Positions 1 to 64,000 of a stretch of DNA of 64,000 nucleotides are shown here, piece after piece. Both the position numbers and the translations under genes were made by a program. Source of the stretch: Armatimonadota bacterium (GTDB taxonomy: Bacteria; Armatimonadota; UBA5829; DTLH01); the NCBI GenBank assembly GCA_039680575.1, contig JBDKSP010000020.1, positions 1 to 64,000 of the forward strand. Reading direction: 5' to 3'. Under the pieces are notes generated by a model. The model saw only the letters and a list, made by a program, of their open reading frames with translations, was not told the origin of the DNA and did no database searches. How positions within the stretch are numbered: position 1 is the stretch's first letter; each line of letters starts with the position of its first letter.

Positions 1-387
1 AACATCCTGTCTTAATAGCGGGTCAGCTTGATGTAGTGGCCGTCCTCCGTGGCGGCCATCTACCCCGTGGACCCACCGGACCACGGGGAGTTCCGCAGGA
101 GCCGGACTCTACCCATGATTGCTACTAACAGTGCGTCTCAGGATGACATGAAAGCGTAACCCCGGCATAAAGAAAAATTTAGATATTCATATATTAATAA
201 TTCGAGCGTTTGCCCCGCGCTGCAGCTCGGAGTTTCGCTATATATGACAGCGGGTAAGCAATGCCTAAAGAGTTTCGGGTAATGATAATGATGTAACAAT
301 CCTATGGACACATAACCAATCACTGATAACGCTGCATCTGTTGGTTTTGCGATTATACCCAAAACTCTGTAGAGGGAGCGGATTACA

Positions 388-777
388 GTGTTTCTTCAAA
401 TAGCTGAGGGCATGGCAAAAAGGCTTGGCGGACCGGGGCGTTTACGCATCATTATACAGCCTGTCGTGGCAATCGCACTGGGAATCCGTGACGGTTTGAT
501 AGATGCCAGAGCAGGTGAGCCGCCATATTTCATCGGATTGATATTCCGTCCGAACCGCCGCGGAGAACTGTGGGCGCTAACCATACAGTACATCATGAAG
601 CCGTTCATTATAGGTGTCATAATCGATCTCATCCTTCAATACTTCATTTTCGAACGGGTACGCCTTATTCCGGCAATTATCGTCGGTCTGTTATTGATCG
701 GCCTTCCGTATGCGCTTGCCAGAGGAATCACAAACAGGATTGCTACCAGATGGAATCACCGGAACAACAGGATCTGA
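388..777 (+). CDS. small integral membrane protein of unknown function
   Basis: 129-aa ORF with GTG start after AGGGAG and several hydrophobic segments. Confidence 0.65.
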   Translation: MFLQIAEGMAKRLGGPGRLRIIIQPVVAIALGIRDGLIDARAGEPPYFIGLIFRPNRRGELWALTIQYIMKPFIIGVIIDLILQYFIFERVRLIPAIIVGLLLIGLPYALARGITNRIATRWNHRNNRI

Positions 778-1904
778 ATGAGTTTTCACTGTCCACTGGC
801 GGACTTTTGCACAGTCTGTCACAGCATACCAAGGTAGCCGATCACATAATAGCTCGAGTATTCGCATTGATGGTAATCACCTGGTTTCCGCTGCTCATTC
901 TCTGGGAGGTATACAGTCCGGCTGCCGTAGACATCTCGTTTCTTCTGGATTACGGTGTTTACGGCCGGATTCTGGTGGCTATTCCGCTTCTTGTGATTGC
1001 GGAAATCCCGATAAACAGGAGGACGCGGGACGCGCTGGGGCAGTTTATCAAAACGAATCTCACCCGCGCAGAGGATGTGCCTCTTTTGGCTTCCGCCGTT
1101 CGGGATGCGACAGCGCAAAAGGGCTCGATTTTAGCGGAAATCATCATCCTTGCGATCATTTATTCCAGTATTGGGGTCCGCTCGATGGTCATATTACCGG
1201 TTTCATTGAGTACATGGTACTATGCAGACGGTAAAATCACTCCGGCAGGCTGGTATTACCTCCTTGTAAGCCTGCCGGCCTTCCAATTTCTGTTGATAAG
1301 GTGGATCTGGAGGCTGGCAATCTGGACAGGCCTGCTCTGGAGGATTTCGAGACTTGATTTACAGTTGGTACCGATCCACCCGGACAAAATGGGGGGGCTG
1401 GGTTTCCTTGGGCTTGCCCAGATACCGTTCGGCATAATAGGATTTGCCTGCGGCGCGGTTATTTCTACATCCCTGTTGAACCATATAACCTACCGGGGGC
1501 TGGTTCTCGCCAATGCTACAAGTGTTATGGTCGTATATGTAGTCCTCGCGGTTCTGGTCATAATCGCACCGGTTTTCGTATTCACCGGCAAGTTGGTAGC
1601 TCTGAGAGCAAGCGGGATATTGAAGTATGGGGACTTGGGTGAGGATTATGCGAGGCTGTTTGATCAGAAATGGATCGGTGGATCACATCCTGAAGATGAA
1701 ACGGTCCTGGGAAGTTCCGATATTCAGTCTCTGGCGGACCTGGCAAACAGCTATGCTATTGTACAGAACATGCGGATCATGGCTGCCGACAACAAAACGG
1801 TTATTGGTATCGCGGTTATGGCAGCTATCCCCATGATACCGGTGTTTTTTGCGACACTTCCATTCGATGAGATCGTTGCCAGAGTACTTGGGATATTAGG
1901 ATGA
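750..1904 (+). CDS. polytopic membrane protein of unknown function
   Basis: Long ORF with about 8 hydrophobic helices; in-frame ATG at 750 is a more plausible start than 570; followed by a terminator. Confidence 0.7.
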   Translation: MESPEQQDLNEFSLSTGGLLHSLSQHTKVADHIIARVFALMVITWFPLLILWEVYSPAAVDISFLLDYGVYGRILVAIPLLVIAEIPINRRTRDALGQFIKTNLTRAEDVPLLASAVRDATAQKGSILAEIIILAIIYSSIGVRSMVILPVSLSTWYYADGKITPAGWYYLLVSLPAFQFLLIRWIWRLAIWTGLLWRISRLDLQLVPIHPDKMGGLGFLGLAQIPFGIIGFACGAVISTSLLNHITYRGLVLANATSVMVVYVVLAVLVIIAPVFVFTGKLVALRASGILKYGDLGEDYARLFDQKWIGGSHPEDETVLGSSDIQSLADLANSYAIVQNMRIMAADNKTVIGIAVMAAIPMIPVFFATLPFDEIVARVLGILG

Positions 1905-1906
1905 AC

Positions 1907-1939
1907 AAAAAACCCCGGTTTTTGTATTCCGGGGCTTTT
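1907..1939. terminator. bidirectional rho-independent terminator
   Basis: AAAAAACCCCGG-loop-CCGGGGCTTTT between convergent genes. Confidence 0.7.
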
Positions 1940-1956
1940 CGATACGCATCAATGCA

Positions 1957-4266
1957 CTATGATTTATCCTTCACATTCAACTTCTTCCGGCAATTGTACT
2001 GCCCACTGGTGCAGAAGTGGTCGTATTGCAGCGGAAGCGGAGCGTCGCGTTTGAAGAGCACCTGCAGGATGCCGAGATCGCGTTCATTGGACTCATCCGG
2101 GTAGCGCATCGGGCATATAGGATCGCCCTCTGAGCTTTCGCTGCTGCTGCCGTCCGAGTTCGTTACCTCATGCCCCGGCAGGCCGCAGGCATGGCCGACT
2201 TCGTGTATGGCGCAGACGGTGACCATCTGCTGCACCAGTTTCTCGCGCGTATCTTCTCCCATTTGTTTGAAGGCTTTCATCGCCAGCGAGTGAGGAATAC
2301 CTGATGCCTGCAGTTGCTTGTCCTCATCAGAACCTGGACGGTTGAGCGCGTGGTCGAGGAATGTGTATATATGGTCGATATAGCGGCGCAGCCGTGCAGG
2401 GAAGATCTTCGTATAATCGGCGTCTTCCGGGCAGTCACCGTTATTGCAGTACCCATAGGTGCCGTAACCGGGCCTGAGGTTATCAGGGTCTTCCAGCCCC
2501 GGCGGGACGACCAGCCGCACGGCATATTTGTGGTAATCACTGATCTCACCCATTTTATAATCGACAATGCGGTCTATGGTGAGTCCGCCTCGATTGAACA
2601 CAAGCTGGTTATTAAGCCGGTAAGCGGTGATACCGGAAGCTTGTTTCCAGAGCTGCTGATTGAAGACATTGCTCTCATCGATGACGAACAGGTCTTTTTC
2701 CTTAGGGGAAAGACGCTTATATGCAAGTGTGCTGCCGTTCAGCACTACAAAGCCTCGGTATTCGCGGTACAGAGAAAGGCCGTCGCCTTTTGCGTCCTGT
2801 CCGGCAACTTCTTCCTCGTCCCAATCCTTATCATAATTGGGTATGCCATTCTCTTCTTCCCAGGCATCGGAGACATGGTTTTCGTTCTCATCACGAGGTA
2901 CAGCCAGGAATTGCTTTCCTGACGATTCTTCCTGTGCAGTTTGGTTGAGCTCATCACAGACTGCTTTCAACTTGCCGTAAGCTCCGCAGTCTTTGGACTC
3001 AACTATCACCACAGCTTGCGAAACGCGCTCGCTAGTGTAGGCATGCTTGGGATCATTGGGGTCTATGACGATACCTTCCGCCTGATCATCGGCAAAGCAC
3101 AAGTCGGTCTTCTTACCTACATCGAACGGATAGTTGCAGCACCGGCCTTTGTTCTCGCTCACATCAGTGAGATAGAAGTCGATGCGTCCTTTCGGGGCAG
3201 GTTTTCCCTTCTCCTGCGGCTTGAGTTCCGCCATGATCCCAAGCGGATGTGGTAAGCCATAAATATTGTTGGGGTTGTCCTGCATACGCGGAACCGGCAC
3301 CCATTTTTGATACATGGCCGTCTCTACCGGGTAGATAATCATCTTCGGCTCCACCGGCACATCGCCAACTGACCACTCGACGGTAAGCGTTCCCTGCATC
3401 AGGGGTATTTCTTTTAAGGCATCTCCCCACTGAGCCTTGAACGATTGCATCGAGTCTGCCATTACACATCCGGGACCTACCACAGCCACTACCGGTACAG
3501 ACATGCTGCCCTTACTGCCGCCGTTATTCCACGGCACTTCAAAGACGCCTCCCTCGGTAAAAGCAAAGGGTGTATTGTTCACTCCGATTCCGGTTGCTTC
3601 AGCTTTGTTGGCAAAACCGGCGAATGCCGTTCCGGGACTCGCGGCATAATAGGGAATACGAGCAGTAATGGATGAACCGGCGTGACTGGTAGCGCTGCCA
3701 GCAGCGCCGTGAACGACTGTAGGGGCGTCATCATCCGTTACTGACCAGTTATTTTCCATTAGCTGGAAACAGGCCCGTCCGAGCTTCTTGCTGATAGCTA
3801 CCCGCCCGACAATACCCTGCAGGTCATCCTCGCTTATGGGCAAAGTGGCAGTATCGTTAAAGCTGATGGTCTCAACACCTGTAGATTTGTCGCCGGTCTC
3901 ATGATACACGGCAGTAAAAGTCAAAGTACCGTTGTATGAAGTCTTTCGCTCGACAGAGGTCTTTCCACCTGTAAATGTGGTGGTAGCCTGCATATTGGCA
4001 ATGGTGGTTACGGTCGCATCGCCGCCGTCCCTAACGGTCTGTCCGCTGACCTTTATCGTATAGGTGATCTTGCCTTTCAAGGGCAAGATAATCTGTTCAT
4101 CCGGGTATCCGAGCGGCACTGGCGACTCGACAAAGTCATGTTGTTCCTGTTCTTCCGCCCATGAAGCGTTCAGTCCGCCCAAAAGAATAATTCCTGAAAC
4201 AATTACACGCAGCCACCAGGCCGGCATCCGCATCCCTGACATAACCATTCTCCCATACTTATGCAT
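1957..4266 (-). CDS. large secreted protein with C-terminal zincin-type metallopeptidase motif
   Basis: 769 aa; signal-peptide-like N-terminus (…LNASWA); HEVGHACGLPGH (HExxHxxGxxxH) followed by CPM Met-turn-like motif. Confidence 0.65.
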   Translation of the reverse strand: MHKYGRMVMSGMRMPAWWLRVIVSGIILLGGLNASWAEEQEQHDFVESPVPLGYPDEQIILPLKGKITYTIKVSGQTVRDGGDATVTTIANMQATTTFTGGKTSVERKTSYNGTLTFTAVYHETGDKSTGVETISFNDTATLPISEDDLQGIVGRVAISKKLGRACFQLMENNWSVTDDDAPTVVHGAAGSATSHAGSSITARIPYYAASPGTAFAGFANKAEATGIGVNNTPFAFTEGGVFEVPWNNGGSKGSMSVPVVAVVGPGCVMADSMQSFKAQWGDALKEIPLMQGTLTVEWSVGDVPVEPKMIIYPVETAMYQKWVPVPRMQDNPNNIYGLPHPLGIMAELKPQEKGKPAPKGRIDFYLTDVSENKGRCCNYPFDVGKKTDLCFADDQAEGIVIDPNDPKHAYTSERVSQAVVIVESKDCGAYGKLKAVCDELNQTAQEESSGKQFLAVPRDENENHVSDAWEEENGIPNYDKDWDEEEVAGQDAKGDGLSLYREYRGFVVLNGSTLAYKRLSPKEKDLFVIDESNVFNQQLWKQASGITAYRLNNQLVFNRGGLTIDRIVDYKMGEISDYHKYAVRLVVPPGLEDPDNLRPGYGTYGYCNNGDCPEDADYTKIFPARLRRYIDHIYTFLDHALNRPGSDEDKQLQASGIPHSLAMKAFKQMGEDTREKLVQQMVTVCAIHEVGHACGLPGHEVTNSDGSSSESSEGDPICPMRYPDESNERDLGILQVLFKRDAPLPLQYDHFCTSGQYNCRKKLNVKDKS

Positions 4267-4470
4267 TACTCATTGATTTTCGGCTGAAACGGCAAAATCT
4301 TTCAGCCTGGCGAGCGCAAAGTATGAGCCTTTATACTCCTGCCTGCGGTCCGCTGTCAACACTTTTTGTAACCGAAAATCGATAAGAACTCTTGCTATTT
4401 ATGCAAATCAATTACCAACATCCAGTCCGAAGAAGTGGATAACATCATAAGTTGTGTTACTCTCTTCAAC

Positions 4471-4499
4471 TTGACTTCATGGCTCATGTCGGATATTGT
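4471..4499 (+). promoter_or_regulatory. sigma70-type promoter
   Basis: TTGACT-N17-TATTGT upstream of the ORF at 4536. Confidence 0.5.
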
Positions 4500-4535
4500 T
4501 TGGTCTGATAACAGGCGTACGCGCGGGAGAAGTAT

Positions 4536-5408
4536 ATGCAGGGTATGCAATCACGGACAATAAGCGTCAGCTCACTTAATCGGCATTATATAGTTTATAT
4601 TCCGGATAGTTATTACACGCAAAAATTTGTTTCGCTCGTGATAATGCTCCATGGCGGCGGAGGGACTGCAAGAGGCGCGATGGAGGAAACAGGCTGGATT
4701 GAAAAGGCGAAAAAAGAAGGCTTCATAGCCGCATTTCCGGAAGCCGTCCGGCGCGATGAGTCGCAGCCGCCCAGGTTTCTCCGTAACCCGCAGTTCTGGA
4801 ACGATGGTTCTGGCCGAGCGCATTCCGGCAGAGAGAACATCGATGATGTCGGGTTCATAGATGCGATGATCGACGACCTGATGTCCAGCTATGTAATAGA
4901 TAAACGCAAAATCTTTATCAGCGGGTTCTCGAACGGGGCATCAATGACCTATCGAGCCGGAGTAGAATTGTCGAAACGTATTGCCGCGATAGCCCCTGTA
5001 TCCGGTCATTTGTGGACCAAACCTGAGAAGCTGGAGCGAGAAGTGTCTGTTTTGGCGATCACCGGTGTCGAAGACCCGCTGAACCCATTTAACGGAGGTG
5101 AGACGGTTAATCCCTGGGGAGACAATGAGATAAAACCTCAGATGGCGGATTCGGTCAAGACCTGGGCAGGGCTGCTTGGCTGTTCAGATGGTCACGAGGT
5201 GATAAATGATGGGGATGGCGTGAAGACCATCTCTTGCGGTAAATGCAGAAACGGCGCGGAAGCATTGTTCTGCGCCATAGACGGACTTGGACATGTGTGG
5301 CCAGGCGGTAAAAGCCTGCTGCATGAGAGGATAGTCGGTAAAGGCAGCGATAGATTGAACGCAACAGACGCAATCTGGCAGTTTTTTATAGAACACACTA
5401 TTCCGTAA
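4536..5408 (+). CDS. alpha/beta hydrolase, LpqC / PHB depolymerase-like esterase
   Basis: LHGGG, DDVGFI, GFSNG nucleophile elbow, GLGHVWPGG. Confidence 0.85.
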   Translation: MQGMQSRTISVSSLNRHYIVYIPDSYYTQKFVSLVIMLHGGGGTARGAMEETGWIEKAKKEGFIAAFPEAVRRDESQPPRFLRNPQFWNDGSGRAHSGRENIDDVGFIDAMIDDLMSSYVIDKRKIFISGFSNGASMTYRAGVELSKRIAAIAPVSGHLWTKPEKLEREVSVLAITGVEDPLNPFNGGETVNPWGDNEIKPQMADSVKTWAGLLGCSDGHEVINDGDGVKTISCGKCRNGAEALFCAIDGLGHVWPGGKSLLHERIVGKGSDRLNATDAIWQFFIEHTIP

Positions 5409-6054
5409 AGACAATCGTTCCGAAATGGCTCGGCCTGTGGAAGTTTGCCGGGCTTATAAGTGTCGGCGACCAGGCCTGAAACTCGACCGGCTCCGGTGAC
5501 AGGTCGATCCTGTAGAGGTTTCCGCGCCACTTTTCACCGGGCTTCGGAGTTTTGCGCCCAAGGGACGCAAACGGGACAGCAATCTCGATACTCCAGCCCC
5601 TGTCTATATCGTTTCTATCGTCAAGTGTGCCGTCTACGGCCACGGCAGTCTTGAGCCCTGTTATATCCCATTCCTTCCGGCCTTTGAAGACCGGCGGATC
5701 ATCCGTTAATGCACTGATTTCGGTGTCGAATACGACATTTCGAGGGCTCACATTCAGCTCATAGTAGTGGGTCAGGTCTCCGTCCGGCGACAGGAAGGCT
5801 TCCACGACCTCTTCATTCCAGATAAGGTCGTCCCTGTTGAACATAGTTCCCCAGATGTCCTGGTCTGTACAATCGAACGCCAGATAAAGATGGTCGTTAT
5901 CCCAGCAGAGCTTCACTCTTGTCGGTTTGGATGCGGATGCTCCATCTTCTGAAAGAACAAGATTTACGGCCTCGGAGTGAGACCAGGCGTCATCATCGAG
6001 CCGCCCGTCGATAATCGGCGGGGTATTAACTTTCGGGCAGTTGTATATCATCAT
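5398..6054 (-). CDS. carbohydrate-binding family 9-like protein
   Basis: IDGRLDDDAW, WDNDHLY, EVVEAF, YYELNVSP, WSIEIAVPF motifs. Confidence 0.8.
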   Translation of the reverse strand: MMIYNCPKVNTPPIIDGRLDDDAWSHSEAVNLVLSEDGASASKPTRVKLCWDNDHLYLAFDCTDQDIWGTMFNRDDLIWNEEVVEAFLSPDGDLTHYYELNVSPRNVVFDTEISALTDDPPVFKGRKEWDITGLKTAVAVDGTLDDRNDIDRGWSIEIAVPFASLGRKTPKPGEKWRGNLYRIDLSPEPVEFQAWSPTLISPANFHRPSHFGTIVFTE

Positions 6055-6144
6055 TTCATATTCAGCTTCGGCGTCAAGCTGATATGTTCCTTCTTGCCCT
6101 TGCCGAATGAAGCCATTAATTGTAGACTATTGTCGAGGTGAGAC

Positions 6145-7047
6145 ATGAAGGTTGCAAATTTCGAGGCCGCTGATGGGCTGAGCCAGGGAATCGGCGTCGT
6201 TACGGAAGATGGACTGCTGGATTTCGGACGCGCATACTGCGCATACCAGGTTGTAATGGGCGATTATCCCGAATACTACCTGTCCATACAGGAAATGATA
6301 GAGGCAGGTGAGTTCGAGCCGAAAGTCTTCCGGGACGTGATGAAATTTGTCGATGAGGCAGGATTGGTTTCAAAATTCCTTGTTGATGAAGGCTGCAGAC
6401 TTCTTGCGCCGGTCATGTATCCGCCGTCGATATATGCACTCGGCAGGAACTTCCCGGAGCATGCGATAGAGCATGGCGGTGAAATCCCGAGTGAGCCGAT
6501 CATTTTCATGAAAGCATCATCATCGGTGATCGGCCCTGATGAACCGGTGATCTATAAACGGTTTTTGACCCGAGTGGACCCGGAAGTAGAGCTTGCAGTC
6601 ATAATCGGGCGCAGAGGATCGAACATCAGCATAACAGATGCTCTGGGCTTCATAGCAGGCTACACTATCATAAACGATGTTACTGCACGGGATATGCAGT
6701 CGGATGATATATCCGCTGCGAAGCCCTGGTTCAGATCGAAAAGCATAGATACTTTCTGCCCGATGGGACCTTATGTACTCCTGCCCGACGCAGTAAAAGA
6801 GCCTCTTGAACTCGATCTTGAGATGAGGGTGAATGGTGAGATTCGACAGGAGGATAATACTCGAAATCTCATATTCAATGTCCCTTACATGATCTCGTGG
6901 ATCTCGAAATATATGACGCTTCGCCCCGGCGATGTTATCTCAATGGGAACGCCGGAAGGAATGACCCCTGTTATGCCTGGAGAGGTCATGGAAGCCCATA
7001 TTGAAGGGATAGGCACACTGAGAAATCCGGTTATAGCTGAAGAATAG
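6145..7047 (+). CDS. fumarylacetoacetate hydrolase family protein
   Basis: GRNFPEH, DPEVELAVIIG, NDVTARD, KSIDTFCPMGP, GTPEG. Confidence 0.9.
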   Translation: MKVANFEAADGLSQGIGVVTEDGLLDFGRAYCAYQVVMGDYPEYYLSIQEMIEAGEFEPKVFRDVMKFVDEAGLVSKFLVDEGCRLLAPVMYPPSIYALGRNFPEHAIEHGGEIPSEPIIFMKASSSVIGPDEPVIYKRFLTRVDPEVELAVIIGRRGSNISITDALGFIAGYTIINDVTARDMQSDDISAAKPWFRSKSIDTFCPMGPYVLLPDAVKEPLELDLEMRVNGEIRQEDNTRNLIFNVPYMISWISKYMTLRPGDVISMGTPEGMTPVMPGEVMEAHIEGIGTLRNPVIAEE

Positions 7048-7127
7048 TTAAACATATTTGTATCTCAACCGTAATTATAATAGAGGGACGATTAAACGGC
7101 AGCCGATAGGTTGCTTACGAAGAAAAT

Positions 7128-8243
7128 ATGCACAGACCAACTTACGCAGAGATTGATTTAAACGCAATAAGGGAGAATATTCAAGCAATACGCCGGGCTG
7201 TGGGTCCCGGTGTGAGGATTATGCCGGCAGTCAAGGCTGACGGCTATGGGCATGGCGCTGTCAAGGTCGGGAGAACGGTTCTCGCAGCCGGCGCTAATAT
7301 GCTCGGTGTCGCAAGTGTAGAGGAAGCGCTCGAATTCCGAAACAGCGGGATCGACGCTCCCATACTGATCCTCGGATGCTCGAGCGGCTGTTCCGCCCGC
7401 GAAATAGTAGAGTTCGGTATTTCCGCGACTGTCTGCGACTTGAGCGCCGCCCGCGATCTTGCCGCAGAGGCTGCACGGTGTGAGAAAAAGGCACGTGTCC
7501 ATGTAAAAGTCGATACCGGTATGGGGCGGATAGGTGTCTCTTCCGATGGCGCTGTTGATTTGGTCACGGCCTTAATGGGTTTTCCTCAGCTTGAAGTGGA
7601 AGGCATATTCACTCATTTTCCATCTTCTGATGAATCGGACAGGTCATTCACAGAGGAACAGATAAGATTATTCAAGGGCATAATATCCGAACTAAGTGAA
7701 CATGATATACGGCCCGAGTACGCTCACGCCGCAAATAGTGGAGCTGTGCTCGATTATCCCTCGGCTTACCTCGATATGGTACGGCCGGGAATAGCTGTTT
7801 ACGGGCTTTACCCATCCTCGGAGACGGGAAGAAGCATCCAGCTGAAGCCCGCTCTGACCTTCCGCACGAAGATTGTCTTTATGAAGGATTATCCCGCCGG
7901 CAGAACGGTCAGCTACGGGCGTGCATTCGAGACATTACGCAGCACTAGAGCAGCCGTTATCCCCGTAGGCTATGCGGACGGCTTCGAGAGATCGCTGTCG
8001 AATAAAGGGGAAGTGTCCGTAAAGGGATACAGGGCTCCTGTAATCGGCCGGGTCTGCATGGACCAGACAATGATCGATGTAACTGATGTCCCTGATGTGG
8101 CTATTGGGGACGATGTAATCCTCCTCGGCGGCGGTGTGGACTACCTTTCAGTAGAAAGAGTAGCAGAGCTACTGGGGACTATCCCTCACGATGTCGTGAC
8201 ATCCATCGGAAAGCGTGTGCCGAGGGTATATACCGGCGAATAG
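7128..8243 (+). CDS. alr: alanine racemase
   Basis: AVKADGYGHG PLP-lysine motif, HVKVDTGMGRIG, VSYG, GYADG, GRVCMDQ. Confidence 0.97.
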   Translation: MHRPTYAEIDLNAIRENIQAIRRAVGPGVRIMPAVKADGYGHGAVKVGRTVLAAGANMLGVASVEEALEFRNSGIDAPILILGCSSGCSAREIVEFGISATVCDLSAARDLAAEAARCEKKARVHVKVDTGMGRIGVSSDGAVDLVTALMGFPQLEVEGIFTHFPSSDESDRSFTEEQIRLFKGIISELSEHDIRPEYAHAANSGAVLDYPSAYLDMVRPGIAVYGLYPSSETGRSIQLKPALTFRTKIVFMKDYPAGRTVSYGRAFETLRSTRAAVIPVGYADGFERSLSNKGEVSVKGYRAPVIGRVCMDQTMIDVTDVPDVAIGDDVILLGGGVDYLSVERVAELLGTIPHDVVTSIGKRVPRVYTGE

Positions 8244-8248
8244 ACCGC

Positions 8249-9214
8249 TCAGTGATTATAAGCCCAATATAAGGAAAAATCCGCGCACATTGGTCGATGG
8301 TTTGAAGCATCGATTTTCGGCATCCAGCACTTGACGGGTGAAATGTTGCCTTTTGAGAAGATATGGTCGATTCTGACCATTGGAATTTGCCTCTTGTAAC
8401 TAAGCCCAAGCCCACTGCCGCTGCTCTTGAATGCATTTGTCATTACGGAACTCAGTTCTCTATAGATTCGCGTGTTAGGCGGGGTATTGAAGTCACCGCA
8501 GACGATTGTCGGCACTCCCGGCGGCAATGCGCGAAGAATCTCATCTGCCTGTTTCATCCGCAAGCTGTCTGCTGCACCGACGTTGCCCGGTGTCATGCTC
8601 GATAGTCTTGGTTTGAATGGCACTGCAAAATGGACGTTTGCGATTACGACTTCTTCGCCGTCAACATCCGCTGATACCCAGAGCGCGGAGTGGGTAGTTC
8701 CGAGCCGTTTGAGTGAAAACCTGCTTAAAATGACAAGTTCGCCACAGACTTTGGCGTTCCACCCCTTGAACTTCGGAAGCGCAAGTGTCTCATCCAGGTG
8801 TCTTAACGCCCAGGGATTCGCTTCCTGAAGGCAGATGATGTCCGGCATTGCCTGTGTGAAAAGCACCGGCAGACGGGAGCCTCCTCTTCCGTAATACAGA
8901 TTCCAGGTCAGCACTCTGAGCTGTGACGGCATCTTTGGAGAAGAGTGGGGGAACGGCACAGCCATAAGAAATACAAGAACAAAGATCGCAGGGACAACCG
9001 AGACAGTAGCGAGCCACCACTTGTGGTGGATGAGCATATAAATGGTGAGTATGACCGGCGGTATCAACCACATCTGCTGCGGCATGTAGGTGAGAAGCAG
9101 TGTCGGCCACCATCGCTCTCCGGGGAACCGTTCGAGCGCGATTACAAGAAAGATCAAGAGGACCCCGGCGGCAGCAAGAGTGAAATCCGATCTGAGTGCA
9201 AAAGGGATTTTCAT
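8249..9214 (-). CDS. endonuclease/exonuclease/phosphatase (EEP) family protein with N-terminal membrane helices
   Basis: LTWNL, ICLQE, CGDFNTPP, RIDHIF, SNHRP. Confidence 0.85.
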   Translation of the reverse strand: MKIPFALRSDFTLAAAGVLLIFLVIALERFPGERWWPTLLLTYMPQQMWLIPPVILTIYMLIHHKWWLATVSVVPAIFVLVFLMAVPFPHSSPKMPSQLRVLTWNLYYGRGGSRLPVLFTQAMPDIICLQEANPWALRHLDETLALPKFKGWNAKVCGELVILSRFSLKRLGTTHSALWVSADVDGEEVVIANVHFAVPFKPRLSSMTPGNVGAADSLRMKQADEILRALPPGVPTIVCGDFNTPPNTRIYRELSSVMTNAFKSSGSGLGLSYKRQIPMVRIDHIFSKGNISPVKCWMPKIDASNHRPMCADFSLYWAYNH

Positions 9215-9408
9215 AATTGGCTTCTATATACCCAACAGGCAGGCATATAACCATAGGTTAGTATGGATCTTCCGCCTGAGGATCACAGAGTTGCCCGCCG
9301 GCTATATACCTTTATCGACTTCTATCGAGTAAGCTCGATGTGCTGTTTGAAAAGAGCTGGGCAAGAGTTCAGAGTTGATGAGTATAACATCATGCTGAAC
9401 GAACACAA

Positions 9409-9473
9409 CGTCATGCTGAGCTTGACTCAGCATCCAGGAAAAAAATGGACCCTGAATCAAGTTCAGGGTGACG
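9409..9473 (+). repeat. REP-like double-hairpin repeat, family A copy 1
   Basis: GTCATGCTGAGCTTGACTCAGCATCC…GACCCTGAATCAAGTTCAGGGTGAC; other copies at 12852, 54089 and 63864. Confidence 0.9.
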
Positions 9474-9577
9474 TGCTTCTATCCATGATGACGTGCTGGT
9501 TGTTCAGGGTGACGTGCTGGTTGTTAAGGGTGACGTGCTTCCATCCATGATGACGTGTTGGTTATTCAGGTTGATGT
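9469..9577 (+). repeat. degenerate 20-21 bp tandem repeat
   Basis: TGACGTG core at 9469, 9489, 9510, 9531, 9551 and degenerate at 9572. Confidence 0.85.
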
Positions 9578-9626
9578 ACAATCTCTCATTATGAGTGAAT
9601 TCTTACAGAATTCTTACAGAGTTGGT

Positions 9627-9655
9627 TTGACCCGTATGTTGCGTCTGAGTATAAT
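9627..9655 (+). promoter_or_regulatory. sigma70-type promoter
   Basis: TTGACC-N17-TATAAT upstream of the ORF at 9701. Confidence 0.7.
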
Positions 9656-9700
9656 TAACAGGTCGATCTATAAGTCTAAAATGGAAAGGCGAGGGTAAAT

Positions 9701-10525
9701 ATGCGTCACACAGGGTTAGTTATTCTGGCAGTATTATGTCTTGTCTCGTATGCAGCGGCTGAGGAGCCTGCGCAGCCTGTACAGCCGGCGCCCAGGACAG
9801 CCAATCTTACGCCCGTAATGAAAGCCGGAGAACAGCTTCGTTACAAGGTAAAAGTCAAGGCGACAGGCAGCACGATGTTAGCCAATTCATCGAAACCCGT
9901 ATCGATAGATACGGTAGTGGACCTGGTGATTTCCGTTAGTGTTGGTGAATTAGCTTCCGACGGTTCGACACAGGTAAGCATAGCCGCTCAGGACGCCTCC
10001 GCTGTTATCGACGGGCAGAGGCTGGTGCTTCCCACGAGCATCTTTCCCAAAACTACAGCGCTTATAGACAAAAATGGCGAGATTAAGCAGCTTTTGACAT
10101 CCGATTCCGGCGAAGTCAAGATGCCGGGGATTAATTCGAAAAATCTGATACTTCTCTTCCGTCCTAACGCACCTGCCGGAGATGTAAGTGTAGGATCGAC
10201 ATGGAAGAAGACGATATCACTTCCACCGGAGCCGGAAAAATACGGTTTTGTGTGCAAGTTCGAGTCAATTGAAAACATAAATGGAAAAGACACCGCAAAG
10301 GTGAGGACAGACCTTACCGTTTTGCCGCCTTCTGGAGCAGATTACAGCTCAAAGGGGTTTGTTGTCACGAATTACTCCCTCGACGGATGCAAGCTGATGA
10401 AATCGCACGCGGAGATGACCGTCAAGATGAATAACAACGGATACCAGAAGGATACTCCGGAAAAGGTGGAAGCAAATATCGGAATGGATGTAGAGCCTTT
10501 GACAGCCGATTCACCAGCCAAATAG
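9701..10525 (+). CDS. secreted hypothetical protein
   Basis: Signal peptide ending AAA; beta-rich 274-aa ORF with RBS GAGGG. Confidence 0.75.
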   Translation: MRHTGLVILAVLCLVSYAAAEEPAQPVQPAPRTANLTPVMKAGEQLRYKVKVKATGSTMLANSSKPVSIDTVVDLVISVSVGELASDGSTQVSIAAQDASAVIDGQRLVLPTSIFPKTTALIDKNGEIKQLLTSDSGEVKMPGINSKNLILLFRPNAPAGDVSVGSTWKKTISLPPEPEKYGFVCKFESIENINGKDTAKVRTDLTVLPPSGADYSSKGFVVTNYSLDGCKLMKSHAEMTVKMNNNGYQKDTPEKVEANIGMDVEPLTADSPAK

Positions 10526-10546
10526 CGGGCGATCAAGGATAAATCC

Positions 10547-11278
10547 GTGCTTCTTTTAGTTGGGATCGTTGCGGCGCTGGTCGTTTTGCTGCTCACAGTC
10601 AAGTGGTGGACGGACGGACTCATAAGTGGCATCGAGTTCTTCCTGTTGACCGCGGTCTACGGAGGTCTGGGCTTCGGCCTTTTTGCGCTGATCAGCAGAA
10701 GTGAATTCGGCGCCGCTGTATTCGTATTGATAGCGATCATGGCATCAGTAGGATGGGCTCTCTACTGCAATCAAAAACTTGGGATAAAGCAGTATTACCG
10801 TGATAAGATCAAGGAATACGAAAGAGCAATTCAATCTGACCCAAGGAACACCGCCGCAAGGAGTCTTCTTGCCGAGGCTTACTATATGCTTGGGGATTTG
10901 GACCAGGCGATTGCCGCGATGGAATTGGCTGTTCAAATGTCTCCGAACTCCATGAAGGAAAGCCATACATTGCACCAGTGGCGAAGCGAGAGGGACTTAA
11001 GAGACTGCAAGACGGTCATTTGCCAGGTGTGTCATTCGGCTAATCTATGGGGAGCAGTGTCATGCAGGGCATGCCAGCAGCCGATCATCTACTCTAAAGC
11101 CGGTAGACCATCGTGTATGGGTTGGGCGGCGAAGCATTTCTGGCGTATAGCGCTTGGACTCTGCTGGATGGTTGTTACTATTGTGTCTTTTGCAGTGATG
11201 AGCCCAATGCTCGGAGCTGTAGTCTCAGGGTGTGGCGCGCTTGCAGTCGTCGGAATAATGCTTTTGTCGTCCGCATAG
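10547..11278 (+). CDS. membrane protein with TPR and zinc-ribbon (CxxC…CxxC) domains
   Basis: TM helices, TPR-like YERAIQSDPRNTAARSLLAEAY, CQVC…CRAC. Confidence 0.75.
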   Translation: MLLLVGIVAALVVLLLTVKWWTDGLISGIEFFLLTAVYGGLGFGLFALISRSEFGAAVFVLIAIMASVGWALYCNQKLGIKQYYRDKIKEYERAIQSDPRNTAARSLLAEAYYMLGDLDQAIAAMELAVQMSPNSMKESHTLHQWRSERDLRDCKTVICQVCHSANLWGAVSCRACQQPIIYSKAGRPSCMGWAAKHFWRIALGLCWMVVTIVSFAVMSPMLGAVVSGCGALAVVGIMLLSSA

Positions 11279-11297
11279 TAATGGAAGTATAAACTCG

Positions 11298-11993
11298 ATG
11301 AATGAGGTATCGGAACCGAAAAGGAAAAACCGTGGAAGGTTTGTCACCCTGACCGTGGCGATCACGGGCGGTGCGCTGGTCGCGGCGCTTCTCAGCTTCA
11401 ACCAGGCGGCGAAAGGGTACGAATACTACCTCGTAGGCAACCTGATCGCCCTTTTCTTCATTCCGATGCTTGCCATAATGCTTCTTCTCGGTGAAGAGCC
11501 TGCAGACTTCGGGTTCCGGCTTGGGGAATCCAGGCGGGTACGTTGGATAACGGCGATCATGTTCGCGGGGTTGCTGGGGCTGTTTTTTGTATACGCAAAA
11601 CGGCCTGAATTTCAGCAGTATTATCCGATATTCAAGGGATACCAGTTTGTCCCATTCAGAGGCGATAATATCTTCCTGGAGACGGACCCTGCATCGCTCA
11701 TATATGCCTGGGTGAGCTACGGGCTGTATATGTTCTGCTGGGAGTTCTTCTTCCGGGGGTATCTTCTATTCGGTCTTGCAAGGACGATCAACTGGGCAGC
11801 CGTAATAGTCCAGGCGCTGGCGTTCATGCTGCTTCACTGGGGGAAACCGATGCCGGAGTTTATCGCATCGCTTCCCGCCGGTATTATCCTGGGGATGCTT
11901 GCACTTAAGGCAAAGTCGTTCGTCCCCTGTTTCGCTCTTCACTGGTCCGCGGCGGTTGCGTTCGACATAATAGTCCTTCTTTTCCGTCCGTAA
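11298..11993 (+). CDS. CPBP (type II CAAX / Abi) intramembrane metalloprotease
   Basis: WEFFFRG, FMLLH and ALHW motifs in a polytopic membrane protein. Confidence 0.85.
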   Translation: MNEVSEPKRKNRGRFVTLTVAITGGALVAALLSFNQAAKGYEYYLVGNLIALFFIPMLAIMLLLGEEPADFGFRLGESRRVRWITAIMFAGLLGLFFVYAKRPEFQQYYPIFKGYQFVPFRGDNIFLETDPASLIYAWVSYGLYMFCWEFFFRGYLLFGLARTINWAAVIVQALAFMLLHWGKPMPEFIASLPAGIILGMLALKAKSFVPCFALHWSAAVAFDIIVLLFRP

Positions 11994-11999
11994 GAAACC

Positions 12000-12030
12000 G
12001 GCCCCGGATCGACTGGCATCGTCCGGGGCC
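12000..12030. terminator. hairpin terminator between convergent genes
   Basis: GGCCCCGGA…TCCGGGGCC followed by a T-rich tract. Confidence 0.55.
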
Positions 12031-12057
12031 TTGTCTTCCTTTTCTCCTTACTCGTGT

Positions 12058-12567
12058 TTACAGTGGCAGGTCTTGGATATTATTATCTCCCGAAGGAATG
12101 ACGACCGGGATGCCGTCTGTATCGACCTGGCTGATCCCGGTTATGACTATCCTTCCGGTTTGATTGGACGCTATGGAAGGGGAACTCAGGAAGTCTGTGG
12201 CCACCCGGCAGTAGAGCCTTCTGCCGACGTATTTACCATCCGTACCTGTTTCAAGGATATTCGATCCATCCGATATCCATATCAAGCCATTAGCATCCGT
12301 GGTTATCTCTCCTGCAAGCTTGATCGTCCTACCGACGGTGGAAGGGCCTTGGTAGAGAGATTTGATCGTGAGGTAGACGGTGTTTTCGGGGTCTTTGGCA
12401 ACGACAAGAACGCTCTTGAGGTTGCTTGACTGCTGAGGCATGGCATTCCCTGCAGAGTCGTAGTAGCTGACGCTGGCGGACACGGTTACGATTGTGCCCG
12501 GCGCTGTCTCCGCGTAGGAGACGGCGGTAAGGCAGACCAGCGCCATAATAACAAGTAGGATTCGCAT
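12058..12567 (-). CDS. secreted hypothetical protein
   Basis: Signal peptide; AAGGAGG RBS. Confidence 0.75.
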   Translation of the reverse strand: MRILLVIMALVCLTAVSYAETAPGTIVTVSASVSYYDSAGNAMPQQSSNLKSVLVVAKDPENTVYLTIKSLYQGPSTVGRTIKLAGEITTDANGLIWISDGSNILETGTDGKYVGRRLYCRVATDFLSSPSIASNQTGRIVITGISQVDTDGIPVVIPSGDNNIQDLPL

Positions 12568-12851
12568 TTCACCCTCCTTGGTTCACTAACCGCATGCCTC
12601 AGTAAAGCGTGAATCATGCGGACTACATCCGAAACAGCCTCAATAGTATACTAGCAAAAGCTGAACAGTAATGCAAGTATTTGTCGAGCAAAATATACAA
12701 AATTTGCACATTAGTCGCGCTAATATAGCAAGCGGGCAGTGTGAAATGTCATAAGAGGGCGGTCAATCGATGCAAATCAATTGGGGCAAAGCTGCTGCAG
12801 GTTAGCAAGAGTTCAGAGTTGATGAGTATAGCATCAGCTGAACGAACACTA

Positions 12852-12954
12852 CGTCATGCTGAGCTTGACTCAGCATCCAGGAAGAAAATGGACCCTGAAT
12901 CTATGGATTATCGGCTATAGCCGAAAATCTTCCGGGGAGAGTTTCAGGGTGACG
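12852..12954 (+). repeat. REP-like family A copy 2 with a ~40 bp insertion in its second hairpin
   Basis: Matches copy 1 including ~50 bp of upstream flank; extra sequence at ~12901-12942. Confidence 0.85.
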
Positions 12955-13061
12955 TGCTTGTCGTTTAGGGTGACGTCTTTATTGATAGCTGACGGCTGAA
13001 TGTTGACTGCTCTCTGTTCAGGATGATATATAATTCTTGCAAGAATGAACTCTTACGCAGG

Positions 13062-13307
13062 TTATTTTTGCTCTGTGTCAGCCGCTGTTTCGATTTCGTG
13101 AACAGCTTTGGCAGCGTTGCTGATCTCAAGGTCCATTTCATCCAGCATCGATTGAACATCATCGATATATTTGGAAGCGGAGTCGATATTCTTGGAAGAT
13201 CTTATACAGTAAAGCCCCATAGATATTCCTGTCAGGAGACCGGAAGCGCGGTGCAGGTTCGACGAAACCTGTATCAACTTATTTGCGAGAAGCGGTAGTT
13301 CGGACAT
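13062..13307 (-). CDS. small helical hypothetical protein
   Basis: 81-aa ORF with GAGG RBS, downstream of and co-oriented with the M16 peptidase. Confidence 0.45.
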   Translation of the reverse strand: MSELPLLANKLIQVSSNLHRASGLLTGISMGLYCIRSSKNIDSASKYIDDVQSMLDEMDLEISNAAKAVHEIETAADTEQK

Positions 13308-13360
13308 TGATAAACCTCGAAAAGGGAAATAGTGGTCGATTAACTTAATCCTTGATTATG

Positions 13361-15925
13361 TCATTCCGTCTTTGTTCCCCGGACAGCGCCCAGGCAGTAT
13401 CTGGACGGGTTGAAATAGCGTATACTTGTGTTCAATATATCCTCCGGCGTAACACGGCTGATACCGGCCAGATAATTGCTGGTCCCATCAATCCCGAGGC
13501 CATAAATTTCGTTTGCGGCTCGTTCTCTCGCGCGAGCGACGGATGTTTGCATTGAAATCAGTTTCACACCTTTCATATAGCTCTTGGCATTGGCGATTTC
13601 ATCAGGATCAGCGGGTTCGGTCTTCAGCTTTTGAAATTCGGAAAAAACAGCTTCTCTGGCGAGTATCTCATTATCCGGCGAAGTAGCCGTGTAGATGATA
13701 AATATCCCCCCGGCAGCTCCCGAATGACTGGCGGCGGATACGACATAAGCGAGGCCGAGCCGCCCCCTGACCTCCGCGAAGAGCCTGCCGCCGAGCCCTG
13801 AACAGAGCGCTGCGATGACATCGAGTGAATACCTCGCGGGATCGGTTGTGGTGACTCCAGGGAAACCGAGCGCAACGGCTGTCTGAGCACGGTCTCTTTC
13901 GGCCGCGAGTTCCTTTATCTCGTTTGGGAAGACCGTAAGCGCCGGTCCGCAGCCGGGATGACGTTCGCCAAGGCGCTGGAACAGGTTTTCCACTGCTTTT
14001 GCAGCGCTGTCTATATGGATATTGCCGACAATGGACACAACGGCGATAGCTGGGACACAGATCGATTTGTGCCACTCAGCGACCTGCTCTCTCGTGAGCC
14101 CGGCGATAGTATTATCCCTGCCGTAATCAGGAAGGCCGTACGGATGATTCGGGAAAGCTACTTCGGCCAGAAGGTCGGACGCATATCCGAAAGAGGAGTC
14201 CTGGAGCCTGCGTATGTCAGCTCTAAGAGCTTCTTTCTCTTTGTCTACCTCTTCTTCGTGGAAGGCCGGATCGGCGATGACATCCGACAGCAATTCGAAC
14301 CCTTCTTCGAAGTTCTTCGAAAGCACCCTCAGACTGTAACCGCAGAAATCGGAGCTGTTGGTGATGCTGATAAACGTTCCTAGATTCTCTATCCGTTGTG
14401 CGAGTTCTTCAGATGAATACCGGGAGGTGCCTTTGAGGGAGGCTCTGAGCGCCAGCTCGGTTATGCCAGCGTTTTCCGGGTTTTCGCAAGACCTTCCGCC
14501 TTTGAAGTACACGACTACACCGACAACGGGGTTGTTTTGATCGACTTCCGCGATAAGAGTTGCCCCGCTTGGCAGGATAGCTTTTGTGATATTGCCGTCA
14601 GCGGAAACCGCGGTAAGCGGGAGTGTCCCGGGCACATGCAGGACGGCATGAGATGATTTTTCTTCAAGTTCCTCTGTGGTGTATTCCGGCAGCTCGACGC
14701 TTTCAGGCATGTATTCGAGAATGGTAGCGCGGTCTATGGTCAAATATTTCGCGGCAACCCTTGCTACATCGATGGCATCGACTTTTCTCAATCGGTCCAC
14801 AAATTCATCCGACATTCGCCAGTCACCAAGCGCTTCGAAGTAAGCCAGACGGTTAGCCCGACCGAGAACCTGTTCCTGTTCGAAGAACAAATCGCTCTCG
14901 ATGATATTTTTTATCTTTTCGAGTTCTACTCTTCTGATAGGTTCTTTCTTTAGCTTCTCTATTTCCTCGAAGAATGAGACGGCCAACCGGCTTGGGTCAT
15001 CCGTAAGGAGTTCGGATGATACCGTAACGACCCCTATGTCCTTATATGCGCTGTAGAATGAACCGATGCTGCTGACGATCTGCTTCTGCTCCATAATCGA
15101 CTGGTAAAGCCTGGAGCTTCTTCCTTCACCGAGAATATCTATAGCCACCGAAAGCGGATAATAGTCGCTATCGAGTATTTTGGGGGCTTGAAACCCGATC
15201 TGGACGAGTTTTTGCTTTATATCACCCTTGAGGCGCAGGTATTTGAGCTTGGTCTGCTCGTATTCTTCCGGTGACGGGTTCTCGACTGAGTTTCTCATCG
15301 GGATTTCCGAGTACAGCTTATCTATCAACTGCAGCGCCGCTCCTGACTCAACTCCGCCGACGACCGAGATAATGATATTACCGGGCGTATACCTCTCCCG
15401 GTGATAACGTAGAAGATCGTCCCTGGTCATATTTCTGAGCTGGTCAGGGTAGCCGATCCGCCAGCGGCGTATCCTGTGCCTGTCGAATGCCCGTTCCCAC
15501 ATTTTTTCAAGTGAGAATGCGGACGGATTGTCGCGTTTTTGTTTGGCTTCCTGGATTACGACTTCGATCTCTTTCGAGAGTTCATCAGGATCGATTAGGA
15601 GATCAGATAAAGCGTCGAACTGTATGTCGAGTGTCTGCTCGAAATTCTCTGCCGGGGCAGTGACATAGAAAGTGGTAGACTCGTATCCTGTACCGGCGTT
15701 CAGCACCCCGCCCAGGGCTTTCGTCTCACGTGCTATGTCCTCCGGTCCCGGCCTGCGGCTAGTTCCCTTGAAGAACATGTGCTCGAAGACATGAGAGATG
15801 CCCATTTGGTCATCCGGTTCATTGAAGTATCCGGTGTTCACATGGGTCACTATGGCGACTACGGGGCTCCCCGGGCGCTCTTCGATAAGAATGGTTAGTC
15901 CATTGTCAAGAACCTGCTTAACCAC
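13361..15925 (-). CDS. M16 family zinc peptidase (pitrilysin/PqqL-like, fused two-module)
   Basis: Inverted zinc motif HVFEHMFFKGT, NAGT, SSRLYQ; second module degenerate. Confidence 0.92.
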   Translation of the reverse strand: MVKQVLDNGLTILIEERPGSPVVAIVTHVNTGYFNEPDDQMGISHVFEHMFFKGTSRRPGPEDIARETKALGGVLNAGTGYESTTFYVTAPAENFEQTLDIQFDALSDLLIDPDELSKEIEVVIQEAKQKRDNPSAFSLEKMWERAFDRHRIRRWRIGYPDQLRNMTRDDLLRYHRERYTPGNIIISVVGGVESGAALQLIDKLYSEIPMRNSVENPSPEEYEQTKLKYLRLKGDIKQKLVQIGFQAPKILDSDYYPLSVAIDILGEGRSSRLYQSIMEQKQIVSSIGSFYSAYKDIGVVTVSSELLTDDPSRLAVSFFEEIEKLKKEPIRRVELEKIKNIIESDLFFEQEQVLGRANRLAYFEALGDWRMSDEFVDRLRKVDAIDVARVAAKYLTIDRATILEYMPESVELPEYTTEELEEKSSHAVLHVPGTLPLTAVSADGNITKAILPSGATLIAEVDQNNPVVGVVVYFKGGRSCENPENAGITELALRASLKGTSRYSSEELAQRIENLGTFISITNSSDFCGYSLRVLSKNFEEGFELLSDVIADPAFHEEEVDKEKEALRADIRRLQDSSFGYASDLLAEVAFPNHPYGLPDYGRDNTIAGLTREQVAEWHKSICVPAIAVVSIVGNIHIDSAAKAVENLFQRLGERHPGCGPALTVFPNEIKELAAERDRAQTAVALGFPGVTTTDPARYSLDVIAALCSGLGGRLFAEVRGRLGLAYVVSAASHSGAAGGIFIIYTATSPDNEILAREAVFSEFQKLKTEPADPDEIANAKSYMKGVKLISMQTSVARARERAANEIYGLGIDGTSNYLAGISRVTPEDILNTSIRYFNPSRYCLGAVRGTKTE

Positions 15926-15998
15926 TGCTTGCCTCCAGAGTTTTTATGAGTTTGTTATACCCGGTCTAAACGAGTCGTAAAGAAAAATATGATAATCA

Positions 15999-17015
15999 CT
16001 ATTTAATCCCGCAGAGCTTTTTATAGATGGAGAATATTTTCTTTATATAAGTCTGGGTTTCGCGGTAGGGAGGGACTCCGCCGTATTTTCTGACGGCTCC
16101 CGGACCTGCGTTGTAGCTTGCGAGCGCAAGCGCCAGATGGTTCCAGGTGAGTTCCGTCCAACTGGCGTTCCCGGAAAGCCTGTCCAGATGTCCCCGGATC
16201 AGTTTTATGCTTCCGGCGATATTTTCTACCGGGTCATAAGCATTGGATACGCCCAGTCCGGCAGCGGTTCCCGGCATCAATTGCCCCAATCCCTTAGCGC
16301 CTTTGGGTGACGTTGCGGATGGGTTGAAATGTGATTCAGCGAGTATTACTGCTACGACAAGCCGAGGATCGACCTCATACTTTATGCTGAAGCCAAGTAT
16401 GCTCTGCGCGATGGTATCGGCTTCTGAGTCGGAAAGCCTGCGGTTGAACGACTTGATGGCATTCTTGTAAGCCGTAACGATGTCCGTCGACACCGGGGTC
16501 TTGGTTTGGGCGGCGCGAGCGGTCTGTCTCTTCGCGCGGTCTGATTTCTGCTGTGCTCGTTTTGCTGCGAGCCGGGCTTTTTTGTCTTGTTCGGCCAGGA
16601 GAGCTTTTTCCTCCCGCTCCGAGACTTCGTTATAAGGGGCAAACGCGACCAGCCGCAGGTCTGAAAGGCTAAATGTGCTTCTTTCCCCGACTCGGACAAG
16701 CAGGCATATTTTGCTGCCAGGAGATATTTCGGGGGTGTCATTGCATGTGACCACGTAGGACCCGCCGTCACATTCGATTATGAGAAATGTGTTGTTATCA
16801 CTGCTGTTTGCTGTGCCTGAGAGGGTCCCTCTCAGCTCAAAGACTTTGCCTTGATAGGCCTGCGGATCGGCTTTGACACGGGAAATCGGAAGTCCGAGAG
16901 CTTGATGTTCTCGCCGCAGCGAGAAGTATTTGTCCAGCGAGGCGTCTGCCACTGCACGAGGCGCGAACGAGACAACCACAAGCGACGCGAGAGCCATCCA
17001 TAACCCGGGTCTCAA
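15999..17015 (-). CDS. lytic transglycosylase (SLT domain) with signal peptide
   Basis: AESHFNP, GAKGLGQLMPGTA, ASYNAGPG, PYRETQTY. Confidence 0.92.
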   Translation of the reverse strand: MRPGLWMALASLVVVSFAPRAVADASLDKYFSLRREHQALGLPISRVKADPQAYQGKVFELRGTLSGTANSSDNNTFLIIECDGGSYVVTCNDTPEISPGSKICLLVRVGERSTFSLSDLRLVAFAPYNEVSEREEKALLAEQDKKARLAAKRAQQKSDRAKRQTARAAQTKTPVSTDIVTAYKNAIKSFNRRLSDSEADTIAQSILGFSIKYEVDPRLVVAVILAESHFNPSATSPKGAKGLGQLMPGTAAGLGVSNAYDPVENIAGSIKLIRGHLDRLSGNASWTELTWNHLALALASYNAGPGAVRKYGGVPPYRETQTYIKKIFSIYKKLCGIK

Positions 17016-17142
17016 AAGTCTGCTCTTCCTTTCACCTACGGAGTTTTGGCAGTTGATATAATGATTAATAAATATCGTTTCAGCCGAAACTCTTTATACG
17101 GCAAAGCCCCGCAATCTGTAATAGATCCGGGGCTCCTGCAAG

Positions 17143-17236
17143 TGGCGGAGAGACCGGGATTCGAACCCGGGGTAGGGCTATATGACCCTACAACCGCTTA
17201 GCAGGCGGTCGCTTTCGACCACTCAGCCATCTCTCC
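17143..17236 (-). tRNA. tRNA-Ser(GCT)
   Basis: GGAGAGA acceptor stem, anticodon arm ACCGC-CTGCTAA-GCGGT, long variable arm, GGTTCGAATCC T-loop, encoded CCA. Confidence 0.97.
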
Positions 17237-17478
17237 ATTACTACCGAATTCTACCATATACGGTTCATGAAACGCAACCATGAATTTTGGTATTATTGTA
17301 GATATTATATATCTCCTCCATCCGCTAAATCCGCGAAATTTGCGGGAAACGACGGATAGAGAATGTAGATAGAAAAGCGGCGTCAAGCCGCCGCACTCCA
17401 AATCAGCTATTGTCACTATGCTCGCACGGAGTTAAAATAACTAAAATGTTAAGTCGGCTTGATACGGAGGACAGGCAC

Positions 17479-18324
17479 ATGCGTTATAGAAAAGCGTTAA
17501 TCTTATTACTCCTGTTGTTGTGTATACCTGCTATTGCGAATGACAACGGGTTCATGTTCATTCAGATAGCTGATCCCCAGTTGGGATTCTCGGAGAAAGA
17601 TAAGAACGTGACCCAGGAAGTAAAAAACTTCGAGAAGGCTGTAAAGCATATAAACCAGCTTCAGCCGGCTTTTGTGGTTATATCAGGTGATCTGGTAAAT
17701 CGCAAGCATGACGCAGAACAAATCAATGCTTTCTGGAAAGTAGCAAAGAAGATCCGACCGGAAATACCGCTGTTTCTTGTTTCCGGTAACCACGACCTGG
17801 CTCCGGCTACGGAAAGTGATGTGCAGTCTTACAGAAAGATGTTCGGAACGGATTACTATTCATTCACGTATGGGGGTTCCACTTTTCTAGTGCTCGATTC
17901 CTCTGTGATCCATTATACCGAGGGCGATCAGGTGATACGAAAAGCCCAGCGGGGATGGTTCGAGAGCCAACTGGCGGAGGCTAGAAAGAACAACGCCGAC
18001 CATATTTTCGTTCTGACCCATCATCCATGGTTTATAAATAATCCCGACGAGGTTGATGCCAATGACAACATACCGCTGGCCGAGCGCAAGGATTATCTGT
18101 CATTGATGAGTACCTATGGAGTCGATTATGCCTTAGCTGGGCACCTGCATATGGAAGTGTTTGGGCAGTATGGCAAGTTATCACTGATTACTACCGGCCC
18201 GTTAAGCAAATCGTTCACAAGGACACCTGTGGGTTTTCGCGTGTTCAAAGTTTACAAGGACAAAGTCGAGCATGAATACTATCCGCTGGACAAGGTCCCT
18301 GAGCATATTGAAGTAAATAAATAG
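17479..18324 (+). CDS. secreted calcineurin-like metallophosphoesterase
   Basis: DPQ, GDLV, GNHD, THHP, GHLH motifs; GGAGG RBS before ATG 17479. Confidence 0.9.
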   Translation: MRYRKALILLLLLLCIPAIANDNGFMFIQIADPQLGFSEKDKNVTQEVKNFEKAVKHINQLQPAFVVISGDLVNRKHDAEQINAFWKVAKKIRPEIPLFLVSGNHDLAPATESDVQSYRKMFGTDYYSFTYGGSTFLVLDSSVIHYTEGDQVIRKAQRGWFESQLAEARKNNADHIFVLTHHPWFINNPDEVDANDNIPLAERKDYLSLMSTYGVDYALAGHLHMEVFGQYGKLSLITTGPLSKSFTRTPVGFRVFKVYKDKVEHEYYPLDKVPEHIEVNK

Positions 18325-18350
18325 AAAAGGGTTTAGTTTAGGAGTTTTAT

Positions 18351-19511
18351 ATGAGTAACAAAGTTCGCTTGGGAATCATCGGAGTAGGCGGCATGGGGAG
18401 CGGACATGCCGAGTATATCAAAAACGGCAGGATCAAAGGCTGCGAGCTTACAGCCGTGTGCGATATCGCGCCGGAAAAACTCAAGAGATTCTCAGCATTG
18501 AAAACGTATACGGATAGCAGAGAGATTATTCGCTCCGGTGAAGTCGATGCGGTCATCATAGCGACCCCGCACTATTTCCACACCACGATTGGGATAGACG
18601 CGCTCGAGCAGGGGCTTCATGTTCTTGTGGAGAAGCCGATTTCCGTCCACAAGGCCGACTGTGAGCGCCTTATAGCAGCTCACAAGAACAAAGACCAGGT
18701 CTTCTCCGCGATGTTCAACCAGAGGACGGACCCGCACTATCAGAAGTTAAAGGCTCTGATCGAAAACGGTGAACTTGGAGAGCTCACCCGCGTAAATTGG
18801 GTCATTACGGACTGGTTCAGGACGGAAAGCTATTATGCGAGCGGCGGTTGGAGAGCTACCTGGAAAGGTGAGGGCGGCGGTGTGCTTACGAATCAGTGTC
18901 CGCACCAGCTCGACCTGATGCAGTGGCTTTTCGGAATGCCGAGCAAAGTCCGAGCCTTCTGTAAGTTCGGCGCGAATCACAACATAGAGGTTGAGGACCA
19001 GGTAACCGCGTATCTCGAATATCCGAACGGAGCAACCGGCGTTTTCATAACGACTACTGGCGAGGCTCCCGGCGTAAACAGGCTGGAAGTCTGCGGTGAG
19101 AGAGGCAGAGTCACAATTGATGGGTCGAATATACGCTTCATCAGAAACGAGGTCCCCACAACCGAGTTCAGCAGGACGACAAATCAGGCGTTCGCGACGC
19201 CGCCGGTCTGGCGGATAGAAATTCCTGTATCGGGACACGGCGAGCAGCACCCCGCGATTACGCAGAATTTCGTAAATGCGATTCTTAATGGAACGCCGCT
19301 TCTGGCTCCGGCTGAGGAAGGTATCAAGTCCGTCGAACTGGCAAACGCGATGCTCTACTCGACACTTACGAATTCCACGGTCGAGATGCCGCTGGATGGA
19401 GCCGCTTACGAGAAAGAGCTCAAGAAGCTCATCGAGAGATCCACGTTCGAAAAGAAAACCGCTGACGATAGCAAGGTCTTGGACCTTTCGGGGTCAGTTA
19501 AGCAGTCATAA
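18351..19511 (+). CDS. Gfo/Idh/MocA family oxidoreductase
   Basis: GIIGVGGMG Rossmann motif, HVLVEKP, GGGVLTNQCPHQLD. Confidence 0.92.
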   Translation: MSNKVRLGIIGVGGMGSGHAEYIKNGRIKGCELTAVCDIAPEKLKRFSALKTYTDSREIIRSGEVDAVIIATPHYFHTTIGIDALEQGLHVLVEKPISVHKADCERLIAAHKNKDQVFSAMFNQRTDPHYQKLKALIENGELGELTRVNWVITDWFRTESYYASGGWRATWKGEGGGVLTNQCPHQLDLMQWLFGMPSKVRAFCKFGANHNIEVEDQVTAYLEYPNGATGVFITTTGEAPGVNRLEVCGERGRVTIDGSNIRFIRNEVPTTEFSRTTNQAFATPPVWRIEIPVSGHGEQHPAITQNFVNAILNGTPLLAPAEEGIKSVELANAMLYSTLTNSTVEMPLDGAAYEKELKKLIERSTFEKKTADDSKVLDLSGSVKQS

Positions 19512-19523
19512 GCAACTTGTAAT

Positions 19524-19557
19524 CGTGCTTCGGGACCGCAGTTCGTCCCGAAGCACG
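19524..19557. repeat. REP-like palindrome, family B (GTGCTTCGGGA…TCCCGAAGCAC)
   Basis: 13-bp inverted repeat; related copies at 52157-52193, 52384-52415, the IS110-split copy at 61430/62604-62632, and a half copy at 62833-62844. Confidence 0.85.
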
Positions 19558-19645
19558 GCATAAACCAATCCCCTAAATATTAAAGCCCTTTTTGAACTTC
19601 AATCTCCTGGGTAGACTTTTCATTGTCTGGTTCAGGAGGATTACT

Positions 19646-20848
19646 ATGCTCAAATCATACAAATATATCATTGTGGGCGGTGGTCTGGCGGGCGCATCGG
19701 CTGTCGATGGGATCAGAGAACGGGACAAAGAAGGCTCGATCCTGCTCTACGGGAGCGAAAAGCATCTGCCGTATGACCGCCCTCCGTTAACGAAGAAATT
19801 GTGGTTCGGTCAGAAGAAAGTCGAGGACATCTTCGTCCATGACAGTGATTTTTACAAAGATAATAACGTTGACCTCGCGTTCGATGTGGATGTTGTCGGG
19901 GTGGATGCCTCAAAAAAGAACGTCACGGACAGCAGAGGCGGCACGTATCTCTTCGATAAGCTCCTTTTGGCAACCGGCGGTGTTCCCAGGGCTCTTGATA
20001 TACCGGGTGGAGACCTCGATGGGATTTATTACTACCGCTACCTGGACGACTACCTCAGCTTAAGGGAAGAAGCGACTGAAGAGACGCGAGCTGTCGTCAT
20101 AGGCGGCGGATTTATCGGTTCGGAGATAGCGGCAGCGCTCGACATCAATGAAGTAGAAGTAACGATGGTATATCCAGAAGCCTATCTCGTCCAGAGAGTC
20201 TTTCCCGAAGGTCTGGGGCGAGCGATACAGGATGAATATATCAACCGGGGTGTAAATATCTATTCCAGTGATGTGCCCGTGATGATAGAAAAGCAGCGGG
20301 ATGTGTTTTTAACTCGCACTAAGGCGGATGTTCTGATCGAGTCGGACATAGTGATCGTCGGCGCGGGGATAATTCCATCTATCGAGCTTGCAGAGATGGC
20401 GGGACTTACAATCCAAAACGGGATTACAGTGAACGACCGTCTCCAGACATCGCATCCCGACATTTATGCTGCTGGAGATAACGCCTATTTTCCTTACGCG
20501 GCTCTCGGCGAGATGATGAGGATCGAGCACTGGGACAACGCGATCAACCAGGGGCGTCATGCCGGGCTCAATATGGCCGGAGCAGATGAGCCTTATACTT
20601 ATATGCCTTATTTCTTCTCCGATCTCTTCGATTTCGGCTACGAGGCAGTAGGGGATATCAATTCGAAGCTCGAAACATACGCGGATTGGCAGAAACAATA
20701 CGATACCGGGGTCATCTACTACTTAAGAGACGGCAAAGTCAGAGGCATGATGATGTGCAACGTATGGGAAAGGGTAGAAGACGCGAGAAGTATCATCAGA
20801 AACGGCAGACAGATTCTACCGGAAGCCTTAAGAGGTGCGATTACATAA
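19646..20848 (+). CDS. FAD/NAD(P)-dependent oxidoreductase (ferredoxin reductase-like)
   Basis: GGGLAG, PYDRPPL, GGGFIGSE, YAAGD, RIEHW, PYFFSD; AGGAGG RBS before ATG 19646. Confidence 0.9.
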   Translation: MLKSYKYIIVGGGLAGASAVDGIRERDKEGSILLYGSEKHLPYDRPPLTKKLWFGQKKVEDIFVHDSDFYKDNNVDLAFDVDVVGVDASKKNVTDSRGGTYLFDKLLLATGGVPRALDIPGGDLDGIYYYRYLDDYLSLREEATEETRAVVIGGGFIGSEIAAALDINEVEVTMVYPEAYLVQRVFPEGLGRAIQDEYINRGVNIYSSDVPVMIEKQRDVFLTRTKADVLIESDIVIVGAGIIPSIELAEMAGLTIQNGITVNDRLQTSHPDIYAAGDNAYFPYAALGEMMRIEHWDNAINQGRHAGLNMAGADEPYTYMPYFFSDLFDFGYEAVGDINSKLETYADWQKQYDTGVIYYLRDGKVRGMMMCNVWERVEDARSIIRNGRQILPEALRGAIT

Positions 20849-20883
20849 TAGTGTCATATTAAGCGTGCAACAGGAGGTTCGTT

Positions 20884-21204
20884 ATGAGGCTCGCAGAGGA
20901 GAAAACGATTCCGACCAGGGCAGGATCTTCACCGCTGCCGCTCGAAGACGCGGAAGACCTGTCCATACAGGTACCGGAATGGATACTGGAAGATAATAAG
21001 ATCGTCCGGGAGTACAAACTGAAGGACTTCAAGAGCGCCATCGACTTTGTTAATGATGTAGCTGATATTGCGGAGACCGAAGACCACCACCCGGACATCT
21101 GCATCAGCTACAACAAGGTGAAATTAGAACTCTCGACGCATAAAATCGGCGGACTTTCCAGAAATGACTTTATTTTAGCGGCAAAAATAGATAAGCTATT
21201 GTAG
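20884..21204 (+). CDS. phhB: pterin-4-alpha-carbinolamine dehydratase
   Basis: EDHHPDI signature and LSTHKIGGLSRNDF. Confidence 0.92.
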   Translation: MRLAEEKTIPTRAGSSPLPLEDAEDLSIQVPEWILEDNKIVREYKLKDFKSAIDFVNDVADIAETEDHHPDICISYNKVKLELSTHKIGGLSRNDFILAAKIDKLL

Positions 21205-21243
21205 GTGACAGGCATAAACTTATAGACTGCAAAAGGAGCTTGG

Positions 21244-21990
21244 ATGGGAAAAAGATCGCTTAGAGGGAAAACTGCGCTTATCACTGGAGCTGCAAAGAGA
21301 ATTGGGCGTGCTACAGCGCTGGCGCTTGCGGGAGAGGGAGTGAATATCGTAATCCACTACAATAGCTCCGCATCTGAGGCAGAAAAGCTTGTAATGGAGC
21401 TCGCCGAGCACGGAGTCAACAGCTGGACAGTGAAGGCTGACTTCAGCAATCCGGATGAATACGAGTCACTCTTCCTGCGTTCGCTCGATACAGTTGGTCC
21501 GATAGATATTCTGGTCAACAATGCGTCTATCTTCCCGATGGAGAAGCTCGACTCGATAACCTTCGATAGCTTTGTTTCAAACATGCAGATCAATGCATGG
21601 GTCCCTTTTGTGCTGGGAAGAGCTTTTGCTAAGCACATGAGACATGGCATGATAATAAACCTCCTGGACAGCCGTATAAGCGGCTACGATTGGGCGCATG
21701 CAGGTTATATCTGGAGTAAGCATGTTCTTGCCGTGATGACCAGGATGATGGCGCTCGAATACGCGCCGGATATCGCCGTCAACGCTGTAGCTCCCGGACT
21801 TATCCTGCCTCCTCCCGGACAGGATGAAAGCTATCTCGACCGGTTGGTGCATACGGTCCCACTCAAACGGCACGGATCTGCCGAAGATGTCGCCGATGCG
21901 GTCGTATACCTCGCAGGGACGGATTTTCTGACTGGTGAAGTGGTCTATGTGGACGGCGGCAGGCATCTGAAAGAGTATACGAATGGATAG
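21244..21990 (+). CDS. pteridine reductase-like SDR (FolM/PTR1-type)
   Basis: TGAAKRIG, IHYNSS, NNAS, YxxSK, VNAVAPG; adjacent to folB and phhB. Confidence 0.85.
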   Translation: MGKRSLRGKTALITGAAKRIGRATALALAGEGVNIVIHYNSSASEAEKLVMELAEHGVNSWTVKADFSNPDEYESLFLRSLDTVGPIDILVNNASIFPMEKLDSITFDSFVSNMQINAWVPFVLGRAFAKHMRHGMIINLLDSRISGYDWAHAGYIWSKHVLAVMTRMMALEYAPDIAVNAVAPGLILPPPGQDESYLDRLVHTVPLKRHGSAEDVADAVVYLAGTDFLTGEVVYVDGGRHLKEYTNG

Positions 21991-22342
21991 GATATTCATA
22001 GACGATATTCTAACCCGGTGTATCATAGGAATCAGGGATTACGAGCGAAAAGAGCCGCAGGAGATATTCATAAGCGTTTCGCTTTCTGTAGACCTGAGCA
22101 AACCGGGGAAGAGCGACGACTTTGAGTATACCGTAGACTACAGCCTGCTTAAAGACTGCATACTTGAGATGGCTGAATCGTCACGTTTTTACCTGATAGA
22201 AGCACTCGCCGAGCGCACCGCCGAAACCTGCCTCGAAAACCCTATGGTGAAGGAAGTTACAGTCACCGTAAAAAAGCCCTCCGCCTTCCGCTTCGTTCGT
22301 ACCGTAGGCGTAGAGATTACGAGAAAAGGGAACGGGGAATAG
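21983..22342 (+). CDS. folB: dihydroneopterin aldolase
   Basis: MDRIFI…IIGI…ER…Q, TVDY, LIEALAE, VKKP, VGVEITR. Confidence 0.9.
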   Translation: MDRIFIDDILTRCIIGIRDYERKEPQEIFISVSLSVDLSKPGKSDDFEYTVDYSLLKDCILEMAESSRFYLIEALAERTAETCLENPMVKEVTVTVKKPSAFRFVRTVGVEITRKGNGE

Positions 22343-22727
22343 CTGTCGGCAATCAGCAGTCAGCCATCAGCTTTAGGACCGCGGAAGGTGGAGATTTTTT
22401 CTATGCGGCGGGAACACTGATGGACCGGGGGATCCATGCCCCGGTCCCCATTCTCCAGGGCATCTATTGTATGTTACTGCTGCGGGAATTAAATATGTGC
22501 AAATCAGTAGATTATACAGACCTGCCATTCCCGCAACATACCCCTCATCCCAGCCTTCTCCCGCAAGGGGAGAAGGGGCTGATTGTGCAAATATCCACCA
22601 ATCCCATTTCGCGTTTTTCGTGTTCCTTCGTGTCATTCGCGATTCAAAGTCCCCGGCAAAGTGTAACCACTCTTCGTAAATGGGTATCTGCTGGACTGTA
22701 TATATAATTCAGATGGAGGTTACACTT

Positions 22728-23141
22728 ATGCCTGAATTCGTAGACCCTTTCAAGGGATTAGTCGAGCGAGAGATGTCTCACACTGAGCTGGTACGTGCAA
22801 TTATGCTGAATATTTCAGCGGAACTTGAGGCTGTGCATTTGTATCTGTCGCATATGGACGCTACCAAGAACGAAGACGCGCGGAAAGTCCTATATGATAT
22901 CGCGCTGGAAGAAATAGTCCATGTCGGAGAGTTTACAAGCCTTTTGTACCGTCTCGATCCCGTCTCGGCAGCGAAGGCTAAAGAAGGCTTTGAAGAGGTA
23001 GCCGAGCTTTTAGGCTCAAAAGCGCCCGGAGAACCGGCTGGAGTAGAAGCTGCAGCAGAATCGGGTGAGGGAGCCGAGCAAGTTACATCAGCGCCAACCG
23101 GGCTTACCGTCGGAAGTCTCATTGGCCGCGAGCAGAAGTAA
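22728..23141 (+). CDS. ferritin-like protein with C-terminal encapsulin cargo-loading peptide
   Basis: ELEAVHLY and EEIVHVGEF di-iron helices, Ala/Glu/Gly linker, C-terminal GLTVGSL; GGAGG RBS before ATG 22728. Confidence 0.85.
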   Translation: MPEFVDPFKGLVEREMSHTELVRAIMLNISAELEAVHLYLSHMDATKNEDARKVLYDIALEEIVHVGEFTSLLYRLDPVSAAKAKEGFEEVAELLGSKAPGEPAGVEAAAESGEGAEQVTSAPTGLTVGSLIGREQK

Positions 23142-23153
23142 AGGAATCCGAAA

Positions 23154-23678
23154 ATGCTTAAGCGAGTAATGATTGTGGCGCTGATACTCAGCTTTATCCC
23201 TGCAGTAGCAGAGCGGCAAAGGGAAAGGCCTGACAATAAGTATAAGGAATGGCCGATGGTTCACCTGGATTGCGGGACTTTCCCTGCGGTCAGAATCATA
23301 GTTGCAAGGCAGGAGACGGAAGCCCGCGGATTTATCCGTAATGGACGGAGCTTCCTGCCCGCACGTGAAGCTTTGGAAAGGTTGGGTGGAAAGGTGACCT
23401 GGGTCCAGTCGCAAAAGGCGTTCTATGCCCGGTTCCCACGCAGAGATAGGACCGTTCGAGTCACTGTAAGATCGAGAAATATGCGGATTTATAGATATGA
23501 CATGGATAAGAAATACAGCGCAGGACGGTTGGTAAGAACAGTGCGGCTAGACGCCGCACCGTTCGTCTGTGAAGGCCGTGTTTTTGCACCGGTAAGAACG
23601 GCTGTGGATGCAGTAAGCGGCAAAATCACCTACGACAGAAAGTCCAGAACCGTTTATATCACTCCTCCCAGAAGCTAA
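23154..23678 (+). CDS. secreted copper amine oxidase N-terminal (stalk) domain protein
   Basis: Signal peptide; NGRSFLPAR…LGGKVTW and GRVFAPVR repeats. Confidence 0.7.
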   Translation: MLKRVMIVALILSFIPAVAERQRERPDNKYKEWPMVHLDCGTFPAVRIIVARQETEARGFIRNGRSFLPAREALERLGGKVTWVQSQKAFYARFPRRDRTVRVTVRSRNMRIYRYDMDKKYSAGRLVRTVRLDAAPFVCEGRVFAPVRTAVDAVSGKITYDRKSRTVYITPPRS

Positions 23679-23720
23679 AGGTCTGGTGAGCAGACTGAGA
23701 GCAGCTATTACCGTTTTTTA

Positions 23721-25160
23721 CTATATATCGGCCGGTTCATGAAAACCCTCATGGACCGGGAGCATATCTACCGGATCGTGTATTATCTTTATCTCGCGCC
23801 ACTTACCGCTCCGGTAACGCAGGTAGAACACAAAGATGAAGATCAGCATCCATGCGACCAGCGCTGTCCATGCAAATTGCGCAGAGGCATGCATCACATT
23901 GAACATAACGTAGAGTATTACAACCATCAGCCAGTGAAGAGTTACCGATATACTCATCGCCCAGAATGTGTCTCCTGCGCCGCGAAGCGCTCCTGTGAAT
24001 GCAACCATCGTTGCTTCAGCAAGCACATAGACAGCAACGAGGCGCACCATGAAAAGCGTCAGCGGCATTGACTGTGCGAAAACGGTGTCGTTGACTTCCG
24101 GTCGGAATACATTGACAAGCGCGTAAGGAATTGTCAGGAACATAATCAGCATAACGCAAGAGAACATCGAACCTATTTTTATCCCTGACATCGCTGCAGT
24201 GTGAGCCGTATCCGGTTGCCTTGCTCCCATGTAACGGCCGACCAGACTTGTTACCGCGATTTCCACTCCAACAAGTGGAATGAAAGCCACCATATCCCAA
24301 TTCAATGTCACAGAGGCGGCGGTAGCGACTATCTGCCCCTGTGAATCGAAGAGCGTGACCATAACGGAAAATGCGGCAAGATTGAGGAAGAACTCCAACC
24401 CCGCCGGATAGCCGAGCTTCAGGAGTTGGCGCATAATCGAGAGATCTATCCTGAACGAATCTTTGACACCGTATTCTCTGCGCGTTTTTCCGAAGAAATA
24501 AGCCGCAGCCAGAATCAGGAGTCCGCAAACGCCTCCGGTGATTGTCCCGTACGCAGATCCTCGTATTCCCATGGACTGCACTCCGAAATGTCCCAGGACA
24601 AGTACATAATTGACTCCCACATTTACTACCATCGCGGCTGCAGAGGCAATCATGACAATCCGGGTTTTGCCAATACCTGAAAAGAAACAGCCAAGCGCGG
24701 AACGCAGCAATCCTACGATGGACGCATATATCAGAATGTTGAAGAATATCGTCTGCGGAACAAGTTGCTCAGGGGCAATTCCTGATGAGCGAAACGATGA
24801 TCTAACCAATGGAGCGAGCAAGAGTATTATCGGGTAAGCCAGCACCGCGATAACTGCTGTCTGTGTCACTACTACCGAGCAGTTGCGTTTCTGACCGGAA
24901 CCGAAATATTGCGCGATTAATGCTGTACCATATCCTATTAGCCCCAGGAAAAAGGTGGACATCAGAAAACTCATCAATCCACCGCAGAGCGCTGCATTCA
25001 TGTGCTCTGTGCCCAGTTTTGAAAGAAAGAGCCTGTCGGTAAATGTCATTACCGTATCACAGGCATTCGATGCCATCATTGGCAGTGCTATAACCAGCAG
25101 TTCTCTGATACTGCCGGGTGAATATCCTGAATTGTTCTTCTTCAATGCTTTTGTTGCCAT
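23721..25160 (-). CDS. MATE family efflux transporter
   Basis: LVIALPM, DRLFLSKLG, GIRGSAYGT, VGRYMGA, GALRGAGDT; ~12 TM helices. Confidence 0.92.
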   Translation of the reverse strand: MATKALKKNNSGYSPGSIRELLVIALPMMASNACDTVMTFTDRLFLSKLGTEHMNAALCGGLMSFLMSTFFLGLIGYGTALIAQYFGSGQKRNCSVVVTQTAVIAVLAYPIILLLAPLVRSSFRSSGIAPEQLVPQTIFFNILIYASIVGLLRSALGCFFSGIGKTRIVMIASAAAMVVNVGVNYVLVLGHFGVQSMGIRGSAYGTITGGVCGLLILAAAYFFGKTRREYGVKDSFRIDLSIMRQLLKLGYPAGLEFFLNLAAFSVMVTLFDSQGQIVATAASVTLNWDMVAFIPLVGVEIAVTSLVGRYMGARQPDTAHTAAMSGIKIGSMFSCVMLIMFLTIPYALVNVFRPEVNDTVFAQSMPLTLFMVRLVAVYVLAEATMVAFTGALRGAGDTFWAMSISVTLHWLMVVILYVMFNVMHASAQFAWTALVAWMLIFIFVFYLRYRSGKWREIKIIHDPVDMLPVHEGFHEPADI

Positions 25161-25542
25161 ACGTATCCCTTTATTATTGTTTCACGGAAAACTCGCTGCC
25201 GGAAAAGTCAGCCGGATATACCGGACGACTTTAACCGATGAGAAAGCACAGTGGTTTACGAAAATGTGTTGCAGCTAGCTTACAGCTCATACGGTAGCGA
25301 TTACCAAAGCTGTAATGCTCTAGCGGAGTATATGTTGCCGGGTATTATGATAGGGTCAAATTGTGAGTTTCATATTATATACCCTTCTGCTTTTCTGAAT
25401 AAATATCCTTCATGTTATTGCACTGATATAGATAAATATTTAATCGTCATCGAATCTATATGTAGTTGAGAATACTGGAATGAAAAGCAGGTAAATATGG
25501 GAAGTGTATTATCAACCGGAATTTCGGATAAGGAGCAAAAAC

Positions 25543-25803
25543 ATGGACAGAATGGTGCGAATGACTGTGTATTTTATTGATGGCACAAACCTTATCGTTG
25601 AGTATCCCAAGCAGGCGGGCAATGATGCCATGACTATAGCCGCCTCCGTCAAAAAAGCCCTTGAAACAGACCGGCTGGCACTGGAAGTGGATGGAGACCT
25701 TATGATGATCCCCGGACAAAACGTGAAGTACCTTCGCCTGTCTCCCGGACCTGATGAATTGCCTGAAGGCAAGGTCTTGAGGGGCGCTCGGATTATAGGT
25801 TAA
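25543..25803 (+). CDS. small hypothetical protein
   Basis: AGGAG RBS before ATG 25543; compact beta-rich ORF. Confidence 0.6.
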   Translation: MDRMVRMTVYFIDGTNLIVEYPKQAGNDAMTIAASVKKALETDRLALEVDGDLMMIPGQNVKYLRLSPGPDELPEGKVLRGARIIG

Positions 25804-25884
25804 GTAAAGAAGAATCTGCAGAGTTTTGGCTTGAGATGTAATGCATATTTGTTGCATCAATTGCCAAAACTCTTTCGATACGCT

Positions 25885-27588
25885 TCACTGGGCCATTTTA
25901 TTTCTATTCCTGAAAGCGTCTACAGCGGACCTGACGCTCCTGAAGATATGATCTTCACCGATTTTCTCCGCCAGGCCGGTTCGGTCGATCATATCGCGCA
26001 CCTGTTCATTCGGCCGAGCCAGTGCGAAAGTGATGCTTTCATTCTTGAGTTCGGTCAACGCCTTATCCAGATGGTCCACAGCGGTTGTGTCGATCATCGG
26101 GATGGACTCAGCGTCAAGAATGAACCACTCCGGCATGGACTCCGACGTAATTTCTCTTGCTCTCGTCCGCAGGTAATCTGCATTGAAGAAAAGTATGGCT
26201 GAATCGATCCTGTACATGACCAGCCCGGGTAATTGTTCTGCCTCTGGATACTTCGCCACATCAAAATAGCCTTCTATGCCTGGGATTTCTCCGAGTATGG
26301 CATCAGGAGGCCGAGACGACCTCTTAAGTATCTGGACCATTGCGAGAGTTACTGCGACAAGTATGCCAGGGAGCACACCGACCGTGATAACTCCAAGAGA
26401 GGTAACGACTGCAAGGAGAAAATCCGGCTTGCTTACGCTCCAGAGGTATTTCATATAGGGAAAATTGAACAGCCCGACTGCCGCGGAGATAAGCACTGCT
26501 CCGATAACAGCTACCGGAAGATAGGCAAGCGGTGCGGTAAGAATGAGGAGTGCGACCAGCATGACCACGGCTGCGATAATGCCTGTCATCTGGGTTTTCC
26601 CGCCAGTGGAATCACTGATGGCTGTTCTGGAGTCTGTCCCGCTCACGGCAAACCCCTGAGAAATTCCTGCGGCTATATTCGCCATCCCGAGGCCGATAAA
26701 TTCCTGATTTGCATCCAGGTCATAACCGTTTTTCGCTGCAAAGCTCCTTGCAGTCACCATTCCACTGCTGAAACCGACAATCGCAATGCCGATTGAACCG
26801 AGTATCAACGCTTCCAGATCGTCAAAGCCTGGGTGGGGGAGCGTAACCGGCGGAAGCCCTGCCGGAACAGTCCCTGCGGCAGCTACACCATATTTGCCGA
26901 GGTCCAGGATGGCTGCGGCGATTATTCCCGCGATTACGGCAATCAGTGGAGCGGGAATTCTTCGGGATTTTCGTCTCAGGAACATGAGCAGGACAAACGC
27001 CGACACACCGACGATAAGCGTCACTATGTTGGTCTGCCCGATTTTCGAGAAGAAATAAAAAATCGTCCGAAAGAATCCTGTGGAAGGCACTGAGTAGCCG
27101 AACAGTTTGCTCAGTTGCCCCGCTATTATGCTGAGCCCGACCCCGTTCATAAATCCCATAAGGATTGGCCGAGCCAGGAAATTTGCCACGAACCCCAGCC
27201 TGATTACGCCTGCAATAACGCATATCAGACCTGTCATGAGGGTCAGAGTTGCTGCGAGTCCCACATACTTTGATGTGTCTCCACCTGCAGTGTTTGTGAG
27301 CGCTGCTCCAACCAGGACTGCCGTGGCTGCATCAGGTCCCACAATTAGCTGCCGGGAAGAGCCAAACAGCGCGTATGCAACAAGTGACAGAATGCTTGCA
27401 TAAATGCCGTAGACCGGCGGGACACCGACGAGTGGGGCATAGGCGATACCGGTCGGGAGCGCAACGGCGGCTACAGAAAGCCCCGCCACCAGGTCATACT
27501 TGAAGAACGACCGGTCGTATCCACGGATCCAGGCGAGCCCGGGTATTAGTTTCGCAAGCCGAATTCTCTCAGTCATGCGTTTCTTCAA
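25885..27588 (-). CDS. SulP family sulfate/anion permease with STAS domain
   Basis: DLVAGLSV…PTGIAYA, GSSRQLIVGP, NQEFIGLG; STAS FFNADY…IDTTA. Confidence 0.95.
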   Translation of the reverse strand: MKKRMTERIRLAKLIPGLAWIRGYDRSFFKYDLVAGLSVAAVALPTGIAYAPLVGVPPVYGIYASILSLVAYALFGSSRQLIVGPDAATAVLVGAALTNTAGGDTSKYVGLAATLTLMTGLICVIAGVIRLGFVANFLARPILMGFMNGVGLSIIAGQLSKLFGYSVPSTGFFRTIFYFFSKIGQTNIVTLIVGVSAFVLLMFLRRKSRRIPAPLIAVIAGIIAAAILDLGKYGVAAAGTVPAGLPPVTLPHPGFDDLEALILGSIGIAIVGFSSGMVTARSFAAKNGYDLDANQEFIGLGMANIAAGISQGFAVSGTDSRTAISDSTGGKTQMTGIIAAVVMLVALLILTAPLAYLPVAVIGAVLISAAVGLFNFPYMKYLWSVSKPDFLLAVVTSLGVITVGVLPGILVAVTLAMVQILKRSSRPPDAILGEIPGIEGYFDVAKYPEAEQLPGLVMYRIDSAILFFNADYLRTRAREITSESMPEWFILDAESIPMIDTTAVDHLDKALTELKNESITFALARPNEQVRDMIDRTGLAEKIGEDHIFRSVRSAVDAFRNRNKMAQ

Positions 27589-27597
27589 ATTATGGCT

Positions 27598-28017
27598 TTA
27601 GTATGGACCTTCTCCGGAAAGCATCCCTATGAATACGAATATCCCAATCAATACTACAAATATAGCGACAATGAAGGACAGCGACCACAGATATCTGCCT
27701 TCTTTAACTCCCATCTGGTTCAGGTATATCCTGTGCTGGATGGCTGCAACGATCAACGATAATGTGCCCAACGCGACCAGCGTCAAACCAAGGTTTCTTG
27801 GCGCCTGTGCCCGGACTCTGCCAAATACCTCGATGCGGCCAAGATATTGAAAGAACTTAGCTAATGTGAACCCGAACCCGATCAGGGAAATGGAAGTCCT
27901 GACCCACGCCATTAGAGTCCGTTCAGTGGCTATTATTGTGCGCTGCCGTGCAAGATTCGTCCTTTCCTCTGCCAGTTGCGTCGATTTATCGGCTTTAGTC
28001 TCCTGGGTTTCAGCCAT
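27598..28017 (-). CDS. YidH / DUF202 family membrane protein
   Basis: ATERTLMAWVRTSISLIGFG signature. Confidence 0.88.
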   Translation of the reverse strand: MAETQETKADKSTQLAEERTNLARQRTIIATERTLMAWVRTSISLIGFGFTLAKFFQYLGRIEVFGRVRAQAPRNLGLTLVALGTLSLIVAAIQHRIYLNQMGVKEGRYLWSLSFIVAIFVVLIGIFVFIGMLSGEGPY

Positions 28018-28031
28018 ATGAAGTTGCCTCA

Positions 28032-28823
28032 CTACCAGTTATATGTGAATCCTATAAACGGTCCATCCAGCAGGACATCATATTCGAACCTGCTGTTTCC
28101 GCTTCCTGTATCATGATCATAGTCCAGCCATCTCCAGCCGAGATTCAACTCCCACATATCGGAGAGAATATATTGGAATCCAAGCACGAGATTCCAGGTG
28201 AAATCCGACGCATCTCCTATGCCGAACCCTCCGATATCTCCTCTTGTCCAGAATGTCCACTGATCAGAAAGCCTTCGTGTGAGCCTGGCGCCGATAAACG
28301 GATCTATCCAGGACTGATCTCCTTCGGCATTAACCGCCCCTTTTAGCTTCAGCGCAAGCTTGCTGTAGCGAAGACCTCCCAGTAAATCCACTGTTTGTAT
28401 CCGGCCGGTATTCAGCATTTTCCTGCTCACTTCTAGAGCTGTCGCAAGCTCGGCAATTGTCTGTGAGTTTTCAAACTCAGCGTCACCCTGCGCTGTCGAC
28501 ACATTATCTTCCAGCTTTATATAAAACAGGTCCGCAAGGATGTAAGACCGCTTTTTCTGTGCCTCATAGTGAAAAACGGCAGCTCCATCGAGGGAAGAAA
28601 GCGCATCCCAGGAGTCCGAAATGCTTATATCGACATCAACCGGCCTGCCACGCACAACTGCATCACCGTTTTGTGCCGGAAGCCAGAAATAGGTAGTGAA
28701 AGACTGCTTCCACTTGTTCGGATCGTTTTCTTTGGCCTGAGGTTGTGCCTCACAATGCCCTATTGCGCATAACAAGAATAATGCTAACGCTGCCTGGATT
28801 AAAATTTCAGGTCTGTGCTTCAT
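28032..28823 (-). CDS. putative outer-membrane beta-barrel protein
   Basis: Signal peptide, amphipathic strands, WIDPFIG, GDIGGFG, terminal aromatic residue (…YNW). Confidence 0.7.
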   Translation of the reverse strand: MKHRPEILIQAALALFLLCAIGHCEAQPQAKENDPNKWKQSFTTYFWLPAQNGDAVVRGRPVDVDISISDSWDALSSLDGAAVFHYEAQKKRSYILADLFYIKLEDNVSTAQGDAEFENSQTIAELATALEVSRKMLNTGRIQTVDLLGGLRYSKLALKLKGAVNAEGDQSWIDPFIGARLTRRLSDQWTFWTRGDIGGFGIGDASDFTWNLVLGFQYILSDMWELNLGWRWLDYDHDTGSGNSRFEYDVLLDGPFIGFTYNW

Positions 28824-28935
28824 TCGGCTTTCCTCCCGGCAATGATTTGCACAATTGCAAGCTGGTAATTACCTATTGGGTTTTGGCAACTCATATAATA
28901 AATATGTATTACATCTCAAGCCGAAACTCTTTAGG

Positions 28936-28967
28936 TTCCCCCTTCTTTTTCTGCTAAGAAGGGGGAC
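28936..28967. terminator. hairpin downstream of the sulfatase gene
   Basis: TCCCCCTTCTT…AAGAAGGGGGA. Confidence 0.5.
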
Positions 28968-28987
28968 TTGAGACGCATTTTCGAGAT

Positions 28988-31312
28988 TTACTCTCGAGCG
29001 AGCATTACCTTGGCTTCTGCATCCACATCCACGTAATGTTCACCTGTCAGGTTGACGGTTACACGTTTGATGGTGCCTCCCTTGAACTCAAAGGGAGAAT
29101 CATATTCAGGACTCACGGGGTCCGGTCCGCTGCGGCCGACAGTAAGCCCTCCCGCTAAACCGAATGCTCCCGGCTGGGTCCTCATCTGTCCTTCGGCAGC
29201 GACATCATCGTTAATATAGAGCTTACCGATACCGTTCGCTACGCCTTTCGGGTCCTCATTTTCTTTGGAGAACTCTATCCCCAGGAAAACTTTCCCGGTC
29301 GGAATTTGCCTGTCAGATACAAGTTTGTATGACTCTATACCGAGGAAGTTGTATATGTAATAGAGTCTGCCGCCCTTCACAAAAAGTGAATGGCCGCCGA
29401 ACCTGGAGCCCATAGAGAAGATGACTCCTTCGGCTTCGGAAGTGTCTATATCGACGTTAGCAAGAATGGAGAAAGATCGGTTGCGTGTGTCCGGCCCCAC
29501 TCTCTCCGCAATTGCGCTGGTGTTCGGATAGTAGATATAGCTGTTCCGGGGCTTGGCTATCTCCGGGCGTGTATCGTTAAGCAGCTCTATAGGTGCTCTA
29601 TCGTCAAGAGGGAAGCCGTTATTTCTGCCAGCGTAGGCGAACCATGCCGCGACCAGTCCCTTCAACCTGTCCGGATACTCTTCGGCCAGGTTGTGGGTTT
29701 CGGAACGGTCCTTCTCGTAGTGATACAGTTCCCACTTGTCGTCCATGAAGTGGCTGGTACTTGCAAGCGCTCCGTGCCGCGCCACTGCTTTCCATCCGTC
29801 CTGATAGATAGCACGTGTTCCAAGCATCGAGTAGTACTGGGTGTGCCTCGTAGTCGGAGCATTAGGGTTATCGAAGGTATAACGCATACTTGTCCCCTGG
29901 ATCGGAGACTGCTCATACCCTTTGATGAACATCGGCGGGTCTATTCCCAGGCAATCGAGAATTGTCGGCATTATATCTATCGCGTGGTGATACTGGTCTC
30001 GAACCTGTCCGGCGACTCGCTTCATTTCCTTCGGCCAGGCAATAATACATGGGTCTGCGATACCACCTTCCAAAACGTAGCGTTTGAACATCTTGTAGGG
30101 AGCATTGAACGCCCATGCCCAACCTGTGGGGTAGTGATTATATGTGTTCGGACTACCAAGTTTGTCCAACATTTTCAGGTTTTCCTGAAGATCGTCCGGC
30201 CAGCCATTGAAGAAATTATTCTCATTGACCGAACCATTGGGAGTCCCCTCACCGCTTGCGCCATTGTCCGACACCGCTACGATGATAGTGTTTTCCAACT
30301 GCCCGGAGTCTTCCAGGTAGTCGAGCAGCCGTCCGAGTTCATGGTCGGTGTAGCTGGAATACCCGGCATAGACCTCCGCCATCCGGGAGAATAGCTTTTT
30401 CTGGTCATCCGACAGCGAGTCCCACGGCAGTACCATATCGGCTTCCGAGATGACATCCGGCGCAGGCCATGGGTTGATGGAAGATAACTCCGTATCCTGC
30501 GGGATTGTCCCCATTTTCTTCATGTTTTCGAATGTGATCTCACGGTATTTCTCGTAGCCCATGTCGAATTTGCCTTTGTAATTGTCCGCCCACTCCTTTG
30601 GAGCATGATGCGGCGCATGGTTTGCTCCAAAAGCGAGATACATCATCCATGGCTTGTCGGGAGCCACCTGTTTTTGGTCCTGGATGAACTCCAGAGCTTT
30701 GTCTATCAGGTCTTTAGACAGGTGATAACCCTCTTCGGGCTTATATGGTTGATCTATAAAGTGATCGTCATATGTCAGATCAGGATACCACTGGTTGGTT
30801 TCACCGCCCAGGAACCCGTAATAGCGCTCAAAACCCCTGCCGCTAGGCCATGTCCTCTTTGGACCGGCCATATTGGACTCCGTGTCCGGGGTAAGGTGCC
30901 ACTTACCCAGGCTGAATGTGCTGTAGCCGTTTTCTACCAGAATCTCAGAAATCATGCCGTTTTCAGGCGGAATGACGGCACAAGATCCGGGGAACCCGGT
31001 TGCACCCTCCACTATACACGCCATGCCGTTCATCTGAGCGTTTCGTCCGGTCAAAAGACATGAGCGGGTAGGGGAGCAGAGGGCTGTGGTATGCCAGTTA
31101 GTGTAGCGGAGCCCCTTATCAGAGATGCGCTTCATGTTGGGCATCTCTATCAAACCGCCAAAGATGTCCCACGCGGCAATTCCTGTGTCATCCCAAACGA
31201 TATACAGTACATTTGGAGCCCCATCCTTGGATTTCGGGGGCTCAAAAGGTGACCAGTCAGGTTTCGAGTCTCTTATGTCAAGATTGATGATCCCATTGAA
31301 CTGTTTTGCCAT
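28988..31312 (-). CDS. arylsulfatase (Cys-type)
   Basis: WDD, CSPTRSCLLTGR formylglycine signature, GKWHL, SDNG. Confidence 0.95.
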   Translation of the reverse strand: MAKQFNGIINLDIRDSKPDWSPFEPPKSKDGAPNVLYIVWDDTGIAAWDIFGGLIEMPNMKRISDKGLRYTNWHTTALCSPTRSCLLTGRNAQMNGMACIVEGATGFPGSCAVIPPENGMISEILVENGYSTFSLGKWHLTPDTESNMAGPKRTWPSGRGFERYYGFLGGETNQWYPDLTYDDHFIDQPYKPEEGYHLSKDLIDKALEFIQDQKQVAPDKPWMMYLAFGANHAPHHAPKEWADNYKGKFDMGYEKYREITFENMKKMGTIPQDTELSSINPWPAPDVISEADMVLPWDSLSDDQKKLFSRMAEVYAGYSSYTDHELGRLLDYLEDSGQLENTIIVAVSDNGASGEGTPNGSVNENNFFNGWPDDLQENLKMLDKLGSPNTYNHYPTGWAWAFNAPYKMFKRYVLEGGIADPCIIAWPKEMKRVAGQVRDQYHHAIDIMPTILDCLGIDPPMFIKGYEQSPIQGTSMRYTFDNPNAPTTRHTQYYSMLGTRAIYQDGWKAVARHGALASTSHFMDDKWELYHYEKDRSETHNLAEEYPDRLKGLVAAWFAYAGRNNGFPLDDRAPIELLNDTRPEIAKPRNSYIYYPNTSAIAERVGPDTRNRSFSILANVDIDTSEAEGVIFSMGSRFGGHSLFVKGGRLYYIYNFLGIESYKLVSDRQIPTGKVFLGIEFSKENEDPKGVANGIGKLYINDDVAAEGQMRTQPGAFGLAGGLTVGRSGPDPVSPEYDSPFEFKGGTIKRVTVNLTGEHYVDVDAEAKVMLARE

Positions 31313-31352
31313 TTCATTGCCTCCAGTTGAATCCGGATTTACTCATCCGTGA

Positions 31353-31826
31353 CTATTGTGCCAGCGGTACAGCTCCGGCAAGGTCGTAGTTTACCACCGC
31401 GTCCATCTTGTTCTCCAGCTGATAGAACCGCAGGGTTTTTTTGGCTCCTATTGCGCTTTCAAACTTGGGCGCGTACTTGGTTTGCAGTTTGATCCGCCGA
31501 GCTTGAATGTCTTGGAACTCACTGAGCAGTGTTCGCGCCTGATCGTCCGTCATATTGTCGTAGCTCTTCGCAAAGCTCTGTCCGGCCTTTAGCAGCCTGT
31601 CGTTCAGTTTGGACATGTCACTGCGGTAGCTATTATATACAGGCCAGAATTTGTTTGCTTCCTGGTCATCCAGATTCATGTAATCGGAGACAATCTGCTG
31701 TCTCTCGGCCTGTATGTTTGTTTTGGTAAGCTCGATCTCATTTGCAGTCTGCGCCCAGGCCAGGACAATGGCCAGTGCCACCAAAATGGATGCTCCGATG
31801 ATTGTTAATACTGTTTTTCTATACAT
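31353..31826 (-). CDS. secreted helical hypothetical protein
   Basis: Signal peptide; KFWPVY motif. Confidence 0.7.
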   Translation of the reverse strand: MYRKTVLTIIGASILVALAIVLAWAQTANEIELTKTNIQAERQQIVSDYMNLDDQEANKFWPVYNSYRSDMSKLNDRLLKAGQSFAKSYDNMTDDQARTLLSEFQDIQARRIKLQTKYAPKFESAIGAKKTLRFYQLENKMDAVVNYDLAGAVPLAQ

Positions 31827-31883
31827 CGTTTGATTCCTTTCCGGTTTTATCGATCGCTGATGACGTTATTTTTTTTCTATTCT

Positions 31884-33398
31884 CTATGCGGAAGCTCCCA
31901 CCATAGCAGCTTCCATAGACTTCGAATGGCTCTCGAGGTTTTCCAGAACATCGCCTACAGTAAAGCTGGCAGGCCTTTGCCTCGGTGGGAAGTCCTTGAG
32001 AGTCTCCATGAACTGCTGCACTAATGTCTGCGCCGGGACTATAACAAACATGCGGTCCGCCATCCATTTGCCATAGAACAGAGACCCGTTTTCTTGTCCT
32101 CTTTCAAAAGGATCGCTTCGCAGGTTGAATAGATACGGAGCCCTGAGCTTCACCATCGGTTCAGACCAGACACCCATTCCTTTAACCCGCTGCTCAAGGA
32201 AAGTAATCTTCCAGTTTTCTGCCCGTACTGCCATCAGATCGCCGTCATCGCTCCAGTACAAAAAGCCCTTGCGCGGGTTTTCCTTTTCCTGCCCGGATAA
32301 ATGCGGAAGAAGGTTGTAACCGTCTATATGCACCTTAAATGTCTTGTCATGAGCTCGATACCCATTCTTGAGGTCCTTCACGATATTCGGTTCCCCAGCG
32401 GCTGCGAGGAGTGTCGGCAGCATATCGGTGTGGGAGAAGATCTCATTCGATACTGTTCCGGGCTCGATCACTCCAGGCCAGCGGATAGCGCAGGGGACTC
32501 TCCAGCCGCCCTCGTAGTTGGTGTCCTTTTCGCCTTTGAACGGGGTACTTCCCCCGTCAGGCCAGCTCATTACCTCGGCGCCGTTATCGGTCGAATACAT
32601 TACGATCGTGTTATCTGCGATACCGAGTTCATCGAGCTTATCCAGCAGTTGTCCAACATGGCCGTCATGCTCCACCATTCCGTCAGGATATACTCCCAGG
32701 CCGGTCTTTCCTTCAGCTTCCGGCCGGAGGTGCGTCCAGACATGCATCCTGGTCGAGTTCCACCACAGGAAGAACGGCTTCTCTTCCTGAGTTGCCCTGT
32801 CCATGAAAGATAGAGCCGCATCCGTGATCTCGTAATCGATGGTCTCCATGCGCTTTTTTGTGAGCGGGCCGGTGTCTTCAATCCTCTGCGTCCCGTCCGG
32901 CATCGCCCAACTGTGCAAAACGCCCCTCGGCCCGAATTTCTCCTTGAACTTGGGGTCCTTCGGATAGTCCGGGTTCTCCGGTTCTTCTTCGGCGTTCATG
33001 TGATACAGGTTCCCGAAGAACTCATCGAAGCCATGAACAGTGGGCAGGAAATTGTCGCTGTCACCAAGGTGGTTCTTGCCGAACTGCCCGCAAACGTATC
33101 CAAGCGGAGTGAGGAGATCGGCGATTGTCGGGTCTTCCGGCTGCAGGCCGATGGGCGAACCGGGCAATCCGACTTTAGTGAGCCCGGTCCTAATCGGTGA
33201 TTGGCCAGTGATGAATGCGGCGCGTCCGGCGGTGCAGCTCTGCTGTCCGTACCAGTCGGTAAATATCGCACCTTCTTTGCAGATGCGGTCGATGTTGGGC
33301 GTTTTGTAGCCCATAATGCCCATGTTGTAGGCGCTGACATTGAACCAGCCGATGTCATCGCCCCAGATGATGAGAATGTTAGGTTGTTTATCTGCCAC
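31884..33398 (-). CDS. arylsulfatase (Cys-type)
   Basis: GDDIG, SCTAGRAAFITG signature, GKNHLG, TDNG. Confidence 0.95.
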   Translation of the reverse strand: MADKQPNILIIWGDDIGWFNVSAYNMGIMGYKTPNIDRICKEGAIFTDWYGQQSCTAGRAAFITGQSPIRTGLTKVGLPGSPIGLQPEDPTIADLLTPLGYVCGQFGKNHLGDSDNFLPTVHGFDEFFGNLYHMNAEEEPENPDYPKDPKFKEKFGPRGVLHSWAMPDGTQRIEDTGPLTKKRMETIDYEITDAALSFMDRATQEEKPFFLWWNSTRMHVWTHLRPEAEGKTGLGVYPDGMVEHDGHVGQLLDKLDELGIADNTIVMYSTDNGAEVMSWPDGGSTPFKGEKDTNYEGGWRVPCAIRWPGVIEPGTVSNEIFSHTDMLPTLLAAAGEPNIVKDLKNGYRAHDKTFKVHIDGYNLLPHLSGQEKENPRKGFLYWSDDGDLMAVRAENWKITFLEQRVKGMGVWSEPMVKLRAPYLFNLRSDPFERGQENGSLFYGKWMADRMFVIVPAQTLVQQFMETLKDFPPRQRPASFTVGDVLENLESHSKSMEAAMVGASA

Positions 33399-33399
33399 T

Positions 33400-34413
33400 T
33401 TATTTGCCCCTTTCTTTTTTTATTTCGAATGGATAGATCACTTTCCAGTCCCTTTGCATGTCGATAACTGTCCAGCCGTTTTCTCTTGCGGCTTTAAGTG
33501 CTTCCTCCGTACCCTTGTCGTAGGCATATTCACGATTAGCGTCAGTGTGATGGATGAGAAGCATCTCTCTGATACCGCTGCCGCCAGCGGTATACTGGAG
33601 CATCTGCAGGTCTCCGTCAGAGTTACCGACTGCCATTACCGGGCGGCGTCCGATAAACTTGTGTATTCCGACAGGTTTCCCTGCTTTGTCGTCTATAAAG
33701 TCTACCTTTGGTAATATCTTCAAAAAGGGTTTTCTGTTCTGCATCTCGTACTCGGTTACAAGGCTTGAGCCCACTACCTGTTCAGGAGGGATACTGTAAA
33801 CATTTTCGACCCAGGGACGCATAAAGTCGGATGTCCCGCCCGAAACGATGAATGTCTTGAAGCCATTAGTCCGAAGATAAATCAAAAGCTCAAGCATAGG
33901 CTGGTAGACGAGATCAGTGTATGGCCGCTGGAACCGTGGGTGCCTTGCAGTTGCGATCCAGTTGGAAACCGTGTTCTGGAACTCATCAGTAGTCATGCCC
34001 GCGTGCGTGGCCATAATGATCTTGCCGACATCCTGTAGTGTGGCTTTGGCACGATACGTCCTGTCGTTTTCCAGAATTGCTTTGAAGGGCTGCTCGTTTT
34101 TCCACTCAGGGTGCTGAGGCGCAAGCTCTTTTACCCGGTCAATAGCAAATGCAAATTGGAATGGTATTGGCTGTTCGGTCCACAGAGTACCGTCATTGTC
34201 GAATACTGCAATCCGGTCTTCGGGTGGTACGTAATTCGGGCTGCTCTTGTCCGTTACGGTTTTTACGAACTGTATAATGCTCTCTTTTGCTGGATTATCA
34301 GTCCAGGATGGCAAAGGACCCGCGGCATGGCTCACCGCCATGAGTTGTACAATTATGAGAGTCGCTAGAAGGCTGATTAATGCACGGCTTCTATAGCTCT
34401 GTAAATTCCGCAT
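33400..34413 (-). CDS. secreted HAD family hydrolase (acid phosphatase-like)
   Basis: FDNDGTLW, IVSGG, GNSDGD motifs; signal peptide. Confidence 0.9.
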   Translation of the reverse strand: MRNLQSYRSRALISLLATLIIVQLMAVSHAAGPLPSWTDNPAKESIIQFVKTVTDKSSPNYVPPEDRIAVFDNDGTLWTEQPIPFQFAFAIDRVKELAPQHPEWKNEQPFKAILENDRTYRAKATLQDVGKIIMATHAGMTTDEFQNTVSNWIATARHPRFQRPYTDLVYQPMLELLIYLRTNGFKTFIVSGGTSDFMRPWVENVYSIPPEQVVGSSLVTEYEMQNRKPFLKILPKVDFIDDKAGKPVGIHKFIGRRPVMAVGNSDGDLQMLQYTAGGSGIREMLLIHHTDANREYAYDKGTEEALKAARENGWTVIDMQRDWKVIYPFEIKKERGK

Positions 34414-34419
34414 TACCCT

Positions 34420-35730
34420 CTACTCCTTCGCTCCAGAACCGTGACACTTCTTGTACTTAACCCCGCTTCCGCATGGGCAGGGGTCGTTTCTTCCTGCTTT
34501 TGCGAACGCTGCTTTCTGTTTTGCGTCTTCTGCAGCCATTATTTGCATAACACCATCCGCGTAATGGTCTCTCCGCAGGAGTTCCGCCATTATACGCATA
34601 GGCTTTTCCGTGTGCTCGAAGAAAGCTTTTAGCCCCTTACACAAATAGTTGAGGCCGGGTTCCCCATCCGGAGTCTCTAGTATGCGGTTTTTAGGACACT
34701 CACCGTTGCAGGTGAAGAGATACCGGCACTCACGGCAGTATTTGGGCAGTAAGTCCTGCTTTGCCTTGCCGAAATCCCTCTGTTTCTGCGAGCTTACGAG
34801 CTCAGCAAGTGGAGTTTCCATCATATTCCCGAGTAAACCGCGAGGTTCCACGAAGTGGTCACAGGAGTAGAGATCACCGTTATGCTCCAGCGCGACCCCT
34901 TCTCCGCAGGTCGGGCGAAGGACGCAAAGGGTGGAATAACCGCGAAGCCATGAGGCCAGAACACCATCAAAAAACTGGACAAAAGTGCTCCCAACATCCT
35001 TCCTGACCCACTCATCGAAGATTTCGATCAGAAAACGCCCGTATTGTTCCGGTTTAACTGACCTTTCGGTGATTTTTTCGCCTTCCTGATAGCCCGTATC
35101 ATTGTCCCGCTCCACGATAGGGATAAACTGGATGTAGTGGGCGTCCAGTTCGTCGCGGAAGAACCTGTAGACCTCGAGCGGATGCGGGCTGTTGGCTGTG
35201 TTCACCGTGCAAAGGATGTTGAACTCGACCTTGCGCTCCTGCATGAGCCTTACAGCCTCGATCACATTCTCGAAGACGGACTTTCCGGTTTTATCTTTGC
35301 GGTATGTGTCATGAAGTGCTTTCGGACCATCCAGGCTGAGCCCCACGAGGAAGTTGTTATCGCTAAGAAACCTGCACCAGTCATCATCGAGAAGCACGCC
35401 GTTTGTCTGGAGGGTATTTTCTACCTGCATTCCCGGCTTCAGATATTTCTTCTCGGCTTCGACGGACCTTCTGAAGAAATCGAGACCCATAAGAGTCGGT
35501 TCTCCGCCCTGCCATGCGATTGTGACCTGTGGGGTCTGGTGAGCCTTGATTGTCTGGCGGATGTAGCTTTCCATCACCTCATCCGTCATACAGAATCGGC
35601 TTCCGGGATACAGACTCATCTTTTTGAGGAAAAAACAGTAGTCGCAGTGCAGGTTGCAGATTGCGCCGGTCGGTTTCGCCATTACATGGAAGGCTGCCAG
35701 TTTGCGATTTGCCTCCATAACGTACTCCAT
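34420..35730 (-). CDS. anaerobic sulfatase maturase (radical SAM/SPASM) with SEC-C motif
   Basis: CNLHCDYC, WQGGEPTL, YSCDHFV, CRECRYLFTCNGECP, GRNDPCPCGSGVKYKKCH. Confidence 0.95.
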   Translation of the reverse strand: MEYVMEANRKLAAFHVMAKPTGAICNLHCDYCFFLKKMSLYPGSRFCMTDEVMESYIRQTIKAHQTPQVTIAWQGGEPTLMGLDFFRRSVEAEKKYLKPGMQVENTLQTNGVLLDDDWCRFLSDNNFLVGLSLDGPKALHDTYRKDKTGKSVFENVIEAVRLMQERKVEFNILCTVNTANSPHPLEVYRFFRDELDAHYIQFIPIVERDNDTGYQEGEKITERSVKPEQYGRFLIEIFDEWVRKDVGSTFVQFFDGVLASWLRGYSTLCVLRPTCGEGVALEHNGDLYSCDHFVEPRGLLGNMMETPLAELVSSQKQRDFGKAKQDLLPKYCRECRYLFTCNGECPKNRILETPDGEPGLNYLCKGLKAFFEHTEKPMRIMAELLRRDHYADGVMQIMAAEDAKQKAAFAKAGRNDPCPCGSGVKYKKCHGSGAKE

Positions 35731-35880
35731 TTCTTATGATGACCAAGATATTGGAGAGCCTGCATATACCGGTATACTATGCATAATGAGACCCTGGTAA
35801 AAAGAGCATGACCCAGGGTGTCGTATTCCCGTATCCTTATTAGTTGAAACTCGGACGCCTGCGGATGACTGATATACCAA

Positions 35881-35915
35881 AAAGAGCCCTGCCAGGAATA
35901 CCGGCAGGGCTCTTT
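35881..35915. terminator. rho-independent terminator
   Basis: AAAGAGCCCTGCC…GGCAGGGCTCTTT downstream of the cupin gene. Confidence 0.7.
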
Positions 35916-35934
35916 AATACTGATTCCAGACACT

Positions 35935-36327
35935 TTACGAGTGTTCTTCCGCCTCTGCAGCCTCCGCTTCGGCTTTTGTCTTGTGTACAGTCCCATCCGG
36001 GTGGTTCGGCGGGGAATAGACAGTATAGAGCTTCAAATCCTCCGTCTTCGATGTGTTGATTACATTGTGGTATGTTCCCGCAGGGACCACGACTGCGTCG
36101 CCATCGTGCGCGATGTGCTCCTCACTGCCATTGTTCAGAACGAACCTGGCTTCTCCCTTCTCCAGCCGGAAGAACTGGTCGACATTCGGGTGGATTTCGT
36201 TTCCGATCTCTTCGCCTCCCCGCAGGCTCATCACCACGAGCTGAGAATGCTTGCCGGTGAAGAGTACTTTTCGGAAGTAATTATTCTCCAGAGTTTGCTT
36301 CTCAATTGATCCAACAAAACCGGTCAT
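35935..36327 (-). CDS. cupin domain protein
   Basis: GEEIGNEIH…DQFF…G and VPAGTYHNV motifs; AGGAGG RBS before ATG 36327. Confidence 0.88.
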   Translation of the reverse strand: MTGFVGSIEKQTLENNYFRKVLFTGKHSQLVVMSLRGGEEIGNEIHPNVDQFFRLEKGEARFVLNNGSEEHIAHDGDAVVVPAGTYHNVINTSKTEDLKLYTVYSPPNHPDGTVHKTKAEAEAAEAEEHS

Positions 36328-36491
36328 CGTATAGTCCCCTCCTGTTTTTATCGTTTGCATCCGTTACATGCGTTTCGGCGCGTGCTCCTGCAGCTATATT
36401 TCCCGCAATTTAGCAAGAAGACACTCTATATAATAGATTTTCTTAAATTTACTTGCAATTGATGTATAAGATTTCGTATACTTTTACGGGA

Positions 36492-36518
36492 TTAGCACTC
36501 GTTGCTATCGAGTGCCAA
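36492..36518 (+). promoter_or_regulatory. CIRCE element (HrcA operator)
   Basis: TTAGCACTC-N9-GAGTGCCAA upstream of groES. Confidence 0.95.
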
Positions 36519-36555
36519 AGAATTACAATCACAACTACGCAGGAGGTGCTTAATT

Positions 36556-38516
<1,961 letters not shown>

Positions 38517-38552
38517 TAAGCAAACGGCTGTTAAGCTAATTGCATAAAAAAT

Positions 38553-38588
38553 AACGAAGGAGCGGGAAAACATCCCCGCTCCTTTGTT
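38553..38588. terminator. bidirectional terminator
   Basis: AACGAAGGAGCGGG…CCCGCTCCTTTGTT between groEL and mgtA. Confidence 0.75.
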
Positions 38589-38607
38589 GTCTACGGGACC
38601 GAGTAGC

Positions 38608-41130
38608 CTAAAACTTGACCCTTTTATAGAAAGCTCTTTTGGTCAATTCACCACCCGCAACATAGATTATCACGATCAGAACCACAGTCAAAAGGAACGA
38701 TGCCGGCATTACGGTGAATTGGAACAGCCTCCCAAGGGGAGTGAGGGGTAAAACCAGAGTCACGATGACAACAAGCACGGTAGCCATAATAAGGTATCTG
38801 CCTGGCCTGCTCGTATAGAATGTCTTGCGTGTGCGAATGACCAATACTATAACCGAAGCGGAAATAACCGATTCAATAAACCACCCGGTTCTGAATTGAT
38901 TGACCCCGGCATGTAAAACCAGCAGCAGAACACCGAATGTGAAATAGTCGAATACGGAACTCAATGTGCCGAAAACCATCATGAAACTGCGGATGAAATT
39001 TATATCCCAGCGGTGAGGCTCACGGACTATTTCCGGGTCCACACTGTCACTGGCAATCGCCATCTCAGGAAAATCGGTAAGTAAATTGGTCAGTAATATT
39101 TGCGTCGGGAGCAGAGGAAGGAACGGCAGGAACAAAGACGCGCCGGCCATGCTGAACATGTTGCCGAAATTGGCGCTTGTAGCCATAAATACGTATTTAA
39201 GAGTATTGGCGAACGTTACTCGTCCTTCTCGAACTCCATTAGCAAGGACACTGAGGTCCTTCTTTAGCAGGACAATATCAGCCGCGTCTTTGGCGACATC
39301 CACAGCGCTGTCAACCGAGATGCCGACATCCGCTGCGTGCAGAGCAGAGGCATCGTTTATGCCGTCTCCAAGGTATCCGACCACATACCCCGACCGTTTG
39401 AGCGCCAGGATGATCCGCTCTTTCTGGTTGGGTTCAATCTCAGCAAATATCTGCGTATACTTCACCCGGTTGTGCAGGGCTTCGTCGCTGATATGGTGAA
39501 GGTCCGGTCCGGTTATAATGCTGGTACTGGTTAGTCCAATCTGGGAACCGACGGTGGACGCGACCAAACGGTTATCTCCTGTGATGACTTTAAGTGAGAC
39601 TCCAAACCGTTCGAGTTCGCCGATAGTTTCAACTATCCGCGGCTTTATCGGATCAGACAACACGATAAACCCGATGAAGACCATATCGTGCTCATCGTCT
39701 TTGTCGATCACTGTGGTATCGCTGATGCTGCGGTAAGCGAGTCCCAGGACACGAAAACCCTTTGTGCTTAACTCTCGAAAACGAGCATCGATGCGGTTAA
39801 GTGATGACGAAAGATCAGAAGCTGTACCGTCAGGTAGTTCTACGGATGAGCAGACATTGAGGACATTGGAGAAAGCGCCCTTTGTCAGCATAATACGCAG
39901 ACCATCTCGTTCGGCAAGGACACTCAGTCGTTTGCGTATGAAGTCATAGGGTACCTCATCGAGCTTGTGGTATGCGTCGATATCCAGTTGTTTGCTCCGG
40001 CGGATCGCTTCATCTATGGGGTTGACAAAACCGCTTTCGTAAGATGAGTTGATATACGCATATAGCAGCGCTTTCTCGCTGTCTTTGCCATCGATATCTA
40101 TCACTGAATGAAGCTGGACAACGCCTTCCGTAATGGTGCCTGTCTTGTCTGAGCACAGAACGTTCATGCTGCCGAAATTCTCAATGGAGGCCAGCCGTTT
40201 CACTATTACCTGCTGCTGCGCCATCTGCCGGGCTCCATGGGCAAGGTTGACGCTGATTATCGCAGGCAGCAACTGAGGCGTCAGCCCCACAGCAAGCGCA
40301 AGGGAGAAGAGGAACGAGTCGAGCACTGGTCTTGCCAGGTAGATATTGATGGCAAATATGGCTATGACCAGCATGAGCGTGACTTCCAGCAGGAAAAATC
40401 CGAAGCCTCTTACTCCGCGCTCGAATTCAGTCTCCGGCTGCCTCAACCTCAGCTGTTCGGATATGCCCCCGAACTCCGTCTTTTTGCCGGTGCGAACAAC
40501 AAGGGCGGTTGCGCTGCCGCTTACCACATGTGTTCCCATAAAGAGGCTGTTGGTTCGCGTCCCAAGTGGTGTTTCGACCGGCAGGACTCCCGGTGATTTT
40601 TCTACAGGATAAGTTTCTCCCGTCAGTGTTGCTTCGTTAACGAACAGGTCTTTGGATTCTATGATTGCGCAGTCACCGGGAACAGCAGCTCCGGCAATCA
40701 GGATTACCACATCGCCGGGCACTATCTCGTCGATAGGTATTTCCAGTTGGTTGTTGTCTCGAAGCACGGTTGTTTTTATTCGCACCAGGGTCAGGAGTCT
40801 ATCGACGGCGTTCATTGCTCCGCGTTCCTGCAGGAACCCCAAGAGTCCGCTGAACAGGATGATTATCGATATTATAAGCGCGTCCGAAAGGTTGCGTAGA
40901 AACGCAGACAACCCTGCGGCAAAGAGAAGGATGATAATGATCGGGCTCTTGAACTGGGCTAAAAAGAGAGGTATCGAGCTTGATCGCCGCCGGGGCTTAA
41001 GCAGATTGGAACCGTAAAGAGCAAGGCGGTCTTTAGCCTCATCGGATGATAATCCACTCGCACTGGAGTGAAGCCGGTCCATCAGACCGGAAGATGAGAC
41101 ACTCCAGAACTCGAATTTATGCTCATCCAA
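38608..41130 (-). CDS. mgtA: magnesium-translocating P-type ATPase
   Basis: TGET, AVGLTP, CSDKTGT, GDGIND, SANFGNMFS. Confidence 0.9.
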   Translation of the reverse strand: MDEHKFEFWSVSSSGLMDRLHSSASGLSSDEAKDRLALYGSNLLKPRRRSSSIPLFLAQFKSPIIIILLFAAGLSAFLRNLSDALIISIIILFSGLLGFLQERGAMNAVDRLLTLVRIKTTVLRDNNQLEIPIDEIVPGDVVILIAGAAVPGDCAIIESKDLFVNEATLTGETYPVEKSPGVLPVETPLGTRTNSLFMGTHVVSGSATALVVRTGKKTEFGGISEQLRLRQPETEFERGVRGFGFFLLEVTLMLVIAIFAINIYLARPVLDSFLFSLALAVGLTPQLLPAIISVNLAHGARQMAQQQVIVKRLASIENFGSMNVLCSDKTGTITEGVVQLHSVIDIDGKDSEKALLYAYINSSYESGFVNPIDEAIRRSKQLDIDAYHKLDEVPYDFIRKRLSVLAERDGLRIMLTKGAFSNVLNVCSSVELPDGTASDLSSSLNRIDARFRELSTKGFRVLGLAYRSISDTTVIDKDDEHDMVFIGFIVLSDPIKPRIVETIGELERFGVSLKVITGDNRLVASTVGSQIGLTSTSIITGPDLHHISDEALHNRVKYTQIFAEIEPNQKERIILALKRSGYVVGYLGDGINDASALHAADVGISVDSAVDVAKDAADIVLLKKDLSVLANGVREGRVTFANTLKYVFMATSANFGNMFSMAGASLFLPFLPLLPTQILLTNLLTDFPEMAIASDSVDPEIVREPHRWDINFIRSFMMVFGTLSSVFDYFTFGVLLLVLHAGVNQFRTGWFIESVISASVIVLVIRTRKTFYTSRPGRYLIMATVLVVIVTLVLPLTPLGRLFQFTVMPASFLLTVVLIVIIYVAGGELTKRAFYKRVKF

Positions 41131-41181
41131 TCGCTATTACCTTCTTTCCTGATAGCAGCGAGGACACTTACCTGTGGAATG

Positions 41182-42357
41182 CTACTGCATATTGTCGTGC
41201 AGGAGCTGAGCCTCTGCGGATTCGAGTATTCCAAAGACAGGTTCCCGGCGCTCCCTCACGCAGCAGTACGCATAAATGTACATACCTGCTGACCATGCCT
41301 GGTCCGTCGCTCCTTTTGGCTCTCCTGAAACACCATGAAACCACTCGTTGAACTCCCATTCATGCTCGCGTCCCTGGCGATTGGTAAGCGCAAGCCTGTA
41401 TAGAACATCTCTGGCGCGATCAATACGCCCGGCTCTCACCAAAGCTGCCACGTAAAGCCCTCCGACCCAGGACCAGGAGCCCCCGTTGTGATACTGGTCA
41501 GGCAGGTTCAGCTCGTGCTCCGAGCGGTAGTATTCCCGCCATTCCTTATCTCCCGGCTGTATCGGCGGATGTATAGTGCGGATTGGCCGGGGCTCATCCA
41601 ATCGATTGGCTTCAATATAATCAAGAATGGTTAGGGTCTGCTCGCTGTCCGCAAGGCCGAAAGCGACAGCAAAAAGGTTCGCCGCTGTATCGAACCAATC
41701 TCCATGCATTTGCTTCCACGCCCACGGCCGGAAATACCCCCGCTCTTCATCCCAGAAGAACCTGTTTATCTGCTCTCTCACGATATGGGCATCCTTGATA
41801 TTCCCATGAAGCTCAAGTGCAGCGAAGTAGAGAACGTTACTGTAGAGTACATGCCCCCGGTTTGATATAAGGTCCATCCAGTCACTGGCTTCCTGCTGTT
41901 CAATCAAGCCCTCCTCGTGAGCGTCCTGATACTTAAGCCATTCCATTGCTCTTTTTGCGGCCTGATGGAACTCAGGGTGCGGACCTATCAACTGTTCAGC
42001 ATAGACAAGGGTAAGGACGAACCATAAAGAAGCATCTGCAGCCCCAAAAGCGATGAGTTCCGGCCTTGAAGCGATAAATGTATCTACGCAATTCGGAATC
42101 TGGCCGCTCACTGACTGCCTGTCCATCAGCGTATCCATCGTCTTCAGCCATTGCTGCACATAACGCTCTTCTTTTGACGCTAATCCGCCCAAAGAAGATA
42201 TCAGCGCATCCCGGGCATATACCGCGTTGTAGTAGTGTGGAGACGCAAAGTAACCGTTAGGGGTCGAGCACCTGTCGAGGATGATCTTTGCCTGCTCGAA
42301 AGCCTCTTCTATCAGTGATGCAGCCTCTTGGTCAGATTGGTTAGTTCTTCTTGGCAC
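41182..42357 (-). CDS. (alpha/alpha)6 glycoside hydrolase (amylo-alpha-1,6-glucosidase / GH100-like)
   Basis: YARDAL, DASLWF, DWMD, YHNGGSW, FNEWF, QAWSAG. Confidence 0.8.
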   Translation of the reverse strand: MPRRTNQSDQEAASLIEEAFEQAKIILDRCSTPNGYFASPHYYNAVYARDALISSLGGLASKEERYVQQWLKTMDTLMDRQSVSGQIPNCVDTFIASRPELIAFGAADASLWFVLTLVYAEQLIGPHPEFHQAAKRAMEWLKYQDAHEEGLIEQQEASDWMDLISNRGHVLYSNVLYFAALELHGNIKDAHIVREQINRFFWDEERGYFRPWAWKQMHGDWFDTAANLFAVAFGLADSEQTLTILDYIEANRLDEPRPIRTIHPPIQPGDKEWREYYRSEHELNLPDQYHNGGSWSWVGGLYVAALVRAGRIDRARDVLYRLALTNRQGREHEWEFNEWFHGVSGEPKGATDQAWSAGMYIYAYCCVRERREPVFGILESAEAQLLHDNMQ

Positions 42358-43528
42358 CGGTTGTTAACCTCCCAACAGGAGCTGAAACGGAACCTGAAAC
42401 TCGTTCTTTGATCAGCCGGACGATATTCTCCGCGACGAGACGATAATTGAAATTCTTCAGTGCGTGAAGCCGCGCCGCATTGCCCATATTTTGTGCCAGG
42501 TCCGTATCCATCAGCATTTCCAGAGCGTAATCAGCAAGATCGTTCACATCGACACGTAGTGCGATTACCTTTGGCTTATCAAAGCGTACTTCGAACTCTT
42601 TCGCGTAACCCTGCGCAGGTCCCACCTCGCATTCAGTTATGGATGTCCACTTTGCTACTTTGGCAAGATAGCCGGTTTTACCCTGGATCACGGTCTCCTT
42701 GATACCCATCGCGTCCACGCTCAAGACAGGTTTTCCGCAGGCTTGCGCCTCGACATGGGGCATGCCAAAACCTTCCTGACGGCTTGGTCCCGCGTATATA
42801 TCGCATGCGTTGTAAAGATACGGCATATAGTCCCGCGAGAGTACGCCATCCACATATTTGACCTTGTCCCGAATACCCAGCTCTTCTGCAAGAGACAGAT
42901 CCAGTGTATTCTGGCGTTCCGTGCGCCCCTGCTTCCAGACCTTGCACACATATCGCCAGTTTGGATATATCTTGTTTATCTTTGCAAGCGCCAGCATAAC
43001 TTCGCGGCTGCCTTTGCTGGCTCCATCGCCGCCGATTGTGAGGATCAATTTTTCATCGTCAGCTACACCCAGTGACTCACGGATCGAGTGTACCTTGGGA
43101 TGGTCCTTGGGGATCGGTCTGAACGATTCTGTGTCGCAGCCAATTGGCTGGACTACCAGCCGGTCAGCATTTATCCCGTCCCGTTCATAGATCTCCTTGA
43201 CCCAGCTGCTGGTTGCAAGAATCAGCTTGAGTGAGTTCAACTCACGATGATAGTTTGCAACCCAGCCATCAGCCACGAGCCAGGGAATGGGTTCGACCCC
43301 AAATTTGAGAGGATGGATTACCAACTCCGGGAGTTGGCCCCAGAAGCCTACACCTATGGCCACATCCGGCCGGAAGCATTTATACATCCATTCCTTTTCC
43401 AGCCCACCTTCGATGTGGACCGGAGCGCATTCTACACCGATTTCTTTGAGCCCTCTATATAATAGGGCTCCCTGCGTTGCCAGACCGGCCGGTGGAGCCG
43501 GGTGTTCATATATCATTAGTATTCGCAA
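42341..43528 (-). CDS. GT4 family glycosyltransferase
   Basis: PSRQEGFGMPHVEAQACGKPV motif. Confidence 0.9.
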   Translation of the reverse strand: MRILMIYEHPAPPAGLATQGALLYRGLKEIGVECAPVHIEGGLEKEWMYKCFRPDVAIGVGFWGQLPELVIHPLKFGVEPIPWLVADGWVANYHRELNSLKLILATSSWVKEIYERDGINADRLVVQPIGCDTESFRPIPKDHPKVHSIRESLGVADDEKLILTIGGDGASKGSREVMLALAKINKIYPNWRYVCKVWKQGRTERQNTLDLSLAEELGIRDKVKYVDGVLSRDYMPYLYNACDIYAGPSRQEGFGMPHVEAQACGKPVLSVDAMGIKETVIQGKTGYLAKVAKWTSITECEVGPAQGYAKEFEVRFDKPKVIALRVDVNDLADYALEMLMDTDLAQNMGNAARLHALKNFNYRLVAENIVRLIKERVSGSVSAPVGRLTTGAKKN

Positions 43529-43541
43529 TGTCCTTCTCCCG

Positions 43542-44174
43542 TTATTTATCTGGATTTTGAATTACAGTTTGAAACTGGTCGACCGAAAACCCACTGGAGT
43601 GAACGTGAAATCCCTCCACGGGACCACTTGCGTCAAATTCAAAGCTGCCTGGCCTGAAGCCGTAGATATCGCGTATAATCCTCTGTTTTTCTGTATACTC
43701 CCTGTCGAAGAGTGTAAGAGTGACATCAGCATTGGCTGCCGGTAGAGGGCTGCGCGCCCCACCGCAATCATTGTAAGCAAAGAAAAGCAACTCACCTGTT
43801 ATGTCGCCCGAACCGACCATCTCGCAGACCGCCCGATGGACCTGTTCGTGACGCATATGGCGTGTATATTCACCCGTTTTACCGTGAGTGAATATCAAAT
43901 CCGGCTTATGTAGTGCAAGTGCTGAAACCCGTCTCTTGATCTCGTTAAGATCAGGGGAAAGCGGCACAAGTATAGGGCTGCTATCGTCCAGATCAGAGAT
44001 AAGCGCAGTTGCTCCAATCGTTCTAGCTGAAAGCTGAAAACGCGGCGCTCGATCATCATCATCGGCCCGGCAAAGACTGACTATATGCCAATCCCATTGG
44101 GGATGCCTTAAAAACACACCCCCCATCCAAATTATCTCATCATCGGGATGGGCTACTACAACCAAGCACTTCAC
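43542..44174 (-). CDS. PIG-L / LmbE family deacetylase
   Basis: VAHPDDE and HMRH motifs; GTG start after GAGGAG. Confidence 0.85.
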   Translation of the reverse strand: MKCLVVVAHPDDEIIWMGGVFLRHPQWDWHIVSLCRADDDDRAPRFQLSARTIGATALISDLDDSSPILVPLSPDLNEIKRRVSALALHKPDLIFTHGKTGEYTRHMRHEQVHRAVCEMVGSGDITGELLFFAYNDCGGARSPLPAANADVTLTLFDREYTEKQRIIRDIYGFRPGSFEFDASGPVEGFHVHSSGFSVDQFQTVIQNPDK

Positions 44175-44527
44175 ATGTCGCTCCTCACTTGCCGCAGCTC
44201 CGCAGCCCAGCAAGCTAAAAAGATTCTACCCATATTCAATAAACGTTATATATCAAATCCATGTAGCTTTGCTGCTGGGTTTCTTCATGATACGAAAAAC
44301 CGGATCTTTTCGATCGGATCTATCGGCTTGATCTACATAACCGCCTGGTAAATATACTAGAGTTTTAGTATATGCCCACATCCGGGTAAATATGTCCAGC
44401 CATGGATACTCACAGAACGCCGAGGCCAATATTACTAACCCATCGCACCTCCTACGAGGAAACCATGCGATGGCAGACGGGAGTGCCCCATGAATATCAG
44501 GCCATTATTAGTTAATCAACACCTGAC

Positions 44528-44908
44528 TTGAACAGCGTGCTGCGTGGTACGCTCGAAAACCAGCATTCGCGCAGGCTCCTGCTAAGGCTGATAAAACATC
44601 AGCTCAGCAGGGAGAGTGAGACTTACCGTCCCGATGACATGCCTGTACAAGCCAAGATCGACAGGCTGGACTGCCTTTCGGGACTGCTCGATGAGTTCGC
44701 TGCCAGACTCGCGGAAGCAGGTAATATCACTCCGGCCATTTCAGTTGAAGGATTCGAGACAGAGACCGATACAAGACGTGGAGAAGGGGTCCATGGGAGA
44801 ATAATGAAAGCGTTCGATGCGCTCAGAAGACACGGCGTGCCCTTTGGCGTCTCCGCCACAGCCACCAGGCACAACTGGGATGGAAGCTCTATCGAGTCCT
44901 GTGGTTAG
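44528..44908 (+). pseudogene. radical SAM gene remnant
   Basis: ISVEGFETETDTRRGEGVH…MKAFDALRRHGVPFGVSAT resembles the middle of a radical-SAM barrel, but there is no CxxxCxxC and the ORF is truncated. Confidence 0.55.
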
Positions 44909-45681
44909 CGCTTCGGCTTGCACGCGAGAAGCGCAGCTCCAAGAGCGCCGGTCATCTGCGGGTTGGGCGCTGTTTCAACCCGATGTCCCAATACCCGTTC
45001 CAGCGCTTTGTCCATTCCGGGGACAAGCGCGACCCCGCCGGTGAATACAACCGGGGGAATAACTGATTTACCAGCCATTGATGTAATTCTTGTCGCGATG
45101 GAGTTCTGGACACCAGCGACTATATCTTCCGGCGGCGTCCCCGACGCTAAAAGCCCGATAATCTCCGTTTCCGCGAAGACTATGCACATGCTGCTGATCG
45201 CTGCTGGTGTTACACTCCTCGATGCAAGCTCTCCGAGTTCAGCCAGTCCCACGCTCAAACGGTCTGCGACGACTTCGAGAAACCGGCCTGTGCCTGCGGC
45301 GCACCTGTCATTCATCATAAAGTCCTGAACGGAGCCGCCGGGGCCGAGCTTAAGGAGCTTGCTGTCCTGCCCGCCGATTTCCACTACTGTGCGTGCTTCA
45401 GGAACCACGTGGTGCACGCCGCGGGCATGGCAGGTGATCTCTGTGATCGTCGCATCGGCAATGCTGATGGTGTTTCGCCCATAGCCGGTCGCTACGATCT
45501 TTTGGACATCCTCGGAGTTGTGACTACTGTCCTTCAGGAGTTGCTCGAAAAGCTCCATTGCCAGATCATTGCTCTTTACACCCTGTCCAACCGTTCCTGA
45601 TGTGATGACCTCGTGTGTCATGGTATCCATCAGGACTATTTTTATCGCTCTTGATCCGGCATCTATTCCAACCCCGATCAT
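44905..45681 (-). CDS. ATP-dependent activator of 2-hydroxyacyl-CoA dehydratase / double-cubane protein (HgdC/BcrAD-type ASKHA ATPase)
   Basis: GIDAGSRAIK, ATGYGR, EITCHARG, EIGGQDSK, MNDRCAAGTGRF, SSMCIVFAE. Confidence 0.93.
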   Translation of the reverse strand: MIGVGIDAGSRAIKIVLMDTMTHEVITSGTVGQGVKSNDLAMELFEQLLKDSSHNSEDVQKIVATGYGRNTISIADATITEITCHARGVHHVVPEARTVVEIGGQDSKLLKLGPGGSVQDFMMNDRCAAGTGRFLEVVADRLSVGLAELGELASRSVTPAAISSMCIVFAETEIIGLLASGTPPEDIVAGVQNSIATRITSMAGKSVIPPVVFTGGVALVPGMDKALERVLGHRVETAPNPQMTGALGAALLACKPKR

Positions 45682-47048
45682 TACTTCCTCCACTCTCTTG
45701 CGGTTTCTATCAGTGCTTCTATTCTAGTCATTATCGTCGGCTGCATCGAATCTGTAAGCGGCGGCACTTCTATCTCCACCACCGGCAGGTTCAATTCAGC
45801 CTTAACGGCTCTCCCGATGACTGCGCCTTCTGTAGCGCAGTGGCTCGCTCCCGGTATCTTCGAGATCAGGACCGCTTCCGACCCGAATGCTTCGATATCT
45901 CTCATGATACGCTCTGCCCTGTCATGAGAACTCCCGACCATCGGGTCAGCGAGCGCCATCCTGGCGAGAGCCTCCATCGGATGCAAATCTTCCGGTATCT
46001 CATCCAGCGCATGCGCGAAAAGGTAGTCAGCCCCGCAAATACGGCCACCGCAGTCTTCCAACACATTCATTGCGCGCAAATCCGCGACGGGGTTTACCCA
46101 GAATATACGGACAGAATCCTCCGGCAGTATCCCAATGCCTGAGCTTATACGTTTTTGCGCTTCAGCGAGCATATCCTGAAGCACCGCGGCAGTCTCTTCA
46201 CGGTCGGAGCAGAAATGGATAGCGAACATCTCGGCAATCTGCATTTCAAGCGCAGGTATCGGACTCGATTTTGCGGTAAAGACAGCTAATCGCAGCTCAG
46301 AAAGAGTCTTCCGCGCCTTATTTGCGGCTCGGATCCCGTCCTTCAGCATATCATCACTCAGTTTATATCCTGAAAGCTCTTCAAGCGCAGTCTTGACCCG
46401 CTCCAGCTCGGATTTTACGAACGCAACCTGATCGACTGTGGCGTAAAACCCGCCCGGAAGCCTGATTACCTTTTCATTCGGACCTGGTTTCCGTCTTGCG
46501 GGCATTTCCCACCAGTTGATCGGATACCCAAGCCCTTCTACCCGCTGTGCAATGGATGAGAAATCATCACAAGTCGCCCCAACGCTGCATGTGAGCATAT
46601 CGGGAATCGGAAAATGCGCTTCGGTGACGAATGCTCCGAGCATCGCTCTCACAGGGCAGAATGATTCATCCAGCCCGTATGATGCGGCAAGGCCAAACAG
46701 ACCCTCGCTCATTTCCATAATGCATGGAGTCCACCAGGCGCCGTCCGGGTAAAATGCTACCACATTCGGCAGAGAATATGCCATCACCGGGACTGTCCCG
46801 AGGTCTTTCATGACTCCGACCAGCTTTTTACCGTTGCTTCGGGCTTCACGCAGCCGGTCTTCTTCGGTCAAAAGGAAGTTCCAGAGCCGGAGCGCGGCTG
46901 CGGAATCATCATACCTGAGCTTGAGCAGCCTGAGGTCTCCATCCTCAACATGCCTTCTGAGCGGGCCGCCATACCAGGGCTCTTTCAGACCTGCTTCTTT
47001 CAGCTCGATATAATGCCTGTCCCAGTCGCTCAAGGTAATTCCGCTCAT
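45681..47048 (-). CDS. divergent 2-hydroxyacyl-CoA dehydratase (HgdAB/FldBC) family Fe-S protein
   Basis: FCPVRAM, ATCDD, ASHC, TRIEALIE; overlaps both neighbours (ATGA, TAATG). Confidence 0.75.
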   Translation of the reverse strand: MSGITLSDWDRHYIELKEAGLKEPWYGGPLRRHVEDGDLRLLKLRYDDSAAALRLWNFLLTEEDRLREARSNGKKLVGVMKDLGTVPVMAYSLPNVVAFYPDGAWWTPCIMEMSEGLFGLAASYGLDESFCPVRAMLGAFVTEAHFPIPDMLTCSVGATCDDFSSIAQRVEGLGYPINWWEMPARRKPGPNEKVIRLPGGFYATVDQVAFVKSELERVKTALEELSGYKLSDDMLKDGIRAANKARKTLSELRLAVFTAKSSPIPALEMQIAEMFAIHFCSDREETAAVLQDMLAEAQKRISSGIGILPEDSVRIFWVNPVADLRAMNVLEDCGGRICGADYLFAHALDEIPEDLHPMEALARMALADPMVGSSHDRAERIMRDIEAFGSEAVLISKIPGASHCATEGAVIGRAVKAELNLPVVEIEVPPLTDSMQPTIMTRIEALIETAREWRK

Positions 47049-48010
47049 TTGATCGACTCCATAAAAGCCTGAATCCTCGATGATGTACGGACATCAACGG
47101 TCCCGTCGTCATTCGCATCGATCTGAGTAAACGGCAGGCCGGACCATTCCTTCAGCCGGTAAGCCTCGGCGTTCCAGTTGTCACACCAGAGGTAACGGCG
47201 AAGTATGATGCCGCGCACCCCGCGTTCAGTAAGTTTTAGCTTAAGCCACTTGAACAACTCGTTGTTCGGCCTTCTGAACGCATCGTAAATTGTGTTGAAA
47301 TAGGAATCAATAAGCGCTGACACAGGGTTTTCTTTAAGCAGCCTTCGGTCAAACGGCGCCGGAAGTGTCCTCTCACCCGTTTCGGTAGCATCCAGCGAGA
47401 CATATCCTCCGGCACTCTCGATGAAATCGTATATGTCGCACTGATTAGCTGGAATCGGCCCGCCGACAAGAGCAACCGGAACACCTGAAGGCGTGTATTT
47501 TGTATCCTGAATAGCCTGGTCGAATTTACCGGTTCTATTGAATTCCGATAAACGAAGAGCCCAATCACGGGGCGAAAGGCTTCCCTGAAGGTCACGAAGC
47601 GCAGCTCTGTTGTCGTTGTATTCGATCATCGTCTGTCTGAGTATATCTGGGGTGGGAGTGTTGCCTCCAAGCTCGATCAGAAAATCACCCAGCCGCTTCA
47701 GCTCAGAAATGTACAGCCGCTGCGCCTCGACTGTCTGCCAGGTGTGCGGGACGTGCATCAAAAACGCCGACAGATCTGTGTTTTCAGTGATGACATCGTA
47801 AATGCGTCTCATCTGGTCGCAGGCAGTTGTCACTATGACCCCGGCAGCGGTTTTCTCTTCGATGGCAGCACCTGCAAATGAGCAGGCGTAAGGACACACA
47901 CCAGGTCCCAGCTTGAGAGTCGAGCTGCCCGCCGATATTCTCGATGGTAATAGCCCATGCGCCGCAATCCATTCAGCCGGGATGAACGGACAACTGTAGA
48001 TGATCTTCAC
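47045..48010 (-). CDS. 2-hydroxyacyl-CoA dehydratase family subunit
   Basis: PAEWIAAHG, VCPYA, TACDQMRR, WCD, RIQAFME. Confidence 0.8.
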   Translation of the reverse strand: MKIIYSCPFIPAEWIAAHGLLPSRISAGSSTLKLGPGVCPYACSFAGAAIEEKTAAGVIVTTACDQMRRIYDVITENTDLSAFLMHVPHTWQTVEAQRLYISELKRLGDFLIELGGNTPTPDILRQTMIEYNDNRAALRDLQGSLSPRDWALRLSEFNRTGKFDQAIQDTKYTPSGVPVALVGGPIPANQCDIYDFIESAGGYVSLDATETGERTLPAPFDRRLLKENPVSALIDSYFNTIYDAFRRPNNELFKWLKLKLTERGVRGIILRRYLWCDNWNAEAYRLKEWSGLPFTQIDANDDGTVDVRTSSRIQAFMESIK

Positions 48011-48013
48011 GCT

Positions 48014-49270
48014 TCAGTCTCCACTGCAACCAAGCGCATTACACGCGCTTTTGACGGTCTCGAAAAGCGCTTCGACTCTTACGGCGATCCGCGCGGAGTC
48101 CGAAGGCGAATAGTCCGTCTCGATCCTTAGAAACGGGAGATGCAGCTCGTTTTCAGCAAGCTGCTTTACCCGGTATGATTCTATGCTGTAAGTAATACAT
48201 GCCTGCCATGCGAGGTCTATAATGCACTCAGCGCGGTACTGCCTCGCGAGGTCGCGGACTATATCGATCCTGCGGTTGTTTTTCGTCATCACCGAGCAAT
48301 GCAGGTTGAAATATTTTGCAGCGAGCGCGCGAACCGGGTCGTCTGCAGTAGGGTCGACATTCTCCAGGATCGGCTTCAAACCCGTGCAGTTCTCGGCGCA
48401 AACGATCAGCCCGCCGTGGTCCTCGATAATATCGACGACCCTCTCAGCCCCGTGGACCACCGGAACGCCGGTCAGAAGGACTCTTACCCTCGACGACCTG
48501 TCGCCGTTTCCTGATTGACCCTCATATAGCTTAATCGCCTTTTTATACTGCTCCAGATCGGCAGGTATTCCCGATATGGTGCTCTTCAGCTCAAGTAACT
48601 GCCGTCCGGTAATTGGAGGGCTGTCCTGCTCCATAAGCTCTGCGAGTCTGAGTCTGAGCGAGCGCTCGTGGTTCATCACTTTGATCGCTTCTCTGATCTT
48701 CTCATCTGTAATCTCTACATTGAACCGTTTTTCAAGCTCGGACTTAAGTTTTCTTAGCTCAAGCACCCAATGTTCGAATGCGTCGGCATCATCCTGCTTT
48801 TGAGGAAGCTCTATTATATATGTCGGCCTCGACTCAGCCATCAGTTCGAACATCTTCTTTTTGCCGTCGCAGGTGGTCTCAGCGATGATAAGGTCAGACA
48901 TCTCAAGAAACGGATTGGAACCAAGCGCGTGGTAACCGAATGTCGACTTGATGAGCGGACACAGGTTCGATGGCAAAACTTCTTCAGCAGCCGGAATAGT
49001 CTTGGCAGAGCCGCCGCAGAGACAGGCTGGTACGCCTCCCGCCGCCATTATCAGCTCTCTGGGGGCATACTCGCACATAATCCCGACAACCGGCCTGCCC
49101 TCGGACTTTGCCTTTTCAGCGTAATTCAGGCAGTTATCGATCATGTTATCGAACCACTTGAGTGGAGCTGTAGGACCATGCCCGGTGGAGCAGGAGACAG
49201 CGCTTGGTGGGCAGCATGGGTCGCAGTTCTCTCTAGTAACTTGCTTATTGTTACCACAGCATTTGCTCAT
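48014..49270 (-). CDS. 2-hydroxyacyl-CoA dehydratase family / double-cubane-cluster-like reductase with Cys-rich N-terminus
   Basis: GIMCEYAPRELIMAAG, LPSNLCPLIKS, ETTCDGKKK, ENCTG, ETDYS…RVEALFE. Confidence 0.85.
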   Translation of the reverse strand: MSKCCGNNKQVTRENCDPCCPPSAVSCSTGHGPTAPLKWFDNMIDNCLNYAEKAKSEGRPVVGIMCEYAPRELIMAAGGVPACLCGGSAKTIPAAEEVLPSNLCPLIKSTFGYHALGSNPFLEMSDLIIAETTCDGKKKMFELMAESRPTYIIELPQKQDDADAFEHWVLELRKLKSELEKRFNVEITDEKIREAIKVMNHERSLRLRLAELMEQDSPPITGRQLLELKSTISGIPADLEQYKKAIKLYEGQSGNGDRSSRVRVLLTGVPVVHGAERVVDIIEDHGGLIVCAENCTGLKPILENVDPTADDPVRALAAKYFNLHCSVMTKNNRRIDIVRDLARQYRAECIIDLAWQACITYSIESYRVKQLAENELHLPFLRIETDYSPSDSARIAVRVEALFETVKSACNALGCSGD

Positions 49271-49282
49271 CTTGCTTAATTC

Positions 49283-50089
49283 CTAGTCTTTCTTGCGTGC
49301 AACGAATAACCCTTGAATGATTTTACCGGCATGTGCGAGCTCTTGAATGAACATCATCTCTCCTGCCAGCGCCTTAAAGAGCTCGGTATCATAACCGATG
49401 ATCCTCAGCGCGTCGGAAGTGAGCTGCATATCGAGCATAGCGAGGTAGAGGTCTATGCACGGAGCATATCTTCCGGTATCCTCGCAAACCTGCACATCGC
49501 AGCCGTTTGCCGTGAGTAAATCACAGTAGCCGTTTGTGTCCTGCAGGTTCGGGAACTTCATGAACCACATAAAACGGTCGGCTTCGTCTTTTGTAAGGCC
49601 GGACGGACCTTCGATCCAGTCGGTGAAAGCAATCGTCCCGCCCGGCTTTACCAAACGCGCCGCTTCGGCTATCAACTGCGGCTTGTCTTCGACATAGCAC
49701 CAGGCGTCCTCACCCCAGATGAAGTCGGCTATGGAATCTGGGATCCCGCTGTTGCAGACATCAGCGAGTGTAAATGTAGCTCTATTTGAAAAACCTTCTT
49801 CTCTGCATCGACACTGCGCGCGGTTCATTACTTCCTCTGTAGCATCGACTCCGTGCATGTGCTTTACATCCTGGAACCTCAGAAGAAACCTCATTCCGGC
49901 TCCATTGCAGCAGCAGAGATCGAGCCCGAAGCCTTTTCCAGCTACTTTGGCCTTCTCTGCAAGGTCCATGGACGATTTGAACCCGCCTATGTGGATCTGA
50001 TGCCCCATAATCAGTTCCCACAGGTCGCCTACCGGACCGCTGTATACAGACTGAACGTCACATAAACCAATGCCTTGAGTGTCTTTCAT
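49283..50089 (-). CDS. class I SAM-dependent methyltransferase
   Basis: Motif I LDLCCCNGAG, GVD, RLVKPGGTIAFTDW. Confidence 0.88.
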   Translation of the reverse strand: MKDTQGIGLCDVQSVYSGPVGDLWELIMGHQIHIGGFKSSMDLAEKAKVAGKGFGLDLCCCNGAGMRFLLRFQDVKHMHGVDATEEVMNRAQCRCREEGFSNRATFTLADVCNSGIPDSIADFIWGEDAWCYVEDKPQLIAEAARLVKPGGTIAFTDWIEGPSGLTKDEADRFMWFMKFPNLQDTNGYCDLLTANGCDVQVCEDTGRYAPCIDLYLAMLDMQLTSDALRIIGYDTELFKALAGEMMFIQELAHAGKIIQGLFVARKKD

Positions 50090-50164
50090 TGCCAGTTTCC
50101 TTTCCCCTAATATTTACCTAATGAGTTTCAGGTATCGCCTGAAACTCTCCCGGAAGATTTTCTG

Positions 50165-52099
50165 CTATCGCCGAAAATCTATGAGAAGTCTTTTGTCACC
50201 ATCTCTTCTAGTGAGACAGGCGCTGTCGAAATATTCCAGAAGCGCGATTGCGTATTTCCGCGAAACCGAGAGAATGTCGCGCAGTTCGGCGGCAGTTATC
50301 CCGCCATTCGACTTGATGTATTCGACGACGGATATTTTGGCCTTCTCGAAGGTGTCTCTGTGATATGTGACCTTGTCGCTCAAGCGTATGAGCTGTCCCT
50401 GGTCGATAAGGCTTGTCATGATGTTCTTGAACACCTTTGGCGAAAGCCGCAGTTCATCCATCACATCGTCTTCGAGCGGAGTTGAGTAACCTGCCGAGAG
50501 AAATATAGACTCAATCCTCTCTGCAGCCTTCTGTTCCGCATCGGAGAGGCTCGACTCACGGTCTGCGAGTCCGAATTTATTGTCTCTTCTTACAAAAATC
50601 TTCTTCCTGTCAAGTTCCGAGGTGATTGCATCGAAGACCTGCCGGTCAGCGAGTTTCAGGAACCTGGATTGCAGGTCTGCAGCAGGCATCATTGTTTTGT
50701 AAGCGTCTTTCGAGTAATAGTCCTTGATAATATTGATCAGTTTTGCCGCAAGTTCATCGAACCTGTCTCTGTGAAGATACTTCTCTTGAGCGCCAGAAGT
50801 AACAGAGACGAGTTTTTCAACGCTGACAAGCGATTTTATGACGTCGCCAACCGCTGCCTCACGTTCACCAATGGAAAAAGCGATCTCTGAGGCATTCTTT
50901 GGCACGAACCTGGACTTAAAAAAGGCATGGTCGACTACATCGGAGATGCAACCTTCGAGTTTCTTCAGCCCCTTGATTGCCGCTTCATCGAAACGCTTAT
51001 GATGCATGGGCTGTGAGTCGAGGATTGTCCCTCCGCCGATGGTTTCCTGCGAAGAGAACGACCGTATGACAAACCTGTCTTTTGGCAGCGCGGCGGTCGG
51101 TGACTCCAGCACGAGCTGAGCATAGCCGGTTTCATCCGGTACAAGAGTTTCTGTGTCCAGAAGCACTGCCCGGCACATCACCTCGTCTGTCCCGACGTGC
51201 AGTCTGACACGTGTGCGGTTTTTCAGTTCGTCATTGTAGCTCTGAGATACGAAAAGCCGGACATCGAGAAGCGCAGTAGGGGAGAGCGAGCCGGGAGCGC
51301 AGGCGACCTGCCCTCGCCTTAGTTGATCCTTCTTCACATCCTGAAGGCTGATAGCCGTTCTTCTTCCGAGATACGACCTTTCCCTGCTCTCATTGTGGAT
51401 CTGTATTCCACGGACCCGTGCAGTTAGTCCATCCGGCATTATCTCCAGCTTGTCGCCGATATTTACTTCACCGGAGAGGACTGTTCCAGCGATGACTGCA
51501 CCGAAGCCCTGCAGCGCGAAAACACGGTCTACAGGCATTCTGAATATCCCGCTGTCCCGGCGTTTTTTGGTCTTCCCGGCGACGGAAATGAGCGCGGACC
51601 GCACTTCATCGACTCCCACTCCGGTAATTGCAGAAACAGGGATAATCGGCTGGCCTTCGAGGAATGTCCCAGCGACGAGGCTTTCTATTTCAGATTTGAC
51701 GAGGCGAATATGCTCATCATCCACGAGATCGGCCTTCGTAATTGCAATTATTCCGGTTTCGACTCCCAGAATTCGCAGAATATCGAAGTGTTCGCGCGTC
51801 TGGACATTGATTCCCTCATCAGCAGCGACTACCAGGAGCGCGGCGTTTATGTTGCTCGCACCCGCGACCATTGTCTTGATGAGCTTTTCATGCCCGGGGA
51901 CATCTATAAAGACGATCTGCCGGTCGAACCCAGGTGTTTGCATGAAGGCAAAGCCGAGCTCGATTGTGATTCCACGCTTTTTCTCTTCTGTAAGCGTATC
52001 ACAATCGATTCCCGTGAGAGCCCTGACCAAAGCTGTCTTCCCGTGGTCTATATGCCCGGCAGTCCCGATTATTGTTTGTTCAATCTCATCTGATTTCAT
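50165..52099 (-). CDS. selB: selenocysteine-specific elongation factor
   Basis: GTAGHIDHGKT, RGITIELGF, DVPGHE, TKAD; C-terminal winged helix SRKYAIALLEYFD. Confidence 0.97.
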   Translation of the reverse strand: MKSDEIEQTIIGTAGHIDHGKTALVRALTGIDCDTLTEEKKRGITIELGFAFMQTPGFDRQIVFIDVPGHEKLIKTMVAGASNINAALLVVAADEGINVQTREHFDILRILGVETGIIAITKADLVDDEHIRLVKSEIESLVAGTFLEGQPIIPVSAITGVGVDEVRSALISVAGKTKKRRDSGIFRMPVDRVFALQGFGAVIAGTVLSGEVNIGDKLEIMPDGLTARVRGIQIHNESRERSYLGRRTAISLQDVKKDQLRRGQVACAPGSLSPTALLDVRLFVSQSYNDELKNRTRVRLHVGTDEVMCRAVLLDTETLVPDETGYAQLVLESPTAALPKDRFVIRSFSSQETIGGGTILDSQPMHHKRFDEAAIKGLKKLEGCISDVVDHAFFKSRFVPKNASEIAFSIGEREAAVGDVIKSLVSVEKLVSVTSGAQEKYLHRDRFDELAAKLINIIKDYYSKDAYKTMMPAADLQSRFLKLADRQVFDAITSELDRKKIFVRRDNKFGLADRESSLSDAEQKAAERIESIFLSAGYSTPLEDDVMDELRLSPKVFKNIMTSLIDQGQLIRLSDKVTYHRDTFEKAKISVVEYIKSNGGITAAELRDILSVSRKYAIALLEYFDSACLTRRDGDKRLLIDFRR

Positions 52100-52156
52100 G
52101 TTTTTATCTATCACGAAAGCACGAAAGGGAGAAAGGAAGAAAGAACCAGTGGATGT

Positions 52157-52415
52157 CGTGCTTCGGGATGTTATCACGAAGCATATGAGATTCCTCCTAC
52201 CCTATCCCTCGGGCAGTATTTGAAATACTGCCCGGGCTGGCCAAAGAGGGATCTGTGATCCCGATCAATCAACTATAATCAATCTCCCGACATCAGAGAT
52301 GCCTCGTTTGCCTTTCCGGGAGGAATTGCAAATCCCTCCCGAGTTGGTTGCAGACCGGCCACTACTTCTATTTCCTGATTTCTTATGCTTCGAGATTTTT
52401 TCATCCCGAAGCACG
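52157..52415. repeat. composite repeat: family B palindrome, three-hairpin element (52208-52343), family B palindrome
   Basis: Reverse complement is homologous to 62604-62844. Confidence 0.85.
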
Positions 52416-52456
52416 AGTCTCCACCAAACCCGTTCCTAAATCCTGAATCCTAACTC

Positions 52457-54049
52457 CTAAATCCTATTCATAACCGACTCATAAAACATCCTGACAGGTG
52501 CGCCGCCGAAAGAGATTGCCATCCATACTGCTTCATTGATCTCCTCCTCGCTGATCCCCATAGCCCGCGCTTTCTCGATGTGGATTTTGATGCATGGCTC
52601 ACATTTAGATAGAACAGAAAGCGAGATCGCCATAAGCTCCTTCGTTCGGAGCGAAATGGCGCCGGATGCGTTAACGGCACGCATAAAGTCACCGAACTTC
52701 TCTTCTGCTGCGGATTGCACAGCTGTTTTCGTCTCGGTTGGCGCGGCGCAGCAGTCTGCACTCGTTGGCGAGCAGCAGCAAGCTCCGTCATTTGGTTCAG
52801 ACATGTTGGTAATCTCCTTCCTCACCGGGGTGTATGCCTTGACGCTGGTTCTCAAGAAGATTCTACCTTCAGATTTTGAAACGACTTTTCCTATAACTAC
52901 CGCGTGGCTCACACCTCTCGACCTGAGCTTTTCGACCAGTGCGTCGGCTTTTACCTCAGGGATAGCTATCAAAAGCCCTCCTGATGTCTGTGGGTCGTAC
53001 AGGACATGGACTATCTCTTCCGGCACATCGTTCGACACGGATACACGGCTGGAGGCATATTCGCTGTTCCTTTCGATACCGCCGGAGATGTATCCCTGTG
53101 CAACATAGTCCAAGATTTCATCGAAAACCGGCACCAGATCCGTATATATTTCTGCTGTTACGCCGCTCTGCGATGCCATCTCGCCGAGGTGTCCGAGCAG
53201 CCCGAACCCCGTTACATCCGTAGCTGTCGTGACTCCCATCTCGATCATAACCTCGGCTGCAGTCTTATTCAGCTCGGTCATGGAATTCGCTGCAGCGGCG
53301 AGCGCAGCGCCGGATGCTTTCCCCATCTGGCCGGCAAAGCTGATGATCCCGACTCCGAGCGGTTTTGTAAGCACCAATGCGTCGCCTGGCTGCGCCTTAT
53401 CGTTTGTAACGATTTTGGACGGATTGACCATCCCCGTGACGGCATAACCGAACTTCGGGTCTTTGTCGTTGACGCTGTGTCCGCCTATGATTGCGACTCC
53501 AGCCTCTCGCATTTTATCCATTCCGCCGCGCAGCATTCGGGACATTATCTCGTGGCTCAGGGTCTCGATGGGAAAACCGATTATAGAAAGCGCGGTCATC
53601 GGCTTTCCGCCCATCGCATAGACATCGCTGAGTGAGTTTGCGGCGGCTATCTGCCCGAAAGTGTAGGGATCGTCGACACTCGGTGTAAAGACATCCACTG
53701 TCTGAACGAGCGCGGTCTCATCATCGATTCTATAGACACCAGCATCGTCGCACGTATTCGTCCCGACAAGAACGCGGGGGTCCGACACTTCCGGGAGCCC
53801 TGAAAGCACCTTTTTAAGGTCATTCTGGTTGATTTTGGAAGCGCAGCCCGCCTTCTCGACGAGTGTTGTGAGGTTAACAGCGTCAACTGTCTGATCCGGC
53901 CGTTCTCCGGCGCATGGACAGATACCCTTATTTCTAAAAGTGTCGCAAGGGCAGCCCTGTTTAGGGTTACAGATGCAGTGACCGAGCTTTATGGACCGCT
54001 GCATAACGCGGCGTCTTTTTTCGATGTCTATTTTCATATCATTACTCAT
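52457..54049 (-). CDS. selD: selenophosphate synthetase (Cys form) with N-terminal Cys-rich domain and C-terminal CMD/AhpD domain
   Basis: AGCASK, DDAGV, QTVDVFTP, ANSLSDVYAMGG, GGHS, TDVTGFGLLGH, DPQTSGGLL; C-terminal KELM…CEPCIKIH. Confidence 0.95.
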   Translation of the reverse strand: MSNDMKIDIEKRRRVMQRSIKLGHCICNPKQGCPCDTFRNKGICPCAGERPDQTVDAVNLTTLVEKAGCASKINQNDLKKVLSGLPEVSDPRVLVGTNTCDDAGVYRIDDETALVQTVDVFTPSVDDPYTFGQIAAANSLSDVYAMGGKPMTALSIIGFPIETLSHEIMSRMLRGGMDKMREAGVAIIGGHSVNDKDPKFGYAVTGMVNPSKIVTNDKAQPGDALVLTKPLGVGIISFAGQMGKASGAALAAAANSMTELNKTAAEVMIEMGVTTATDVTGFGLLGHLGEMASQSGVTAEIYTDLVPVFDEILDYVAQGYISGGIERNSEYASSRVSVSNDVPEEIVHVLYDPQTSGGLLIAIPEVKADALVEKLRSRGVSHAVVIGKVVSKSEGRIFLRTSVKAYTPVRKEITNMSEPNDGACCCSPTSADCCAAPTETKTAVQSAAEEKFGDFMRAVNASGAISLRTKELMAISLSVLSKCEPCIKIHIEKARAMGISEEEINEAVWMAISFGGAPVRMFYESVMNRI

Positions 54050-54088
54050 TTATTAAAAATCATAAGAGCTCTGAGTTGACGAACACTA

Positions 54089-54153
54089 CGTCATGCTGAG
54101 CTTGACTCAGCATCCAGGAGGAAAATGGACCCTGAATCAAGTTCAGGGTGACG
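54089..54153 (+). repeat. REP-like family A copy 3
   Basis: Near-identical to 9409-9473; lies between selA and selD. Confidence 0.9.
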
Positions 54154-54185
54154 TCTTTGTTGTTCAGGTTGGTGTGTAATTTTCA

Positions 54186-55586
54186 CTAGGAATGAACCTT
54201 TTTATTAAGAATCGCACGGAGCGCGTTTGCTACGACGCTGTCTTCGTCCGGCTGGATAGTCCTGAAATCGAATAACACAGACTCATGGTGTATACGCGCG
54301 AATATCGGAGTGTCGTTGTATCTGAGTTTTTTTGCGAGCAAGTCGGCAGACATGCTCTCAGGTTTTATGCTGAGAATCTTCGTAGGCATAGTCTCGGCAG
54401 GGACGGACCCGCTCCCGACCTGTGATCTGCCATCTATTACGGATACCTCGGCTGATATGTCTCCAAGTTTGGCTGCAACGGTCAGCGCCCGTCTTTCAAG
54501 AACATCCAGCGGGATAGACAGCATTCTGTAAGTCGGATGCCGCTCCTCCAGCCTGCCGGGTTCGAGGAACAGCTTGAGCGTAGCCTCCAGCGCCGCGACT
54601 TCCATCTTTCCTACTCTGAGAGCCCTCGCGAGCGGGTTTTTCTTGATCTTTTTGATGGTATTTTCCTTGCCGACAATAATCCCGGACTGCGGGCCGCCGA
54701 TCAACTTGTCTCCGCTGAAGCAGATTGCGTCGCATCCCGCCTTTACACTTGCCTGCACCATCGGCTCAGGCTCGAGCCCGTAATTGGCGAGGTCGATTAA
54801 GGCACCGCTCCCCAGGTCGTCGATAATCGGGATGCCATGTTCCTTCGCAATGGGCGCCATCTCTTCAATAGCAGGCTCTGCTGTGAACCCGACAATCCTG
54901 TAGTTGCTCTGATGAACATGCAGGATGGCTCCGGTGTTCTCGTTTATAGCAGAAGCATAGTCCCGAAGGTGGGTTTTGTTCGTAGTTCCGACTTCGCGCA
55001 TGATCGCGCCGCTCGCCGCCATCACATCAGGCATCCGAAACGCGCCGCCGATCTCCACCAACTGTCCTCTGGAGACGATTACTTCCTTACCGGCTGCAAT
55101 TGTGTTGAGAATCAGCATTGTGGCGGCTGCGTTGTTATTTACAATGGTAGCAGCCTCAGCCCCGGTGAGTTCGCGGAGCAGTCCGGTTACATGGACATCC
55201 CGGCTGTCTCTTTGCCCTGTCTCAATACTTGTCGCAAGTGTGCAGTAGCCTTTTATAACATCACTTACCGCTTGAGCAGCCGCCTCCGAAAGCATTGCTC
55301 TGCCTAAGCCAGTATGAAGGATAATCCCTGCTGCGTTTACTGCATGCCGGATAGACGGTCTGAACCTGGCATCGATGTATTCCAGAACCATCAAACCTAT
55401 ATTCTCAGCCGATAGGTCCATCTCCGGCTTGTCTTCAGTGATGATCCGGCTGCGCAGCGTGTCCACGACTTTCCGGCATGAGTCGGCGAGAAATTCGCGG
55501 TCATGCTTATCTAGAGCAATCTTCAGCGCTTCCGTATTCATCAATTCATCTATAGCAGGCAGTTTCCGCAGGATGTCTTTCTTCAT
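54186..55586 (-). CDS. selA: L-seryl-tRNA(Sec) selenium transferase
   Basis: NAAGIILHTGLGRA, VNNNAAA, SRGQLVEIGGAFR, EVGTTN, DLGSG, FSGDKLIGGPQ. Confidence 0.97.
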   Translation of the reverse strand: MKKDILRKLPAIDELMNTEALKIALDKHDREFLADSCRKVVDTLRSRIITEDKPEMDLSAENIGLMVLEYIDARFRPSIRHAVNAAGIILHTGLGRAMLSEAAAQAVSDVIKGYCTLATSIETGQRDSRDVHVTGLLRELTGAEAATIVNNNAAATMLILNTIAAGKEVIVSRGQLVEIGGAFRMPDVMAASGAIMREVGTTNKTHLRDYASAINENTGAILHVHQSNYRIVGFTAEPAIEEMAPIAKEHGIPIIDDLGSGALIDLANYGLEPEPMVQASVKAGCDAICFSGDKLIGGPQSGIIVGKENTIKKIKKNPLARALRVGKMEVAALEATLKLFLEPGRLEERHPTYRMLSIPLDVLERRALTVAAKLGDISAEVSVIDGRSQVGSGSVPAETMPTKILSIKPESMSADLLAKKLRYNDTPIFARIHHESVLFDFRTIQPDEDSVVANALRAILNKKVHS

Positions 55587-55621
55587 TGAATGTCCCTCAG
55601 GCTATCTCAAAATTTAAAATA

Positions 55622-55658
55622 TAAAAATGGGGGCTGACGTTTCACGTCAACCCCCATA
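55622..55658 (-). terminator. rho-independent terminator ending the three-gene unit upstream of selA
   Basis: Minus strand ATGGGGGTTGACGT-GAA-ACGTCAGCCCCCAT followed by TTTTAT. Confidence 0.75.
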
Positions 55659-55696
55659 TAATACTGAATTCAGCCCGAAATAGTTGTGATAACTCA

Positions 55697-56410
55697 CTAT
55701 CTTGTCCAGATAGTATCCTTAATCTTTACCTTGAATGGGCCGGTTTTAAGTACAGGTCGAACTGTGACACGTCCTTTTACATTTGATGGTATTCCCCCGG
55801 AATACTCACATGTGCCGCCTCACCCATACTTGAACGACCCACTCCAGACCACTTTGCCCGAGCTGTTTATGACTTGGAAGCGTGGAGGATCGGTTTCTCC
55901 ATCAGATTTTTTGATTACACATTTGTTGTTGCCCTGAGCAGTAACTACGTTGAGGTCCATATTTGCCTTGTCGCCGTGCTTGGTGACTTTTATGGACGCG
56001 ATGAAAGGCGGGCCAAAATTAAGTTTCTGAGTCTTATTCGCCGAGACATCGATCTTGCGCGTATTACCAGGCGATATAGATGCGGTCCATTCCACCTTGT
56101 TCTTGTCCTTAGCTATCACGTCGCAGTTCCAGACCTCATGGCTTCCGACGGGCAAAAGCAGTACACCATTAGTTGTAGAGTATTCGGTGATTTTCCTGCC
56201 TGAGTTGCTGAACATCGTAAGGACAGCGTTCCCATGGTAAAGGAGAGTCACTTTTCCCATCTTACCTTTGTACGTTTTGGGGTCAAAGCGACTGAATCCC
56301 AGCGTACCGCTGTTGGCTGGATAGGTGGTTATACCAATTACCACCAACGCGCACACACCAGCTATAACTGATGCCATGAATTTTCTGGAGCATTTTGGAA
56401 TTGTGGTCAT
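55697..56410 (-). CDS. putative exported selenoprotein (G-U-G-G-T-C, UxxxC), 237 aa with UGA read-through
   Basis: In-frame TGA at 55820-55822 followed by 40 more sense codons to TAG; SECIS-like hairpin at 55789-55805; next to selA. Confidence 0.75.
55789..55805 (-). promoter_or_regulatory. putative bacterial SECIS element
   Basis: GTATTCC-GGG-GGAATAC; loop 21 nt after the UGA. Confidence 0.6.
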
Positions 56411-56484
56411 TCTTCTTTTCTCACCTCCTTTCGCAGTAGCATTAATGAGTCTCAGGTATTAACCGAAACGCTATAGGCGGGATT

Positions 56485-57270
56485 CTACTTGGAGCCAAGT
56501 TTTAAATGGCCGATTGGTGTGCAGTCCAGGCACCTGATGCATTCGGTGCTGTTGATGTCTTCAACCGGATCTATATCGACCGGGCATTTTTTCGCGCATG
56601 CGCCGCAGTGGGTGCACTTGTTCATCGCAAGACGCATCCTGAAAAGGGATATTCTGTTGAAAAGCGAGAATATTGCGCCGAGCGGGCAGAACATCCTGCA
56701 GAAACCGCGGGTTACGAGTATCGTAAAGATAAAGAAGGCAGCCAGAATGGAAACCCTTACGTAAAACATAAAGTTTATAGGAGTAGTCGAGTGCAAAAAC
56801 AGCCGGCGAGGAAGAGCTGATTCCAGTGTCCCGGATGGGCAGAAATTACAGAATGAGTATGGTGCGCCTGGAAAGAAAAACGGCACGGCAAATACCAGCC
56901 CGACCAGGACCAGATACTTTGTAAACCTGAGCGGCCGGGGTATCGAGAACTTCTTAACAGGAATTTTCGATAATAAGTCCTGCAGCAGCCCAAATGGGCA
57001 GACCCATCCGCAGACCAGCCTGCCAAAGAAAGAACCGATCAGTCCGAGTATCCCTAAAGTGACGAACGGGATGATCCTGAGTGTCGAAAAGTTTACGAGC
57101 ACGCCGATAGGGCAGGCAAACATAGATAGCGGGCACGAATGGCAGTAAAGCGCCGGACCGCACATGGTCTTCAGATCAAAAAAAGGAAGACCCAGGATAA
57201 CGAGCGCGATAAGCTGGCTCAGATAGCGTAATCTTGCTAGTTGTTTAGTTCTTTTGATTATGGACCCCAT
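56485..57270 (-). CDS. membrane-bound 4Fe-4S polyferredoxin (NapH/MauN-like)
   Basis: CHSCP, CGWVCPFG, FCNFCPSG, CRMFCPLG, CTHCGACAKKCP, CIRCLDC plus TM helices. Confidence 0.88.
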   Translation of the reverse strand: MGSIIKRTKQLARLRYLSQLIALVILGLPFFDLKTMCGPALYCHSCPLSMFACPIGVLVNFSTLRIIPFVTLGILGLIGSFFGRLVCGWVCPFGLLQDLLSKIPVKKFSIPRPLRFTKYLVLVGLVFAVPFFFPGAPYSFCNFCPSGTLESALPRRLFLHSTTPINFMFYVRVSILAAFFIFTILVTRGFCRMFCPLGAIFSLFNRISLFRMRLAMNKCTHCGACAKKCPVDIDPVEDINSTECIRCLDCTPIGHLKLGSK

Positions 57271-57276
57271 AATCAA
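57254..57276 (-). promoter_or_regulatory. putative SECIS hairpin that also contains the polyferredoxin start codon
   Basis: Perfect TTGATTATGG-GGT-CCATAATCAA; loop 25 nt after the UGA at 57292. Confidence 0.6.
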
Positions 57277-57285
57277 TCCTCTCTA

Positions 57286-57576
57286 TTACAGTCAAGTAGG
57301 GCATGCTTTTCCGCCGGACTTGGACTTTCCGGCCTTTTGCTTATTTGGGGATATACTCGGTTTTTCGGCAGGAGCTTCCAGTTTTCCGTCTTTACCTCGG
57401 ATAACGTCATGGGTCAGGCTGAGTTCCGTTACGGAGAGCTCAGTTTTTGAGGATTTACTCACCTCATGTTTAACAAAAAGGGTGGAATATAAGACAAACC
57501 CAGCGAAGACAATCGCTAGGACGATAAGGAGCAAAGGGCGCGCGCTTCGATATTCATCTGTACTCTGTATGGACAT
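57286..57576 (-). CDS. putative membrane-anchored selenoprotein with C-terminal C-P-T-U-L (CxxU)
   Basis: Single TM helix, Lys/Ser/Pro-rich linker, ends TGC CCT ACT TGA CTG TAA TAG; SECIS-like hairpin downstream. Confidence 0.65.
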
Positions 57577-57641
57577 ATCTAACACCTTTTACAAAATACT
57601 GCAGTTCTTCAAGGTGAAAACGAGATCTATTTAATACAGAA

Positions 57642-57670
57642 AGTTTATTCCAACAAAGAGCGGATGTCAA
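57642..57670 (-). promoter_or_regulatory. sigma70-type promoter for the selenoprotein unit
   Basis: TTGACA-N17-TAAACT on the minus strand. Confidence 0.7.
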
Positions 57671-57715
57671 ATTAAAATACGGCATAAACCCCGTACATCT
57701 TCTTTGATCGTTAAT

Positions 57716-57744
57716 TTGACAGCAGGGTGCTGCGGGGATAGAAT
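57716..57744 (+). promoter_or_regulatory. sigma70-type promoter (divergent)
   Basis: TTGACA-N17-TAGAAT, ending 9 nt before ATG 57754. Confidence 0.7.
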
Positions 57745-57753
57745 TTGACTACG

Positions 57754-59781
57754 ATGAAAACTCCTTCCAAACCCACACATACACCTGGACTGTTCACAGC
57801 AGCGCTTGTGATCGTTGTGCTGGCTCTGGCTCCGTTCATCGGAGGCAGGGATTCGGTGATCGAGACCGCTATTTTGGCTTCGATCGCACTGATTGCTCTT
57901 GGAACGATGATTTTCAGCCGGCGGTTTAGCAACCCCATCGGTGTATGGCCGTTTGCCGTATTTGTAGGGCTTATTGCGGCATCATCCATAGTTACCGTCA
58001 GTTTCCACGCCACAATCGAACAGACTTTATACTTCGCCGCGTGTGCCGCAGCGGCGATAGCTGCATCATCGTCTCTCCGGAGCGATAAGCGGTTCATCAC
58101 TGCGCTCTTTGTGCTTACCGGAGTAGGGTTGGTGCTCGGAGCTATGGCTGTTGTAGAGTATTGGGAGTCCGGCAGCGGCTGGCGGGTGTTCGGTCCGTTT
58201 TATAACCCCGGTTACTTCGGCGGTTACCTTGTAATGGTCGTCCCCATAGCGCTTGCCGTTTTTCTCACGAGCCGGTCGGTGGCTGTAGCAGCGGGCGGCG
58301 GGCTTGCCTGGGGGTTCTCTCTCGCCGCATTGCTCCTCACCGGGACCCGTTTGGCACTTGTTTTTACTCTGTTCTCGATCATTCTTTTCTTTGTTCTTGC
58401 GATATGGTGCCGAGCAATCGGTAAAAAGCAGTTGATCCATATTGCTGTCGCAGCGCTCATCGCTTTGATAGCAATATCGTTCTGCAGATCTACTGTAGAG
58501 AGCCGTGTCGAAGGTAAAGCCGCTGCTCAGCAGTCCCATTCGTTCCCATTCAGGGTTGCGACCTGGAAAGGAACGGCGAATATAGTGCGCAAGCACCCGG
58601 TTCTGGGAACCGGCGCAGGAACATACGAGTTGGTATTCCAGAAGTATATGGTCGCGGGTTATACAAGAGTGGCTCATAACAGCTATCTCGAACTCGCCGC
58701 TGATACAGGGGTTCCCGCGCTTGCTGCAGGTGCGGTGGCGTTCGGCGTATTGTTCCTTACCGGTCTCAAAAACCTGCGCCGTGAGGATGACGAAGGTGGC
58801 AAATCCGAGCTTCTTCTGCCGCGGGGAGCAACGCTTATGGCGTGCGCTCTGGCGGCGGCGCTTGTCGGGGCGCTCGCCCGAAACATGTTCGATTCGGATA
58901 TTTACAACCCCGGAATAGGGTTCACTTTCTGGACATTGGCTGGAATACTCGCAGCCCGCGCCCCTGTTATAAAGGAAGCCAAACCATCGGCGGCGGCTCG
59001 TGTCGGGATATCCATTTTGATTGGCGCGATGATCGTCGTGTGGTCGCTTTTTGCAATGGCTAAAAGTTCGGCTGAAACGGCGGTTTTTCTGCTTCAAAAC
59101 GACGATCAACCGGGTGGTATCGAGCATCTCCGCACTGCAGTTGATTATGACCCGCTCTGCGGCGAGTACCGTATGCGGCTTGGGCAATCGCTTGTTTATG
59201 TTTCAGATGGTGATGAAGCCCAGTGGAAAGAAGGGGTTGCATCGCTTAATAAGGCTATCAGGCTGGAACCGACAAGAGCGCGGAATATGATCGCACTTGC
59301 CAGGATTTTGCGCGCAAATGGCGACGATAACGGCGCAATCCGTATGTTCGGAAAGGCGCTTATTGCGGACCCGCATGCCACACCGGCTATGGTGGCAATG
59401 GCAGACATTTGGATAAAATCGAAAAAGACACAGCTTGAGGCAGAGTTGATGTACGAGCGGCTAATAGATCAGGAAAAAAGCCCGGTCGAAGAACTCCGAG
59501 GCGTACCGGAGATTGTCAACCCGGACTATGTCTGGGCGCATTTCTATTTTGGATCGAAATATTTCTCTGAAAAAAACTGGAACGATGCAGCTAAGCAGTT
59601 CAACGCAGTGATCGAAAGGCTTGAGCTCAGAAAATCGTTCACAGTCCAGCGGCAGGCAGCAGAGGCATCAGGGATGTTCGATCCAGAAGAGGAATATGCG
59701 CTCGATGACGTGTTGCAGCGTTCAAAAGGCGGGCTTGCCAAGGCAAAAGCGAATGAAGTGAGGGCAGACGATGCCCGCTAA
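57754..59781 (+). CDS. O-antigen ligase family membrane protein with C-terminal TPRs
   Basis: GPFYNPGYFGG, LTGTR, R…W…HPVLGTGAGTY, AHNSYL; TPR-like C-terminus. Confidence 0.88.
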   Translation: MKTPSKPTHTPGLFTAALVIVVLALAPFIGGRDSVIETAILASIALIALGTMIFSRRFSNPIGVWPFAVFVGLIAASSIVTVSFHATIEQTLYFAACAAAAIAASSSLRSDKRFITALFVLTGVGLVLGAMAVVEYWESGSGWRVFGPFYNPGYFGGYLVMVVPIALAVFLTSRSVAVAAGGGLAWGFSLAALLLTGTRLALVFTLFSIILFFVLAIWCRAIGKKQLIHIAVAALIALIAISFCRSTVESRVEGKAAAQQSHSFPFRVATWKGTANIVRKHPVLGTGAGTYELVFQKYMVAGYTRVAHNSYLELAADTGVPALAAGAVAFGVLFLTGLKNLRREDDEGGKSELLLPRGATLMACALAAALVGALARNMFDSDIYNPGIGFTFWTLAGILAARAPVIKEAKPSAAARVGISILIGAMIVVWSLFAMAKSSAETAVFLLQNDDQPGGIEHLRTAVDYDPLCGEYRMRLGQSLVYVSDGDEAQWKEGVASLNKAIRLEPTRARNMIALARILRANGDDNGAIRMFGKALIADPHATPAMVAMADIWIKSKKTQLEAELMYERLIDQEKSPVEELRGVPEIVNPDYVWAHFYFGSKYFSEKNWNDAAKQFNAVIERLELRKSFTVQRQAAEASGMFDPEEEYALDDVLQRSKGGLAKAKANEVRADDAR

Positions 59782-60658
59782 TGGGATCATTGTGCATTGC
59801 CGGGCCAAAATCAACCTGACGCTCGATATTCTTGACAAAAGACAGGACGGATACCACAACTTAAAGAGCGTTATGCAGTCCGTCGATATTGCGGACACGC
59901 TGCACATCAAAAAAAACGCCACTGGCTCTATCAAAATCACGACAAGCCTGCCAGATCTCCCAACAGGCACCGAAAATACCGTGTATTCCGCATCCGAGCT
60001 CTTCTTTTCGGCTGCAGGGATAGACAGCGGTATCTCGATATTCATCGAAAAGCGTATTCCTCATCAGGCAGGAATGGGTGGAGGGTCGAGTGACGCCGCT
60101 GGAGCGCTTTTGGGGCTCAACAAGCTGTTCGGTTCCCATCTTTCCATAAATAGACTGACCGATCTTGCCTCTCAGATAGGGTCGGATGTCCCGTATTTTC
60201 TGTATGGAGGAACCGCCGTAATAAGCGGGCGGGGGGAGATCGTAGAAAAACTACCCGATGTGCCTAAGCTCGACCTGGTGATCGTAAAACCAGACGTTGG
60301 TGTTTCGACTGCCTGGGCATACAAGCGGTTGGCCGAAACGGACCGGCTGAAATCATCGGCTGCTACCGATGCTGTGGTCGATGCGATAAAGAGGGGAGAC
60401 CGAGCGGCAGTCATAATCAATATGTCGAATGATTTTGATGATATTGTAGCTCTTGAGTTTTCGGAGATTGCCGAGATCAAAAACAGGCTTTATTCGCTTG
60501 GCGCAGAGCGGGCGATGCTCTCAGGAAGCGGCGCAGCGGTTTTTAGTGTGTTCGATAGCTCGAATTCGGCTGCCAATGCTGCTCGTATAATGAAACCGGA
60601 TTATCCTTTTGTTGTGGCGACTGCCACCGCGACGGAAGCTGTTTGTATGGAGATGTAA
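59771..60658 (+). CDS. ispE: 4-diphosphocytidyl-2-C-methyl-D-erythritol kinase
   Basis: AKINLTL, DGYH, KRIPHQAGMGGGSSDAA, IGSDVP, LSGSG. Confidence 0.96.
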   Translation: MPANGIIVHCRAKINLTLDILDKRQDGYHNLKSVMQSVDIADTLHIKKNATGSIKITTSLPDLPTGTENTVYSASELFFSAAGIDSGISIFIEKRIPHQAGMGGGSSDAAGALLGLNKLFGSHLSINRLTDLASQIGSDVPYFLYGGTAVISGRGEIVEKLPDVPKLDLVIVKPDVGVSTAWAYKRLAETDRLKSSAATDAVVDAIKRGDRAAVIINMSNDFDDIVALEFSEIAEIKNRLYSLGAERAMLSGSGAAVFSVFDSSNSAANAARIMKPDYPFVVATATATEAVCMEM

Positions 60659-61423
60659 ATGTCGAAAGTTGATGTGATTATAATGGCCGGAGCGCCTGCT
60701 GACCCGGATATGTGTGCTCCCGGCGAGAAAATAAGTCGAGCGATGATTAATATCGCCGGTAAAACTATGATCCAGTGGATTATGGACGCGCTGAACAGCT
60801 CAGAGACCATTTGTCGAAAGATCGCAGTAGGCGATGTCGCGGCTGACGGACTGGATGAGGTTGTAAAACCAGGTTCAGGATTTCTGGATAATCTTATGCT
60901 TGGACTGGAACGATGCCAGGGAGCTGACCGCGTGCTGGTGATGACATCCGATATACCGATGCTCACGCCCGAAGCCGTGGATGATTATGTAAACCGTGCA
61001 ATAGACTCCGGCGGCGATATGTGTTACCCGATTGTTACCCAAAAAGCCTGTCTTGAAAAATACCCTCACATGAAACGGACGTATCTCAAGACGGCTGAAG
61101 GGATGTTCACAGGCGGGAATATGATGATCCTCGGCACCGAGTTCCTCAAGCGAAACCAGGGGCTCATTACCGAGGCCTATAATGCGCGGAAAAACCCGGT
61201 GAAACTGGCATCCATGATCGGGTTGGGGTTCCTGTTCAGATTAGTCCTCGCTCAGGTGTTGGCTCCGTCCTTGTTGCCTATTCCGATGCTGGAAAAGTCT
61301 CTGTCAAAAGCACTGAAATGCAAAATAGTCGCCATACGGACTGATTACCCTGAAATCGGAGCCGATGTGGATAAACCGTCCGATCTGGCGGAGGTACAGA
61401 CAGTGCTTAGTGATAGGGGATAG
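60659..61423 (+). CDS. MobA-like nucleotidyltransferase domain protein
   Basis: IIMAG, GKTMIQW, TSDIPML, FTGGN, DVDKPSDL. Confidence 0.8.
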   Translation: MSKVDVIIMAGAPADPDMCAPGEKISRAMINIAGKTMIQWIMDALNSSETICRKIAVGDVAADGLDEVVKPGSGFLDNLMLGLERCQGADRVLVMTSDIPMLTPEAVDDYVNRAIDSGGDMCYPIVTQKACLEKYPHMKRTYLKTAEGMFTGGNMMILGTEFLKRNQGLITEAYNARKNPVKLASMIGLGFLFRLVLAQVLAPSLLPIPMLEKSLSKALKCKIVAIRTDYPEIGADVDKPSDLAEVQTVLSDRG

Positions 61424-61460
61424 GGAACAGAATCTCATATGCTTGTATGGTTTGAAGTAT

Positions 61461-61630
61461 GGTAACTCAAGAAGTTATGATTGAGATACCGGGGTGGAGG
61501 GGCTAGCTATGCTTCTGCGTCCTCTGACAAGGACGACAGCGTCCCGAAGACATCCCCCACCTCCATATAAGCGTCAATTGGAATATTGCGGCTCCTAGTG
61601 GAGACCGACTATCACGCAAGCAAACGCTCG
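61461..61630 (+). ncRNA. putative IS110 bridge RNA
   Basis: 5' stem-loop at 61461-61490; target-binding loop at 61491-61564 with TATGCTTC and GTCCCGAAG matching the insertion target; second stem-loop at 61571-61627. Confidence 0.75.
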
Positions 61631-61669
61631 TGGAGATCCACCCCGAACTACAAGCGAGGTAATTATAGC

Positions 61670-62593
61670 ATGAAGTTCTATGGAGTGGATGTAAGCAAGG
61701 ATACCCTAGACATCTGTAGCGATGCCAAGATAGTGCAGATCGGTAATGACAAGAAGTCTATCAGGTCCTTTCTTAAGAGTGTATCTTCCGGCAGCGTGGT
61801 GGCAATGGAGTCGACCAATAAGTATCATCTGGTGATGGCAGATTTATGTTATGCGGCTGGGATGAAGGTGTATGTGGTGAATCCTCGCATGACTCGCCAC
61901 TACCGGGAAGCTCTGAATCTGCGCGGTCATACTGACAGGCTGGATGCAAAGACGATTAGCTCGTATATTAAGCATCATCACGATGATCTGCGTCCTTATG
62001 TGCCTAAGTCCACCGACCAGCGGAGACTGCAGGGCATAATCCGCAGGAGAGCGAAGCTCGTAGCAGTCAAAGTGCAACTGCACCAAAGCATGCAGGAAAT
62101 CAAGGAACTCAAGAGTGATCTGGATGCTGTGCTAAAACGTATAGATAAGATGCTGGTTCAGATCGATGTGCTCATAGACAAGCAATTGGAAGGTAACGTA
62201 GGTCGTGATCGGCTTGCAACAATAACAAGTGTAGGCCCAGTAGTGAGCGCGGCTCTGGTTGCCGATTTGGATGCAGGGGAGTTTGTAAGCGCTGATGCCT
62301 TTGTTGCATTCTATGGACTTGACCCGGTGCCCAATGACTCCGGCAAGTCCAGGGGCAAAAGGAAGATCAGCAAGAAAGGCCATAGACTTGGTAGGACCCT
62401 GCTCTATGTCTCCGCACTGTCGGCAGCCAGCTCAAAAGCCTGGAAGCCAGTATACGAGCACATACTCGCAAAGGGCCTCACGCGGGTGTAGGCATTGGTT
62501 TGCCTTGCCCGCAAGATAGCCCGAACTGCCTGGTCGGTATATACACATAAGACAGTGTTTGAGGCAGAAAGACTACTTGTGGGCTTGACATAA
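61670..62593 (+). pseudogene. IS110 transposase (DEDD RuvC + Tnp) with premature TAG
   Basis: GVDVSK, MEST, TDRLDA, DSG serine; TAG at 62489-62491 followed in frame by ALVCLARKIARTAW… up to TAA at 62591-62593. Confidence 0.85.
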
Positions 62594-62656
62594 AGCATAG
62601 AATCTTCGGGACCGTAGTTCGTCCCGAAGCACACTCTCCACTAATCTATCCCCTTG

Positions 62657-62799
62657 CTCGGTAGGGATTTGCAATCCCTGCCGGAGAGGCAAGTGAGGCA
62701 TCTGTGATGCCGGATATGCAAGATTAGATTGCTATTACACATCCGGGATCAGAGATCCCTCTTATGTCAGTCCGGGCTGCATTGCAAATACAGCCCGAG
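62657..62799 (+). repeat. three-hairpin structured element, copy 2
   Basis: Homologous to the reverse complement of 52208-52343, with pairing-preserving changes. Confidence 0.85.
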
Positions 62800-62994
62800 T
62801 AGGGGGAACAGAAGAAATAGTGGATGTTTTCTTCCCGAAGCACGAATTTCCACTAATCCCATCTGATGGCTGAATACTGATTACTGAAAGCTTGCCAATT
62901 CATTGTATCAGTTGACATTGCTTGCTATAATACATCTGGCTGGCGGGCGGCGTTGCCCGTGTAAGCGCCCGAGGCCGCAACTTGAGGGTATAAT

Positions 62995-63837
62995 ATGAGA
63001 GAGATAAACGCATCTGCTATCACAAATGCCGTTGCGGCGGCCTGTATGGCTGCCAACTATGAACTGCCTGAAGACGTCGAACAAGCACTTCAGGATGGAT
63101 TGGTAAACGAAGAATCTCCAGTAGGAAAGGATATCTTCTACCAACTCATCGAAAACGCCAGGATCGCTCGTGAGGAATCGGTTCCAATCTGCCAGGATAC
63201 CGGCTTTACGGTGATATTTGTCCGCATTGGGCAGGAAGTCCATATCACCGGAGGCGGGCTGGCAGACGCCATAAACGAAGGCGTCAGGCGAGGCTATGCT
63301 GAAGGTTTCCTCCGAAAGTCGATAGTCGCTCATCCTCTGGAGCGAATCAACACTGGCGATAACACCCCCGCAATCATCCACACAGAAATCATTCCCGGCG
63401 ATCAGCTTTATATTACTATTGCCCCCAAAGGCGGAGGCAGCGGGAATATGAGCGGTGTCCGCATGTTGAAGCCTTCGGATGGTGTTGAGGGTGTCAAAAA
63501 GTATGTTGTGGAGTTGGTGAAGTCTGCCGGATCAAATCCGTGTCCGCCTATCATAATCGGAGTCGGTATCGGCGGAACGATGGAGAAGGCTGCAATCATG
63601 GCAATGGACGCAGTGCTCCGTGAGGTCGGCAAACACAGCGATAACGCGTATGATGCGGCGCTCGAAGATGAGTTACTCAGGCTGGTAAACGACACCGGCG
63701 TAGGTCCCGGGGGACTTGGCGGCCGGATAACCGCGCTTGCGGTAAATGTGGAGACATATCCCGCGCATATCGCGAGCCTGCCGGTCGCCGTCAATATCCA
63801 GTGCCACGCAGCGCGGCATAAGGAGATAATACTTTAG
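62995..63837 (+). CDS. class I Fe-S fumarate hydratase / tartrate dehydratase alpha subunit
   Basis: PICQDTG, LRKSIV, NTGDNTP, KGGGS, NPCPP, NIQCHAARH. Confidence 0.92.
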   Translation: MREINASAITNAVAAACMAANYELPEDVEQALQDGLVNEESPVGKDIFYQLIENARIAREESVPICQDTGFTVIFVRIGQEVHITGGGLADAINEGVRRGYAEGFLRKSIVAHPLERINTGDNTPAIIHTEIIPGDQLYITIAPKGGGSGNMSGVRMLKPSDGVEGVKKYVVELVKSAGSNPCPPIIIGVGIGGTMEKAAIMAMDAVLREVGKHSDNAYDAALEDELLRLVNDTGVGPGGLGGRITALAVNVETYPAHIASLPVAVNIQCHAARHKEIIL

Positions 63838-63863
63838 GGAACAGGTGATAGGGAACAGAATCA

Positions 63864-63928
63864 CGTCACCCTGAGCTTGACTCAGAGTCCATTTTCTTCC
63901 TGGATGCTGAATCAAGTTCAGCATGACG
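63864..63928 (-). repeat. REP-like family A copy 4 (inverted)
   Basis: Reverse complement GTCATGCTGAACTTGATTCAGCATCC…GACTCTGAGTCAAGCTCAGGGTGAC. Confidence 0.88.
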
Positions 63929-64000
63929 TATTCTCTTTGCTTCGGACTGCTTGCTCTCGCATCATCTAAAGTTTCAGTCAATTGTGACTGAAACTCTCCG

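Follow-up and report, generated by a model that had tools for sequence, protein, structure and literature searches.

A cross-phylum selenium gene cluster with two probable uncatalogued selenoproteins, a membrane polyferredoxin, a methyltransferase, and a double-cubane protein

RESULTS

Gene content and layout

In the 64,000-nucleotide stretch of contig JBDKSP010000020.1 that we analyzed (the window), all eleven minus-strand open reading frames reported in the preliminary description of this Armatimonadota genome were present in the order given there: a small membrane protein, a polyferredoxin, an exported protein, selA, a selD fusion, selB, a methyltransferase, three PF06050 proteins, and an activator (Table 1). 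The same description had two UGA-containing genes bracketing the selenocysteine (Sec, U) machinery, but both lie upstream of selABD. Conservation of the cluster across phyla, in several little-studied bacterial groups, is far beyond chance; co-orientation by itself is weak evidence. Since a terminator-like hairpin, kept in two relatives, precedes selA and the selD-selB gap consists of 358 nonconserved bases, the sequence makes a single transcript for the whole cluster doubtful. The methyltransferase/reductase block is optional and probably transcribed separately. The tRNA-Sec gene is absent from the window and located on contig C111 of the genome.

TABLE 1 Features of the selenium cluster (positions in the window)
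Feature	Position	Strand	Basis or remark
Sigma-70-like promoter match, upstream of first gene	57642..57670	-	10/12 consensus positions; pattern match only
Small membrane protein with one TM pass and the C-terminal sequence C-P-T-U-L, predicted selenoprotein	57286..57576	-	CxxU swinging tail; uncatalogued family
SECIS-like hairpin of small gene, overlapping polyferredoxin start codon	57254..57276	-	RNA fold
Membrane polyferredoxin (Fer4_5, NapH-like)	56485..57270	-	PF12801, E 7e-16
Exported membrane-anchored protein, Ig-like UxxxC domain, predicted selenoprotein	55697..56410	-	U197; uncatalogued family
SECIS hairpin within exported-protein coding region	55789..55805	-	17-34 bases past UGA; covariation, 62 relatives
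Terminator-like hairpin between the block of the two UGA genes and selA	55627..55657	-	14 pairs + T-run
selA, selenocysteine synthase	54186..55586	-	TIGR00474, 558.7 bits (cut-off 267.9)
selD fusion	52457..54049	-	TIGR00476, 380 bits; TIGR00778, 45.9 bits; PF02627
selB, Sec-specific elongation factor	50165..52099	-	TIGR00475, 353.9 bits (cut-off 242); likely start 52099
Class I SAM methyltransferase, unnamed family	49283..50089	-	PF08241
Double-cubane cluster protein (DCCP)	48014..49270	-	NF040772, 416.6 bits (cut-off 350)
HgdAB-like subunit, three conserved Cys	47045..48010	-	PF06050
HgdAB-like subunit, six invariant Cys, highly conserved N-terminal extension	45681..47048	-	PF06050
HgdC/DCCP-R-type ATP-dependent electron activator	44905..45693	-	TIGR00241, 268 bits (cut-off 125); likely start 45681

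Two in-frame UGA codons very likely encode Sec

The small protein has one transmembrane segment (residues 15 to 33) and an in-frame TGA at 57294-57292, which would be read as C-P-T-U-L-stop. All 25 distinct relatives encoded upstream of a polyferredoxin end in C-[PK]-T-TGA, followed by one to three codons and then a stop. The SECIS-like hairpin of the small gene has a single-sequence z-score of only -1.7, and a hairpin of different sequence is found at a similar distance in relatives whose next gene starts further off.

The exported protein contains an in-frame TGA at 55822-55820 in the context F-K-Y-G-U-G-G-T-C (motif YG-U-GGxC). When 201 genomes of a Planctomycete class were searched with a profile carrying Cys at the U column, and hence with no selection for TGA, 131 of the 135 domain matches contained one in-frame TGA, with up to 13 copies of the domain per genome. 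Within the organism's own phylum (301 genomes), one TGA was found in 41 of 43 matches; selA or selB was present in all 32 genomes with a TGA-type protein, and the single genome with a Cys-type protein had neither. Cys occupies the U column in G185 and P0085. The U column coincides with the end of the protein in 137 of the 150 best database representatives, and reading through the UGA yields coherent multidomain proteins of 663 and 953 residues. In an alignment of 62 related sequences, partly picked by pattern, 82% of the cells of the SECIS hairpin were paired and 34 showed two-sided change, a score reached by none of 500 shuffles; with the alignment slid by -2, the covariation score rose, whereas the share of paired cells fell from 82% to 68%.

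It is extremely unlikely that the UGA codons are true stops and that the downstream similarity is vestigial. Cys homologues are admittedly few (1 of 33 own-phylum genomes; 4 or 5 of 12 full-length representatives), and the hairpin of the small gene, given its overlap with the next start codon, could act in translational control. Nevertheless, the near-invariant TGA, the conservation of the downstream frame and fold, the covarying SECIS element, and the strict co-occurrence with selA or selB argue against true stops. Both codons behave like Sec codons, as had been proposed, and the sequence evidence makes it very likely that the two genes encode selenoproteins of uncatalogued families. Pfam and NCBIfam (release 20) gave no match for either family, and neither is listed among the 119 selenoprotein families of a 2026 table.

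The exported protein is predicted to be Ig-like

An AlphaFold2 model of the exported protein (mean pLDDT, 84.9) predicts a membrane anchor and two Ig-like beta-sandwiches, with U and C flanking a hairpin turn; its structure matches to Ig folds are generic (best Z, 8.7). The domain family comprises over 400 clusters at 50% identity, and its paralogues sit on very different scaffolds, including lectin-like and multi-transmembrane ones. Ig-domain genes adjoin genes for ~800-residue carboxypeptidase-regulatory-repeat proteins with redoxin-like ends and for an AhpC/TSA protein.

The polyferredoxin and its upstream partners

Hydropathy and motifs indicate that the polyferredoxin has about four transmembrane helices, two CxxxCP motifs, and two ferredoxin-type Cys clusters, together with an additional CxxC...CP...CP plus CxxCP set; 16 Cys are invariant across 13 relatives, and its TIGR02163 score (59.5 bits) is below the cut-off. 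For 44 polyferredoxins the upstream DNA was available: the preceding gene was of the C-[PK]-T-U type in 25 and encoded a CD1871A-like CxxC protein in 17, and the latter occupies the same slot beside distant polyferredoxins. No C-P-T-C form of the small protein was found at these 44 loci, only the positional CxxC analogue. The small gene and polyferredoxin occur without an Ig-domain gene in G206 and G260, and in most f18 and f32 genomes Ig-domain genes are present while a close polyferredoxin is lacking. The electron path via the polyferredoxin to surface Sec centers that had been suggested earlier fits the hydropathy, the Cys motifs, and the predicted fold, with membrane sidedness read from hydropathy and charge only.

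Sec machinery and the SelD fusion

SelD is of the Cys type. Its N-terminal Cys-rich domain (H-C-x-C...C-P-C...C-x-C) has five invariant Cys and is six-Cys-like, and it is followed past the SelD portion by a Cys-rich linker and a C-terminal CMD/AhpD domain with CxxC, an architecture that is conserved. The catalytic domain of ferredoxin:thioredoxin reductase has a CPC/CPC/CxC Fe-S and disulfide motif; the Cys spacing of the SelD N terminus is suggestive of this domain, with no sequence match in Pfam, NCBIfam, or the PDB. The AhpD domain most resembles the AhpD part of the ArsM/AhpD and MduS selenoproteins (50.7 and 37.1 bits). SelD was present in 38 of 39 motif-picked genomes and the extended form in 32 of 39, and in relatives the cluster is tightly linked to selABD, often with selC. 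Since a nonexhaustive search of the organism's own genome (97% complete) found no TGA in five usual selenoprotein families and neither SelU nor YqeB, its Sec machinery seems to serve the two families described here.

The methyltransferase and reductase subunits

The methyltransferase is a member of an unnamed family that shows tight conservation and bears a Cys triad within its SAM-binding loop (motif I); C59, C61, and C131 were found in 120 of 120 sequences, and six Cys are well conserved. Among solved structures, its closest relatives are phosphoethanolamine N-methyltransferases (E 2e-14), and it scores well below the cut-offs for ArsM (NF008823, 34.6 bits versus 263), SDMT, and MduS, so we rejected its identification as ArsM.

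All three HgdAB-family proteins of the preliminary description are indeed PF06050 members, although only the first is a true double-cubane protein; the other two, with three and six conserved Cys, scored 83 and 71 bits against NF040772 and were rejected as members. The DCCP has all seven cluster ligands when aligned to 7yyl/6eno (C66, C85, C104, C134, C295, and C325 in 47 of 47 sequences; C358 in 46 of 46), with spacings of 18/18/29/160/29/32 that are slightly shorter than the published motif. In the second protein, C39, C64, and C276 are conserved in 34 or 35 of 35 sequences, and it likely carries one open-site [4Fe-4S] cluster. The third, with C109, C131, C154, C160, C280, and C404 in 29 of 29 sequences, is likely the catalytic subunit. 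C131 and C170 of the activator are likewise found in 29 of 29. Family scores far below the BCR and HAD cut-offs led us to reject identity with benzoyl-CoA reductase of class I or with 2-hydroxyacyl-CoA dehydratase.

Linkage across genomes

The methyltransferase, DCCP, two HgdAB-like subunits, and activator recur with the UGA genes in Planctomycetota and Verrucomicrobiota; thus, its linkage to Sec genes extends to other phyla, as the preliminary description would predict. In the Planctomycete class sample, 23 genomes had the methyltransferase and 21 of them the Sec domain, which was present in 23 of the 178 other genomes; these counts overstate co-occurrence because the genomes compared are kin. 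None of the four own-phylum genomes with the methyltransferase lacked the domain. The methyltransferase was found in 26 of 39 motif-picked genomes, and 19 of 22 long methyltransferase loci contained the full set of four reductase genes. The gene immediately upstream of the methyltransferase, in the same orientation, is often an Ig-domain gene. The whole set recurs in reshuffled order in G449 (on a single 4.25-Mb contig), G435, G428, and G498. A single obligatory system is nonetheless not supported, given that the methyltransferase was absent from 28 of 32 own-phylum genomes with a TGA-type exported protein and that 10 of 34 long methyltransferase loci had no Sec gene nearby.

A DUF3034 barrel or SsuA-type ABC transporter is often linked to the cluster. 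Methyltransferase loci without Sec genes adjoin cysteine-synthase-like, homocysteine-synthesis, and TauE genes, and a few of them adjoin aquaporin-like and CobW-like genes. Unrelated double-cubane/activator pairs (30 to 41% identity) adjoin the cluster at three loci (L041, L044, and L135). The recurrent neighbor families included no ars, mer, or efflux genes and no CoA-ligase or aromatic pathway genes, and the cluster analysis found no substrate-defining gene or residue.

DISCUSSION

Several known systems resemble parts of this cluster. Like the selenocysteine-assisted organometallic (SAO) system of Haft and Gwadz, it is a multi-selenoprotein neighborhood of anaerobes in which an NF040772 protein and an activator are adjacent, and some relatives add an ABC transporter distantly resembling SaoX/SaoP (27 and 140 bits; below cut-offs). 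However, it has other selenoproteins, its own Sec machinery, a membrane polyferredoxin, and a methyltransferase, and it occurs in other phyla; the SaoX, B, P, A, C, L, T, E, and D models had no match among the 11 window proteins. The seven-Cys subunit with an ATP-driven activator is shared with DCCP/DCCP-R of Carboxydothermus (6eno and 7yyl), and open-site three-Cys subunits, as in BzdO/HadB, link it to the BzdNO benzoyl-CoA reductase, but here there are three distinct subunits and one activator gene. The methyltransferase shares the class I fold and a full-length alignment to the PEAMT domain with phosphoethanolamine N-methyltransferases (5wp5 and 3uj6), although its motif I Cys triad and WGEDAWCY motif set it apart from these enzymes and from ArsM.

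The CD1871A CxxC protein, which is paired with a 4Fe-4S binding membrane protein, is likewise a small transmembrane protein with a C-terminal redox motif encoded directly upstream of the same polyferredoxin family. Our small protein differs in having CxxU and in its linker, which is longer and has a conserved motif at its middle; it had no match to NF040920 at E 1, and the CxxC analogues themselves scored 22 to 30 against a cut-off of 32. In DsbD, electrons pass from tDsbD through cDsbD to the Ig-like nDsbD. The cluster may work similarly, with electrons brought through the membrane to a redox pair that an Ig-like domain carries, except that the membrane protein is of the Fe-S type, the polypeptides are separate, and Sec is used; nDsbD was not among the 50 structure matches listed for the exported-protein model. 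The accessible text on MccSep/ExtKL describes a periplasmic polysulfide and selenite reductase with Sec on an Ig-like domain (10.1101/2025.11.18.688581), an extracytoplasmic placement that is predicted here as well. In contrast, our exported protein has a resolving Cys four residues on and an Fe-S rather than cytochrome electron supply; it lacks multiheme CxxCH motifs.

From gene content, the conserved UGA and SECIS elements, the cross-phylum linkage, the seven-Cys motif, and the predicted fold, we infer the following electron and substrate steps. The polyferredoxin would accept low-potential cytoplasmic electrons at its two ferredoxin clusters and pass them through the membrane via its Cys motifs. 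They would next be taken up by the small protein through its flexible C-P-T-U tail, as they would by a CD1871A-like CxxC tail, and this tail would reduce the selenenyl-sulfide in the Ig-like UxxxC domains. These domains could then cleave bonds of the S-S, Se-S, or Se-Se type in an outside substrate, by analogy with the Ig-borne Sec of MccSep acting on polysulfide and selenite. The product might be taken in through the DUF3034 barrel or SsuA-type transporter. Inside the cell, the methyltransferase would methylate a heteroatom, and the activator, DCCP, and two open-site subunits would perform an ATP-driven one-electron cleavage in a BzdNO-like layout; the extra SelD domains may maintain selenium in reduced form for making selenophosphate.

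A Sec-armed transmembrane electron-export line with a linked, optional cytoplasmic methylation/reductive-cleavage module, acting on a compound that probably contains selenium or sulfur, is thus our tentative reading, one that falls somewhat short of probable. A chalcogen substrate is favored by the MccSep precedent, by the sulfur-metabolism genes beside Sec-less methyltransferase loci, and by the correlation of DCCPs with SelD; this double-cubane/selenium link is already in print, the accessible text of 10.1101/2022.07.06.499078 placing 955 of 970 double-cubane proteins in SelD genomes. We regard with somewhat more reserve the view that these genes define an extracellular redox pathway based on selenium that is undescribed and widespread among anaerobic Planctomycetota, Verrucomicrobiota, and Armatimonadota, and that this pathway is coupled to a methyltransferase and a double-cubane reductase of three subunits, which act on an organo-selenium or organo-sulfur compound. 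In such a pathway, a large, expandable family of Sec-bearing Ig domains would be fed by a membrane wire of the Fe-S type together with a swinging arm bearing CxxU.

Counting against this two-arm reading, the arms are separate in many genomes, a terminator-like hairpin splits the cluster, and up to 13 paralogues on diverse scaffolds are as compatible with a general role in envelope redox chemistry as with a single substrate. The separation of the arms and the many paralogues with diverse fused domains would suit two loosely coupled modules, an unlikely but credible arrangement in which the Sec line supplies reductant to envelope proteins (redoxins and lectin-bearing surface proteins) much as DsbD does. 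The methyltransferase and reductase would then serve to produce or alter some other metabolite or cofactor, and would lie beside the Sec line only through a need for selenophosphate or shared regulation. The redoxin-like-ended and AhpC/TSA neighbors and the unrelated double-cubane/activator pairs beside the cluster point the same way, but the methyltransferase rarely occurs without the Sec domain and often directly follows co-oriented Ig-domain genes.

The preliminary description took vicinal-Cys tracts in three proteins to suggest a metal(loid) substrate. Only the methyltransferase triad is well conserved, the tracts of the DCCP N terminus and the SelD linker being variable in sequence, and with a methyltransferase that is not ArsM and lies closest to phosphoethanolamine N-methyltransferases, such a substrate is only a possibility. 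On this view, As, Sb, Hg, or Te would be bound or reduced by U/C pairs at the surface and methylated by the Cys-triad enzyme, with the ATP-driven reductase and the AhpD domain restoring its reduced state from one round to the next. We consider this improbable: the likeness of the AhpD domain to ArsM/AhpD and MduS, the six methyltransferase Cys, the aquaporin-like and CobW-like neighbors, and the SAO precedent speak for it, but those neighbors adjoin the loci without Sec genes, and ars, mer, and efflux genes are missing from the recurrent families. More improbable still is selenium scavenging alone, in which outside selenium is mobilized to feed SelD. The tight link to selABD and often selC, the frequency of extended SelD, and the double-cubane/SelD correlation (on the accessible text) would fit, but as no other selenium user was found in the organism's incompletely searched genome, the system would gather selenium only for itself.

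Selenoproteins escape notice because UGA is annotated as a stop, as the database representatives ending exactly at the Sec column illustrate, and the two uncatalogued families would enlarge the bacterial selenoproteome. The exported-protein family would be unusual both in its predicted Ig-like, rather than thioredoxin, fold and in its paralogue expansion. The cluster also makes two questions testable. One is why DCCPs go together with SelD and which compounds these proteins reduce in the cell; the other is what passes through the membrane by way of CD1871A-type/polyferredoxin pairs. The complete set on one contig in G449 suggests a tractable organism. If the coupled-pathway reading is true, this would be the first selenium-linked physiological reaction for double-cubane proteins.

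A large family of exported UGA proteins
The exported Ig-like UxxxC protein belongs to a large hidden family, of which it is the first member: a word-index protein search returned 3 relatives, including an Armatimonadota protein 87% identical to it, whereas a profile search of 1.84 billion representatives returned 404 clusters. Within its own phylum, the family was matched in 33 of 301 genomes, and 41 of the 43 matches carried one in-frame TGA, one carried Cys, and one fell short of the column. Thirty of the 32 genomes with the TGA type had selA and the remaining two had selB, compared with selA in 156 of 301 genomes overall; the Cys-type genome (G185) had neither gene. Among the best 150 of the 404 database clusters, 12 ran through the U column with Cys or other residues, one was short of it, and 137, as judged from the protein records, ended at it. 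A Cys-coded profile matched 44 of 201 genomes of a Planctomycete class, where 131 of 135 matches had one TGA and a single genome held up to 13 copies of the Sec domain. Scanning species genomes for the motif yielded 103 stretches (80 listed and 23 further ones with little flank). Nine of the 80 were dropped as chance matches in short frames, and the real members among the 80 came from Armatimonadota, Verrucomicrobiota (including Lentisphaerae and Kiritimatiellia), Planctomycetota, and Sumerlaeota.

A hairpin of seven pairs lies 17 to 35 bases past the UGA. RNAalifold returned no structure on 115 unfiltered sites, and pairs were then counted on 62 of the 115; over these 62 sites, which are kin and partly pattern-selected, 82% of cells were paired and 34 two-sided changes were counted, with 0 of 500 shuffles as high. 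The hairpin alone does not discriminate, because a naive genome-wide scan for UGA, Cys motif, and hairpin returned 103 sites, most of them spurious, and overlooked the paralogue on contig C47. A general TGA-to-Trp code was rejected, as TGA serves as the stop codon of many window genes and the in-frame TGA is confined to one column, aligned with Cys. Taken together, the single TGAs in both genome samples, the hairpin covariation, and the presence of selA or selB in all TGA-type genomes uphold the proposal of the preliminary description that this UGA is a Sec codon rather than a stop. On these comparisons, we regard UGA recoding in the Ig family as almost certain.

The read-through products are coherent multidomain proteins with signal peptides and F5/8 and LamG domains or multi-TM tails. 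At two related loci (L276 and L279), the Sec domain forms an inner part of proteins of 953 and 663 residues, in which it is fused with F5/8 and LamG domains or with a multi-TM tail; databases therefore split each into two genes. Exported carboxypeptidase-regulatory-repeat proteins of ~800 residues adjoin long Ig-domain genes in two phyla (L049-L051, L054, L276, and L279); they have a redoxin-like end, as judged by eye, and are possible electron acceptors. Long ORFs at three further loci carry C-P-T-U-G-G-G-G followed by a hairpin of the Ig-family type, possibly a third variant uniting both Sec motifs.

An Ig-like fold is predicted for the Sec domain. In the AlphaFold2 model of the exported protein (mean pLDDT, 84.9), an anchor helix is combined with two beta domains, and U197 and C201 lie on either side of an inter-strand turn. 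The predicted Sec domain aligned with generic Ig-like sandwiches, namely, the PorU C-terminal region (Z 8.7, rmsd 3.0, 92 aligned) and alpha-2-macroglobulin MG (Z 8.5, rmsd 2.5, 75 aligned), and Foldseek gave generic two-sandwich matches only (TM-scores of ≤0.32). In a sequence search, the Sec family had no match among solved structures, and the ESM Atlas, queried with natural non-UGA homologues, yielded nothing beyond unnamed clusters from Planctomycetota and some weak Ig-like leads.

The small UGA protein and the polyferredoxin
Upstream sequence of 450 bases or more was available for 44 distinct polyferredoxins, and in 25 of them the preceding gene encodes a TM protein ending in C-[PK]-T-TGA, then 1 to 3 codons and a stop. 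Another 17 had a short TM protein ending in CxxC-[IV]GL before them, and 2 had neither gene within reach upstream. In each case, the small-gene UGA is followed by a hairpin, which at some loci overlaps the start codon of the next gene and at others differs in sequence. For comparison, TGA is the stop codon of about half of the selA, selB, and selD ORFs at the same loci. The UGA of the small protein behaves as a Sec codon, as had been proposed, and its recoding is highly probable. Three scanned CxxC proteins resemble the CD1871A family below its cut-off (E values of 3e-7 to 8e-5), a resemblance that the small UGA protein lacked in the scan. The polyferredoxin has 16 invariant Cys across 13 relatives. 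Its hydropathy and charge would place two CxxxCP motifs and two ferredoxin clusters on the inner side of the membrane and a set of six Cys on the outer side, next to the tail of the small protein.

Cluster layout and selenium use
The previously described gene order was borne out, with eleven minus-strand ORFs running from 57576 to 44905 on C20, the contig of a 2.97-Mb, 97% complete genome that supplies the window. NCBIfam and Pfam matched selA, selB, the SelD core, the activator, the three PF06050 proteins, the class I methyltransferase, and the Fer4_5 membrane protein, and neither collection matched the two UGA proteins read with Cys. Rfam at the gathering score returned only a tRNA-Ser in the window; tRNA-Sec was found inside the cluster at 12 of the 25 related loci that were scanned, with one contig counted twice among the 12. 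In a same-genus genome, the selD-selB gap is similar in size and different in sequence, which suggests mobile repeats.

Features of the window, the rest of its genome, and related loci
Feature	Location	Strand	Remarks
Small UGA membrane protein	window 57286-57576	-	CxxU tail
Exported UGA protein	window 55697-56410	-	UxxxC
selD-selB gap	window 52100-52456		358 bases; holds palindromes
Double-cubane protein	window 48014-49270	-	NF040772
Short ORF	window 44528-44908	+	converges on activator; presumably a radical SAM protein fragment
Neighboring genes	window 38608-44213	-	invertase/GDE-type glycoside hydrolase, GT4 glycosyltransferase, PIG-L deacetylase, and an ORF we take to be P-type ATPase-like; not kept next to cluster in relatives
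Divergent gene	window 57745-59781	+	O-antigen-ligase plus TPR protein; preceded by 11-of-12 promoter match
ORF	window 61586-62491	+	presumably IS110-family transposase-like
Second Ig-like UxxxC gene	C47:9097-10524	+	about 470 aa; in-frame TGA; unlinked to cluster
tRNA-Sec	C111:6101-6197	-	contig other than the cluster's
Sec-domain fusions	L276:9391-12252; L279:4036-6027
Regulatory-repeat proteins	L276:12328-14766; L279:6095-8518
C-P-T-U-G-G-G-G ORFs	L074:3470; L125:10055; L137:5215
N-extended SelD match	G303:C256:2669-3991		contains three TGA codons in frame; possible multi-Sec version of the SelD fusion

SelD is of the Cys type, with five invariant Cys in its N-terminal domain and a C-terminal AhpD domain. 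It was found in 38 of 39 motif-picked genomes, 32 of the 39 having the N-terminal extension. The N-terminal domain may resemble ferredoxin:thioredoxin reductase; no solved structure matched it by sequence. A nonexhaustive search of the window's own genome for selenium users found no in-frame TGA in the molybdopterin enzyme, MvhD, HdrA, six thioredoxins, or five peroxiredoxin-like matches and did not find SelU or YqeB. The GrdB search picked up none of the controls and was hence uninformative.

The cytoplasmic module and its linkage to Sec genes
The 418-residue PF06050 protein scored above the double-cubane cut-off and retains the full set of seven ligands; the other two subunits have three and six invariant Cys. 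By sequence, the subunit layout is similar to that of BzdNO; there, a double cubane serves as the electron store of an open-site cluster (PMC11971306). The methyltransferase family is tight (best 120 matches at least 67% identical, with C59, C61, and C131 in 120 of 120), and its nearest relatives are phosphoethanolamine N-methyltransferases. Membership in ArsM, SAO, and BCR/HAD was considered and rejected.

Among the best 80 of 589 metagenome methyltransferase loci, 61 had reductase genes and 38 had a Sec-domain or sel gene. Of the 34 loci among these 80 with at least 6 kb of flank, 24 had such a Sec-related gene and 10 had none, and 19 of the 22 with a long downstream flank had all four reductase genes (for the double-cubane protein, two HgdAB-like subunits, and the activator). 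In the Planctomycete sample, the Sec domain occurred in 21 of 23 methyltransferase genomes versus 23 of 178 others, a contrast inflated by kin. The block is thus linked to Sec genes elsewhere, as the preliminary description required. Its claim of a dedicated system held as to linkage (synteny is kept in ten own-phylum loci, and the whole gene set, in shuffled order, occurs in four genomes) but not as to obligatory unity: only 4 of 301 own-phylum genomes encode the methyltransferase, in two genomes the small gene and polyferredoxin stand by themselves, and a conserved terminator-like hairpin precedes selA.

Recurrent extra genes at methyltransferase loci encode a DUF3034 barrel (26 of the best 80), an SsuA-type ABC transporter, and a PNPOx-like protein; at Sec-less loci, the recurrent extras are aquaporin-like, CobW-like, TauE, and homocysteine-synthesis genes. 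Four loci (L194, L195, L232, and L244) have the same methyltransferase and DUF3034 barrel without reductase or Sec genes, some near CobW-like, aquaporin-like, and TauE genes.

Discussion
The gene content, the conservation of the UGA codons and SECIS hairpins, and the linkage of the genes can be accommodated in one scheme, which we put forward tentatively. The Fe-S membrane wire would pass electrons to the CxxU swinging arm, and Sec-bearing Ig domains would cleave chalcogen bonds outside the cell; inside, a Se or S compound would be methylated and reductively cleaved in an ATP-driven process. Sidedness, electron path, and substrate are here as we infer them. A general DsbD-like reductant line, with the module only loosely attached, is a less likely reading. 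Metalloid handling, in keeping with the metal(loid) substrate proposed earlier, seems unlikely, and selenium scavenging alone is more doubtful still, since the genome's usual selenoprotein families lacked TGA, and SelU and YqeB were not found, within the scope of that nonexhaustive search. That the UGAs are true stops is very improbable.

Several elements have precedents in the accessible parts of published reports: the correlation of double-cubane proteins with SelD and the SAO locus (10.1101/2022.07.06.499078), dehydratase and activase genes near sel genes (PMC5322559 and PMC10418091), and, in MccSep, Sec on a periplasmic Ig-like domain (10.1101/2025.11.18.688581). Neither UGA family can be recognized in Table 1 in the accessible text of PMC13188914, nor is either one of the new families in that of PMC12013277. 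The literature searched, which covered Haft and Tolstoy 2025 by way of a review table and NCBIfam, yielded no description of the gene set, although Deng et al. 2026 and the supplements could include both proteins. The cluster represents a real multi-phylum selenoprotein system of a generally known kind, with an unusual architecture and two apparently uncatalogued families.

Follow-up and report, generated by a model that had tools for sequence, protein, structure and literature searches.

The window analyzed here, a whole stretch of 64,000 nucleotides from an Armatimonadota genome, contains a reverse-strand reading frame that raises the question of whether an in-frame TGA ends the gene or encodes selenocysteine (Sec) and, in the latter case, what the resulting protein might do. 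The frame starts with an ATG at 56410 and contains a single in-frame TGA (55822–55820), after which 40 codons remain open up to a TAG at 55699–55697. A preliminary description had proposed that the frame continues past the TGA, after the residues WSGSFKYG, to this TAG, and read-through translation gave a product of 237 aa, with Sec at position 197 (U197) and a second Cys at position 201 (C201). The gene and its signals are as follows.

55697–56410, reverse strand: predicted selenoprotein gene, 237 aa (frame, homologues and predicted structure); the product comprises a signal or anchor helix (residues 11–29), a predicted β-sandwich (about 47–130) and a predicted Ig-like Sec domain (about 133–237) containing the motif F-K-Y-G-U197-G-G-T-C201-E-Y-S
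55820–55822, reverse strand: in-frame UGA, predicted Sec codon (TGA among the listed pattern sites, and Cys in homologues)
55789–55805, reverse strand: candidate bacterial SECIS hairpin GTATTCC-GGG-GGAATAC, with a 7-bp stem and a loop that begins with G (covariation and synonymous-site constraint)

From the comparison with homologues, we predict with near certainty that the UGA at 55822 is read as selenocysteine. Among 61 related genomes, nine contained matches, nearly all of which carry one internal TGA, and all 13 distinct copies share [FY]-G-U-G-G-x-C-x-Y-[SA]. The preliminary description had expected homologues to align on both sides of the UGA with Cys and Sec exchanged there; both flanks are indeed conserved, and Cys occupies the U column in three natural homologues (L176, L179 and L260). 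As counter-evidence it had named homologues that stop with TAA or TAG or that lack conservation downstream; instead, the TGA and 39–44 codons 3΄ of it are retained. We further scanned DNA across GTDB with the pattern [FY]-G-x-G-G-x-C-x-Y, accepting TGA, TGC or TGT at the U codon, and obtained at least 130 stretches with at least 135 distinct sites; TGA was present at 135 of the 135 sites listed. According to the record titles, the listed sites derive mostly from Planctomycetota and Verrucomicrobiota, with further sites from Lentisphaerae, Sumerlaeota, Hydrogenedentota and Armatimonadota, and one or two records each elsewhere. Because the pattern required the second Cys and a downstream Pro, it allows no judgement on those two positions.

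The alternative that the TGA is a true stop, with the conservation 3΄ of it arising from an RNA element or by chance, would agree with the databases, which give the three nearest homologues (the product of the U197 gene among them) as 196-aa proteins terminating at the UGA, and with the observation that the hairpin by itself is statistically ordinary. However, natural homologues have Cys aligned with the TGA, G213 and P225, which lie past the hairpin, are invariant in 13 homologues, and at 26 of the 135 listed sites the frame is open for at least 150 further codons, often into membrane domains; moreover, a chain ending there would lack the final strands of the predicted Ig domain. We therefore consider a true stop extremely improbable. 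Recoding of UGA to Trp was rejected because the sense residue aligned with the UGA is Cys and because TGA terminates ordinary genes of this genome, for example that of a paralogue on contig C47. The nearest named homologue of the 237-aa product is an Armatimonadota hypothetical protein (87% identical).

A profile search gave matches to the domain in 61 of 401 Armatimonadota genomes; in 53 of these, the match contains a TGA (one weak). In a motif-free census of the Armatimonadota loci, the 62 distinct sites consisted of 55 with U, 3 with C and 4 with other residues, and Cys was found at +4 in 48 of the 55 U sites. Thus, the UxxxC motif named in the preliminary description holds for U197 and C201, but some paralogues do without the second Cys, which is absent from the remaining 7 sites. 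SelA was detected in 48 of the 53 TGA-form genomes vs 214 of 401 overall (overlap counted manually); three of the five without a SelA match have SelB, and the other two are G033 (68% complete) and G166 (weak domain match). Neither SelA nor SelB was matched in the Cys-form genomes G220 (93% complete) and G377 (96% complete). A Cys-only pattern applied to JGI metagenomes gave two matches, one of which is real; the other (L259) was rejected as a chance match antisense to another gene. The U-G-G-x-C family of predicted selenoproteins, with its predicted Ig-like fold, is widespread, in many phyla, and uncatalogued.

Several family copies are often present per genome, Sec-less paralogues of the same scaffold exist, and the N-terminal scaffolds are highly variable. 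A paralogue in the present genome (contig C47, about 9100–10520; L013 and L184) is 471 aa long, has a U-G-G-V-C motif and a SECIS-like hairpin, and lies far from the selenium genes of the window, adjoining groEL and glycoside-related genes. In genome G009 (contig C211; L160/L217), a degenerate copy in which Ser takes the place of Sec is located approximately 2.4 kb from a DsbD gene. A de novo scan of the present genome for additional selenoproteins failed to recover the U197 gene itself, and the single molybdopterin enzyme match in the genome has no internal TGA.

The preliminary description had placed the hairpin 21 nt downstream of the UGA. This value is the distance to the apical loop, since the stem begins at 14 nt and the loop at 21 nt. 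The bacterial SECIS (bSECIS) model, as given in a passage of a 2026 review (PMC13188914), specifies a loop of 3–9 nt with G, a stem of 4–16 bp, a distance of 16–37 nt from UGA to loop and a minimum free energy of –7.5 or lower; the present hairpin, with its 7-bp stem, its GGG loop at 21 nt and a folding energy of –8.8 kcal/mol for the local 30-nt window, lies within these limits. The fold alone is unremarkable (z –1.4 to –1.65; 16 of 200 shuffles fold equally well). Among the 135 listed sites, offsets 20/30 form C-G in 121 and T-A in 10 and are mismatched in 4, offsets 21/29 form T-A in 120, T-G in 7, A-T in 3, G-T in 2 and other combinations in 3, and free third-codon positions keep pairing bases (G at offset 17 in 129; A or G at offset 32 in 130). 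These counts include kin, which are not independent of each other, and columns that the search pattern itself fixes. Slid registers of the hairpin pair much worse at these sites. The co-varying stem and the agreement with the model support the earlier identification of a bacterial SECIS. In the real Cys copy from the JGI metagenomes, a paralogue lying in tandem with a TGA copy, the hairpin has decayed to 3 of 7 pairs. The conservation of Y-S-x-x-[IV]-P after the motif largely reflects the SECIS itself.

The U197 gene is the third in an apparent operon. The first gene, on which the preliminary description had not remarked, is a predicted second hidden selenoprotein ending in C-P-T-U (hereafter CPTU), and the second encodes a membrane 4Fe-4S protein.

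57642–57670, reverse strand: sigma-70-like promoter match TTGACA-17-TAAACT, by consensus only (18 such matches found in the region vs 12 expected by chance)
57286–57576, reverse strand: predicted second selenoprotein, with a single TM anchor and the ending A-C-P-T-U-L-stop (CxxU; UGA at 57294–57292)
57254–57276, reverse strand: candidate SECIS of the CPTU gene, with a 10-bp stem and a GGT loop, and with the 4Fe-4S start codon inside it
56485–57270, reverse strand: membrane 4Fe-4S protein, Fer4_5, NapH/MauN-like (Pfam PF12801/PF12838; hydropathy)
55627–55657, reverse strand: intrinsic terminator closing the three-gene operon (z –6.5)

The terminator was computed at 55657–55627, in agreement with the earlier placement of one just past the TAG. 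When the hairpin of the U197 gene was used to draw up, post hoc, a strict hairpin rule, this rule was satisfied by only 3 of the 5,239 TGA codons that follow at least 80 open codons in the whole genome, two of which are those of the U197 and CPTU genes. The third, at 33456 (reverse strand) of contig C14, has no Cys-like motif and is probably due to chance. The overlap between the CPTU SECIS and the 4Fe-4S start codon recurs in many loci, and translation of the 4Fe-4S protein could in this way be tied to the supply of selenium. The 4Fe-4S protein has four predicted TM helices and two ferredoxin-type cluster motifs, with an NCBIfam napH match below the cut-off, and may act as an electron conduit. 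Its gene is preceded by a CPTU gene in 17 of 23 loci, while four of the six loci without one have <70 nt of upstream sequence inside the search window; six further loci with the CPTU gene were found separately.

Ahead of the genes for more distant homologues of the 4Fe-4S protein (approximately 40% identity) lie instead genes for CD1871A-like CxxC proteins (all five tested match the model, one above the cut-off). The pairing of CD1871A (NF040920) with Fer4_5 resembles the present arrangement in that a small protein with a TM anchor and a CxxC-type motif at its C-terminus is encoded directly upstream of a homologous 4Fe-4S gene. However, the CPTU protein is longer, ends in C-P-T-U and is followed, after the 4Fe-4S gene, by an Ig-fold selenoprotein in the same operon, and none of four CPTU proteins matched NF040920. 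CPTU is therefore regarded as a positional Sec analogue rather than a member of CD1871A.

The preliminary description had assigned a signal or anchor helix to the N-terminus, and hydropathy showed one hydrophobic segment, at residues 11–29, after basic residues; close orthologues have two or three N-terminal helices. On this basis, the U197 protein is likely membrane-tethered, with the rest of the chain outside the cytoplasm. An AlphaFold model of residues 47–237, obtained with a 13-sequence alignment (pLDDT 88.5), consists of two all-β sandwiches; U lies in the only low-confidence loop, between strands, and C201 opens the next strand. The Sec domain is thus likely to be an Ig-like sandwich with Sec on an exposed, flexible hairpin. 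Among the structure matches listed for this C-terminal domain (Z 7.9–9.0, values near the level usual for an Ig-like fold that say nothing of function) were the PorU C-terminal domain (Z 9.0), an adhesin repeat (Z 8.4), MG1 of α-2-macroglobulin (Z 8.3, rmsd 2.2 over 74 residues) and an S-layer protein. The view that the fold is β-rich and not of the thioredoxin type was consistent with this model, and a thioredoxin-fold UxxC/CxxU selenoprotein was rejected in light of the all-β Ig model, the UxxxC spacing and the lack of a Trx Pfam match.

No Pfam or NCBIfam model matched the Sec domain above its cut-off (29 and 21 full-length members, respectively); a fused pseudopilin domain in two members was the only such match among the members scanned. 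The ESM Atlas, queried with a natural Cys homologue, gave no match above 0.80, and a PDB sequence search returned a collagen adhesin (E 7.5e-4) that covers the upstream part only. The Sec domain behaves as a module at the C-terminal end of proteins ranging from <250 to approximately 750 aa or more, and some members have a multi-pass membrane domain after it. In two Sumerlaeota-type loci (L048, 4777–6570; L060, 1935–3686), a T2SS pseudopilin (GspG-like) domain follows the Sec domain.

The closest listed folds, a weak profile match to MG2, the highly variable N-terminal scaffolds and the Sec-less paralogues might suggest a structural envelope module, macroglobulin- or adhesin-like, in which Sec would form a stable Se-S or inter-chain Se-Se cross-link. 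However, the near-exclusive use of costly Sec (at every listed site) is more readily explained by catalysis than by a static link, flexibility is predicted for the loop, and the operon contains an electron-transfer module; we regard such a role as quite improbable. The profile match to MG2 (PF01835) is weak (genome-level E 1e-4 to 1e-5; hhalign E 7e-4). The alignment places U at the 'FGG' hairpin of MG2, and the Ig-like MG topology is seen in the predicted model of the Sec domain, as in its match to MG1; however, the Sec domain scores only 17–27 bits against a cut-off of 32.8, occurs outside macroglobulin and carries Sec and Cys in the hairpin.

A second alternative is that the U-G-G-x-C hairpin forms a soft-metal site (Cu+, Hg2+ or Ag+) serving scavenging or detoxification rather than redox cycling. 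The predicted exposure of a Se/S pair on a flexible loop, the several paralogues per genome and one copy (L256) that adjoins a heavy-metal P-type ATPase are compatible with this idea. However, the alignments contain no conserved His or Met as a third ligand, metal transporters are not recurrent among the top neighbour clusters, and the linked CxxU/4Fe-4S module suggests electron flow; we consider metal binding improbable.

We instead tentatively infer that the U197 protein is a selenol/selenenylsulfide carrier in a trans-envelope redox relay with the CPTU and 4Fe-4S proteins, a reading that falls somewhat short of an even chance. In such a relay, low-potential electrons would enter the cytoplasmic 4Fe-4S clusters, cross the membrane via the conserved Cys motifs of the 4Fe-4S protein and pass on to the flexible C-P-T-U arm, which would reduce the U197–C201 bond; the selenolate could then attack a target in the envelope, for instance a disulfide, a peroxide or an oxidised form of sulfur or selenium. 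The Ig domain would thereby work like the N-terminal Ig domain of DsbD (nDsbD) without being its homologue. The relay is favoured by the spacing of U and C by four residues at most Sec sites, by their predicted placement at a flexible loop of an Ig fold, and by the CPTU gene ahead of the 4Fe-4S gene, a position held by CD1871A-like CxxC proteins elsewhere. A precedent is nDsbD, which carries a redox-active CX5C pair on an Ig fold according to the passages of a 2011 study (PMC3438397). Of 16 genomes with a close orthologue of the 4Fe-4S protein (at least 47% identity, a threshold set after the scores were known), 13 also carry the Sec domain. Among 53 genomes of the class, DsbD_N and this close orthologue were each found in 13, with no overlap (naive P = 0.014, kinship being ignored).

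As described in that study (PMC3438397), nDsbD (PF11412) resembles the U197 protein in being an extracytoplasmic Ig fold with a redox pair fed by a membrane conduit, and rows of the DsbD_N alignment show a local G-C..G-x-C-Y look-alike of the Sec motif. However, nDsbD has CX5C rather than UX3C, whereas here the hairpin lies mid-domain and Sec is used, and the TM/thioredoxin fusion of DsbD is absent from the U197 protein, which has a single N-terminal helix. Homology with DsbD_N was rejected (no Pfam match; hhalign probability 0.4%). The fold class of the predicted model is Ig, and a structural match to nDsbD may lie beyond the 50 matches listed for the model, among which nDsbD does not appear.

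Several observations argue against the relay. A close 4Fe-4S orthologue is lacking in 40 of the 53 TGA-form Armatimonadota genomes. Of the 16 genomes with such an orthologue, three (G031, G043 and G047), in which CPTU and 4Fe-4S are present, gave no match to the Sec domain. The link between module and Sec domain is therefore not obligate. In addition, the C47 paralogue lies far from the module, the second Cys is missing at some Sec sites, paralogues without Sec exist, and the genome also encodes a CcdA/DsbD_TM-type protein, so that there is no obvious need for another conduit.

In clades that lack the module, family genes often abut genes for CarboxypepD_reg-repeat proteins of approximately 800 aa, some of which (L244, L246–L248, L252 and L082) end in a TlpA-like domain without CxxC; such an end was apparent in 6 of 9 of these proteins, and only 2 of 6 tested had a thioredoxin-family Pfam match.

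Downstream of the operon, the window contains a selenium island.

54186–55586, reverse strand: selA, selenocysteine synthase
52457–54049, reverse strand: selD, Cys form (C-A-S-K), with an N-terminal Cys-rich stretch, a Cys-rich linker and a C-terminal AhpD/CMD domain
50165–52177, reverse strand: selB, Sec elongation factor
49283–50089, reverse strand: class I SAM methyltransferase
44905–49270, reverse strand: double-cubane reductase (48014–49270; NF040772 above cut-off), two HGD-D proteins and a BadF-type ATP-dependent activator

The next gene after the U197 gene is selA, as the preliminary description had noted. The tRNA-Sec gene lies on another contig, so that selA, selB, selD and tRNA-Sec are all present in the genome. 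Among 103 family loci, the neighbours included the 4Fe-4S gene (at least 23), selB (at least 19), the selD-AhpD fusion and HGD-D/double-cubane genes (at least 14 each), the methyltransferase (at least 11), the activator (at least 9) and DUF3034 (at least 8), these counts being lower bounds because many loci are short; tRNA-Sec was found near the family gene in 13 of 27 chosen loci. The block at 44905–50089, 3΄ of selB, is conserved, and the planctomycete islands repeatedly include a gene for a putative outer-membrane protein of DUF3034 (L081, 2871–3797, and seven other loci). The N-terminal stretch of SelD has the pattern C-x-C..C-P-C..C-P-C, which from its motif we took to be ferredoxin-thioredoxin-reductase-like; its N-terminal 60 aa had no Pfam match, and this reading was rejected as lacking Pfam support.

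These neighbours bring in the main rival to the relay, namely that the U197 protein catches and carries selenium for the cell's own supply, with environmental selenium being bound or reduced at the Sec hairpin and passed inward, as by a SoxY arm, to the double-cubane reductase and the SelD-AhpD fusion. Family genes cluster with selA, selB, selD and tRNA-Sec, 19 of the 53 TGA-form genomes carry the double-cubane reductase vs 21 of 348 others, and NF040772 is near-totally dependent on SelD according to an excerpt of Haft and Gwadz (10.1101/2022.07.06.499078). However, 34 of the 53 TGA-form genomes gave no double-cubane match, many copies of the family stand alone or are joined to unrelated domains (pseudopilin, multi-pass TM), the SoxY model has no match in the genome, and the clustering with sel genes may simply reflect co-transfer. 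We thus consider selenium carriage possible but rather unlikely. SoxY itself (PF13501), with its C-terminal GGCGG arm, was rejected as a relative, with 0 matches in the genome and 40 residues following the Sec motif. A broader proposal, which would join this idea to the relay, is an all-selenium conveyor across the inner membrane of anaerobic PVC, Armatimonadota and related bacteria, in which the 4Fe-4S protein, CPTU as a swinging arm and an Ig-fold carrier that uses Sec almost exclusively would capture and reduce environmental selenium and feed it to SelD-AhpD via the double-cubane reductase; taken as a whole, it seems unlikely. If it were true, the conveyor may be the main reason that such genomes keep the Sec code, the orphan double-cubane/SelD link would gain a function, and DsbD would be replaced where it is missing.

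The tentatively preferred relay and its genes can also be set beside other selenoprotein systems. The U197 gene is similar to bacterial SelB/bSECIS genes, as outlined in part of the 2026 review (PMC13188914), in its UGA, a G-first loop 16–37 nt downstream, the presence of selA/B/C/D and the rarity of Cys homologues, but it differs in that its product has a predicted Ig-like fold and that Cys forms occur very seldom. SAO/Tso operons likewise contain several hidden selenoproteins, some exported, beside NF040772 in anaerobe-type genomes; however, the present locus has no ABC transporter or MerB-like lyase, and the phyla are different. The Sao/Tso NCBIfam models had no match in 10 proteins (8 from the window) or in 21 family members. 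DUF1573 (UGC), which we take to be Ig-like, and hypothetical DG (NF049953, GUxG) have similar short motifs around U. Both were rejected: the DUF1573 model (PF07610) matches two other genes, neither the U197 gene nor the paralogue, and NF049953 has no match at the locus at E ≤ 1 nor in the paralogue.

Taken from sequence comparison, the two predicted selenoprotein families are real and are uncatalogued in NCBIfam 20.0, Pfam and the 2026 catalogue. Among the 119 selenoprotein families in Table 1 of that review (PMC13188914), none matches by domain, U-G-G-x-C or C-P-T-U; BSepDB comprises 111 families according to an extract of its description (PMC13326102). A literature search found no account of Armatimonadota, CPTU or UxxxC selenoproteins and no relevant item on CD1871A. 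In the database entries examined, members of both families stop short at the UGA. A passage on deep-Sep (PMC12013277) states that it may miss families without Cys homologues; Cys forms are so rare here that pipelines requiring Cys homologues would drop the Ig-fold family. Redox chemistry on an Ig fold is unusual, and a 2011 passage called the Ig fold of nDsbD otherwise undescribed for a redox-active protein (PMC3438397). The operon may offer a route for electrons across the membrane that can be tested as an alternative to DsbD, as well as a handle on the unexplained link between the double-cubane enzyme and selenium. Elsewhere in the window, the region 28988–35730 (reverse strand) presumably encodes two arylsulfatases, a HAD hydrolase and an anaerobic sulfatase-maturating radical SAM enzyme, and the ORF at 61586–62491 (forward strand) resembles an IS110-family transposase.
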